A stretch of 64,000 bases of DNA, taken from NCBI GenBank assembly GCA_965235115.1, contig OZ249436.1, positions 28,212,001 to 28,276,000 of the forward strand, in the 5' to 3' direction. Of this stretch, positions 1 to 64,000 are shown piece after piece (the stretch's first letter is position 1; each line of letters opens with the position of its first letter). The position numbers and the translations under genes are program-made. The stretch comes from Laetmonice hystrix (taxonomy: Eukaryota). The notes under the pieces were generated by a model, which saw only the letters and a program-made list of their open reading frames with translations, did not search any database and was not told where the DNA came from.

Positions 1-3000
1 TGAAGTACGCCTTTTTAAAGACTCCCTCTGTTTTGACTCTCGACTTATTACTCATTCAGAATAATAGCGCTTGCAGAGAAATTGTAAACATCGCCATAAA
101 TCCTGCATCTTTGACACTTTAATACTATGATAATATGAACTTTTAAAGATCGTATAATAAATTATGTGTGTTGGGTGGCAACAATTCTTTAGTTACAGAC
201 ACATAATCAGTCAGCCTATTACTATGTTGTTGACCAGCCGTTCAACGGAAGTCGTGAGGCTGATGATATACTTCATACAAACCTCGCACCCTCACCTTTC
301 CTCTCCCTGCTGAGACCAGCAGACACGTTAAGAAAATATGTCTCTGAGCACACCCCGTGGCTCAGCTCAAATAGAACCATTTCATCCCCTTAAATGTGTT
401 TTTCCCCCATGTTCCCTCTTTTTATACTGTAAGGGCTGAAAGGCTAAGTACATTTACCATTTCGGAAAAAAGACCGTGTTGACAGTGTGTGCATGTACCT
501 GAGATACGCTTTGCGGGTAAAACATTGCCTTCACGTATACTCTTGGAGCGCCCAGCTGAAACTAATACCGGTGGAAGAGCATCACCTCTCTTGTGAAGAC
601 GCGCTCAGATACTGACGAGTTACTGGTAGAAGATGTAACCACCGGACCTTTCCACATAGACCGTCGACTTGGTCTACAGAATGCGATAGTTACAGGAGGT
701 GTTCAAAAACGTGCCAAGGACCTCCTCATTTATCAATGAAGACCCTACACGCCGGGGCAGCATGGAAAGGGGGGAGGTCTAGCGTGCATAAATGCTTTCA
801 TGTAAGTCTGATTGGATGCTGAATCAGGTGCACCATCCTCTTGACTACGTATAATAACTTAGAAATACACGCTCTGTACCATGTCTTGTGGTGAGTGAGT
901 ATCATGGCCTCAGACGATGTACCACCGTCGGAAAACGACATAAGTCTTGTGATCATTATTTTTCAGTCATGTCGTAAAAAAATATCCAAGTTCAACGCAC
1001 TGCTATCTTAATGTTCAACAACATAATCGCTTACTAACCTTTGAAATAAATGTTTGAAAAGTCATCAGTATCGCCCTTCATACTTCTTACTTAAGACTAA
1101 TGCTATGACGAATGAACAAACTGTTTGGCTGAAATCAAACGAATGCTTCTTTGTCAAGACATCAGTTGAAACATTATGAGGGAGAGCAGGTAGCTTCCAA
1201 CCTTAATCACACTCTCATATCCACTACATTAGTATACCCTGCATTGTGCTGCCAGCGGGCCGAGCGCACACAAAACCGCTTCATAGCTAGGTGCAGGATT
1301 GAGTCTGTGGGGGGCCTCTCAAAAACGCCGAGCTGTGGGTATAGCTGGTCCATGATATGATGACAGACGAGTCCACTTATACCACTCGCTGCCGATGCCC
1401 TTCAAGCCACAATCCCAAGGGCCCGCGAACCAGACAATACACAACTGCTTGGAGCTGTAGCAGCCGAAAGGTCACCACCTGGGTTAAACCTAGGGCCACG
1501 TTTCTATCCCCCAGCTGCGAATACAAGACTTGCCGTCCCCCCTAGAGACCCCGCTAGAACTCCCCTCGGCTCGAACCGTAGGACACCACCATCGCCCCAC
1601 CTACTTTGTGACGGCCTTCTCTACCTTACATTTTCCCCCTGCCGAATGATTTACGATTGGAGATTTGTGATTATCAGAAGAGGATCCGTCAAGGGGCGAT
1701 GGGCGTAAGGAACTGGGGGGAAGGCTTTCCACTGAAGTTTCAAAGACTGATGATAGGCTATGATGCATTGGAGGGTGGCGCTTTGGAGTGGTGGCTGGGC
1801 GGCTTATGCAGCACTCTGGTAGGCGTGCCACCAATAGAGGGTCTACACACATACATTGAGCGGTGACGGGACCGCCCAATGATTGACTGCGCTCGTCCTC
1901 CTTCATCAATGACTCTTCGACACACCAGGATTCTAATGCAATGCAAAATACCACGTCATGAGAACGGAAATGTCAGCATCCATGCGGGGTATGGATGAGG
2001 GTTTTATTAATAGATTTACTTTGCCTCGCTGCATAACTTTCATCTGCATTTTCCGCTCATCCGAGTCAAGCTGAACTGAAAAAAAATTCTGGCCTTTATA
2101 GAAAAAAGACCAGACTTCGAGAATCATTTCTGTGCTCATTCTAGAAGTGCCTGCAGATTAAAGGCAACACTGTCTGCTGCTATAGATTATTCTCATGTCT
2201 AGGCCTTCAGCTTCATATTACTATTTCTATATGGATACAACCTGGATGCCATCTGGATTAACTTTTCCTGCAGGGCTTTCGTTGATTTAAGGCTGAGCTA
2301 TTGCAATCTATTAGTCAGTCAATGCATAAGATGCAACTGTTCATAATAACATTTTACTCTATATTACAAGCGAAGCCGCAAGATGATGCTAAATAACGTT
2401 TGATACGGACCAACAAACCAACCAACAACTCCAGTATTGCACGAAAACGTGCGACATATTATGTAGAACCGGAAGTAATGGGATGGGATGAACAAAAAAG
2501 TTCCATTTAGTGGTTCGATATAAATAGATACTAGTATCCACATAAAACTATAACAGAATATGAGCTACCTCACCACTGAGGTTTCTGACATGAGGTCTGT
2601 ATTCCTAAAATTGAGCGGAGAAATTTCTTCATATCGTAATGGAATGTGATGTGGCATGACTCGCCGAATGTTCGCCGACTTTGAAGATGGCCAGCTGAAG
2701 TAACAATGACCAAACAAGCAAAACGATCGACAGACCGTTGCCGCAAGGGTCACATTTGCCAAATTACATAAAATGCTCCTGGGGAGAAAGCTCAAGGCTT
2801 CCCGTGATAATCTCTCTGGAGTGATACGGAACAGATCCTTGGAAGTCTTCAAAACGGGAGTGGCAGGCAAACGTCAGCGCATGGGGTTGAAGTAAAGAGA
2901 CCTTGGAGCTAAACCGCCAGCCTTGCTGATTTGTTCTGGGCAGCGGGCCTTCTGACACAATCTATCATGGACACCCGAGAACCGCCTCCTCTCATCTTCT

Positions 3001-6000
3001 ATACTGCTGCTTCTTCTATACCCTCGGAGTAAACTAAAAACTTTCTGTAGATTTATTCCAAATGTGCCCCCCGACATAATGTGTTTGCTCGTTGTCCGTG
3101 GTTTCTGGTCGGGAGAACCCGCCGATTGTAACAGTTGCCCACCAACAAGGAAAGGGCCAAGGTCACACTGTAGGCATTTGTAGCCAACATATTACCGAAA
3201 CCAAGCCCTTATGTTCAAACTGCCGTGTTATGCTGGTTTAGCATACCTCACATAAATCCTTATGTATAAAAAAAACACCGGTAGACGTGGGGTTAAAGCA
3301 CGTTGTTAGGGTCACATGCGGAAAATGCCACGTAATTCGAACAATCAGCCATTTCCAATTATAGCCCCCTTGTATGCGTTGGATTTTTTAGAATCACAAT
3401 TTCCCCCTGCCAGTTTATTCAGCCCCTTCAAGGGTGGTACTAAGTTAAAGGATTCTCTGCGTAAAGAAACTTGATATTGCTACTCACTGATACGTCAATT
3501 CAGAAAGGAATCAGTTCATCGTTTCTTGGCACATCTTCCTATTACGTTTAATTACTGGTACACAGGTGTTAACTACTGACAATTATGCCATCAAATAGTT
3601 TACATTTGTCATAAAAACGGTTCCTAGAAGGTGACCAACATGCTTTCTGAACAGTCTTCCATTCTTTCCGACTTCATACCATTTGCCACATCGATATGAA
3701 AGACGATAACAATCAGCACAAAAGCGCAAGGCGATGTCAGAAAGTATTCTTGACACTCCGCTGACGGCTACAAGTTCTTGTCGATTTGCAAGCAATCAGT
3801 AATGACAAATGGCACGTCCAAGAATCAACCAAGTAACTATGTCTTCCCATTTCTGTCAGCTGTGTGTCTGTCAGCGCCCTCTTATTTTACACACACTCAT
3901 CCGAAACTGGGCATGTCAGCTTTAGCATGTAATATTTCCCGTGTCTCTGTGAAGTTCATATTCCCATGAATTGATAGATAACTTTGCTGGCGGTGTCCAA
4001 TTGCCACCAAAGTGTTCTCGTAAATCGCCGAAGACCCTCCCGAGTGTGAAAAACATCAAGCTGTCATCGAAATAATTATCTGGGTTAGGATCTTAGCAAA
4101 AGGGAGAAGTTAATTCGAACGGCCTGGTTCCTCCCTCTGAAAGATGGGAGAGCGGCCTGGTGAAGTGAATCTTTCAGTGCTTGTCAGGTGGCCAACATGT
4201 CCGCACAGTTTGCTTGGTTCGGCCTCGCCTCGAGTCTGAAGACAGAGCCAGGTGAAGAAAGACCGCGTTCCCTACTTCAAAGATATCATTGCCCAATCAC
4301 AATACGATCACCACTAAGTGCTGGTGAAAACTTGATGTGCTTTCCAAAACACGCGGCCGCATGCCTCGAGCACCCCTGAGGGACCTTTCGCACAGAATCC
4401 TATCTAAAAGAGACGCATCATGACATGTGGTGAAAAAGACGCTCCTATGGCTTACATCTCTGGCCAGTAAGTAGCATTGAGAGTGGTGTTTTTTTAATTG
4501 CCTTCATTATGTGGTAACGGTGATATGTTGGTGGGTATCTTGTATCATCTCCTCTGGGATACAGACAGACAGAGTAAAACTGACAGGCAAAGACCGTTCA
4601 TTGGACTCGTGGCACAAACTCATACTATTGAACGTGACGGGATCCAGACTGACTGGTTAATTGTACCGCTTCAGACGCTCTCAATATACCCTGGAGTATA
4701 TCAAGAGAACGCTGGTTCTTTACCTACTGACTATCCTTAGTCTTGGCTACATGGTCACAGAGAAAGATGTAATGTTACATACATGTAGGCCAAGTACAGA
4801 CCTGTACCTGAATAATAAGGAAAGTCAAACTTATGGCTACTCAAATGATTTTGTACAGATGCATGTACACAATGGGTTCCTTAAAAGCGCCACTTTCAAT
4901 AAAAAAATATTTTCAAATGTATCCCATTTCCTTTTGGTGAGGTCGAAAGCATTCCCATTCATTATAATGGAGATGAGATTGATATGCTGTGTTAGGAGCG
5001 AACCAGGCATTGTCTGACCTTGCTGGATCAAAGCGAAATATGCTAGAAGTTCCTTTGATTTTGTAGTGCGAAATTGCCTACCTCCGTAATCATTATCATC
5101 ATCCATGAAAGAAATGGATAGCTATGAATTGGGTACCACATGATGTCTCTGTAATACATCCTCTGGATTATATTGCATCGACAAAATGATGAATTCGGAA
5201 ACAGAACTAAAAGTGCTGATAACAGCACAAGCGGCTGTTTTCAAAGGTTCCTTGAAATTACATTTCTATTTCAGATTTAATGCTGATAAATTCGTTCTTT
5301 TGTGTGTGTCTGTGTTATTATTCTGTTTTCCCCCATTTGTATGAACTTTATCCAACAGAATTTCATTGTGACATTGCACCTGCGTACGTTGTAATCAGAA
5401 GAAACCTTCCAAGGATCCAACATATCAAACTGAACTAGAACCGAAGCACTGCAGAGACAATACGCATTGATGTCTGGTCCTTGATGTCCCGGCCGTAATG
5501 CCAGCTAAACGAACTTAGATTGGCCTGAGGAGGCCGACTCCTTATTCGGTTCACTGCAAATTCTTTAGACTTGCCTCTCTGTTTGAGGCCATCTTGTGAC
5601 AGGCCGTGTGCCTTGTGTGATAGTTCAGTGCACCCGCTCCACTTCCAGGTTCCTGGCCTGTACCTAGGAGGCAAATTAAGCCCCCCGCTGAGCGGAATGC
5701 ATTAACAATGGGGCTTAAATCGGAACACTGCGCAAGACGGATTACATCAAAGGCTATTCACTGCTTTATCCTGACAGTTTCCCCGAACACAGACCGCAGA
5801 GAACAAAAAGAAAGGCCTCAATTCAATGGGTCTGTGGACAGACAACCAAGAGAAAAACGTATTAGAACACAAACCTTGGTAACATTGACTGACACATCCC
5901 CTTTTTTCCGGTTGTGCAAAATTTATGCTTTAGAAGCAGAAATTGTATTTTCCCAGTTTTGAATTTCATCAATAAGATTGTCAAACATGTCATGTTGATA

Positions 6001-6714
6001 AGTGTTATTGAACAGTTCCTCGCCACCCCCTTCCGCCATCCCCAACCCCGTACGCCCACCCATTCGTTCCCATCTTGATCTCGTCTGCTCCATACAAACC
6101 TCGAACAAATATTTTGGTACCACGTACAGTAGCGTACGTCACGTCGTTCAATGAATCCGTCACTTTAGCTTAAAACAGTATTAGAACTTCAAAACAAACT
6201 TGAACATTGAAAGCAGGCTTTGCAAATTTTAAAGAATATATGGTTTGATGGCTGAATGAAAGGCTTAACTCTTGTTATCATAGACCTACTGGTACATTTA
6301 ATCTTGAGGTTCGTGAATGCAATGCAAACACGTTTGAGCGACGCTTCTATCTCGTTGTCTAATATTTACCTTTTTACACTTACGTTCAACTAAACGAAGC
6401 AGCACTCCGAAGAAATCGAAATTGAACATTCCTGGAAATATTTTCCACCCAACCCCTTCGCTGCATATTCTCCTTAGGGGAGCGAGTCCCTTTTTTATAT
6501 TCTTTCTGTCCGCTGATAACGATGCTGAAATAATGCAGAAAGAAACCCACACACCGGGCCGAGGCGCTTCTCATCTCGATAAGTGGCAAGGTTTCTTTCA
6601 CGTGAAACAAGACGAAGACACAACCTACATGCCTGACCTCTGACCTCCAGTCGCACCCAGATAATAAGAACACCACTGAATGTGAAATGATTTTCTGTTT
6701 TGTTTATATTTCAG

Positions 6715-6953
6715 CATACGAGGACCCGAAAGGCTGGTGGACTAGCGGCAACTACATCGTACGTAACCGGCAGTGGATGTGGACGACGAAACACCACCTC
6801 AAACAGATCACGTATTCACGGTGGGCGCCGGGCGAGCCTGACGCACGTTCCACAATGCACTGCATGCTCATGTACAAAAACGCCCGCTACATGTGGCACG
6901 ACGCCACGTGCACCGACAAGCACAACTTCATCTGCGAGATTGAACTCATCTAA
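6715..6953 (+). CDS. Terminal exon of a perlucin-like C-type lectin domain protein
   Basis: Polypyrimidine tract and TTTCAG acceptor at 6714; WTSG, WMW, YSRWAPGEPD, HC, WHDATC, FICE then stop. These match the WxG / EPx / WxD / C...FICE layout of the C-type lectin fold. AATAAA hexamers near 7603, 7656 and 7728. Confidence 0.9.
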
Positions 6954-9900
6954 AAACAGAGACTTTCAACCGACCAGCCTCAACACATGCTGGGGATGAC
7001 ATGACGTGAGGATCATGAATGTCAAAAGATATTATTTAAGACGATGTAATACAGTGATGGCTGGCATTTAAAGGGTTTATCTATCCTGCAAGTTTTGAAA
7101 CCCTCGAAGGGGTGGGGTGGGGTGGGGGTCAAGGTCTAACTGGAGATTTGAAGTTCGAAAGCACCCGATGGTCTAAGCCAAATGGTGATGTCTGTGATGT
7201 ACAGGGTCTATTATAAAATGTCGACTGTATCACAGATATGGAGAGCACTGCTATTGTAAAAAAGTAACACAAAAATTGGGTAGTCGGATCTTTTCAATGG
7301 CAGCAAATTACCCAAGCATGATCCTGATTGGTGTCAACTCTTCATTATCGCCGCTTTCCATTCTATTCTATTGTTTTTTTTCTTTCTTTGATCTCATCCA
7401 CTTGTTGGCCGCGAGGGACTTAAATCCGGGTTGCATTATAAGAGATTGATTAATAATCAAAAGAGAACATAATATGTTCTCTTTTGTGTGTGTATGTTTA
7501 GAATTTCTGGTATGATCTCTGATGTTTGGAATTCATCAAAGATGTGTACCAATAAGGGTTCTACGTTAATGAATCATAAATTAAATCCTTTGATGCATTG
7601 GAAATAAAAATCACGCAATTATAAAAATCCCTGGACTGATGAGGAGGCTGAGGCATAATAAAAAGAAATCTTAACTTTAATTTCCTTGTTCAATTCTCTG
7701 AAGAGGTGCTTTAATTAGAAAGGTCATAATAAAAGAATTGTTCTGCCAACTTAGATTGGGGCCTGTATATGATTTATCATTCCACGACTAACCGATAGCT
7801 TTCTTTGTCCTTCCGTCGGGAGCGCGTTGGAGGATTTATGAAATCAGAAACAAATTTGTAGATCGTTTTCCCTAAGAATCCCCTCAAAGAACTGAGGTTT
7901 AAATTCATTCAAAACAGCAAATAACTTCAATTCCCGGCTACGTGCTAAGTTTCTGTATAACAATCATAATTTGTTGAGGAATTATTTTTTCCTACTAGGA
8001 AGGTGGCACAGTAGGTCCTCAAAAGGTTATATTATTACATTACGCTTGCAGGAACGATTTATCATTTTACTTTTCTATTGTTTATTGAAGCTCATTTGTC
8101 ATTCTATGATGGTGAAGACGGAGATATTCGGTAGTTCATACTATTTTCATACGGTCCTTGATGAGGGTATTCCATTACAGAACTTGGTCCAATACCACAA
8201 CTGTAAATATTAAATCGAGAATACACGAGTGAACAGTTGGAATGTTTATTTATGTATTTCTAGTTTTTTTTTATGTTATTATTAATGATAAATTTGTCAC
8301 TTGATTTAATATCTCAGTCGTAATATGTACCCTTTGTACTATTATCCTTAAAATGATGACAATAGATTAAAGTTGTTTAGGTATTAAAAATGTATTTATG
8401 TAAAAGTAGGGAATATATTTCATATCCATTTTTAATTTTTGTGTTATATAACCAATGTTATAATTGTGAACGATACGAAGGCACAGATTTTGTTCTGATG
8501 ACAAATGTTACAACTGCCCTTTATTCTCTTATGCTCTGTAAAGCTTTATCGTGATTTACAGTCAAGCATTAAAATTTTCTGATCCGACAGTCATGTAATA
8601 TGACCCAAAAGACACTTAGTCATGTGAGCGGATTTCCAGAATGAAACTTTACACGCAATATTATAGGTTGACGAAAAACATCAAGAGGAAATCTGTGTTT
8701 TTTTTCCAAAAGATTCTTTGAATACAAGTAATTTAGCAGCAGGAATGGGATTTTATAGATGGGACATAAAACCGGACTTGTCATTGGACTACGCCCTATA
8801 TCAGAGCTATATATATACAGCTGATGCTCTACCTCTTAACATAGCAATACTGGACCGCCGTCAAGGCAACTTAATGACCTCATCTGGTGAACTCAGATCT
8901 ACGATGAGAGACAACATGCAGGACAGACCTGCAAGTTATACCCGTCAAAATTAATAGCAGACTTAACTTTAAAAAAGTGGCAGTCTGTACGTACACAAGT
9001 TCTGTACCATTTATAAGTAAAAGAGATTACATATACGGGGTACAGGTATCCAGTGTACGAATGAAGGAAGTCATTACTGAGTAATGACTGTGGAGACTTC
9101 GGAGTCAAAGCCCTGCTATGTGGTGTTTATAGAGAAACCTGCCAACAGATAACCATCGGTATTCGGAAATCTGCAATGTCGAAGTCTATAATCATGAAGA
9201 AGTAGCTTCAGAGAAAGAAAAACAAGGAACCTTTGCCATTAAGAGCTGGGTGCTGTTCTTTGCCCTTGACCAGCCCAGCATAGAGAGAGAAGGACCCAGG
9301 GTGCGGTGGGTGTGGGTGTGTATATATAGGCCCCCTGGCGGCAATGACAGAATTGGGCGGGGTGTCAGTGATATGCCGCCCGATGCCTAGCTACCACCAA
9401 TCCGTTCTCACTGATGAACGTCCACAAACGCGTCGAGATGACAGGTCCGTACCAGGAATAATTCATAATCAGCCACACACAACGCAGTCTTCAAAACTGA
9501 CTGAGCACCAGACCCTTATTTTTGCCGGCACAAAATGGTATTTATCTTTGACGGGCAGTGCTGCACGTTTGAGTGAAAGGGCCTGTTTTGAGTTTTATCG
9601 AGTCCAACAAGGGCTCCGGTGGGCAAAGGTTTAGTTGCCAGAGAGACGAGGTTTGTATATGTGTTGTTTTATTGATTGAAAGCGATGATGGACTGTAGGT
9701 TTCAAACTCTGACATTACGAGTAACCATGAAAAATGCATGTGGTATTTAAGATGGTTCGTTTATACTTTGGAGGGGCAAATCATGCAGGGAAAAGAGCGA
9801 AGGAAAAAAGTTCTCCTTGTGTATATACATAAACTGTGTGTTGTATTACTATTGAAAACATATAAACTATATATATCGAGAGCTATTACATGTCAAAGAT

Positions 9901-12258
9901 ATTTAATGTAGAATAATGTGCTTCTGATATGATGGAAAGCAAGGTGTTTGATGTTTATGTACACATGTATGATAGTTGTATATCGTACATGTTTATATAT
10001 ATACCCGTTCTCTTCGTGGCAAACCACTATATCCACAGGCGCTATAACTATAAGTAAAAGTAAGACATACACAGCCGAGTAAAACGTGGTACTCAAAAGT
10101 TTTGTTTGGTCGAACTCGTTAATCCCTTCCCAACAGTCACAAAATTAAAACTAATATCAAAATGCGCTCAAATGTTACATTAGTTGATTAACACGGAAAT
10201 GGAAGTTTTTTCCACATAGTGAAAACGTCGAAAATGCAGTAACTTCACTTATGGTAAATGTTCTCTGCCTGCAATATTGTCGAACCTCAAGGAATTTGTT
10301 CATGTTTTACTAAGGCATATGTGTTCATACAAGTACATTACGAGTTATATGTTAGAAATTTTGTTATAGTTTTGCAGACAGAGCACCGTTTAGTATCCTC
10401 AATGGAAGACAACCTTCCTTCCAGTCCCTTGAGTATTTTATCGTATGCCTGTTAGATCAGTTAGAAAATGTGACTATTATGTATTTTGAATGCAAATACT
10501 ATTAGCAATGTGTAATGTATGTTACTATGATACTATGATATTTTAAATTATCTTTAATTCAGAACATTTAAGAAAAAAACAAATGGTTTCTTTCACAATT
10601 TTGTATCGTTATTTTTACGACTGCTTTTTATTAAAGTTAAATTAAAATAACAATGGCGACAGCAACGCGGAGCGTCTGAGATACCTATCAAGAACCATTT
10701 CTAAGTTGTGTACACATTTAATTATCTGAAATAAGAGAAATAAAATACCTGTTGAAAACCACTATGTCTACAATGCATATTACTGTATTATAAATCCACA
10801 AACCTTTCTCCAAATTTTCGACCCTGAGTTACTCGCATCTTGGACAAATTATACATGTATTATAATAGAGCGAAGTCAAAAACCTTTTTTGTGGTTGGGG
10901 GATGTGTCAGGGGTACCGTAAAACAAAAGCTGTGCATGTCGTCGCAAGCACGACAGTCCCACAAGGCACTAACATCGTTATCAACAGCATTCATGTGGCA
11001 ATTCCTCAAACCAACGAATATCAAACATGCACAGACAATGCGGTAACCATTCTGTAGCTCTTATTATCAAACACTTGCTTAGGCAAATGAGCAGACCTTC
11101 CTGCCAATTCCAGATAAACTTTCTTTTATCATATGGGCCTATTATCTGTTAATTCCGCACATTACAACTAGAAAATTCTTCTATTACCAAACGCACTCTA
11201 ATACCACGAGTCAGAATACAACGGCTTCCATAATGTCCCAACATTTCCTTCATTCGTTTCCCTACACTGATCCTGTGCATATTAATGTGTCATCACTGCT
11301 AATGAAGGAGCATTCCATAGACCCTAAAGCCTTTAATACTAGACTAGTTTTGATAGGGGTTTAAGCCAATGATATATCAGAGGCAAGTTCATTCCATCAC
11401 GCGTGTGACGACTCCCTCTCGACGTGACGGGTTATTTCTGGCGATATACAAACCGACCAGCACGTTCTTCACGTCACGTTTTGAAACATTGAGGCTGGAC
11501 CTGTATCGGAGACTGTGATTGGCTAGAGCCCGGGTCACGTGAGGACCTCCGCCAGCCGCCAGCCTCGTTCGCAGGCATCTATGGCGCGCCGGGGCCAAGG
11601 AGCTTCCTACCGCGTGCAATACTTTCACTGACCATGGCCCATTCCTATACTCTGCATACCTGCCCTCCCTTCCCTTCCCGACATGCCCTCCGGCCCTAAC
11701 ACTCCACTCACTCACCTGCAGCGAATTAGCAGCTAAAATAACAGGCAGGACAGAGTAGTTGTGGCTGGAGCTCCAGCGGGCGAGAGAGTCAGTAACTATA
11801 CGGACTACCAGGAGATAGAGAGATAGAGCGGTTTATACAGTTTGCCCCACCATTAGTGTTGGCTACAAGCGACACAAGCCCCAAGGACGGACTCCCCAAC
11901 ATCCATTTCCTTCCCACTGAGGCGATGCATCTTGTTCAGAAACAGTTCGCAATGTCGTCCAATTATTATCCCTCCAATTATAAATTATACCACCCAGGTA
12001 ATCATTGGCACCCTTTGCGACATCTCTGACAAGACCCTTTCCTCCTCTATGTGCAAATGAAGACATATCCAGACATATATAATGAACGGCTCGCCTGCAG
12101 CCTCCTTGAAGGCTGCAGGGATTGCGAACAAGTTTGTAATGGTGCTAACAATCTGACGTAGAGTGTTAGCTGTCACATTGATGGGGCTGGCATGTCAGCG
12201 TCTGCGGCCACTCCTAGTTCCTCCTCCCACTAGCTGAACCCTCACTTGACCCTCAGAG

Positions 12259-12267
12259 ACACACACA

Positions 12268-12331
<64 letters not shown>
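12259..12331. repeat. (AC)n(TC)n compound microsatellite
   Basis: Direct inspection. Confidence 0.98.
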
Positions 12332-12334
<3 letters not shown>

Positions 12335-13399
12335 CCTATCTACCATGCTAACAGTTCCTACAGTATTCCCCACTTCTCTACCAAGTCTATACCCGTATAC
12401 ACTTCGGCTTTTTATATATTTTTTCACCCTCCATGTGAATTGCTTTCTCACCAAGATGCTGCCATCCATATGTCATTGAAGGCATATTACTTATCGTAGA
12501 TTAACTGCTCCTAAATTGCCCCCATGCCTGCAAGAACATGTCCTCTAATAAGATACCGGCAGTGAGTATTCCTCTATACTTCGATATGTCCTCGCTCATA
12601 CATTCTTTCCACTTACTTAACTCATATCTAACATTTGGCAAATTTCGTCTCATAGCTGGGCTCGGTCCATAGGCAGAACATGCTAGTGTTTACAATTACA
12701 GGCTACATGCTAAGAGTTTACATTTACAACGCCTTTTTACAATGTACAAAATCCTCAATGGATCCTCAAGGATGTAGGGTTGTCGTAAATTTTCATTAAG
12801 TCATCAAAAGTCATCACAATCAGTTGTGACATGATCCACTATCCTTCCCGCCCCGTGTGACCTATTGCTGTGACTATAACGAACCTCAGGGGCATACACA
12901 CCAGGATCTACACCACAGATCGTCGTAGTTGGGGGACTCACGGGAGTCGATCAAGACTAATGAGCCCAAAAAAGAGACAGAAAAAAACACGGACTCCTCC
13001 TCCCTCCGAGGCTCGATCGCAAACAGGAACAGCTTTCATGAGAGGAAATCCTATCTGACATGTAAAAGCCTGCCCACTTTCCGCCCTAACACTCACTTGA
13101 CACTTTGCTTACATTCTAAACATCTCTATATCTTCAACATAACAACAGACCTTGAACTTGGACATATACATCTTGGATAGAACGTCCTTTTTGGGCTACG
13201 TCTTTCAGTTTTTTGCCTCCCCCAAAAATATGGAAAGAGAAACCAGGACGGTTGATTAAACACTTCAATAGAGAATGGACATGGCTTTACATCATGACAG
13301 CTATGTCTAAAGTAATCGAAACCAAAATCTAATCGTGTTTTAATTATTTCCTGCGTGGAGAAAATTAAAATACAAGCGCATCTAGAACCATACATTTTT

Positions 13400-13701
13400 T
13401 CTATCCATTTTTGTATCGGTGAAATTCACCGTTCCTGTTGTCTGTTGCCGCTATGTAGCGATAGTCTCATAACTGGTTGTTGACCTGGCATTGACTTTGA
13501 ACAGCCAATGAAATTCGACAGCACCGAATACAAACAGAGAACGGCGACAACAGGCAACTGGAAGGTTGGATTTCGTTAGAATACTCCATTTCTGTGGGTA
13601 TACATTTATTGATTTATGTAGTCTGAGGCCTTATCTAACCTAACAGCCCTTGGCTGCATTTTGGTGTCATTGAAATGAGAGATAGTCAGTGTTCTCTTTA
13701 A
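13400..13701. mobile_element. Diverged relative of the 46192-46522 MITE
   Basis: Shares TTGACCTGG.ATTGACTT.GAACAGCCAATGAAATTC directly, and TACATTTATTGATTTATGTA...AGGCCTTATCTAACCTAACAGCC in inverted orientation; ends CT|TTAA. Confidence 0.65.
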
Positions 13702-16049
13702 ACTACAGTCCTAAAATGGAGACTTTCAGTGATTTCCATAGAAAGAAAACTTGGAATCTGATGCGTGCACATTGTGCAATATGAAAGCGTGGCCAGCTCT
13801 ATCCGCCTCTATCCGGCTCTATCCCGCTCTGACGGAGTTGCCCGCCAGCTGCGACGTATTTTTCTCCCCTGTTTTATGAGCCGCTCTCTATACCCTTGCA
13901 ATGGGAAGAAACAACGTCCTAAGGGCAATGTTGCCTCGTGTACAGTGCACCTTGTTGTTTTAAATGCATTGTGGATAATTAAACTTTGGTAAAAAAAGAC
14001 ACAAACAGAGAATGGCTTTCTGAATGCTTACCTATCCAACACAGAACCACATACTGAAGTATTGTTCCTTCACAGTACGTTTCCCTCTCTGACAACGATC
14101 TTACCCGCTGGGCTAAACTTAAGTGACCTTTCATTACTTCCTGTTTTTAATTATTTATTTATTTTCTTAACCACATCATCAAATTCGCCCCTGGGAGATG
14201 TCTTTAGGGGTTTCCATATCAAACATCTGAAGAATGAAAATCATTCATAACCCGTGTTTGTCTTATCTTATGCGGCGCCACGTCTGCAGCCCAAGTCATG
14301 ATGTCTTACCAGACGTCCGGCTTATATCAGACTTACGTCCTAACATATTCTGTCAGATGCTGAGTGGTTTTCCTCATGGCCAACTCGACTGAACACCACC
14401 AAATTGATGCCATGCAGGAGAGCGCCCTGTTTGCGTTACGCAGGCCCCTCAGAGAACATGCAGTGGAACCATCAGCGCTGCCAGTGGTGAGACGGTATGA
14501 CACATAAACTAACACCTCTCACACTTCTCCGACGTGTCCGCTTAATGGGATCAGATTCGCCCTTTACAACAAGTGAAGTCTTTGAAACGTTCTCACTTCG
14601 GGATCGGTGGAGGGTTGGGGGTGAGTAGGGGTGGGGGTGAGTGTGTGTGTGGGGGGGGGGGGGTACATTGACGGGCCTACTTGATAGGATTGAATTTTCG
14701 GTGTCATGCGGTATGTCTCCTAATACTGTTCAAGGTGCGGTAATTAAGGGGTAGAACCGATGGGCATGTTTGCTAACATTCATACCAAATGGTATTTTAG
14801 AAACATAAAACAATTCACAAGATCAAGCCTATATTGCTGCGTCGAAGCCACTCCCTTTGGTCATATTCCAATTCAGGAACTCATCAAAATATGAACCAAG
14901 CGATCCACTTCAGAGATCGATCAACAAACGGTTATTAAGAATACGTTTCACTTTTTTTTGGCATAAACTTCAACTTTCGCAGTCTTCTTGACCAAATGTT
15001 AAGAGGATCTTTTTGACTTGGAAATTTTAAACTGAGGTGAAACGTTTTGTCTGTACTTTCTATAGACAAGAAACCTTAGCGAAATCTTTGTTATAAGTAA
15101 CAAATTACTGGCTGTTTTCGCAAGAACTCTTTCTTGGCGGCACGCATACACGCATGGGCGCAATATTATGTGTAAAATTGCTGATCACCGATAAATGATA
15201 CCGATGGCAATCTCCTGGTTGGACAATAATGGTTGATACGGGCTAAACACATCGCTGAAATAACCGGCAACTGAGAGCTTTCTGATGTTAAGTTTTATGG
15301 CATGCTTGTGCTGTGATCCATTCCACCGTTACCGCTCTATACTTTGCCCCACCCCGCGGTCCGCCCATAACGTAGCAGGCCTAACTTCTCTCTCACACCG
15401 GGAGGCTGTCAATGGAAGTAACACCCGGCTGACCCATCAGCCCATCAACTCCGCACTCAATCTGACCTCTCAGCGGTTTCTCACGTCGTCCTTCTTTGTC
15501 ATCAAAGTGCTACAAATTTTACCTCAAACTTAGACGTAAAAAAACGGCATTTACAAAACCATTCATCAATGTCGTGACTGGCACCAAGTCAATGGGATTT
15601 ACCTATCCAATATATCAGTCTCTTCAGTCAGAGAAAATGGTTGCATTCAATCCACCTGCCATGATCTTCTGACACACTTTGACGTTTATTTTATTTTTAT
15701 TTATTTTTTATTTTCAATTTTTTTTGAAAGCACCGATTCGTCCCCACCCATCGGAGATGATTGTAGTAACATCAACAATATTACCCCCCATTTCTGTAAC
15801 GGTCAATAACGTTTGATTGCGCCCTCCAAGTCTCTCTTTTTTTCACGAACTGCTATAAAGTTAGTGAACCCTGAGCCTGCCGAGTCCCGGTACGTTTTAT
15901 ATCTCGGCTGTAGCGGCCGTCCGCCTATGTCGTTTAATGATATGCTCTATAACGGTGGGTGTACGTGTACCTGGTTTGTTAACACCACTAAAACTAAACC
16001 GGATCTGCCATATACAAAACACAGTCAACTATGAAAACTATGAAACTAT

Positions 16050-16504
16050 GAAATTTTGTGATAGTATTGAAATGATACAGAAGCGAGCTTTTAGAGTAAT
16101 ATATCCCGGGACCACGTACCACCAGGTACTCATTGATGTAAACCTACCAATGTTGTTGAACAGACGGAAAGATCTATGTAAGAAGTATTTTAACGAAATG
16201 ACGAAGCCATCACATAAACTAAACCATCTGGTACCAGAAGTAAGATCCATACCATATTCTTTGCGAGAATCTAATATTTACCCACTAATTAAGGCAAGAA
16301 CAAATAGATTTAATAATTCCCTTATTCCGTGGGCTTTACGCAATTACCAATGTGAACAATAACCGTTTTTGAATGTATATAATTCTTTTTTTTTTCTTAT
16401 GTATTATGTACTGTGTATTAAGTATTATGTACACATATGTATGTTATCTTAATCCAACCTTACGGTTGCAAATAAAAACATAAAAAAAACTTATCTTATC
16501 TTAA
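16050..16504 (+). mobile_element. 5'-truncated non-LTR retrotransposon (CR1/L2/Crack group): ORF2 C-terminus, 3' UTR and tail
   Basis: IEMIQKRAFRVI...LPMLLNRRKDLC...HKLNHLVP...YSLR...RTNRFNNSLIP resembles the post-RT C-terminus of CR1-group LINEs; short 3' UTR with a small hairpin (CAACC-TTAC-GGTTG), AATAAA and a (CTTAT)n tail. Confidence 0.8.
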
Positions 16505-18379
16505 AACATGTTATATAGTCTTAACCAAGTTTTTTTAAGAGTTAGAAAAAAATCAGCCCTCGGTCGATTGATTATTAAGAAGTCTGCATGTTCTTGACAA
16601 CAGGTCGAAATTCTAGGGGGGGGGGGATTTGAGGACTGCATTTAAGGCACCTAGAATCTTACAAACACCACCTGCTAAAACGGGTGGTACTCGTCTGCTA
16701 GTATTCCTAACATTATAGAACGTCGTTCGTACAAATATTTTCTAGAATTCATTCCATCACATCTTTATTAAACGCTGGACATGTTCTGAGGTTTAACGTG
16801 AGATTTAACGAGAGATAGAAATCTCTTGTTTAACCTGTGTCCATTTCCACTGAAATAGAAAACTTTTTCTATTCGAGTATATCAGGGAACTCTAAGTTTC
16901 TCTCCAGTTTGTCAATTTACCGGGATTAATGGATAAGTTATCCTACACCGTCCCAGTTTAATGAGGAGAACTATGCTGCTCTCAAACTTACTGACAGGGA
17001 GCCCCACGTTTTCCTCTGCCCCCACAGTTCCAGGAAGATTGAATCTCATGACCATGTTGTCTTCCTTCACTATAAGATACGCCTGAGGCAACGTGAACCA
17101 TTCTGCCGTATGTAAACAGACCATCTGGCCTTGTGCGTATACCATCCATGGTTGTCAGTGCCAGCAATTGGCTTTCCACCTATCTCGATGGTTCTTTTTT
17201 CTTTTACTTCAAAGGTGAAGCACGTACATGAGGGGCTGGGTTCTGGAGGTGGAACTGTGTCATCAGACTAGAAGTTTTCTGATAAGATTCTTCAGCTCTT
17301 ATCAATTCCTCCGCCCTTGTACCTCTCTCCGACATATATCATCCATACGTCCCCGGTAAACATATTACCCGTAGTATGATTCTCTGTCGGCGGGTACGTT
17401 TTGTCTTTCACTGTCAGTGGCACGGACTCAACGGGCCACAATCTCCCAACGTTTTGATTTATAAGGCCTGATTATTCGGCTCATCATTTTTTGTTTTTTC
17501 CCCTAGTATATGTTCATCATGATCAGATACGGCATACTGTTGTTACTGCCCGGCATGGGGGCGTAACGCAAACAAGTACGAGGGGGGAGGAGGGCAACGT
17601 CAGCCCGGGACAAGGCGAAAACATGTGCAAACACGTGTTGTCTGCTGATTGCTCCCCATGAAATCCTAATATCAGGATAAACATGTCATCAAACACTCCA
17701 GGCTTCCTCCACGCTCCCCGGGAAAGCCACTTCTCCAGTGACCATTGAGGTATGTAACCTGATCCCCAATGTCTCCCCCTCCTCCTGTGCTCCAGTATGC
17801 CTGAGCACTAGTTGGGTGGACTTTATCTTGGTAGAATCTAGCCACATATTAAGTATGATGCCAGTCTTCCTGTCAAGTAAACTGCAGTAGGGGGAAGTTT
17901 TCGCAGTCAACCTGAGCACTAGAAGATGAGCTACGTATGTCTGCCGCTGTATCAAGGTAACATTTTGAGGCCTCAGCAACCAAACGAACAACAGCACACT
18001 GGGATGGGGGATGCGAGCTCCCTGCTGAGCTCCCCCATTACATGATGGCGGGGTGCAAACAGTTGCCGCCGATTCTGGTAGCCCTGTCATCTCGGCAGGT
18101 GACATAGGAGATGGATGAAGAGGCGGAGGATGGCGGATTGGGTATACTGGGCCAAGCGGGCCCCGAGTTATGATGCCTCGCTGTTGGTATCATATCCTAT
18201 ACATGCATGGCTAACTGTTAGCCGTGCCTATTCCGCCCGTGTACCCGGTACCAGACCCCGGGAGTCAGCTCAGGTCTCGGTCCTGTACCGGGAAACACGG
18301 GTTGGCGGTCAGTCAGCTCGGCCGCGGCCGGGAATGGTCGGAATGGAGGCTCCAAGTGGCTCTGAACAGTGTGGCGCTA

Positions 18380-18411
18380 ATGATGATGACGATGATGATG
18401 ATGATGATGAT
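18380..18411. repeat. (GAT)n microsatellite
   Basis: Direct inspection. Confidence 0.95.
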
Positions 18412-19514
18412 GGCGATAAGGACTATGATGGATAGCGACTACATTATAAACTACGTTCCTATAACAGAGATCGGGAAATGACCAGCGAATGAATATATTC
18501 CCAAATTCAATAAATAAAATAATGTTATGGATTACTATGAACTGAACCTAGAATCCCTTCTATAGGCAAATTACTAACCACGGTAAATCACGTGACTTTG
18601 AGTCAGTAGAATACCTCTACATCACTTCACATAAATTTACTTTTTTTAAGTTTAAGTGAAAAATGAACGAAAAGGAAATCAGGAGTGACAGAAAGCAACG
18701 AAGAGGTGCAAGGAAAGATGGAAGAGCAAGGGTGCAATGGATGGAGGGGGAATAAATTCAAATGGGGGAAAAAAACTGTACGGGTACAACTTTATAAACA
18801 TCACATCTTCATAACTCCCTCTTGCAACCGATCATGTTGTGCCGCATATTACATTACGCCGAGAGCCTATGTGGTTTATATACGTGGCTGACAGGGTACG
18901 TGGGAGTCTGGTATAGGGTCCGTCCATCCTGGTACCCCCACCCACACCCCCACACCCCCACACCCCCACCCCTGCCGACCACACCCGGAAGCAGGACCCT
19001 GTAGAAGTCTGCACATTCCAACAACGTTCCAAACCCAGGCGCATGTTGTGGTGCGGGATTGCTGCGAGTACTTGGATCACGTGAACACGTCATATATCAC
19101 CACGACCGTGTTACCGGTATCTTCATAATAGAAACCTGACCTTGCTGCCACCGACTCGACCGGAGCCTCCGGTCTCGGCACCCTGCAGAGGTGACGCGAC
19201 CAGCAGGGCAAATGACGCCACGTAACCAGAAAAAAAGTGCTGCCACCCATCCTGGAAAAAATAACGCCGGCGTAAAGAAACGCCCCTCGTGAAGGAAATG
19301 ACGCGAGGCACTTACAGCGCTCCTAGTATGTAATGGTAAAATAACGCCACACAAGTGCAAACAATGCAAGGAAGCGGCGCAAATATTGCCCCCCCCCCCC
19401 CCAACACTTTCTCACAGGACAATCACAAAATAACGCCCCTATAGTTGGCCAAGAAACACAAGGGTAACTGGCGCCACCTATAACAGCACCATAATGACGA
19501 ATAACCCCACCTCA

Positions 19515-20421
19515 TACCCTCGTCACACTTATTCGGAATCAGCAAGAATCCAGCAGAACCAGCCGGAATGAAGAATTCTCAAAATTCGCGCCACATTCGG
19601 GAGGGAATTCTAAATTGACCAAAATTCTTACAGCTTTGTAAGAATGGCGTTAGAATACTTAGAATGCGCTTCGAACCCGCCTCGAATGATTCTTGCACAT
19701 TCCGGTTGTATTAGCTCTCGAATGTAGCTCGAATGTAGTTGGAACACAGTAGGAATATTTAGAATGCTCTTAGAATGCAGTCAGAATATTTAGAATGCAC
19801 CTCGAATGCCGTACGAGTGCGGTTCGATTGCTGCCCAAATACCGCCCGAAGTCTAGTTGGAAGGTGCCTCGAATGCTGTACGAATTCACCTCAAATACGG
19901 TCAGAACGCTCCCGGAATGGCCATCGAATATGATTCGAACGTCCAAAAATTAAAACAGAATGCAGCTCGAATACTTAGAATGCCCTTCGAATGTACTTAG
20001 AATGTAACATGAATGTCCCGAGTATAGATTCCGGCAGCAATCGAGATGCATTCGAGGTGCATTCCGGCTCATTCGAGGCGCATTCGGGACATTCTGACAG
20101 GATTTGAAGTGGCTTTTTTTGCCGTTTCGATTTTCCCTCGAATGCGATCAGAATGTTTCGAATGCTGTTGGAATGTCGTAAGAATATTTAGAATGCAGTC
20201 AGCGTGCATTTAGAATACACTTCGAATGCCGTTCGATATTTTTCCACTTCGAATGCACCTCGAAAGTTTTGAGCATGAGCAAAACATTCGGGCCGGCCAC
20301 AAGAATGGGCCCGAATATTTGGAATGCACCCAGAATGCAGTCAGAACTTTTAGAATGTACTTCGAATATCCAGGAATATAGCAAGAATTTTCATTCCGAC
20401 AGCATTCTGGCTCATTCCGCC
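19515..20421 (+). mobile_element. Non-autonomous DNA transposon (Harbinger-like?), GAATG-rich, right end missing
   Basis: Starts TACCCTCGTCACACT; near-identical reverse complement of 22236-23117; lacks the final ~17 bp present in the other copy. Confidence 0.7.
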
Positions 20422-20422
20422 C

Positions 20423-20838
20423 GCGCCACCTATCATGGTAAATAACCCCACCTAACATGGAACGTAGTAGCGCCACCTATATCATGTAAAATAACCCCGC
20501 CTAACATGGAAGGTATAGTAGCGCCACCTATCAAGGGATATAACCCCATCTAACATGGAAGGTATAGTAGCGCCACCTATCAAGGGATATAACCCCACCT
20601 AACATGGAAGTATAGTAGCGCCACCTATCATGGTAAATAACGCCACCCAACATGGAACGTAGTAGCGCCACCTATATCATGTAAAATAACCCCACCTAAC
20701 ATGGAAGGTATAGTAGCGCCACCTATCATGGTAAATAACCCCACCTAACATGGAAGGTATAGTAGCGCCACCTATCATGGTAAATAACCCCACTTAACAT
20801 GGAAGGTATAGTAGCGCCACCTATCATGGTAAATAACG
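20423..20838. repeat. Minisatellite, ~47-51 bp x 9, core AGTAGCGCCACCTAT
   Basis: GCGCCACCTAT at 20423, 20470, 20521, 20570, 20618, 20665, 20716, 20765 and 20814. Confidence 0.95.
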
Positions 20839-21874
20839 AACAGCAGAGAAAAAGTGCCAATGGCCTGGCAAACAACAAGTGCCGACAATGTTGTCCTCAG
20901 CTGGAAGTGACTGAGGACAAGAGTGAGCCCCTCTCCCATAAACACATCACTTCCAACTGTGCCTCGTTTCCACCCCAGGTCAGGCCCGAACTGTACCTCT
21001 GTGAACCGAGGTCAGTGCAGCTGAGGTCAACCTGTTCATCAAGGATACCAGTACACGAGGCGGCCCAACAACCATCACTTACCTGTAGACTTAATTATGA
21101 CTTCTAAGTCCATTGAAAACAATATGGGGTGATCAGAATTACCCCAAGAAATCTATCCTTTACACATAAGATAACACCGCGGATGCGGAAGTAAGGGATG
21201 TACCACAAAGCTATGGTGAAGGAGGAACCAGCATGATGTAAGATGCCAGATTGCTAAGGGCCAGACGGTCGACATCACCTTCCTCCGAGTTTTTATTCCA
21301 GATTTCTGGGTCAGAAAAAAAGACAGGATAATTCGCATCACGTTGTTTTTTTACGAGAGAGGGCTGGGAAAGTTGGCGGTATGGTTTATAGCTGGACATT
21401 CCATTAGGTCGAAGGACGCGCCTAATCATAAATATCCTACATAGTTGGACATCATAGAATAATGTCAGCAGGTCTGCTGGGTCTGTTAATCTTTTTATAA
21501 CCTCTCGATCCTCGCTTTACATTTCTACTCATAATTTGTAGTTAATCTCAGTGAAATCTTATTGAATTGTATTGGCGTATATGATTGAACCAGAGGCAAC
21601 GAAATGCAGTTTGTCATCCCGAATTGGTCGTATACTACTTGGAATCACATTGGAATATATTTAAAAGGTCCTTTCCTTTCCCAGTTTTGAAGTTCTTCAT
21701 TCAGGAAGTAGAGAAAATAGGATTTCGGGGGAATCTCGATCGTAATGCGACAAAAGGTCTTGGTAACGCATTTAGTGAGTAAAGGTTCCTAAAGACTTCA
21801 GTACCTTGCACTATTTTACTATTGCTTGCCTATTGTGACACGTTCACTGATATATTCTTCCCGATAGAGAATCA

Positions 21875-22183
21875 TGATGGCGCCACCTATAGCAATCCGA
21901 CAACGCCATGAGACATGTATGCAAATCTTTGTGGATGATGGCGCCACCTATAGCAATCCGACAACGCCATGAGACATGTATGCACTTCTTTGTGGATGAT
22001 GGCGCCACCTATAGCAATCCGACAACGCCATGAGACATGTATGCAAATCTTTGTGGATGATGGCGCCACCTATAGCAATCCGACAACGCCATGAGACATG
22101 TATGCAAATCTTTGTGGATGATGGCGCCACCTATAGCAATCCGACAACGCCATGAGACATGAGACATGCAAATCTTTGTGGAT
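21875..22183. repeat. Minisatellite, 61 bp x 5, core GATGGCGCCACCTATAG
   Basis: GCGCCACCTAT at 21880, 21941, 22002, 22063 and 22124. Confidence 0.95.
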
Positions 22184-22218
22184 TTCTGTCATTTTGATAC
22201 ATTCCTGTTTCAATCTGA

Positions 22219-23117
22219 TACCCTAGGCACACTAGAGGCGGAATGAGCCAGAATGCTGTCGGAATGAAAATTCTTGGTATATTCCTGGATATTCGAAGTG
22301 CATTCTAAAACTGCATTCTGAGTGCATTCCAAATATTCGGGCCCATTCTTGTGGCCGGCTCGAATGTTTTGCTCATGCTCAAAACTTTCGAGGTGCATTT
22401 GAAGGGGAAAAATATCGAACGGCATTCGAAGTGTATTCTAAATTCACTCTGACTGCATTCTAAATATTCTTACGACACTCCAACAGCATTCGAAACGTTC
22501 TGATCGCATTCGAGGGAGAATCGAAACGGCAAGCCACTTCAAATCCTGCCAGAATGTCCCGAATGGGCCTCGCATGAGCCGGAATGCACCTCGAATGCAT
22601 CTCGATTGCTGCCGGAATCTATACTCGGGACATTCGTGTTACATTCTAAGTACATTCGAAGTGCATTCTAAGTATTCGAGCTGCATTCTGTTTGAATTTT
22701 TGGACGTTCGAACCATATTCGGTGGCCATTCCGGGAGCGTTCTGACTGCATTTGAGGTGAATTCGTACAGCATTCGAGGCACCTTCCAACCAGACATCGG
22801 GCGGTATTTGGGCAGCAATCGAACCGCACTCGTACGGCATTCGAGGTGCATTCTAAATATTCTGACTGCATTCTAACAATATTCTAAATATTCCTACTGT
22901 GTTCCAACTACATTCGAGCTAATAACCCGGAATGTACAAGAATCATTTGAGGCGGGTTCGAAGCGCATTCTAAGTATTCGAACGCCATTCTTACAAAGCT
23001 GTAAGAATTCTGGTCAATTTGAAATTCCCTCCCGAATGTGGCGCGAATTTTGAGAATTCTTCATTTCGGCTGGTTCTGCTTGATTCCTGCTGATTCCGAA
23101 TAAGTGTGACGGGGGTA
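22219..23117 (-). mobile_element. Complete copy of the same non-autonomous DNA transposon
   Basis: Imperfect 15-bp TIRs TACCCTAGGCACACT ... AGTGTGACGGGGGTA; flanks TGA and TAA (TNA-type, not identical); internal CATTC/GAATG micro-repeats; no transposase ORF. Confidence 0.75.
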
Positions 23118-24739
23118 TAAGCTGGCAACATCATTTGTATACCGCAATATTCCTATCCAGTCTGTTTAAAGCTTTATCAATAATACAAGAGTCAAATCAA
23201 AAACGTTCTGAACACTTGTAAGGGGCAAGTCTGCAACACCTCGCAACATGTGGTTAAAATTACAAAATATTAAGTACACATTTCTGACGAAAGATTTCAC
23301 GTATCCCAGACCTTACATATAGAACTGTCAAGGAGAAAAAAATAACTTTAACCCCCCATGAATATAACTGTCAGTAAAAAGGTCCGCCACGGCAGAAGGG
23401 TTCCCACTGCTCCTTTACCCCCTTGTTCAGCAGTCCAGGTATGTTCCAGTGTCGGAATGAGTTTCAGGTGCAAGAGACCAGAAAGGGGATGGCGGGGGGG
23501 GGGGGTAGTTTTTGGGGGGAGTAGTTTTGTGGGAGTAGTTTACACGCATTCAGTGCAAACCGACCATGGATTGTGGCCGCTGAAACATGGCCTCAGTAAT
23601 AGGGAAAGCTATCGTGTTTCACGTATAGACATGCTGAGTTATGAGTGAAATACTGACCACTGTCAGCTCAGACAGGTATAGACTTAAATGTATCCCGGGG
23701 CTATGGCCGCAGACACAGGGAAAGATAGTTGTAAACGGACGTACGGACGGGCGGTCGGACGGACGTACGGCCGGGCGGTCGGACGGACGACGGGCCGGTG
23801 TAACAGAGTTCCCTAAAATGCAAGCCCGATTGATCTGTTATCCCTGAAACACAAGTCCGGCGGCCTGCATTCCTATGACTTGATGTTGTATAAATATTTC
23901 TTCATAATCTCAATCCTAACCCTAACTCTAAACCATTTGTGTTTTCTTAATTATATTGTCTTATACAACGAAGTTGATGACCTAGGACCTGCATATCCCT
24001 GGAATCTCCGCCGGACCTCCATTCCGGCCGACTTACATTCCTTTCACACCAGACGGACGGACAGACAAACAGTTCCCACAAACATGTATAACACCCAACA
24101 TGTTTTCATGGTCTACATACCGGAAACGCTGGGTTGTTTTTTGGGGCAATTTCGTAAACTTGCCAATTATTATATCTTACCCCCGTCTCTAAACAGAACA
24201 TAGTTGAAATTACCAATTCCATCACATGGCTATTTGTCGAATCCTTCTTCCAAGTGCTAAACATCAAACCAAGGACCATCAGCAAGTGAAAACTAATATT
24301 ACATAGTTCGCGTAAAGTACGATAAAGAAGACAGACTGGCTCAGTATTCAGGTAAGATCATAATGGCAGATAAAGTGAATGGCAGCGAATTTTTGAACAG
24401 ACATTTTTCATTTCTTAACTCCGAATACCTGACAGACCAATAAGATTACAAATCTGATACCTGAGTACTACTATACCAGTCTGATCGGTCTGACAAACCT
24501 GTCCAACAATCGGTTATGTCTGGACTCAGCCGCCTAGAGTGAAATATGAACATGAATACTTACTTGGCGATTTTACATGTATTTCTGTGACAGTTGGGGC
24601 CACACCAGATCACCGCCAGACAGTAGGTATTATCATATTGTCTGGATCCACTATTACTAAGGGCTGATCATACTGTCTTTTATATACTAGGCTAAGAGGA
24701 TTGTGTATAAAAGATTGTTGATAATCCCTGAGGTATACA

Positions 24740-25602
24740 TAAAGTGGTGATTATACCCGGATCTAGCATACAAAGCTGGGCATAACCTCAGAATCCAGCA
24801 TATAAAACTGGGCATAACCTCAGAATCCAGCATACAAAGCAGGGCATAACCTCGGAATCCAACATAGGTACAAGGTTAGTCCCAGACCTAGAAGTCAGCA
24901 TACAAGGCTGGTCATATCACATAGACCTGCCTGCTATAGTCTCGGTATACCCCTAGAGACAGCAGTTTCACAACCTGTCGTTAGCTTGTCGTATCGTAAA
25001 CACCAATGTATTTTCAATCGGGATTTTTACGTACGACAGGGTTACGATTGTTGTGAAACGGACTCCAGGTCATAACCTCAGAATCAAGCATACACGGCTG
25101 GTGATACACCTAGAAGTCAGCCTACAAGGCTGGTCATACCATAGAGACGTCTCGGGATACCCTTAGAGACAAGCATACATGGCTGGTCATAACCTCAGAA
25201 TCAAGCATACAAGTCTGGTGATACACCTAGAAGTCAGCATACATGGTTGGTCATAACCTCAAAATTATACAAGGGTGGTCATATCATAGAGACCGGCCTG
25301 CTAGTCTCGGGTACCCCTATAGAGACCAGCATATAAGGCTGGTCATAACCTCAGAATCCAGCATACAAGGCTGATCATACTTATAGAGACCAGCCTGCAA
25401 GACTCGGTATACCCCTTGAGACCAGCATACTTGGCTGGTCATAACCTCAGAATCCAACATAATTATGGTCATACCATAGTGATAGAGACCAGCAAGGTTG
25501 GTCATACCACAGTGATAGAGACCACAAGGCTGGGTATACCCCATAGAAACCAACATACAAGGCTGGGCATACCCCATAGAGACCAGCATGCAAGGCTGGG
25601 CT
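24740..25602. repeat. Degenerate ~30-bp minisatellite
   Basis: Recurrent CATAACCTCAGAATCCAGCATACAAGGCTGGT and CATAGAGACCAGCA variants. Confidence 0.85.
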
Positions 25603-28600
25603 AACTCTATAGCCTGGCCTACAAGTCCGCTTAAATTATAGAGGCCAGCATAGCGCGCAGCACCCAAATCCCGGCTAGGTGTAAGATATATATCCATGCA
25701 GCCACGCACTTATGCAAGTTATGGCAACCATCCCAGTTTTGCTTGTAGCAGAGTGTATCTAAACATCTCTGCTGCATCTACATTAGATATCACAGAGCGG
25801 GTTCATATTTCCGATATGTTTTTTTAAAACTAATCCACCGGCCACTCGAATTATTCTACTCTGGCATGACAAACTACGAGATCAAGACTTGTATCAATGT
25901 AAAATACCGTCCTGGAAACTAGAGTGCCAGAAACATTTGGCAAGCGGTCACGCAGTAACTACGCTATCCCTTTAAAGGTGTAGCTGATAGGCCGCCCTAA
26001 GGCTAGCGGCCGAATGTGAAGCAATTTCAGGGTCTGACACGTTAATTCTTTATCTATAGCCGTGGTGTAGTGGACACCTGCCGTCCTGCTGTTTTTGCAT
26101 GGCCAAAACTAATTGAGTTCCAGTTCAACCCCTCCAGGGTCACGCCAGCTTGTTTAACCTTGGACATGATGCCTATAGCAACCATTGCCTGAATGACAGA
26201 CCAGCTGTGGCAACAAGCCACGCCCCTTAGATACAGCCATGTGGTAACCACAATGTAGAATTTATCATCAGGTACAATATAATCAAGAAAATCCTTGTTT
26301 ACACTGTAGGAACTTGACTTATACGGCACGGTATCTTTCAGGTCTGACTTTTATACTTTTAAGGCATATATTACGCCTTTCTGAATTTCTCATTGCATTC
26401 TTTGAGAGATAAATATCAAAAATGCTCATCAGTGAGACGCCTCTAGAGAAAAAAAAGTACTAATCCTAATTTAGCCATCATCTATCTTCATAAATCTATG
26501 ATTTCTGCACGTCATAAATATTGATGATTCATCGGTACGTATTATTTCAAAGTGACACCTACGTACTTTTTTACGGAAACCCCACCCATACAGATCACGT
26601 ACGATTTAGAATGTAATGTAAAAAAAGGCAAGTCAGACATCAAAACGGCGCCCAGTAACTCGCCTCGCGCCGCCATTCGATGATGCCCGTCCACCAAATG
26701 TTGTTCACATGTTCGTAAAGACCGCGAACCCGCAAACCTTCTGGTCGCCGTGGTGGGGGCAATTTCACACTGATGCATTGTGGGAGGCTGTGATCTTCCA
26801 GGTGTAGAGGATAGAAGGAGATGCCATATTGGATTTGACATTCCTGTACCAGGATGCGGCCTGGGTTTTTCAAAGTCTCCGCTCCTCCTCTATCTGTTTT
26901 AGGTAACCGTGATTACCTCCGTCAGCCTCCCCGACGTCATCCTAACCCGAGTTGATTTCAGGTCACTCAGCATTATTCTCATCTATATTGGGTTGTTCAG
27001 TTGTTTACATTAGGTTTCGTATCCACTTCTTTTTAAAACTGAATTTTATTTACAAGGACTTGGGTGAAAACAATTAAACCAACGATGTGTAAAAAATGAC
27101 TTTATTAGAGGGGGAAACATTTACTATGGGATATGATGTTGAAATACGCTACTACAATGTACTATACTGCACCCCCTAATAGACTCATTCTGATTGGATA
27201 ATTTTAGCTCGTTTCGGGTTTCAAGCAATGTTTCTCGTATTTTGAAAGGGTGGGGCTGTTCTTTTTTCCTCCTAGCCATAAGCTCTTTCCTTGTAAAACA
27301 AACTGACAAATAAATCATGACCTTACACAAGAAGGGCAGGGCACGGGGTATATCTGCACTCTCTCGTAACACGACGAAGTGATGAGCTTCATCTAACAAC
27401 GTGACATGCTACTTCCCACCCAACCTAGAAAATAACATGTTAAAAGAAAGAAATAGTTTATATACAGAAAGACTATAGTAAGTTCTAACTTTCTGCTCGT
27501 CCACTACACTGAATCCACAGACGTTGTTTGTTGATAGGGCTGAGGTATATTCTCAAGTATATGAACTGCTATTTCAACGATATTTGGGCTAATTTAGCTT
27601 CTACCTGCTCCGGGTGTAAATCTCTGAGACTTGTGTAATAGTCATATAAAGATATTAGCACCTCACTGCATGGGATAACTGATAACGTATCTCTAAAGAT
27701 AACCTAAGTTTTCAAGGTACCGTATTACACTGTATGTGAAGACAGACACAAAACATAGGTAATCATAGAGGGGTGCTCTGAAATAGTGTCTTTCCGAACA
27801 TTTTGAAAGTGAACTGCATGGGTTATGCCTCATGCCCTGCAAAGTCGGCATAGAGCCTTCTACCCCCCCCCCCCTAAAAAAATCACCAATACATGTATAC
27901 TTTATGTAGATAGGTTATACAAGTACCAACATGAAAGTTACTCGTATAGTTTCACCTGTGTACAACATGTATTATGTCCCGTGTATTATGTCATGTGTAT
28001 TATGTCCAGAATCCACTGTCGTGCCCACCTCAGCTGTAAGGTTTCTTGCAGAATTCCGCACATTTCTCTATGACATATTACCATTTATATCAATGAAAAC
28101 TTACTTAACCTCCTTTACTTCAGAGGGATGAGCTTGCTCCCAATGATTACCCTAGCTAACACTCCCTCGCCTAGCACCTCGGTAGTGTGGGTTAGAAAAG
28201 GCTTGATCAGAAAATGATACGATTACTTAAATACATTCTACATGTATATCCTTGTGATTAAGGTGTTTAATAAATGTTTCGAGAGTTGCGACGCTAAAAT
28301 ATACCTTGCTGCCCACAACCCACGTTTTGTATATAAAATATCAACCCAGAAGCGGCCATGACAAAAACACATACGTACAGCATCTATTGTCCGTCCCTTG
28401 ATTTGGCAGTTATCTCGGACGTATACGTATGTACAGATGTCGGCAGCAGGACCCTAACTGGGCCTATCTGTCAATACCTGTATGTAGACATCCCTCCTAT
28501 CTGGATCCAATCTACCTGTGCCTACCTCATCAGTAGTTTAAGGATGATGTATATGACCATCAATTACTTGTTCGCCTTCAGCACACCAGATAAAACCCGT

Positions 28601-30671
28601 GTTCGCGCCACCCATTCGTCCTAAACAATGTTGCCGACGATAAGATAAGACCGAGGCCGTGTCTAACTCACTGCCCGGCCTTGCACCGTCTCAACTCCGG
28701 TCCGTGCGCCCCTAACTGCTCCCAGATTACCTGCTAATGGCCCGGTGAAACTTCACCATTACCACACACTTCGCTTTGCTACAGAAATCCGGCTGACTTG
28801 CCAAACGTTACGCCTTTCTGATCCCTGTCAACCACATTTCCACGCTTCGTTTTTTTTTCTCTCTCTCTCTCTCTTTCAGAGAAAGCGTGGCTTCTATTTT
28901 GAAGTGATTCCACTCCATTCGTGCGTTTGGTAACGGAGAACGTTCGCTGTGTGGAGATGACGGTATACAGCGTCAATTCGCTGATTAAGTTTCTACAGGT
29001 GGGGAAGACGTCTCAGCACTGGAGTCAACACACCTGTTGTTGTGTATGCCACCTGTGCGGGTTGGCCCGCCTTCCTTCCCTCTGACCACCATACCCTGGC
29101 ACCAGCATCCAACGCCCCAGGGTTTCCCTGCCCTTTCACATCCACCCAAGCAGCCACAAAATCCACCAGAGCTCCACCATGTGGATGCCTTGTAAAAGCC
29201 TCCTCATCCAATACTCAGTACCTACTCAGTTACAGTAAGAATGGAATTTGGTTTAAAAGACGGGACGATTCATGCGACATCTATTAAAGTATATTAAAAT
29301 ATTCAAACACAAGCTCCACAAGTGTTTCGTATAACGAGCAGCGTTACGTTGTGAAACAACGCTTCAATATTTGCCCTTACGGAACTTATACTAAAATACG
29401 TGTCGGCGGATGTAGGATTCAGACAAACCAAGGCTGAGGAAACTGACCCTTCTGTCAACTTTAGTTTAGTTTAGATGATCCGACTTAAACGCTTAGTTTA
29501 GTTTAGATGATCCGACTTAAACGCTATAGGCCTATATAGCTGCAGAAATCATACTGCTGCCCGTGAAGGTATACCGGTAGGGACACCACTTTTCAGAAAA
29601 TCACCAGGTTTCCGACTGTTGATCATAGGTAGGCTAATACACATGTTAGAGTATCTGATAAGCTACATGGAAGGCGTAATAAACCGTTATGTACTAATTC
29701 GTGACTTGAATGTGTGTGTCCTATTATCTCCTCGCCCATTTGTAATCCCGTCTATACTCTTCATGTCTTCATTTAAAATAAATACTAGATACGATTGAGG
29801 AATATCATTCCCCTCGTATGATTACCGTTACATCTTATTGCAAACCCGATACATCTAGCTTTAAAATTAAACACCCCTCCGCATTATTATTAATAATGTC
29901 AGAAAAAGTGACACAAAAATCTTCACTGCATGGAAATCCCATCCTCCATAATTTATCGCAGGATTTTTACCACTACAGATGCCATAATATCTCTGATTTA
30001 TTTATGTATTTGACACATCTGTAGATTATCTTTTTTATAATTTGTGCAATACTAATACTAATAGATCTTAATACCGAACTGCCGAGGCACTCATGAAGCC
30101 TATCATGACCTTAGTGATGTCATAACATCTAATATAAAAGGAAAATCTTATATTGGTTACCGTTTTGTTGTCGGCTGATCTTAATCAATAGTGTTTGAAT
30201 GTCGCCAGTTTAAAAACAAAATCAACATCGACGTCTCTCTTGGGAAAGTCATTATGGTCTTGATAGATAGTTCATAAATAATTCACACAACAAAAGATCT
30301 TCTCCTTTACACTGCTTGAAAGGTTTTCACAAATGTTTCTGACCCTTGAGACATTGTGCTGCAGCATTCTCCAGATAATATCTCTAGCTGCAGGAAATTA
30401 AAGCCGCTCTTGAGCTTCGAATCCACTGTCTAAAATCACGTTTCTATTGCAAGGATCATTACCTTGCGGTTTCTACATTAAGATTATAGTGAAGACCATC
30501 GGAGCGTATTCAAGTATGAAGCTGCCTGGCATCTCTTTGGGAAATAACGCCAATATGTGCGGGCAACTTGTTTTCTTCATATTGAAGTTGGAGTAATTGC
30601 GGGAAAATAATAGCGGTTGAAAGCTATAGTAGGGTGGCGAGGAAGGATCATACGAATCTTTGCCCCACTCT

Positions 30672-30741
30672 CTGGCCCTGTCCCCTCCTTGGCCCTGCCC
30701 CCTCCCTGGCCCTGCCCCCTCCCTGGCCCTGCCCCCTCCCC
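30672..30741. repeat. 17-bp GC-rich repeat x 4 (G-quadruplex-capable on the minus strand)
   Basis: TGGCCCTGCCCCCTCCC units. Confidence 0.9.
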
Positions 30742-33700
30742 ACCCCAACCAGCATCAAGGCCTCCAACGAAAGCAACCACTGGTCGCGACAACCTGAGCC
30801 CGGCCACTCGGGCAGCCCTGAACGGTTTCAGGTCGAACTCTGAGCTCCTCCAATCAAACCAGAAGACTACCACCATCCCCTCCCCTCCCAACTGTGCTGG
30901 GTTCATTCACAATGGGTGAATGGATGGTTCTTTGAAGTTAGAGGTCAAATACCACATGGCCTCGGTGTTGTCCAATCCATAAATATCAATGCAGGAGGGT
31001 TTTTTTTACTGCCCCGGAGAAAAGTGATGTTATTCCGTAACAGCACCGTAACACTTCCTCGGTATATTCTAAAAAAAATAGGATGACAAAAGAAAACCTC
31101 TAGGAATGAGCCTGCCGGGTTCGTGAGCCAAGAGTCCCGCAAAAACTGGGACTCTACAAACTCCACATCTGCTGTGCTGACTGTTCCTGTCTGAAAGATC
31201 AGAGTGGGCCAGTGTTGGCACGGATGGTTGGCTTGGCCCGACCCTACTGAAAGCCCCGCTGACCCCTGTCAGGTCACATTTGGGAGTCCAGGATCGGGAG
31301 TGAGGAAAAGGCTGCTCAAAATGCTACTTTGATATAATCATACGTTTCTAGTTTCTGCCCCACCACGCCTGCATGGCAGCGGGGGTGTTGATCTATTTCT
31401 TCCCGGGGTACTTCACGGTCGGGGCCTGAGATTGTTAAGGGCGGAAAAAATCGGAGCAACTTCTTTCAAGCGATTATGTAAAATTCCTTTCGGTTTGTAA
31501 TTGTGGTCGGGTTACAACCGACCGCAGGTCGAAGTCGAGTTTCCTAGATAGATCCATGCAGCCGTACATTTTTCTTGACCTGTTGACCTGAGACTTTACG
31601 GTAATCACTCAACTTGCCCCACCCCTCCATGCTCCACCCAGCTCCAGCTGTTCCACAGCCATTGACTGATGCGGCCCGTATTTTTAGCTAAAAGGATAAG
31701 CGCTGAGATTTAGGGACACTCAAATCCATAACCTCAACGTTCTTACATGTATGTGTTGCCTTGACGCTGTTGGTCCATTTCTTTGATGTGATCTTCAAAA
31801 GACTGCCCAATTCCTATCTGAAGGGACCAGAGTTACCTCCCAGCAGATCTTTATCAAAAGTCATGAGGAGAGTGTCCAAGATTCTTATCAATACTTGTAC
31901 ATGAAACTACACACATATTCCTGATATCTAAATTTGATCGCACTGATCTGATTTGGTTTGGCGAACACTGTATAATCCAACTCAGAGTGACAGTTATAGA
32001 GCGGCCAAGTCTTCTTGCCAAATTAACCCTTTCATTCAGTGCAGGATCGAATAGCACCAACAGGGCCTAACCTATGAATCCTTGGGTCATGTACATAGAG
32101 CTTCATGTGCTCTCCAGTTCTCTAGTTCAAAGCCGCACCGATAAGCAATAATAACGGCTTATCTCAAACATACAAGACCCACCACACGGATTACAAGAAG
32201 TGTTAGGCCTACTCCTTTAAAAAAACAGAGTCATGGTGGATTCCTCCGAACCCATTTATTAGTAGAGATTTTTCCTGGAAAACACTCATGCGCACTGCCA
32301 GGAAATCGGGCCTGGCACTGAAGCAAGCAGCAATTCACATCAATTTCTGAACTCACCCACCATACTTCACGGTGTCACTAGTTGACACTGAAACCAGGAA
32401 GGGAGCACTGAGAGATGCTCTGCACTCCCGCCAGGGGGCATGCCGTTTTGTGGCGAGGGAGTCACCCTAACGGCGCTTCCGTCTTAGTCTAGTCTGAAGA
32501 AATTATCATTACATTATGGTGAGTCTCAAAAAAATGGTGGAAATAGGTGCAAAGTAAAACCTCTGGTGTAGGCCTATACTGTCGTCCTAGTTCAGCATCA
32601 AACAGGGGCCACGATTACCTGTACTTACGATAAAGCTCGCTGACATGGACCTTCCCTGTATTATTTCTAGTAGTCACTTTGGGGCCAAGGAATATTATGT
32701 TGTTACTTATCAAGTATGTAGCAGAATGTTTTATGACTCAGAAACTCTGTTCACTGCTGTTTAATTAGTAAACCACAAACGGGCTACACCTTTTCTTTTT
32801 TTCTGAGGCAATCGTTCACGTTTACAGTCAGTACGCTGTGAAAACTTAACAATCATGGCTCGGATAATAGGTGATAGCGGAATTATTTCTGGTTTTATGG
32901 GGGGGGGGGGGTGGCATTTGGTACTTTTCAATATTCAATATTGTTCACCATGTGTCCATTAAAGTCGATACACTATATAGGGTCCTCATGTAGCACGTTA
33001 CAGGTACGTGTTCGATAACCTCCTACAAAAAGGGTTTAACAACCCGACTTAAAAGTATCCGTTTGTACTACTTCCTTAAATGCCCTTTCTAGACCCGTTC
33101 TTGATATCGATTCATATATAGGACTAATAATAAAAGCGTTCTACCGTGTAAGCGAGCCATCCTGATACAATCAAAGGTGCTGTTGGCGAACACATACATC
33201 GAAAGAAAGCACACTATAAAAATACATACAGAAAACTATCAAAAAAAAGGACGACCAATGGCGCAACCATTGTCAGAACCACGGGGCGTTGAAAAACACC
33301 GGCTTAATGCCCACATAATGTTTCTGTCGACCATCAGGTCATGCGTGATCTGTAATCCTAATCATGTTTTGTTTGTTGTAATACATGAACTACGCCAGAA
33401 TCGATAGGCAGGTTCGTCGGGTGGGGTGGGGAGGTGATCCAGCGTCGTCACAACAAAGACTCTGCAAGGCATTCACCTATGGCTTATCATCAACCCCCTT
33501 TCAACATGTAGGCACTACATCCTACCATCTAAGACTTCCCGAGGACAACCCCCTCCCCCGCATCCCCCTCTCGCGAACAAACACCTAATATGAAAAGTAA
33601 CAAGTAACACCTCCCCATGTTCGCTCGCCTGGCAGCAAATTTTCACCGAGCAAATTGGTGCCAGTGTACATGCGAAGGGTTCCGTAACTGAAGACAGCTG

Positions 33701-34987
33701 GGGCTTGTAGTTGGTTCTGACAGCGCCACCCTGGTGGCCACCAGCGGTACTACTGTAGCTGGGCACGCTAAACGCACTGACTGACATGCCGACAAGGTAC
33801 GGCACTGCTCGCGGCCGCCGAATTCCTTTTCTACCCAGTCAGCATCACTATTCTGTATGCGAGGGTACGCATTAAAAAAATCTCTATGATAGCGAGCGGA
33901 AATAACATTTAGGCCGACACAAATATGGACGAAGTCCTACATCAAGTAGGACTTCCTGTAGACCTCTAGACGTAGATGCCTTTTCAAAATCCCTGATAGA
34001 TGCACATTTTTACGCGATACCATTGTGTTGCTTGTTTTACGGGGTGAATTTTTGTTGTTTTTTATATCTTTTCAAGAGAATGTCATCTTTACAGGCCATG
34101 GGGCTTCCAGTCCTGCTGGATTCTTTTCATGCATCCATAGGCATACTCAAAAATGCAATAAAACTGTCTACATTTCCAACAGTGACAACGTTAACATATT
34201 TCTGTGTCCATTTTATGACGACAACAACATAGTACAGACTTTATGTTCTCTTCTTAAATAGACCATAAGAAATACTAGCACGAGTGGGTTGTCTCATCGT
34301 GGTTACCAAACCGGTGCTGCCACCTGGTGTTACACGGGTGCGTTTCACTAAGCCCAAAAGACGTCTTTGAAATGCATGGTGGCTGAGCCAAAGAGGTCTT
34401 TGTGGGGACGGGTGTTTTACTAACCATCCATTCTTTAACATTGTCTTTTCAAAGACGTCTTTTCTAAAGACGTCTTTCGTTAGTGATAATTATTAACGCA
34501 CCCCAGAAGATTTTCCTTTAAGCCTACAGGTGCCTCAGTGATCACTCTCTGGGCAGGGGCATTACCAGACAGCTTAAGTGTAGTACACTCTGGCATTAAG
34601 ATGTTTGGCCGTATATTTAAATACAGAACTATTTGCAGCAGAAATGACCAATGTAATGTGTAGACCTAATAAGCCTTTTACATCATCGCATGCTGTGTCT
34701 AGACCTACTGCAGGTCGCAGGTCGCACGCAGGTCGCTCCCTGAAACGCAATCCATGATTCCAATCGGCCTAGGCCTGGGCCTGCCTGATAGGTTAAATTT
34801 CATTACTAACACTGGGATGGTTCAGTAATTACGACACGGTCGGCCTAACTCATCTTCATCTCCACACACTTTCCCCTTGAAATGCGTAGACCTCACAATA
34901 AAACAAAATGCTTTCCAAGGCATTCTCCCACTGAAACCCCTAGCGTACACCAATGGAAGCGTAGCGCGCCACCTAGTGAGTACTCAC

Positions 34988-35125
34988 CACGTAATCCGGA
35001 GGCGTCTTGCCGGAGCCGCGGGCAGTTTCCGCCAGAGTGCGCCATTCAACCATCACCTGTCCAACAAGTCCCCGAGCCCTGACGACCAGCAGGTGGACCA
35101 TTCCGTCCTCCTCTCTCACCGGGAT
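34988..35125 (-). CDS. ADGRV1: ADGRV1-like exon 27 (last one recognised)
   Basis: IPVREEDGMVHLLVVRARGLVGQVMVEWRTLAETARGSGKTPPDYV; CCAG acceptor, GTGAGT donor; first half of a Calx-beta domain; not in the ORF track. Confidence 0.88.
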
Positions 35126-38100
35126 CTGGTGGATAACGAAAGGCAATCAGTTATAGTGAAGAGTCAACAACTTGTGTCACTGCAGTCACTCAAACAACAG
35201 AGGTAGATCCTCTAGACGCTCTTAATACAAGCTTGAATGTCTGGCCGAGACAATTTATCATTTATCATATTACTAGATTACTTTATTTTAGTGCATTAAA
35301 GATATTAAAGGGAAATGTGAGTGTTCGACGGAATTTGATTGACCACTAGAATTTTGAAAATATTTTTTATGGGGGATAGCCTTTGTCCATAGGAGTACAA
35401 AGAAACAAAAAAAATCATATGTCACCGAATTAGATTTTTTTATACAGGCCTCCGTAAAAAATGGGTCTTTACTATAGGTTTCAATGGGAAAAACATGATT
35501 TTTCAGACATTTTGACTAATAGTTAAAAAATGACCACCAATTTTTTCCTAAAACTCGGTGACAAGATAAAGTGGATCAGGACTGATAGTTTAAAACCAAC
35601 AAAATTGGGGGTCACCGAATTAAAAAAAAAGTTACAGCCTGCCAAACAGTCAGTGCCTTGGTAAAACACAGGTCTTAACCATAGCATTCAATGGAGTAGA
35701 CAGGTTCTGGAACACAGTTTGGTTCATGGTTTAAAAAATACTACTGATTTTCACATCAAACTAGTTGACTGCGTAAATAAGCCAAACATTTTTCTGTTAA
35801 AGCTCACTACGTGGCGCTTTGAATACTCACATTTCCCCAGTGATACCAACGCGACTCACTAGGTGGCGCTTTGAACACTCACATTTCCCTTTAATATAGC
35901 AGTTTACTTTCTGACCTCCAGAATGCCATCTTAATCATGAAACAGATGCCATGATGATGTGTGGTTTTCTGTAGATGCACGGGCAACAGACGTAACACAG
36001 TTTGGCCTACCTACTCCCTTTTGCTCTTTTTGGTTGTGGGGGGGGGCTGAAGGTTGTGGGGGATAATCCATGCCCACCGTAAGCGGGCCCTGGCGGGGGG
36101 TCTGGGGGCCCTCCCCCGGAAATTTATTTTCAGGAATGCCAGAGACGCGCTTTCTGAGCATCTCGGAGCTCGGGTGGTCGAGCAGAACAATATGGACTCT
36201 CCCCCTTTGGTGATCGAGCAGGACAATGGACCCTCCCCCTTTGGTGATCGAGCAGGACAATGAACCCTCTCCCTTTGGTGATCGAGCAGGACAATGAACC
36301 CTCTCCCTTTGGTGGTCGAGCAGGACAATGAACCCTCTCCCTTTGGTGGTCGAGCAGGACAATGGACCCTCCCCATTTTACATTATGAAACAGATGCCAT
36401 GATGCTGTATATGCCCTATAGAATAATCCACATGGGCCTTAACCATACAGTTTATAATGCAGTCTCTATGATAATATCCTATTCACTCTATCCACTGAAA
36501 GCATGCAGTGCAATAATCATACTGTACATGGAGGCCGAGTGACGACTATACATTATATGGTGATAATGAAATAACGAATACAGCTGTAAAAAGACTTTTG
36601 TGTGAATCTACGGGGAAGCATGCACGTGACAACAACAGTACTCAATACTACTTTCTACTACAATTGTAACTTAATTACTGTAATTAATGGCCACTTGTTC
36701 AGGCATCAAAACATTCAAACTACTGTAGTAAGTTCTAACATGCAGCGTTGAACAAATCATTTCATGTTTCATGACAACCCTGATTGACATGCATGTAATC
36801 AGCGAGAACTAATTGCCGGTCAAAAACACTTACTTTCATCTGATGGGTTTTTTTATGAAAAGCAATAAGTGAAAACAGTTTGTAAAACAATAATTGTCCT
36901 AAACTGATAAAATAATCTATGGTGGCCAGCAATACTGCATCGGGAGCCCGGTTTTTCAAAACGTAAGGTCCTGCCTAAACTCAACGCTTCTGATTGGCTG
37001 GTCAGGGCAGACCTGCCAATCAGAACCTTTAGCAAGAACTTAGCAGAACTTAGCATGGAAAGCCTTTTTCGGCCTACAGAAATCAAAGTTTGTAATTATT
37101 CACCAACACCTTCATCATCATCATCGCCATTGTCATCCAATCATCGCTTTTAATTTAAACGGTGGTCGACCCCCCGCCCCCTCCCCATTCGATACCCATT
37201 CCTCCATCTTCTTACCAACCGTAAATAGCCGCTGTAAACTTACTGATAAAACAATTAAGTGTCATGTATACAAGGACTGCCATGCTTTCAGCAATGGAAG
37301 GGCGATCGAAGAGAATCGTCAAGCCAATGTAATAAGAAGCTTATTGCAATATGCCAAAACTGCGGGGGGAAATAGAGTCAAAATAGACAGGCAGGGCAGG
37401 ATGGACAAATGGTTGGAAATTTTCGGAAATGCCAAGGGAAACCCGCCAAACTTTTTACACACCTGTGGGCGTTGGGTGGCAGGTTCTAGCAGGTCATTAC
37501 GTCCCGGGACGGGTCCGTCTGAGAACCTGAGCAGACCGTTCGGGTAATCATTGGCCTGGGTCCTGATCTGAGTACTGAAGGCGGTGGGGTCGATGCTGGC
37601 CCCGCTGGTGGCAGTACTACCCGCCTCCCCGTCTGACGACTGAGCCCCCGTCAATAACACAAGGAACACTTCCTCCACTTCCGGTTGGTCGTCATCAATC
37701 TCTTGGAATCGTAACACCTGGTCGGGAAAACAATGTGATGGTAGGTGTGTCATTTTGTCTGGTACAGAGACATTGTAGGGCCGGATAGTGTCAGTTTGTC
37801 TGGTACAGAGACATTGTAAGGCCGGATGGTAGGTGTGTCAGTTTGTCTAGTAGAGAGACATTGTAAGGCCGGATGGTAGGTGTGTCAGTTTGTCTAGTAG
37901 AGAGACATTGTAAGGCCGGATGGTAGGTGTGTCATTTTGTCTGGTACAGAGACATTGTAAGGCCGGATGGTAGGTGTGTCAGTTTGTCTAGTAGAGAGAC
38001 ATTGTAAGGCCGGATGGTAGGTGTGTCAGTTTGTCTGGTACAGAGACATTGTAAGGCCGGATGGTAGGTGTGTCAGTTTGTCTGGTACAGAGACATTGTA

Positions 38101-41100
38101 AGGCCGGATGGTAGGTGTGTCAGTTTGTCTAGTAGAGAGACATTGTAAGGCCGGATGGTAGGTGTGTCATTTTGTCTGGTACAGAGACATTGTAAGGCCG
38201 GATGGTAGGTGTGTCATTTTGTCTGGTACAGAGACATTGTAAGGCCGGATGGTAGGTGTGTCAGTTTGTCTGGTACAGAGACATTGTAAGGCTGGTGAAT
38301 ATGTACGCTAAAAACCTCCAGATATGGAGGTTTTCCTTGAACGGATCGTTAAACTATACTAACAAAAATCTACTTGATAGAAAGTAATCATAGCCACATT
38401 GGCATTTATCCAATGTCAACTGTTGGATATGGTTCATATGGTTCAATCTCATCAACCTGTAATGATTGCTGAGACTTTTTCATGTTCATGTTCAATGAAA
38501 TCGGTAGTCCTATTATCAAGCAGTGGTACTAACGGTAGAACTGAGCAACGTAAAGATAATGCTTCACAAAACCATCAATAAGATCAGATTTCCGTTTATA
38601 TAACCTAAGGGCCAACAACTTGAAATCCAGGTGAAATTTAGAGTTACAAAAAAATGCGTAGTACATATAGCCTCACCCCCTTGCACAGACTTACGTTTTC
38701 CCTTTGTCCAGGCTGGAAGATCACTTCACCGGTAGTATTTACAAAGTCCGACACGGGCCGCCCGGGCGGGTTCCGACCCCGGAGTTCCCAGGTGACGGTG
38801 ACGGTGTCAGCGTCGCCTCGAGTCCGGTCGACCGTGCACTCCCACACCACCCCCTCGTACTGCCACTGTGGGGGCATGTCCATCGTACACCGGCCTCGCA
38901 AACCGAACAAACCGTTCGCGTTGTCGTTCTTCATCACTGCAAACCACACACGGTGAAATAATTGGCAGTGTTGAAGTGGCGGTCTAGCAGGAGTAGGGGG
39001 TGGGGGTTACCCATACAACTAAGGAAGCCCTTAGGGTTGTTATGAAATGTACTAAACTTTGTAATTTGGGATGCAAGAAAAGGGACCAGAGCACGTTCTT
39101 TTACTTGAGAAATTTGGTTTGCTTCGGTTGATTCTCAAAAATGAATGCTTTGTTTTATTGCGAGCTTTGCGTCTTGGCGACTTTGCGATCTTACTTGGCA
39201 CGGATATTTTTCAGGTAAGACCCCCTTTGTCAATGTAATGCCTATGTTAACTTATTCCAACAGCCAAGATAACATCTGGATAACACAACTTCATTACCCA
39301 AAATTAATACCCTAGATAAATCCAAGCAGCAGCAGTTCTTCCCCACATTTCTCATTCTCAATCTGAACTGACAGTGTAAAAGGAAAATCAGCATTACATT
39401 GAGTTTGACATTCATTTTGTTTCCGATTTCCATACGGATTTTAAGTGTCAAAAAAACGACACTTACCAGTGAGGGCAGCCACAGCCTCAGTTCGCGAGAG
39501 TCGTGCTCCTCCTCTGGCTGCGATCAGTCTCACCGCGAACGCCTCACTGGGCTCCTCCTCGTTATCATCCACACTGTATATGGTGATGTTCTGGTGGGAA
39601 ACACCAGCCGGGAACGTTACATACCCAGAGATCGGGCGGAGATCAGCCTTGGCGGGAGTCGTAAACAACTCTTTCATTTCACTACATGAAACAAGAAATA
39701 ATCAAAGAAATCATTAAACGTTTTATTTCTTGGAATCTTAGAAATCGTTCCATTGGGGGGAGGGGTGAAAGTACCATGGCCTGTAAATATTTTTGTTGCT
39801 GCCATGTCTTTAGTCAACAACTTCAATGTTAAATTGTAAGTTCTTCTATTTCAAGGATTTTGTCAAGATTTTCTCTATCCAGAAACCATTAGATTGGGAG
39901 GGCATTACATCCATTAAGAACTGAAAGATTTATCCAGAGTATTGTTTAAAGTCTCTGAAGTTATTTTGAACGGGACCAATTCCCTGATAAAAACAAGCAG
40001 AAATGCCACGGGGATATACCTGACGTCTAGTTTACGGTTAAAGATGCGGACGTCCTGCATGTAGCCAGTAAAGAAGTCGGCCCCCGGCCACCGTGCCCCG
40101 GCCACTAACACGCCCAGTCCGTCAGTGGTCGACTCCGCTAACAGCCGTCTGAAACCAAGGTTTGATATTATTACGATGAAAGTGTCTAAACTTTGTCTCT
40201 GGTCCTTACCATGGAAACATTCACAGATTCTTCCCTTAGTCCTGTTTTCAAGGTATATAATAACCACAGAGATCACAGAACAAAAGCCATGTTAATGACA
40301 GGGGTAAGAAATCCGTAAATTTCCAGTCACTTCCTCAGAACTTCTAGTTTTGTCAATTCACGTTACAGAGAGTACATGGTTTCCATGGTTACAAGCCATA
40401 AGCAATCAGATGTTGTCAAATAAATACCAACCTTGAGCCAATCCTCTCTCCATCAACGTAGAAATCGGTAAAACCACTAGCAACAGTCACAAGGATGTGA
40501 TGCCATTCTCCATCCTCCAGATTCTTAATCACCTGGGTATTCACTGATTGAGTGTTCTGAAATCATCGTAATCCAATAACTGTCACTTGGTATGGGGCCC
40601 TCGAGGGATCAAAATTACGATCAAAATAGGCATCAAAATTATGATCAAAATAGGGATCAAAATTACGATCAAAATAGGCATCAAAATTACGATCAAAATA
40701 GGTATCAAAATTACGATCAAACTAGGCATCAAAATTACGATCAAAATAGGGATCAAAATAGATATCAAAATTACGATCAAAATAGGCATCAAAATTACGA
40801 TCAAAATAGGCATCAAAATTACGACCAAAATAGGTATCACAATAACAAAACCGTATCGACGTGTGCAAGTTAGACAGTGAATAACTACCTGGCTACAGGG
40901 TTTTTTGTCGGCCAGGGGATTCAGCGCCACCCCCACCCTCCCACCCCAATAGAAATATTGAGTTTTTATGAGGATCATATCCAATTTAAAATGCGGTTTG
41001 AAATTAAATGTATACACTGGCCAAGACCTAGTCTCCTACTTCTCATCAACCCGAAAACGGCAATTTGAAATGTCTCTTTCTTGGTTATCGCCTATCTTTC

Positions 41101-44100
41101 TTGGGGAGCCCCCCCCCCCCTCTATTTCACAAACTGGTGAAACACGCTTGCCTGGAATAATTCAAGTTGTGTAAAGTAAAAGGATTTTAGATTGTGTTTT
41201 AAATCTGACCTCGGTAGCTGCGACAGTGTAAAAGAACTCGAGGATCGCCCCGACCGATGACGTTGTGATCATTAAGGCGTAGTGGTGCTGTAGGGTGGTA
41301 GGGGAGGTCTTGGCTAGGATGAACCCACTGGTGTCGGTCAATGGTTGGATCCATGTACTGATGGTGAACCCGTCTACTATGGTATCCGCCGCCACCTGGT
41401 ATTCAGCGGGCACCTCTACATAGCACACTGAAACAGTCATATAAAACAGAATGGTAGCTTATTAAAAATGACAATCTACTACAGAAAATACACATAGAAT
41501 ACTTCACCATTTTAAAACCGAAAGTTTCTCAAATATATAATCTGAACAGTGTTTAAAAGCTTGACTACTGTGAGGAGAATACAATGTACAATCCATATTA
41601 TGTCTTGATGGGGTATTGTTATTTCTCGAATTCTGATACATTTTTGTATTACCATTAAATGACATACAGATTGTTTCTACTTAAGTGCAGATTGCGTCAC
41701 TAAAAGTTGCATTATACTTTAATAATGTAACCTTTATCCGGGCCTATAATTCCAGCAATGCGCTCTCACTCTCACCTGGGCAGCCGGAGAAGTAGAGCGC
41801 CATGGAACCGGTGCCAGGGCGCCGCTTGTCCTGGACCTCCGTTACATTGGGTGGGAACGTGCCGTAGAACAGTAGGTCGGTTGGAGCAGGCAAGACGTCC
41901 AGTCCACCCACTGGGTAGGAAAACACCTCCCACGCTACCTGAAAGGGAGAGTCTACACGATCAGCAATGGGTGAATGTATGAATGGGTGTTAAACATGGT
42001 CAGTATGCGTGATAGTTATAAGTAAAGTGTTAAATGCGATTAGCGGCATGTTCTACAAAGCATTCATGCAAAATATAATGAGGTCGGTGGGGGGGGGGAA
42101 TGTTCTGAATTTTTTAGTTTTCTTTTACCACAAACAAACCGAATTCCTTCGTCCATAACTAAATTTGTGACACTAAATTAATGGTAGACGTTTTCTAAAG
42201 AATTTTTCACCTGGACGATTAACAGCCAGCTTAAAATGTTGTTACAGTAAAACTAAATTTTCAAATCACAATGATCGCTGTATCTGCCGGTGCTGTTTGT
42301 CAAAGCGCTACACATGTATAACCGGGTTCTCCACCATTGGTCCGGATGTGATTGTAGGAGATTTTCAAATCACAATGGAGCGCTGTATCTGCCGGAGCAC
42401 GGACATTTGGGCCACGGACAATTGGGCCACGGACGTTTTGGGCCCAAATGTCTGTGGCTCAAATGTCTTACATTAGTATCTGCCAGTGCTTTTCGTCAAA
42501 GCACTACACATGTAGAACCAGGTTCTCCACCATTGGTCCGGATGTGATTGCAGGAGATTTTCAAATCACAATGGAGCGCTGTATCTGCCAGTGCTGTTTG
42601 TCAAAGCGCTACACATGTATAGCCGGGTTCTCCACCACTGGTCCGGATGTGCAGGGTGTGATTACAATCCCACCAAAGAAACCCCTAGATACCTACCATG
42701 ACCTCTCCGACCGTGCCCTGACGTCTGTAGATCGTCACCTCGGCCCTAGCTTTGTCCTCCTCTCCGGGGTTTGCGTCCTCTGCCACGGCTATATTCCTCG
42801 ATTCCAGGGGGAAGGTGAACACCCCAGACGGGTCGTCGTTCTGGATGACTTCTAACAGAACCTCAATGTTGGTCGGAGCCACAGAACCTACCACCTCACC
42901 CGGACCTTGTACGTGTAAGACGTATGTGTTAGTAACATAAAAAACTCTTACAATAATAGGTTCAAAACCTAAATGCTCACTAATAATGTCCTAACCATGA
43001 ATTCAATACAACCGTTTTTGCAATTTTAAAGCTCACCAACCATTTAATAAATAATAAAAGAGGTCTACGGAATGTTACCTATATTTTAGACAAGTTTTCT
43101 GAAATACTTAAAGTGGCGCTCTAAATTCCTCAAATACTTACCTTTGAACCTCAGTGGTACCATGTTAACATTTTTAGGATCGAGTGATAAGCGAAAGTAT
43201 TTTTAAAATAGAATAGAAAAATATGTCTCCACTGTCCTGGCTTCTACTCCGATTCCGCTGCCATAATTGGAAATAATCTATGATCTATAAATAGATTACC
43301 GCTAGCTCCCAGCTCCCGCTGGCATCAGAAAAATTGTTGACGGGTCGAACAGTAACTCGGGGCCCTATCATAACTCCATTTTAATTTTTTTTTAAATAAT
43401 AAGCGAAAGTATTTAATACTTTCGCTTATCGCTCGAATCTGAAATTTTAACATGGTGTCACGGGGTTCAAAGCTAAGTACTTAGGAATTTGGGGTTCCAT
43501 TTTAATTGTACCAGTCTCACTTCATCATCATCTTCATCATTGGACAGAAAAATGAAAAGGACTTGTTCAAATCATGAAGATGACCAACAATTGCAATTGC
43601 AGACCGGACGTAAACCCACCAAACTACCACCACAGTTCTCTATCGGAAATCTTTGTAAACCGGGATATTTACCACTAATATTGGTGAGCCTGATGATGAC
43701 ATTACCACTAATATTGGTCAGCCTGATGATGACATTACCACTATTATTGGTGAGCCTGATGATGACATTACCACTATTATTGGTGAGCCTGATGATGACA
43801 TTACCACTAATATTGGTGAGCCTGATGATGACATTACCATTAATATTGGTGAGCCTGATGATGACATTACCACTATTATTGGTGAGCCTGATGATGACAT
43901 TACCACTATTATTGGTGAGCCTGATGATGACATTACCACTAATATTGGTGAGCCTGATGATGACATTACCACTATTATTGGTGAGCCTGATGATGACATT
44001 AGCACTAATATTGGTGAGCCTGATGATGACATTACCACTATTATTGGTGAGCCTGATGATGACATTACCACTAATATTGGTGAGCCTGATGATGACATTA

Positions 44101-47100
44101 CCACTAATATGGGTGAGCCTGATGATGAAGAATTCCGAGTATTCCGGTAGGTTGTCCATGGCCGGCGTGATCAGCAGTGCTGCCTCCTGTTGTCGGTCAT
44201 CAAAAGTAACGTTACCGGTGCTCGGCTGGAAGTCGGTATTGTTGACGGGCATGCCGGTGGTAGCGTTCAGGGCAATCCAGTGGACTTGGACCTCACCAAA
44301 CACTCCCTTCTCACGGCGAACTCTGCAAAATAACGCCGTCTACGGTCAAAACAACATAACACCGTCTACGGTCAGAACAAAATAACGCTGTTTACGGTCA
44401 GAACAACATAACGCTGTCCACGGTCAGAACAAAATAACGCCCTCTACGGTCAGAACAAAATAACGCCATCTACGGTCAGAACAACATAACGCCGTCTACG
44501 GTCAGAACAAAATAACGCCGTCTACGGTCAGAACAAAATAACGCCGTCTACGGTCAGAACGAAAAGACTACATTCATACTATAAGCTCTAGCTCTGTTGC
44601 GCAAAATAGATAATTGTAAAAAAAAGAACTCAAAAGAACCAAAACGTTTCCAACCTCTTTATAACATCAAAGTATTCCTGGACTGAGAACTTGGGGGGGG
44701 GGGTCAGGGACAAAGCGGTGGGGGAGCCTAGAACAGTAGGGGTGGGTAGGCATTTTTTAAATATTAGCCCGGGCAAAAACAGCTAAACGTTGCTAACCTG
44801 AATTCCGCAGGCTCGCCCTCTGAGGTACTGAGACGGTAAGGTTCGGTGAAGTGAAAGATGCCGCTGGCGTCATCACTGGCTGAGATGATGATGGTAGCTC
44901 GGTCACTGCCGTACACAGATACGTCACCTGCAAATGGACCATAGTAAATGGTAGGACAGGTGTATTTCGCAATCAATTAAAATCAAGCAAAAACAAAATC
45001 AAGACCTTTCACGTTTTCCACCCTCAAAAATACAAGTTTCGTCCCTTTTTATCCTTTTTCTATAGGACAATATCAGTGTCATGTTACTTTCGTATCTTTT
45101 TTTTTTTTTTTTTTTAAATTCGTTTATTTAAGCTGGCCAGACGTCAGCGCAATCGCTGGTTTTCTTCCGTGCATCCGTAAAGGATTACTATACGGCTTTG
45201 TGAAATGGACAATACCAGTACGTATAGGTTATGACATTGACTACTTGTCAGATGTTTGGTTCTGTTAACACATGTTTGGGTAGACAGAAGTGATATTTCC
45301 CCCCTCATGGTGAAGGTAGTACAAAATGTATAACGGAAGTGGAACACGCTCAACGCCGCCATTCTGGTATGTCAATAATCACAGCAACACAGACATCAAA
45401 TAATTCTCCGTGCGTTAGAGTGGGACACAAATACGGCCACCTACGATAATTCTCACTCCCTTGAAAGATTTCCAGGCGTTTAAAGGACGATTTGGTGAGT
45501 TTCCTTTCATAAATACCAATCAAACTCACAAAGTAAAGGAGAGTGGATGATGTCTGCGAGGAACATTGCAGACATATTTTCTGTGAAAGGTTAGCTATTA
45601 TTTGAAACTCGTGAGACCCCGCCTTTAATCAATATTCTTGTCTCATTTATGTCTCTTGCAATGCATGTCATAACAGTGAGACACTTTCTCTGATGCCAAC
45701 TCAAACAATTTAATTCGTGTACATGTAAAACAGAAAAACAACTCAAATTTCAACCATGTCAAGTGTCCAAGGTGAACCGATATCTGTGTGCTATTTGACT
45801 GTGATTATTATCAGTTAGTAATCTGCATCCAACAATGAGGAAAGGAAAGCGGGAAATTGACCATTACCGGCTCCACTACCAGTGACAGCTTTCCAAAGTA
45901 ATACATACAAAAGTTATCACAAAGTCGTCCTTAAATACACCGTATATCTTACCACTTTGGATAATGATAGATTTCCGTTATATATTTCAATTGTACCTCA
46001 AAGGTTCATGACATTAATCATACAAAAGTTAGATTTTTTTAATTACTTGCTATAAAACAAAGGGAGGTGTATTTCAATTGCAGCTGAGTTTGCAATCTAG
46101 TTGTAGTTCCATGGCCCGATTTATTTCAAAATTTCTTGTTCGTCTTTAAGGAATGGCTATTCTGCTTCGACCAACAAATCAGTAGCGTTAAAACCATTCA
46201 CGATTATCTCTTAAAATTTTCAATGGCTCCAAAATGCAGACATCGGCTGTTAGGTTAGATAAGGCCTTAGATTACATAAATCAATAAATGTATATCGACA
46301 GAAATGGAGAAATCTAATGAAATTCAACATTCCAGTTGCCTGTTGTCGCTATAAAGCGATCGGCTTATAGCTGGTTGTTGACAAAATCGTTGACCTGGAA
46401 TTGACTTGAACAGCCAATGAAATTCATCGAGCGATGTTATTGATTTATGTCGTCCTTATCTAATGTAATAGCTCATGTCTGTATTTTGGAGTCAGTGAAC
46501 TAAGAGATAATGGTGAATGGCTTTAAACTTAAGCAAGAGCTTTAGAATACGGGGTCAGTTACATGATACTGAATCATTTAACTGTGTACCAACAACTACC
46601 AAGGCTTGTTGTGGTATTCTTCCCACTGCCACTTTTCGCCGTGTCGATAATCATGAAACGACTTATATTTACATATTATGGTGTTACAGAGTTGGTGCAT
46701 TCAATGTTGCCATCTCATTTCATCTCATTTCTTGGTTACATTTGCTCCCTACTTCGTCTTTAGAACTTGTTGTTTTATACGTATGTTTGAATTGTATTTG
46801 GATTGCCTGTATCAAACACTTGGTACTACTAAACTCAGACTTTCCTTTGTGCCGAAAACCGATAGTTTATAATTCAGTCTATAAATTAGTCTGAAGCGTA
46901 CCTTTGGGATTGAAGAGTCTGACGTAGAAAATCTCATCAGGTTCAGGCAATGTGTCGTCGACAACCTCAAGTGTTAGACTTGATTCGTTTTGTTGGCGGC
47001 CGAACGTGATGTTGCCAGCCATCGGTATGTAGTCAGCGTCTCGAGCCGTGGCCAGGCCATCCTCTGTCCTGTACATAACTGTCACCTCCGTGTCGAGAGG

Positions 47101-50100
47101 GCCCTGGCGTACAACAGTCAGTGTCGGGGACGAGGGTTCCCGGATTCTCATCACTGGCTCTACGGCACGCAAGTAACAAAACACAATACTGGAACGGTCA
47201 TAGCCGAAATATTATGATAACACCATTATAAATGTTAACTGGGTTAAAGTAGTAGCAATATCTGCCCTCTGAAAATGGGTTATCTTTTTGAGACACCCTG
47301 TATATATGAACACAATGATTTTTTTTCTGAGTTCTAATGCATCCGCATTGCATTGGCAAGAAGGAACGATTGAGAGAAAGAAGGAAGGGACAAGAGGACA
47401 CGGAAGAAGGGGCAGACAGAGGGAGAGGGTAGGAAGGAACCAAGAAACTTGAGTAAGAAAAGAAAGATGAATCAGGAGGGAGGAAAGGAAGGAGGAAGAA
47501 AGGAAGACGACGTGGCGAGGATGACAATCGCACCGAATCGTGACAGTAAAATAAAGACACCCTTTACGTGGTTTACAAGTTTACCTTTGAAGTAGATTGG
47601 GTTGTCATTGGCAGCTATGGTAATAAAAGCTGTACTTGGCGTCCCAATACTAGCACCATTCGTTGCATTGGTTAGAATCACCTCAAAAGTTTCATCACCC
47701 TCTGGGATCTAGAAACATAAGTGAAAGAATGGTGGGCATATTATCAAAAAAATGTTTACATTGTTAGAACACTGTTAGGAAGTATGACTTCAAACTCCTT
47801 CTCAACACCGTAGAGATACAGGACTTGCAAATCCAGGTAGGTCAGGACACACGATTCTCAATACTTTCTATTCTGTAGAAAATTGCGGCATTATATAAAC
47901 GCTTCTTGATCAAGCTCAATTATTCTCATCACCAAAAAATTGACCACTGAAATAACACTGAGCTTTCACTAAATATCCCTACATATATTTATTCCATTGC
48001 CTCTAGTCAGGAGGATGTATTTGTACCCCCCTCCCCCCCCCCCCCCCCCAAAAAAAAAAAAAAAAAAAAAAAAACCAGCGTCACCTGATCATCCCAGGAC
48101 TGCAGCATTATGACGGCTGTAGCCTCTCTCTCGGAAAACGTCAGGACTCCCGACTGCGGGCTGAGGTCGGGGGCCGTCTCATTGACAGCTACACTCCAAC
48201 TGACAGTCACCGATCGGAACAAACCCTGACTCCTCATCACAGTCAGACTAACAGTCCGAATGACGTCCCCCTTACTCTCCTCTGAAACCAGCCCCGTCAA
48301 CAAACAACGTTATGGCCATTTTAAATAAAAGGTGATTATTACAAGTATAGACATCTCATGATGACATCACCACAGATTTGTTGGGAAAGAGTTAAAAAAA
48401 ATCTATCACTGAACCTCAACCTTAACAACGGCCCCGCCCCCAAACCTCCCCAAAACTTGAGAATGTTTACATGTTGAAAAATAATATATTCCTTTTGACT
48501 GAACCCCTACATTTCTCATAATAAACTATGTTTTTTACTTTCACTTGTCATTACTCTTGATTCAAGCTACGCATCAGATACCCCAAATATACTGAGAAAC
48601 CTGTAGACATACGTATAGTTTGATTATGTAAGGAGGCGTCAAAGTGGATAACTCCATATGGAAAGTCGTTTTCTTTGATAGTGATGTAAATGAATCTCCT
48701 ATCGCCGATCTGGCCTGGATTTGGACCATACCCTTCCAGAATCAACGTGAAGTGTGCTTCCAGCTGTACGTGACAAATTAAACATCAGGTTATCCTTATA
48801 GGTGTAAGTCTACAGACATGCTAAAAATTCAAAGAACCACAAAAAGGTAGACCGACGGTCATTTGAATAATATCAAATTATAGAAATATATTAACTTTTT
48901 CTATGTATGATTCTTTATTTGTTAAGACCTGTGTATACAGCATATTTATATAATGCTAACGGTAATAGACCTATACCTGAATTTGATAAAAATCCATTTT
49001 TATTCCCATTGCTAATATTATTTACCTCTGCTTCGTCATCATCTATCGCCGCAATGGTAGCATTCATCTCCGTCTCGCCAGAGTAAAAGTGCATAATGTT
49101 CTTGGACCCATAAAACTGGTCCATTCTATTGCCTTCTATGTAAAACAACACCGTTCGGTTAGCAAGGTTTCCACCAAGGCGCACCACCGAAATCTCAATT
49201 CCCTCACCTTCCTATAATAAATAATGGGTAGAAACTGAATCATTATAATCTAATACGTTATACGTTAATGGGAACTGACACACATACAGATCAAACTCAT
49301 CTTGACAGGATGGCTGGTCAAATAACACCCCCCCCCCCTCCTTCCAAGACATTTTGGAAATGCAATCGCAACTGGCACTATTGCTGTCAAACGCTCACAT
49401 ATTAGACAGATGAATGTACGTATACTACGATATGTTAACAGAAATAGCACCTCTACAACGTAGTTGTCGGTCATTGTCGTCGCAAACTCAAAGATGCCTC
49501 CAGGACTGTCGTTCTCTGAGACAGTGATGTCCACTTGGCGTGCTGCCTGGTCAATACGTTGTGAGATCCCTGACTGTTCTGATCTTAGAGAGATTGTAAA
49601 CATTTCATCTGTCTCTGGTATGTCGTCAGGTAGGATGTCAAAGGTGATTTCTGCTGAGGCATCGCCTGAAAACACATTGCCGGTCGGCAAGTTATTGGTA
49701 TGTTGGGACGTTATGCAGAGAAAGGTTCGACTTTCATGTCTGGATGATAACATGGTTTACACACAAATTTGAGAAGTAAATTTCATGACTTTTTAATGAC
49801 GAAATTAACATTTTCCATGACTACTTTCTTTGAGCGTGAGGCCCAACCAAGAGAATGGTCGACAAAGCTGAAAACTACTTTAACCAAAAGTTTATACTTC
49901 TTTGAAGATGAAAGATATATCTTGCACGGAACAGATGGTTTGTGCAAAATTCCATGACTCCTAAAAAAACATAAATCCATGACTTGCCAGGGTGGTTTCA
50001 AATTCTCAATGATTTTCAATGACCATTTGAAAACGTTTTTGGCTGGGGGACCGTAAAAGCGATGACGACAGGACGAAGGCATGGAAATTGTCAGTTTGTA

Positions 50101-53100
50101 TTACTAAGGGTTTATGGAGGTGCATTACCTGGCATCATTCGGACCGTTCCGGAGGTGGGTGACAAATCGCCGTCAATGGGGCCAGAGGAGGGGTCGCCGG
50201 CTTGGACCTCCCAGTAGATGTCGGCTACCCCCTTCGTCCCACTTCTCTTCAGTCTTAGGGTGACCTTCAAAAAACATAACAACATTTAAGAGCGAGGGAC
50301 TGGCTGGGTGTCAAGTAATACTTGTTTCTACAACCGCCATAGTCTCAGTGACCGTAGGATGAGTTCACTTTTGAATTTCATACCATGTGTCATCCGAGCT
50401 TGGCTAAGAAAAAAGCAGTGGTTTTACAGGAATTTCTTTAAACATACATGAATATAATAATAGGAATTCCTCTGCACTATTTAGAGTTCTAAAAAAAAGG
50501 CGAGAAAAAAGGTAAAATATCATAAAATATTTCTATAGCAATACACAACTTGTAATCCAGAGGTAAAAACTATCAGATGGATTGACATTAGGAACGCTAC
50601 TGCTTGCTTAGTACTCGGAAACCCCGCTAGATGGCAGGACCAGTCTCTGGGCCGGTTTTCCGGCCTGTGATCGAAGCTCACTAATAACACAGGTTTGGCC
50701 GGTACACCGGCCTACGAACTCGAAGTTACATTATACATTAGGACTACATTAATCAGATAATGAGGCAGAGGATGATGATTACTTCTGTGGTCTTCTGGTT
50801 GCCCTCTGGTTCCGAAACTCTTCTCATTGTCGTGTTCTCAAAGCCAATAACGCCATTGGCTGCGTCAGCACTGATGTCTACTGCCATTATATCTGTCTGG
50901 CCGATTCTTGGACTGTTGAATCCTACGACCCCTTTATACAGCGGGTAATGAATTGATATTAGTGATTCTTTATGATACAAGGCAACGATATATCATAACA
51001 AAACTAGAGTTTTCATAGATACAGGTATCAACCCAAAACTAGTTCAATTAATGTGTAGATCCACACCATTTACAGAGTTGACGTACAGATAGGCCTACAG
51101 GGTGAAGAAATTAAACAATCGTCCCATTTCCAGACAAAACTGCTGAAGTGCACTTAATACTAAAGTCTAGTCTAGTTACCAGAGACTAGTGTAACGTTGA
51201 TGAGTTGGATCTGGAAGCGTGCTCCATACTCCAAAAATGTATTTTCCTTGACGGCCACATAGAGTAGGGTCGTTCTAATCCGTGGTTCTAACGTTATCTC
51301 GGCAGGCATGTCAGAAGTAAAAATATCTGAAGAAGTTCCATAATGGTCTTTAGGTTATGTTCACTATCAATTAGTTGAAAAAGAGGTCAGTGGTAAAAGC
51401 TATAGGCCAACTTAAGACTGAAATATGTATTACTTCCTTTTGAAATCCAGGGGGTATCGAGGAATTTGAAAGGGGGGATCCAAAGGACAAATCTGGCAGG
51501 AAAAGGTGTCAAATACGGCATATTCGGCAAGTTGTATGAGAAAAAAGAAATTTGACCCCAAATTAGGGGCTGACCCCCCTGGATCCGATAGAGGAAACCA
51601 AAATGTTCCTGTACCAATACAAATGTCATTCCAGCTACATTGTAACAAATAGGGTTGAAGACAAAGTTACAGCATTGCTAGCTGGGACTCTATAACTATG
51701 AAGTATTACCTGACTTTTCCAGGTCGCCATATATGTACTTTACGATGTAGGCTACACGGACAGTTTCAAGACTGTCAGCTGTACGTTCCAGAGCTATTCT
51801 CAGTACGGGTGGTGTCATACGCTGTGGAAACCCATCAATGTTAAAACAATGTATGAGAGCTAAGTCGTATTTTTAAGTCTTATTATCAAGTCTTCTCAAG
51901 AGAACTAGATCTATTAAGATTTCCTTAACAATGCCCTGGAGAAATTTTAAGTTAAAGTTGGTAATTATAATTACATGTATACAGAAAAAGGTCTACAAGA
52001 GTGTCTATAATTATCTGATAAACTTCTACGTAAAGGAAGTAAAATGGCTTTAACAGCACGATACTCTTACATAATTACAACAATGTTAAACAGAAGTAAT
52101 TCCTTACAAGAAGGTCCACATCATCTATGTTTACAACGCCATAGATGTCATCGCTGTCCTTAAGCATAACTTTTGCTGACGCGGGGTTTCCGATGACGGC
52201 GCCATCTGTAGCGGCTGTGAGATGAAAACGGAAAGTTTTCGCTGGCCCCCTCTCTTGGTCCTGAGGCGCCTCCAACTCCACAACCGCCTGAGTTTGTCCT
52301 TCCTCAAACACTACCTCACCCGTTACTTCTTTGACACCAGTGACTGCACCGCCATTCATACTGACCAATTGCCATCGAACTTTAACCTCGCCAAACGTGC
52401 CCTTGTCCCGGTATATCACTATGTCCGTGCTCTGGTCGGGATTGTCCTCGTCAATGTAGAAGTCCTGGTCCTGTAAGATGACGAACACTCCCTGAGGACT
52501 ATCGTTCTCCTTGATGATGACCGCCACGGTGGAAGGGTCTGTTAGTACTACGTCTCCGACGGCATCATAGAGAACGACGTAGAACTTTTCCTCTTTCTCT
52601 GGTTGGTCATCGGGGAGAATAGTCACATCTATGGTCAGGTTGTATTGCCCTTGATCAAAAACCAGGGTGCCGTTTTCGCCGGAGAAGTCTTTGGAATTTT
52701 CGGCGGTGAAAGGGACAAAGCCATAGGACACACTTGCTTGTCCTAAAGGTGGTACGCCCCAATACCCACGATCAACTTGTATTTCAAGCTCATAATTATC
52801 CTCAATGGGGTTATAATATGTTGCCTGGAAATTTAAAAAAATACTTATCATTTCACACAGGGTATATTCCATTTCTCCATGTATAATTCAACCAAACTAC
52901 ACACCAACTGTATACCATGCGTAGAATCTCCGTTCTCAGATGTAAGCGAGTAAATCTGCTCACCTGATGAAAGCGTATGGGGTCATCGTTTGCCGGTATT
53001 TGCAGCATAGCCTGTCCGTTTTTAATCATGGCCTCCTTGGCTGTTGGATCCCTACTGATCCCTCCCGCGGCCATTTCCAACGTGACGTACAGAGATTCGT

Positions 53101-55647
53101 CTCCCTCGGGGATCTGGAACCGGTGAGAAACGGTTTTGATAAATTTCTCTTCAATATACGTACGACCGTCAATCACGTGAGGGAATTCAATGGAATCGTT
53201 TTGGCCGACAAATTTCGCAAGGAACCCAGAAAGACAGCGTTCTATAATATGACACCAAGTATCATATCAATACATGATGGCATTTCTAGTTGGTCTAGTG
53301 CCTGAACAGCTAGATTATGCCACTTCAACTAACTTTTGAATTTACTTTAAACAAACAGAGACAGAGAGATAGAGACAGCGACAGAGAGGTAGAGCTAGAG
53401 ACAGAGAGACAGAGAGAGGTGGAAGCACAGGAGAAAGAAGGAATGACAGAAACCTTGAAGGTAAGCCCAGGGCAGAGAGATATTTCAGCACAGGTCAACT
53501 TACATCATCAGGCAGGACTTCAATCTGTAGCTCAGCCGACGTCTCCATATCAGCAAATACTACTTGGCGAGTTGTAATGTTAACATCAGTGCCCGGAGTT
53601 GCACTGTCAACTGGTGGTTCTTCAAAAACCTAAAGAAATACTTCAATATAGTAAAGGGTTCTTTCAGAAAATCTTATTAACTCATTTAAATTGTATCTTT
53701 AAACTATCATTAGGTGTCGTTTCCCCCGCTTTACACCACACAGTTGTTCTAGCAACAGTCTATCTTTTGAAAACTTAAACAATGAAACTGAAACTTACAA
53801 CGTTGAGAATGACTTCACCAAACATTCCTCCTTCTCTTACTATGGTGAAGTTAGCAAGCCTTAAATGATACGGCGCATCGGGAGGGGGTTCTCTGACAAC
53901 CACAGGGTTGGCCTTCAACAGACACAGTTATCATTACTTGCTATATATGTGTATAGTTTCTACAAACATGTTGCAAGGATTTATTTTCTTTTGGTACTGG
54001 GCTTATCTTTCTACTACACTTACCATTCCATTTATAAAGGAGAATTCACCAAATGCGTCATCGCTGGCTGCTATGGTGATGGTTCCTGTGTACTCTGGGG
54101 CACGCCTACCATCGCCATCACCGACGATGATCACCTCAAATGTAAATACCTCTGCATTCTCTGCATCATCGTCATCGTGGACGGTGAAATATACATTTGT
54201 GTTTCTTCGCCCATTGCCAGGTCCTATGGGCGCTAAGGCATTGGTGATTTCAAAATCGTTCCCACCGTGCGCATTTGCATTGGTTATCTTAGGGATAAAA
54301 TAGAAGTCATGAGCACATTTCTGTAACTGGCAGTTAGGAGGAAATCCGTTAAATGGAGAACCACTCTTGGATTTTGAATGAACCCTCAAGAGGAGAATAT
54401 GTCTGTAGGCCTACCCTTGTAGTCCAAATTATGATAGAGTAAATTATAGTAAATTGTATAGTAAATTTAGCATTAATCATGATTCGACTATAAAACACGA
54501 TGACGGAACACAACCAACTGTTTATGTTGAAAATCAGTCATCCATTGCAATAATTTCAAAACCAAGGTCTTTATTTTACAGACGACATCTTGGCCTTACA
54601 TGTCATATCCTATTCATTATATAATATTACTATTAGGTACTTTTCATAAAACCTGCAATTAACGTTGGTTTCCTTCTTATATACGTCCCTGTCTAATGTT
54701 TGACTACCAGAGACACAATCAAACAAGTGATCAGAGTGTGGTCTCTCCCAAACACTGATCCCTCAGTTGACCTTTCCCTGATAACTCCATCCCCTTTGAT
54801 CCATGTCATTTCAACACCTTCCCTAATTGTTCTCGGATCCAAGCAACCCGAGCTGTCAGTTGCACGCGAGCCTATTTACCATCGCATTAGACGAAGCCAG
54901 TTTTAACCTAGCTGACCTTTGAACCGGACAGCAGGAGCTGACAGCCACGACCAACCAACGAGCTGCCACTCCCTGGTTTATAGACTCTTTCTAGGCGACC
55001 GGATGGGGACGTAACCGCTTCAAAAGCAGTCCATTCAGACATTCACTGCACTGCTTAATCCAGTACAATGGTTCATACTTTTTTACTCGCTTTTTAAAAA
55101 GGATCTGACCCACTAAGGCGATTTTCCTTGCGACGTCCATGGGATTTTGACATCACCCTTTTATTTTACTGTAATTTTGAGATTAAAGGATGGAACCCAT
55201 TTCCTGAAACGTAGAAGGCCGGTCAGAAAAGATTTCAAAGTGAAATTCCACCATTAAATCAAAAATCGCATGGCCGTCGTCCGGGTAATCGCCTTAGTGG
55301 ATCAGGTCCTTGGATCAGGCCCTTTATGTATGATTGCAGGAAGAACTGACACGTGACCAGGATATTGTTTGCAATACCTAACATACATGTACAACAAACA
55401 GAACGGAGCACCTGACAAACACCAGACTGATTAATCATTTCTTTAATCCAACATCACCTACCCTAACAGCAACCAGGATTGTGGATGTAGCGGCGCCAGT
55501 GATGATGAGTTCAATACTGAACGTTTCACCCTCCAAAACTTCATAGTTGGTCTTGGCCAGACGGACATCGGCAGTGCCCCGACACTGACCGGTCATACTG
55601 ATCATCACAGCCAGAACCAGCGTTAAGACACCGTTACAGGGCCTCAT
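34988..55647 (-). CDS. ADGRV1: ADGRV1/GPR98/VLGR1-like adhesion GPCR, N-terminal ~1,760 aa in 27 exons (signal peptide, Calx-beta repeats, LamG/pentraxin-like domain); 3' part not found in window
   Basis: Hand-spliced GT-AG exons with matching phases: 55462-55647, 54024-54287, 53799-53912, 53504-53629, 52964-53113, 52108-52824, 51710-51821, 51180-51326, 50783-50931, 50129-50264, 49451-49665, 49026-49211, 48613-48763, 48085-48281, 47585-47708, 46902-47159, 44798-44927, 44102-44322, 42697-42905, 41776-41938, 41210-41427, 40432-40556, 40020-40148, 39467-39681, 38695-38936, 37463-37717, 34988-35125. Repeated Calx-beta signatures (GxxxFxxG, DDxxPExxExFxxxL, IxxNDxPxGxF). LamG segment FTISTWIQP...DGEWHHILVTV...FYVDG...FTGYMQDVRIF sits among the Calx-beta repeats, as in ADGRV1. 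Confidence 0.9.
35309..35890. mobile_element. TTAA-flanked MITE (Kolobok-like)
   Basis: TTAA|AGGGAAATGTGAGTGTTC ... GAACACTCACATTTCCCT|TTAA; right end is locally duplicated (35803-35838). Confidence 0.85.
36174..36375. repeat. ~34-bp minisatellite x 6
   Basis: Unit GGTG(A/G)TCGAGCAGGACAATG(A/G)ACCCTC(T/C)CCCTTT. Confidence 0.95.
37463..37717 (-). CDS. ADGRV1: ADGRV1-like exon 26
   Basis: IDDDQPEVEEVFLVLLTGAQSSDGEAGSTATSGASIDP...ANDYPNGLLRFS. Confidence 0.9.
37738..38292. repeat. 47-bp minisatellite x ~12
   Basis: Unit GGATGGTAGGTGTGTCAGTTTGTCTGGTACAGAGACATTGTAAGGCC. Confidence 0.97.
38695..38936 (-). CDS. ADGRV1: ADGRV1-like exon 25
   Basis: MKNDNANGLFGL...CTVDRTRG...DFVNTTGEVIFQPGQREN. 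Confidence 0.9.
39467..39681 (-). CDS. ADGRV1: ADGRV1-like exon 24
   Basis: EMKELFTTPAKADLRPISGYVTFPAG...DDNEEEPSEAFAVRLIAARGGARLS. Confidence 0.9.
40020..40148 (-). CDS. ADGRV1: ADGRV1-like exon 23 (LamG/pentraxin-like)
   Basis: DGLGVLVAGARWPGADFFTGYMQDVRIFNRKL; phase 2 to 2. Confidence 0.88.
40432..40556 (-). CDS. ADGRV1: ADGRV1-like exon 22 (LamG/pentraxin-like)
   Basis: NTQSVNTQVIKNLEDGEWHHILVTVASGFTDFYVDGERIGS; not in the ORF track. Confidence 0.88.
40606..40838. repeat. 24-bp (2 x 12 bp) minisatellite
   Basis: Alternating ATCAAAATTACG and ATCAAAATAGG(C/G/T) units. Confidence 0.95.
41210..41427 (-). CDS. ADGRV1: ADGRV1-like exon 21 (LamG/pentraxin-like)
   Basis: FTISTWIQPLTDTSGFILAK...HYAL. 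Confidence 0.88.
41776..41938 (-). CDS. ADGRV1: ADGRV1-like exon 20
   Basis: VAWEVFSYPVGGLDVLPAPTDLLFYGTFP...ALYFSGCP. Confidence 0.85.
42257..42652. repeat. Local ~100-bp direct duplications
   Basis: ATTTTCAAATCACAATG..CGCTGTATCTGCC occurs three times; GGTTCTCCACCA.TGGTCCGGATGTG occurs three times. Confidence 0.85.
42697..42905 (-). CDS. ADGRV1: ADGRV1-like exon 19
   Basis: GPGEVVGSVAP...QNDDPSGVFTF...VAED...IYRRQGTVGEVM; phase 1 to 0. Confidence 0.88.
43112..43501. mobile_element. TTAA-flanked MITE (Kolobok-like) with ~90-bp imperfect TIRs
   Basis: TTAA|AGTGG...AAATTCCT...GATAAGCGAAAGTAT matches the reverse complement of ATACTTTCGCTTATC...AGGAATTT...CCATT|TTAA. Confidence 0.8.
43667..44128. 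repeat. 33-bp minisatellite x 14 spanning the exon 18 / intron boundary
   Basis: Unit GATGACATTACCACTA(A/T)TATTGGTGAGCCTGAT; 44102-43673 = 429 = 13 x 33. Confidence 0.97.
44102..44322 (-). CDS. ADGRV1: ADGRV1-like exon 18 (3' end ambiguous because 13 in-frame donors extend down to 43673)
   Basis: VRREKGVFGEVQVHW...DFQPSTGNVTFDD...MDNLPEYSEFFIIRLTHIS; first donor G|GTAATG at 44101. Confidence 0.85.
44328..44560. repeat. ~25-26-bp minisatellite x ~9 abutting the exon 18 acceptor
   Basis: Unit AAATAACGCCGTCTACGGTCAGAAC(A). Confidence 0.95.
44798..44927 (-). CDS. ADGRV1: ADGRV1-like exon 17
   Basis: GDVSVYGSDRATIIISASDDASGIFHFTEPYRLSTSEGEPAEF; phase 1 to 2. Confidence 0.88.
46192..46522. mobile_element. 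TTAA-flanked MITE (Kolobok-like)
   Basis: TTAA|AACCATTCACGATTATCTCTTA ... TAAGAGATAATGGTGAATGGCT|TTAA with long imperfect TIRs; a relative lies at ~13400-13700. Confidence 0.85.
46902..47159 (-). CDS. ADGRV1: ADGRV1-like exon 16
   Basis: EPVMRIREP...YRTEDGLATARDADYIPMAGNITF...VVDDTLPEPDEIFYVRLFNPK. Confidence 0.92.
47585..47708 (-). CDS. ADGRV1: ADGRV1-like exon 15
   Basis: IPEGDETFEVILTNATNGASIGTPSTAFITIAANDNPIYFK. Confidence 0.9.
48085..48281 (-). CDS. ADGRV1: ADGRV1-like exon 14
   Basis: ESKGDVIRTVSLTVMRSQGLFRSVTVSW...DLSPQSGVLTFSE...WDDQ. Confidence 0.88.
48613..48763 (-). CDS. ADGRV1: ADGRV1-like exon 13
   Basis: LEAHFTLILEGYGPNPGQIGDRRFIYITIKENDFPYGVIHF. Confidence 0.88.
49026..49211 (-). 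CDS. ADGRV1: ADGRV1-like exon 12
   Basis: EGEGIEISVVRLGGNL...FYSGETEMNATIAAIDDDEAE. Confidence 0.88.
49451..49665 (-). CDS. ADGRV1: ADGRV1-like exon 11
   Basis: GDASAEITFDILPDDIPETDEMFTISL...ENDSPGGIFEF. Confidence 0.9.
50129..50264 (-). CDS. ADGRV1: ADGRV1-like exon 10
   Basis: VTLRLKRSGTKGVADIYWEVQAGDPSSGPIDGDLSPTSGTVRMMP; phase 0 to 1. Confidence 0.85.
50783..50931 (-). CDS. ADGRV1: ADGRV1-like exon 9
   Basis: GVVGFNSPRIG...AANGVIGFENTTMRRVSEPEGNQKTTE; phase 1 to 0. Confidence 0.85.
51180..51326 (-). CDS. ADGRV1: ADGRV1-like exon 8
   Basis: DIFTSDMPAEITLEPRIRTTLLYVAVKENTFLEYGARFQIQLINVTLVS; phase 1 to 1. Confidence 0.8.
51710..51821 (-). CDS. ADGRV1: ADGRV1-like exon 7
   Basis: RMTPPVLRIALERTADSLETVRVAYIVKYIYGDLEKS; phase 0 to 1. 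Confidence 0.8.
52108..52824 (-). CDS. ADGRV1: ADGRV1-like exon 6 (two Calx-beta domains)
   Basis: 239 codons including GTLVFDQGQYNLTIDVTILPDDQPEKEEKFYVVL and IKENDSPQGVF. Confidence 0.92.
52964..53113 (-). CDS. ADGRV1: ADGRV1-like exon 5
   Basis: IPEGDESLYVTL...IPANDDPIRFHQ; CAG/GTGAG boundaries. Confidence 0.85.
53504..53629 (-). CDS. ADGRV1: ADGRV1-like exon 4
   Basis: VFEEPPVDSATPGTDVNITTRQVVFADMETSAELQIEVLPDD; TTTAG/GTAAGT boundaries. Confidence 0.85.
53799..53912 (-). CDS. ADGRV1: ADGRV1-like exon 3
   Basis: ANPVVVREPPPDAPYHLRLANFTIVREGGMFGEVILNV; AG/GTAAGT boundaries; not in the ORF track. Confidence 0.85.
54024..54287 (-). CDS. ADGRV1: ADGRV1-like exon 2 (Calx-beta)
   Basis: ITNANAHGGNDF...VHDDDDAENAEVFTFEV...IAASDDAFGEFSFINGM; donor GTAAGT. 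Confidence 0.85.
55100..55310. mobile_element. Small MITE with ~50-bp imperfect TIRs
   Basis: AGGATCTGACCCACTAAGGCGATT ... AATCGCCTTAGTGGATCAGGTCCT. Confidence 0.7.
55462..55647 (-). CDS. ADGRV1: ADGRV1-like exon 1 (ATG and signal peptide)
   Basis: MRPCNGVLTLVLAVMISMTGQCRG-TADVRL...VAVR; acceptor TTTACAG just 5' of the ATG; donor AGG|GTAGGT. Confidence 0.75.
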
Positions 55648-58600
55648 CTCTGTAAACCACCAATATATGTGTGTAGTATTCATGTACAAATCTACTTAAA
55701 ACTTAAAGGTAGATAAAAAAAATATAACAATGCACGCCTAATCTACATTTCGTTAAAAAAAATTCTAATGACTTTGTTTGTCTCAAAAACCTCCAAGTAT
55801 CATATCTTCAGTGTTCTTGAAAAGAAATTAACGTCAACAATTCAGTAATTACTTTATTATGTAGAAAGCGTTTATTAGTCTGTTATTACATTTTACACAA
55901 AGATATATACTTTACAACACATGTTAATGCAATAAAGAAATATGTCCATTTTGAAGTCCTGATGAGTAATAAGTGAATTCAGAATAATAAGTATTATTTA
56001 ATTATTTAATATATCAGTTTTAAAATTGCATGTTGTTCATCTGTAAGTAAGGTTTTCGGCCAGGGTAATCAGACAACCACACTCAAATTTGGGCCGCTAT
56101 CCTCAAATTACCCAGGGATAAATTCTTATAGTAGGTATAACTAGGTCCACTCATAGTCCAGCCGCCGGCCATCGCCTACTGAATGACGGAGACCATTGTA
56201 TGGATTGTTACTCCGAAAAATCCTTGGCTTCAGACACTGAAACTTGAATAACCATGATCCCTATTTCGGTTTTGGGTATTCATTAACAGAAACACTATAC
56301 ATTCGCGGATCCAGAGTGGAGTTGGGGGCGAAGGGTTGGGGAAGGGTTGATATCCTCTTTGGCAACCATTTTTTCCTTTTTCTTAACAGAATTTTCTGAA
56401 CACACCCTGCCCCTTCCAAAATTATGGATCTGCCCCTGCTCAGTTAGTATTTCACTTACCCCAAATGCCAACCATGTAATAGATATTGCTACAAGTTGCT
56501 CACCCACAATTGCATGTCTGGTGAACGGTGCGACTATTGACAGGCAGTCCACTAAGTGTTCTACCCCATCTGTCAGCCTGTCAGTCTATTACCAGTTAGT
56601 GGGATATAGTAAACAAACCAGTCGGGCATTCAATCTGTCATCTCCCAACTTCCTACACCATCAGCGCGGAACCATATAATGCTGGGATCAGATTGGGGAG
56701 CCAATCCATTAGCAATCCAAGTGCATACATTACAAAAGTTTAAACTCGTTGTGCAGACAGGCAAGAAAGTATGGGGGTAGGCTTTTTTGAAGAAAAAAAT
56801 TAATCCGAAAACTTTTGGGTGGAAGTTATTAGTTTATAGGGGAGCCCCCCCCCCCCCCCGCCCGCCCCCCCCAAAAAAAAGAAGGTTATAGCAGGAAACC
56901 GTGGTATGCAAGTTTTCAGGCTCGTCATAAAAGTTAGACAGTGTTATGGAACTATTTGGTGTCTCTTAGGAATTCACTGATCCATACTTTTCTTGATGTC
57001 AGCCCTCCTTGATACTGTTGTAAATTAAGGCTAGTTGGTAAATAATTGATTAAGTCTTGAATTAAGTCAGCTCTCGGGCACGGCAACATCTGTTGTTATG
57101 GCCGTAGCATCGGCCAGTTCATCTAAGCTATACATGCGATCCTTTCAGTGGCTTGTGTGTGAAAACTTGTACCTACACCTGAGTCATACATGTTTCTGGT
57201 TACAAGTACAAGTATTACAACATCGCGATCAGTGACTTCTTGATCACAACGACATGAACAGCAAATCATCATAGAACAAAAAATAAGGAGTTAACGATCC
57301 CCTTGAACTGTGTGCTGAGGGCGGTTGTCTTTAGAAAGTACGGGCCTATCCATGACGTCGTTCATCACAGAATTATAGAATGCAACTACTAGATGAAATA
57401 TATTGCAATCAGTTATCATGGAATTTTGCCTTCTAATTGCCACGATTTTATCACACGTAGGAACGTATCAAATTTCAGGTGTACATACCTCTTCAAACAG
57501 GTTTTTTTAAAGTGGGCAGCAGCCGCATATTATTTAATTACTCTGTTCGATAAGTGCCTACTTTTTCTTTCATTTAAAATCTTTGGAATCATATCAATTC
57601 CCTCTAATTGAACAGGTCGAATCAGAGGGAATTTCCCTTATTTTCAAAACATTATTAATATGCACGGGCGGTCGATCTTTACCCAACCGCTAAAATGAAA
57701 TACCGGTACATCTAGTGCGTTATAGTATAGATATGTCTAGATTGCTGGGTAATTTTGAAGCAGGCGCACTCTTAGTTGTACGTATTTACTTGGACTGTCA
57801 TGCTATAGGTATAACAAGTGAGCAATATCAGCAGAAAGAACTCTGCCAGATTACAACAGAAAACCCCCGTGTCAAGCCTGTAAATGTACGCCTGGGGTAC
57901 CTAGGGAATTCAGTGCATGCCATTCGTGTTGGCTGTGCGAACTGCCTGAATCTCAAATTTGTGATTCATTTGATGAATAATAACCTGCTCTTCTTACAGC
58001 TTTCATAGTTTGTAGAGTTTCAAACGTATGTCTTACTTTTTCCTATTTCATTCAGAATTATACAAATAATGTAAATGAGAGCTTGAACAAATTAAAATAT
58101 CGTGCATACTTCAATTTCCTAAACCATAGCACCAGTTAATTTCCTAAGTCAAACAAATCGAATTAAAAAGAAAATGTTGTTGAACCTGAACAGTCGTCAC
58201 ATGAATGAAAACATCTTAAGATTAAAGTAACTTTTACCATTTTGAATGTTTGCTATAGGCAAGTTCATAAAATATCCCCTTTTATCTGTTTTTATCCCCA
58301 CTGGTGACATTTCGGTGGGTAGGTAGTAAAAAAAAGTCTGATTACTTATGCAAACTAATTCTAAAGATCTGATCACAAAAGCAGCACAATAATTATACTT
58401 TATCTGCTGGAGACAACGAACCACTTTGCAGGAACGACGTTAACCAGCATATTTTATTTACAAGTCTATTTTACGTTTCCTTTATTCCCCCTACACCTGA
58501 CTTTACTTTGCAAACTGGCGTAAATATCATAAAAATAATGATAACTTGCATGTCCATGTGACTTTATATAGATAAAACTGTATATAAAGGACAGAAACTG

Positions 58601-61600
58601 TCTGTTCATCGGCAATCAATTATTGCCATGATAATAACTCGTCTACAGAACAGAAATAGTTACATCTATTACCATGGCAACATAATTAGTGACCCAAATA
58701 GAAACCGTGTCAAGCTGGTCACGGTCCATGGCCCCAATGAGCCCGCTTGATAAATCAATAAATGCACCGTAAAACTGTTCCCTTCATTCCTTTACCACTT
58801 GTGTTTCTGCCGTTTCTACTCTTAGGCAACTCTCGGAAACAGTACACAGATGTACTGTTGTAAGTGATGCCTACACTATTGGTGCATCCCCCGGCACTGG
58901 GCACCCCAGGTGGAGTGCCAGGGGAGAGGACCACTGACCAACAATTAAAGCTGTGTAAACATATGGCCTGGCACTCCATTTCGGCGTGGGAGAGGTAATC
59001 TCGGGTCGTTTGAAAGCTAGAGTGTCTGGTTGCACCACCAGGGATTCCGCTGATGCAGTGCGAACTGGCCCTTACCAGATCAGGAAATTTAATTAATTTA
59101 CTGAACACAGGTATTTCTGGAGGTGATAATGATTTTACCGGAGCTATGACTGGGGAGCATCCCATTGACACCCAAACTAAAGTAGTGGGGTGTCAGAGGC
59201 TGGGCAGACAATAGCCAGGTGGGTGGGGCGGGGGGGGACCATAGCGATGCCTTGTGACTCACCACATGTTTCCTCGGAGGTCAGGTAAGGGAATGAAGTG
59301 CCCTGAACTGACAGATGGCCCGAGGTGTCATGCATCAGTGATCCGCGAGTATTTCCAATAATGTTGATGAGAACAGATGCTCAAACAACAGAAAGTCACC
59401 CAAAATGGAATGAAATAGAGATCTATCACTATAAGCCAAGATACCGTGTCTTCAGAAGTACAGGTTATACAGCTTGGGTGCATTTTGGGTTATACAACAG
59501 TTACTTATTTTTCAAGTAGGCCGCCTAGGCCCTACTTAATAAAAGCAAAGGATTTTACTATTTATCATCCTAGGTGTACACTTATCAGACTCCGATAGCT
59601 ATAGAGTGCTGACGGTAAACCGTCCAGGATAGAGCCATGCCAAGCGGCCGCAGCTATAGCATGATGCTCCTCCTCATCAGGTTCTGGGCGTTCAGGCGTG
59701 ACCACCTGCTGCAGACCGCCCTCGGTGCACCAAACCGCGACATAGCCCCAGACTGTGAGACATGGTCTAAGTGTTTATCCCACACCATGGGACAAGTTAT
59801 GTAACCGAATTATCGTTATGTTTCATCATTCATAGGCTATACTATTGAGCATCTATATTCAAACTTACAACAATCCTAGGCCGGCCTACAACAAGCGACA
59901 GTAGGCCTAGTAGGGTAAAAGTAATCATGTATCTGGGCCTACATGCATAGGGCCTACTTCAGGTCTAACTCTTCCTCTCTCAACTCTATGGGGCCTATAG
60001 ATCTACTATAGGCTGTAGACTAGTCTCTAAAGAAGAATAGATCACACAATCTCCCGATTCTGATATTTCCATGTGGTGTAGGCGGCTGTTACTAGTGTTA
60101 GTAGTCTATCACAAGAATATTTTGCATATAATGCCGCTATGTATAGATTTACACGTTCTTTATGAGGGATTCATACCTGCTGGCGGGTTGGTTCTTAGTG
60201 TGTGCAAACTTCGGCCAGAAGGGCCTACTGCAGGCTGAAAGTCTAGCTTACCTCACTCCACTTTGCTGGCAGTCACGGAATATGTTTTCTTTTTGCCCGT
60301 TTTAGCAGCGTTCTCGGTACTCTTCTAGTCTTTGAATGACTTGATGCTCCCAAAATATGTGCTTAAGTTCTGTATCTTTAACTCCTTCATGAGTTGGGCC
60401 ACGTACGTTTCAGATAGGAGTTTAAATCCTAGTGCTTGCAATCATCATCCCACAAGAACGTGCGGCAGAAACCGCTTACAATATCGTTCTAAATAATTAA
60501 GTGGCCGGTTGATTGGGGCCACGCGTGGCTGTTGCTGGACCGGTGGCCGGCAAACGAGCAAAGTGCAGGTGCTGCCCTCTATTGGCCGTGTAATGTTAAC
60601 CAGTGCCCGACAGAGGCGTGTAAAAATGCTTTCCGCTAATATTATCGTACTACTCGAGTGTCGAGCTTGCCAGCGTCTTTTAAAGCATGCAAAAGTTCTA
60701 TTTTCATAGTTGCTTGAAATAACATTTTGAATTTGGGCTAAATCCACAATCCACAGTTTGCAAACGCTGCTCGGCGAGTGCACGTGACATGGCACTACAC
60801 GACTAACTTCATCGGCCGCCGCCAGGCGCCCGGCCCCCTAGCGGGAGTACAGTGAAGCAGTCCTTACGTAAACGGCAGTGCATGTCGTTAAAACCATTCA
60901 CGACATCTCCACGCCAATAACCGTTTTCTGGCACAACATGGCTTGCATGTTAACTGGGACCAGAGAAGACGTGTAGCACCGAGAGAATTTTTCATGATTT
61001 ACGCAACCATTTCTGCAGTAAGTCCATAGACAGACGGGAGGAACGGTAGAATTCGTATTTGCTTAACTTAAACGACTCGTAACAGAGATGATTCTCGAGG
61101 TTGAGAGTGAGCTAATCGATCGCCTGAGTCAGGGTTACACTCGCGCGCTCAGCCAGCCTCGGCGTCAGTCGCACCCGTCAACGTCAAATTCATACAAAGC
61201 CAAAGGCAAATCCAAAGATTTGGCACTGACAATAACATTAACATAGCCTACATACAGGGCAGTGGTTCTCAACGGGGACGATACCGCCAATGTTCCGGCT
61301 CTAGAGGCCGAGTGGCCCGTTTGGATGGGTTGTAGTAGTAGTAGTGTTTTTTAGCCTTGGGCTTGCCCTTGCCCCTTGGCCTAGTTTGCGGCTTGGCCTT
61401 GGGTAGAGTCTAGGTTTGGCAGTGCCAGTGTTTCATGGTTTATTTTGCCGGCATAATATGGATGGGTCATGTGACTGCAATAAATAGTGGACTCCTATTG
61501 GGTGATGTTTTCCTGCAAAAAAGTGGAATAACCGGAACTAATGCACTTTAAGGGTCGCTACTTTTTGGCGCTAAAGAAGAACGTTCGCTGGTTGTCAAGG

Positions 61601-62211
61601 CCATGTATATATGAAGGCCGCCAGGTGGCAAGTCAAAATATTCCAGAGGCATTTTAGGACATTTTTGAGGTCATTTTTGAATTCCTCGTGTGAAAGTATG
61701 GTTAATACGCAGTATTAACCTGGATTTGAATCAATAGTACGTACATTGCATGTGGAAGCTTTTCTCTGCTGCTGAAAATATGAGGTGAGAACAAGGCCTG
61801 CCGGAACTACTTGCAGCACTTGTTAGACTCTGTCTGTGGCCCACTGTCTGTGTGCATGAACCGAGCGACTTGTATGCTTGGTCTAAACTCTATTTTAATG
61901 ACGTCACAAACGAAACGTATCTACTTAACCCAGAAAGACCTACATAAAAGTATATTTAATTTGGTGGATCGACAAGCAAAATGTAAAATAGGGTTGTCTG
62001 ACACACTTAGCTTTGGCTTAGCCTGGCTTAGCCTTAGGCTAGCTTAGCTTAGGACCTATGTTTAGACTAGGCCAATACTCGGTATACTAGATCTAGCGCT
62101 ATATTATAGACGATCTAGTTGAGCAATAGAGCCAAGGCCTACACCTACAGACACTAGAAATAGAATGTAGACAGTGCATGGACGAGGATGTATTGTGTTA
62201 AAGTTTGCATT

Positions 62212-62417
62212 GTGGTGGGGGAAATCCCCCACACCCCCTAGGCTAGGGCTAGGCTTTATTAACGATCAGAGAATAATTGTGTGGGGGAAATCCCCCACAC
62301 CCCCTTTATTAACGATCAGGGAATGATTGCATCTAACTGTGTGGGGGAATTCCCCCACACCCCCTTTATTGAGAATGATTGCAGTATCTGGGTGGGGGAA
62401 ATCCCCCACACCCCCTC
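62212..62417. repeat. Four tandem copies of a hairpin-forming element
   Basis: GTGGGGGAA(A/T)TCCCCCAC(ACCCCC) about every 60 bp; the fourth copy has one fewer G. Confidence 0.9.
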
Positions 62418-62479
62418 CTATCAACCATACTATTAAGATATAGTTCCTAATCTGGCGTAGGAATATTATGATTTTTTTT

Positions 62480-63170
62480 AAACGCCATCTTGGATTTAGC
62501 CGCAACGTCTTTCTCAGCAGTGGAAATGCATGTTCAACATACGAAATTAGGATGTTTACGATTGATGTGAAATAGTAGGTTAGTAAAGTAGTGTCTAAGA
62601 ATCATGCAGGTAGAATTTGGTTGCATTGGCTGTAGTATAAATGTGATAAAATCTGGTTAGAAAAGTCGAATCGAGGATCGTCGGACAGGACAAGGGGCGG
62701 GGCTTGTTGCCAAGAAAAATTCCTATGGAACGTATGACGTGATGCAAGTTTTGGCGGGACCAGCGACCCTTAAAGTGCATTCTACCCGAATAACCTAATA
62801 TGATTTGGGTGCTACCCAGGGGCGAGCGCAGTTTTATTTAGCCTAGCTACTACAGTTATGTTTCAGCTTTCCATAGCCGTATAGTCATTGATAATAATAC
62901 GCCGGCCCGGGTGTCTGCCAAGTCAGGCCAAAGAATCTAGAGAAAACGTCAGCGCCGGGAGTAACAGGTCACTTAGCAACGCCCATTGTCGTCTTATGAC
63001 GACCATGGTTATATTGTCACGTCACAGTATGGAATAAGCATGTGTTGATATTGTGACGTCACAGTGGAAATCAACAGATCGGGTTCTAAATCCACAGTCT
63101 AGCTGGCTACGTTTTCCACCATTTTCACTTCGGTCAAGCAGCCGTAAACGGGAGCGATTGGCCGTTACGT
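62480..63170. promoter_or_regulatory. Candidate promoter-like motif cluster
   Basis: YY1-like CGCCATCTT (62483), GC-box GGGGCGGGGC (62694), X-box-like GTCACTTAGCAAC (62968), CRE TGACGTCA (63054), inverse CCAAT (~63157), and locally frequent CpG. Confidence 0.4.
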
Positions 63171-63210
63171 TTCCGACAGGCGATTTGACGTGAATAGTAG
63201 GTAGAATCAA

Positions 63211-63410
63211 ATGGAAAAATCACTAAATGTTTGGAATCTGTTTATAGAAGTGGCAGATAAGGAAGCGGTTTGTAGATTCCCATGCATTTGGGAAATTTGA
63301 ATTTCGATGCAGTGCAATTTAAGCCAATGAGATTGCTCCGATTTTGCCGGCTCCGTAATACCACCAAAACCTCCACAGATTTCCATATCCAATCGATGCA
63401 CGGTATGCAG
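63211..63410 (+). pseudogene. Degenerate BED zinc-finger fragment (hAT transposase or ZBED-like remnant)
   Basis: MEKSLNVWNLFIEVADKEAVC..., then after stops and frameshifts ...NTT...HIQSMHG; resembles the BED pattern S.VW..F...A.C..C...TT.L..H....H. Confidence 0.4.
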
Positions 63411-64000
63411 TTCTCCTTGGGTATAGAGCTCGCTTTGCGAGCCGCTTCGCGGCTCGCTGCCCTCGCTATTAGCACCTAATTATTAAACCAATTTGAGACT
63501 AAACTAACACTAAAGCTGCTTTTGCTCCAGGCGGCGGCGGACGCGAGTACGGGTCATTGTGTTTTCATGAAACGGGCACAGACGCGGGAGTTTTTGCGCG
63601 GGTTTGGGTCTTCAGTCCGTGGAGCCCATTGCAACTTCCATCATTTCATTGTTACCAGAGCCAGGGGAATTCCCAGAAAATGATGACGCAATACCGCGCA
63701 GGCAGCAAACGGGCGCGGAAAAGAATGCTACATGAGCGATTCGAAAAAACGCGTCCGCGCCTGTCCACCCATGTTGTGGAGACAGCTAAAGGGAAGCTGA
63801 GTTGGATCAATTTTTTCCGCCCACCTCCGCGTCTGCATCTGCCTCGTGGAAAAGCAGCTTTACCCTAGCTTAACATTAGGCCATAGCCCTATTTTTTACC
63901 CCTTACCCGGCCTTAGATTAGTACTAGCCGCTTATTTTGCTAGAATGCTGACAAAATAACCATGGCATTTAGGTTTTTAATTTTAGGCAGTTTATATTTA

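What the first reader, a model, noticed from the sequence alone, without database searches (positions are those of the whole stretch)
43667..44128. Minisatellite that multiplied an ADGRV1 exon end and its splice donor into 13 in-frame alternative 5' splice sites
Seen: a 33-bp unit (11 codons) containing the last codons of exon 18 plus G|GTAAT is repeated 14 times. The frame stays open throughout (IIRLTN[I/N]SGNV)n. Thirteen units keep a GT at the same phase 1 (12 GTAATG and one terminal GTAAAT); one unit is mutated to G|CT. The next exon (42905) needs phase 1, so every donor gives an in-frame protein. Most added units carry an N-x-S sequon (NIS or NNS). Inference: donor choice or repeat copy number could insert 0-13 glycosylatable 11-aa units near the end of a Calx-beta domain, tuning the length of an extracellular link protein. 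The alternative is that only one donor is used and the rest is neutral.
Basis: partly seen in the sequence, partly recalled or inferred. Interest (0 to 1): 0.75.

Follow-up and report, generated by a model that had tools for sequence, protein, structure and literature searches.

The report
Splice-donor minisatellite in invertebrate ADGRV1
A 33-base piece covering the end of one exon and its splice signal in an invertebrate's ADGRV1 receptor gene is repeated 14 times in a row, a layout already known from lancelet and human genes, and the cell likely uses mainly the first signal, so the extra copies are probably tolerated intron filler and not a protein-length dial.

Summary
The array is real: 33 bp x 13.9 at 43669-44128, spanning the exon 18 donor of an ADGRV1 orthologue. 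13 of 14 units keep a GT and all 14 ends are in frame with exon 19. DNA contigs join the last unit to a preceding unit and to the intron. The tuning idea is unsupported, though not refuted: no RNA run could be tested. The open frame needs no selection (0 of 99 single substitutions give a stop). The sequon is inherited from the exon end (9 of 16 homologues). Added units would sit inside the Calx-beta fold, not between domains. This is a known class: lancelet 'mirages' and the human F7, CBS, 6-16, LMNB2 and PDGF repeats, where only the first or first few donors are used. The scan noted the same layout before in this genome (LIG1, LONP1) and others (unchecked notes). Two points keep the rival open: the last donor is likely ancestral and scores higher (7.8 vs 6.6 bits), and unit 1 lacks the sequon. 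Verdict: new member of a known kind, low interest.

The parts
43669..44128 (-). 33-bp minisatellite, 13.9 units, each 27 exonic bases plus 6 bases starting at the donor
44102..44322 (-). ADGRV1 exon 18 (221 nt) ending at the first donor; encodes most of a Calx-beta domain
   Evidence: (Pfam PF03160 E=0.0039, below curated cut-off)
44096..44128 (-). Unit 1: exon end with private His codon (homologues mostly Asn) and first donor GTG|GTAATG, the likely working donor
   Evidence: use is inferred
43700..44095 (-). Units 2-13: 11 look-alike donors plus one unit mutated to G|CT (44003); likely intronic
   Evidence: intronic status inferred
43667..43699 (-). Unit 14: joined to unique intron sequence, donor GTG|GTAAAT, likely the ancestral donor and the highest-scoring of the array
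42906..43666 (-). Rest of intron 18, holding a high-copy inverted-repeat (MITE-like) element at about 43132-43482
42697..42905 (-). Exon 19 (209 nt), phase-1 acceptor; encodes the loop and last strand of the same Calx-beta domain and the start of the next segment
44326..44565 (-). 26-bp minisatellite ending 4 bases before the acceptor of the same exon, with AG in most units, mostly out of frame (internal control)
37737..38292 (-). 47-bp minisatellite ending 20 bases before the exon 26 acceptor, one acceptor-like YAG per unit, period not divisible by 3 (internal control)
34988..55647 (-). Host gene: first 27 coding exons (1759 codons) of an ADGRV1/VLGR1 orthologue

Best explanation
This is a 33-bp minisatellite made of the last 27 bases of ADGRV1 exon 18 plus its splice donor, likely born by a local tandem duplication and expanded by ordinary repeat turnover, and splicing likely uses mainly the first donor (44102), so that the other 13 units would be removed with the intron. 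Shown: the array, its position, the frame, the intact host exons. Inferred: origin from a single exon end whose donor survives as unit 14; expansion by slippage or unequal exchange; choice of the most upstream donor, as in human F7 and lancelet mirages. Any leak to unit 2 or 3 would add 11 or 22 residues in frame to a loop inside the Calx-beta domain and would likely be tolerated; the 3n period is then luck that lowers the cost of the array, not its purpose.
For: (1) First-donor splicing gives the best match to fish ADGRV1 (score 1008 against 918-998 for the other 13 ends). None of 10 collinear homologues that cover the junction has a repeat there; they differ by 0-4 residues, as do the 11 further proteins checked (0-4 gap positions). 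(2) The exon end N-x-[ST]-G is an old boundary: 8 of 8 single-exon calls from other genomes lose similarity right after it. (3) 0 of 99 single substitutions of either common unit give a stop; the 5 variant sites are 4 non-synonymous and 1 synonymous, against 77% expected without selection. (4) Same gene: a 26-bp and a 47-bp array stack acceptor-like AGs in all three phases before exons 18 and 26, so this gene carries decoy-bearing arrays regardless of frame. (5) With 6 arrays in the 20.7-kb gene span, the rough chance that one spans a donor is 0.22, and 0.07 that it is also in frame. (6) F7 minigenes use only the most upstream donor, even with 8-12 repeats, with in-frame downstream sites, or with stronger downstream sites up to consensus value 91 (PMC1557585). 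Lancelet mirages do not disturb splicing (PMC3087553, PMC3902484). (7) Exon 18 is 221 nt at the first donor and 650 nt at the last; 26 of 27 exons in the model are 264 nt or shorter.
Against: No junction read was seen, so donor use is not shown. The last donor scores higher than the first (7.8 vs 6.6 bits on a matrix from the gene's 26 other donors; 6 vs 5 matches to the 9-base consensus). Unit 1 has His where 10 of 16 homologues and all 13 other units have Asn. In human CBS and 6-16 two further sites are used besides the authentic one, and older duplicated-donor experiments gave opposite results (PMC1557585). The scanning rule was shown in mammalian cells only. One exon of this gene is 717 nt, so long exons occur. 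The alignment score only shows that relatives lack the insert, which any recent insert would also show.
Confidence: 0.75

Rival explanations
1. The last, ancestral donor (43673) is still the main donor, so all 13 extra units are exonic and the protein constitutively carries a 143-residue glycosylated insert in a Calx-beta loop; the array is then a coding repeat.
For: Unit 14 adjoins unique intron sequence and has the best donor score of the array. Frame open. Calx-beta F-G loops of NCX1 carry cassette exons and are largely unstructured (PMC4746289, passages). AlphaFold2 folds the repeat as a confident beta structure (pLDDT 96-98).
Against: F7 data: moderately stronger downstream donors do not compete. 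The score gap is small; a much stronger 9-mer at 43142 (11.5 bits) lies further down the same intron, inside the MITE-like element, so matrix score alone is a poor guide. The model has no PDB match at E<=0.001 and AlphaFold2 is known to make confident but unrealistic beta-solenoids of perfect repeats (PMC11795689, abstract). Ile-to-Asn in 6 of 14 units shows no sign of protein constraint.
Confidence: 0.1
2. One reading: many donors are used, giving a ladder of isoforms with 0-13 added units whose mix or copy number is regulated or selected to tune the ectodomain.
For: 13 donors in frame, 12 sequons; 11 donors are identical 9-mers within the range of the gene's real donors (above 9 of 26); limited use of extra donors is known for CBS and 6-16.
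Against: No published case in the papers read uses more than two extra donors. Insert lies inside the domain, so it would not set length. Frame and sequons need no selection. Absent from all homologues examined, including the nearest (P0029, 70% identity).
Confidence: 0.08
3. The array harms splicing (skipping of the 221-nt exon would shift the frame), or the gene copy is truncated or silent, so donor choice is moot.
For: Both borders of exon 18 are flanked by decoy-bearing arrays. No ADGRV1 exon was found in the 35 kb after exon 27.
Against: 27 exons join into 1759 codons with no stop and stay collinear with homologues at 31-43% identity. Models P0022 and P0023 (Patella) end at the same exon and no AATAAA/ATTAAA lies within 2 kb after exon 27, which fits a long intron.
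Confidence: 0.04
4. The array is an assembly artefact or much shorter in the animal.
For: Copy number could not be measured; no laid piece spans the array, since only its last two units were laid.
Against: Units differ at 5 sites in an irregular order. Contigs in 2 of 3 runs (X1, X2; one sample) run from intron through unit 14 into unit 13 over their whole length, and summed depth on the last two units is 1337-2516 against 27-53 on single-copy DNA (not a copy number).
Confidence: 0.03

Closest known systems
Human F7 intron 7 37-bp VNTR (Borensztajn et al. 2006, PMC1557585; read: abstract, introduction, part 3 of results, discussion)
   Same: First unit spans the exon-intron border; near-identical donors follow in tandem; some downstream sites would be in frame.
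   Different: F7 units hold 4 exonic and 33 intronic bases and only some are in frame; here 27 of 33 bases are exonic and every donor is in frame. F7 donor use was measured (first only); here it is not.
Amphioxus 'mirage' minisatellites in Adh3, troponin C, globins BflGb6/BflGb9 and PGBD5 (PMC3087553 and PMC3902484; passages read; the Adh3 and troponin C originals not seen)
   Same: Invertebrate genome; tandem copies of an exon-intron boundary; unit size within the 10-72 bp range given for Adh3; many but not all units keep the splice signal.
   Different: Different gene and, by homologue identities, not a Branchiostoma sequence (38% to B. lanceolatum ADGRV1). Normal splicing and length instability were shown there, not here.
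Human 6-16 (IFI6), CBS intron 13, LMNB2 and PDGF boundary repeats (as summarised in the introduction of PMC1557585; originals not seen)
   Same: Donor reiterated 10-25 times; 6-16 and CBS use two extra sites, the best model for a small leak here.
   Different: Unit lengths differ; whether extra use here exists is unknown.
NCX1 CBD2 cassette exons in the Calx-beta F-G loop (PMC4746289, passages)
   Same: Alternative sequence inserted in the loop before the last strand of a Calx-beta domain; the orthologous ADGRV1 domain folds like NCX1 CBD1/CBD2 and integrin beta4 Calx-beta (E 2e-9 to 1e-8).
   Different: NCX1 uses conserved cassette exons with measured effects; here a recent lineage-specific repeat with no evidence of inclusion. 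Strand letters for ADGRV1 are my assignment.

Membership tests
Boundary-spanning minisatellite ('mirage', F7-type) | Head-to-tail array of minisatellite-size units | tested here: met
   33 bp x 13.9, 96% matches
Boundary-spanning minisatellite ('mirage', F7-type) | First unit spans a real exon-intron boundary | tested here: met
   Gene model and homologue alignments
Boundary-spanning minisatellite ('mirage', F7-type) | Splice signal reiterated in most units | tested here: met
   13 of 14 units keep GT
Boundary-spanning minisatellite ('mirage', F7-type) | Normal splicing kept; upstream donor(s) used | not testable with these tools
   No RNA run was listed; the three runs laid behave as DNA
Boundary-spanning minisatellite ('mirage', F7-type) | Length variation between alleles or cells | not testable with these tools
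   One sample, short contigs, no whole genome held
ADGRV1/VLGR1 | Tandem Calx-beta domains collinear with ADGRV1 | tested here: met
   Pfam PF03160 on 2 of 3 exons scanned, one above cut-off; exons 17-26 align over 600+ residues at 37-39% to named ADGRV1 of shark, crinoid, lancelet and fishes
ADGRV1/VLGR1 | LamG/PTX domain after this Calx-beta block | tested here: inconclusive
   Exons 20-23 align in order to the fish protein, which carries PF13385; not scanned directly
ADGRV1/VLGR1 | EAR repeats, GAIN/GPS and 7TM region | tested here: inconclusive
   Not in the window: no match in 1-34900 to the downstream part of 5 homologues; may lie beyond a long intron
Coding VNTR that sets ectodomain length (MUC1-like; recalled comparison) | Repeat lies in an extended segment between domains | tested here: not met
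   Junction maps to the end of strand 93-105, before the loop and last strand 120-125 of the modelled homologous domain
Coding VNTR that sets ectodomain length (MUC1-like; recalled comparison) | Repeat present in mature mRNA | not testable with these tools
   No RNA data; no protein with the repeat among the 8000 candidates scored, weak evidence
Coding VNTR that sets ectodomain length (MUC1-like; recalled comparison) | Signs of protein-level constraint on the units | tested here: inconclusive
   4 of 5 variant sites non-synonymous, as expected without selection; too few sites for power

The most novel reading that the evidence does not exclude
Because every donor is in frame and the strongest, ancestral donor lies at the far end, this animal may splice exon 18 at many points along the array and make a family of ADGRV1 ectodomains with up to 13 extra glycosylated beta-strand copies looped out of one Calx-beta domain: a mirage minisatellite caught in the act of becoming coding sequence, with repeat number setting the isoform mix.
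Probability: 0.15. Interest if true: 0.55.

Novelty: new member of a known kind. Interest (0 to 1): 0.17.

Why it matters
As most likely read, it is one more case of a repeat type known from lancelets and a few human genes, and matters little by itself. Its small value is as a natural test of donor choice outside mammals: all sites are in frame, so mRNA decay cannot hide the use of downstream donors; unit 1 is marked by one base; and the strongest donor is last. One RNA data set would show whether position beats strength in an invertebrate. If downstream donors are in real use, it would show a boundary repeat being taken into a receptor's coding sequence.

Tried and rejected
No RNA holder listed among public runs; this says nothing on expression. 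The three runs laid cover introns without intron-skipping joints and were read as DNA, so they give no junction data. No whole genome is held, so no genome-wide count of in-frame versus out-of-frame boundary arrays was possible. Metagenome scan for related loci: 176 pattern matches, none confirmed. Searches for a transcript-derived protein spanning exons 18-19 or holding the repeat found none (0 of 36 candidates; 1 of 8000, a distant single exon); weak evidence. RNA folding of the array is not unusual (z = -0.74), so a masking structure was not pursued. The AlphaFold2 model of exon 18 plus 13 units was set aside as a likely repeat artefact. The stop count used the wrong frame and was redone. 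In one search the end of exon 27 was set 15 bases too far, giving one terminal stop in all 14 models; corrected. Literature searches for an in-frame, multi-donor ladder in an invertebrate found nothing relevant (open-access library only, so absence is weak; passages of PMC10078293 and PMC13196383 gave no such case). A human VNTR with a repeated donor that I recalled (UPF3A) was not found and is not used. No paper supplements were read. Selection for the open frame was rejected as unnecessary.
Full report
Observation. The minus strand at 44128-43667 holds 14 units of 33 bases (TRF 43669-44128, 13.9 copies, 96% matches, no indels). Each unit is 27 bases of exon end and 6 bases starting at the donor. 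Twelve end G|GTAATG, unit 14 ends G|GTAAAT and unit 4 is mutated to G|CT. The unit occurs nowhere else in the window at up to 7 mismatches. I built a 27-exon model from ATG 55647 by hand; it gives 1759 codons without a stop. The array starts in exon 18 (44322-44102). All 14 possible ends join exon 19 (42905) in phase 1 with no new stop.

Is it real DNA? Three public runs of one sample hold 58-69% of the words of 42690-44330. Laid on 41150-43740, their contigs run through introns and show no intron-skipping joint, so I read them as DNA. In X1 and X2 a contig runs over its whole length from the intron through unit 14 into unit 13, and summed depth on the last two units is 1337-2516 against 27-53 on single-copy sequence (the tool warns that this is no copy number). 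The run may be the source of the assembly, so it is not independent. An artefact is unlikely; the number 14 is not verified.

Host gene. Exons 17-26 align over more than 600 residues at 31-43% identity to 10 homologues, among them named ADGRV1 proteins of shark, crinoid, lancelet and two fishes. None has a repeat at this junction. No ADGRV1 exon is found in the 35 kb after exon 27 (the same test finds 48 hits upstream), so the membrane part of the receptor is not shown here. A long intron is the likely reason, since two other gene models end at the same exon and no poly(A) hexamer follows within 2 kb.

Is the open frame a sign of function? No. Once a coding exon end is copied with a period divisible by 3, the frame is open: 0 of 99 single substitutions in either common unit give a stop. 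Three of 14 arrays in the window have such a period. The five variant sites are four non-synonymous and one synonymous, against 77% non-synonymous expected without selection; the sample is too small to prove neutrality. The sequon is inherited: 9 of 16 homologues in alignment A1 have N-x-S/T at this place. The same exon has a 26-bp array 4 bases before its acceptor, and exon 26 a 47-bp array 20 bases before its acceptor, both stacking AGs in all three phases. A rough placement estimate gives 0.22 for one of the gene's 6 arrays spanning a donor and 0.07 for also being in frame.

Where would the units go? A model of the homologous domain (P0022 stretch, 17 rows, pLDDT 88) matches NCX1 and integrin beta4 Calx-beta structures. 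The exon junction maps to the end of the long second-last strand; exon 19 supplies the loop and the last strand. Added units would therefore copy that strand into a loop within the sandwich. They would not lengthen the chain of domains (inference). The equivalent loop of NCX1 CBD2 takes cassette exons (PMC4746289, passages), so a small insert may be tolerated. AlphaFold2 folds the 13 units as a confident beta structure, but with no PDB match at E<=0.001, and this is a documented bias for perfect repeats (PMC11795689, abstract).

Which donor is used? Not measured: no RNA run was listed. Precedent favours the first. In human F7 only the most upstream of several identical donors is used; this holds with 8-12 repeats, for in-frame downstream sites and for stronger downstream sites short of a perfect consensus (PMC1557585). 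The same paper lists LMNB2 and PDGF (first donor only) and 6-16 and CBS (two extra sites). Lancelet 'mirages' do not disturb splicing (PMC3087553, PMC3902484; passages). Against this: unit 14 adjoins the unique intron and is likely the ancestral donor; it scores 7.8 bits against 6.6 for the others on a matrix built from the gene's 26 other donors, and the first donor outscores only 9 of those 26. Unit 1 has His where 10 of 16 homologues have Asn, though 6 of 16 have other residues, one of them His. The scanning rule comes from mammalian cells.

Earlier notes of this scan (unchecked, not counted as evidence) describe the same layout many times in this genome, for example LIG1 (53 bp x 22) and LONP1, and in other genomes, including in-frame cases (NADK, STAM) where RNA was said to show first-donor use. 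They gave me the term 'mirage', which I then checked in two papers.

Verdict. A real, young, donor-spanning minisatellite of a known class. Most likely (0.75) the first donor dominates and the rest is intron, with at most a small in-frame leak. Main use of the last donor (0.10) or a broad ladder (0.08) is not excluded and one RNA data set would decide it. Novelty: new member of a known kind. Interest 0.17.

Noticed in passing
window 1-34987: No ADGRV1 exon follows exon 27 within 35 kb although homologues continue for over 4000 residues; gene models P0022 and P0023 (Patella caerulea) end at the same exon, while Lottia, crinoid, lancelet and shark proteins continue. Suggests a very long intron at this position in several invertebrates, or a split gene.
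   Followed up: partly
window 6606-6950, + strand: Exon with a C-type lectin domain (Pfam PF00059, E=2e-6; 1 of 115 frames with a hit above cut-off), opposite to ADGRV1; possibly nested in its long intron.
   Followed up: no
protein P0111 (unnamed, 42% identity to exon 18): An 8-9 residue motif covering the same exon end recurs 17 residues later, which looks like an independent 51-bp duplication of the same donor in another animal. DNA not seen.
   Followed up: partly
window 44326-44565: 26-bp minisatellite ending 4 bases before the exon 18 acceptor, with AG in most units; exon 18 is thus flanked by arrays on both sides.
   Followed up: partly
window 37737-38292: 47-bp x 12 minisatellite before the exon 26 acceptor, one pyrimidine-rich YAG per unit, every third in frame.
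   Followed up: partly
window 43132-43482: Inverted-repeat element in intron 18 with very high read depth (up to 33,000 against about 50), MITE-like; it holds a near-consensus donor 9-mer at 43142.
   Followed up: partly
proteins P0002, P0017, P0160: Fish ADGRV1 short forms of about 1840 residues end one exon after the point where this gene's exons stop.
   Followed up: no
window 41150-43560: Contigs of the three runs differ from the window and from each other at many sites, including a 30-base deletion at 41577 in X2, which points to high heterozygosity.
   Followed up: no
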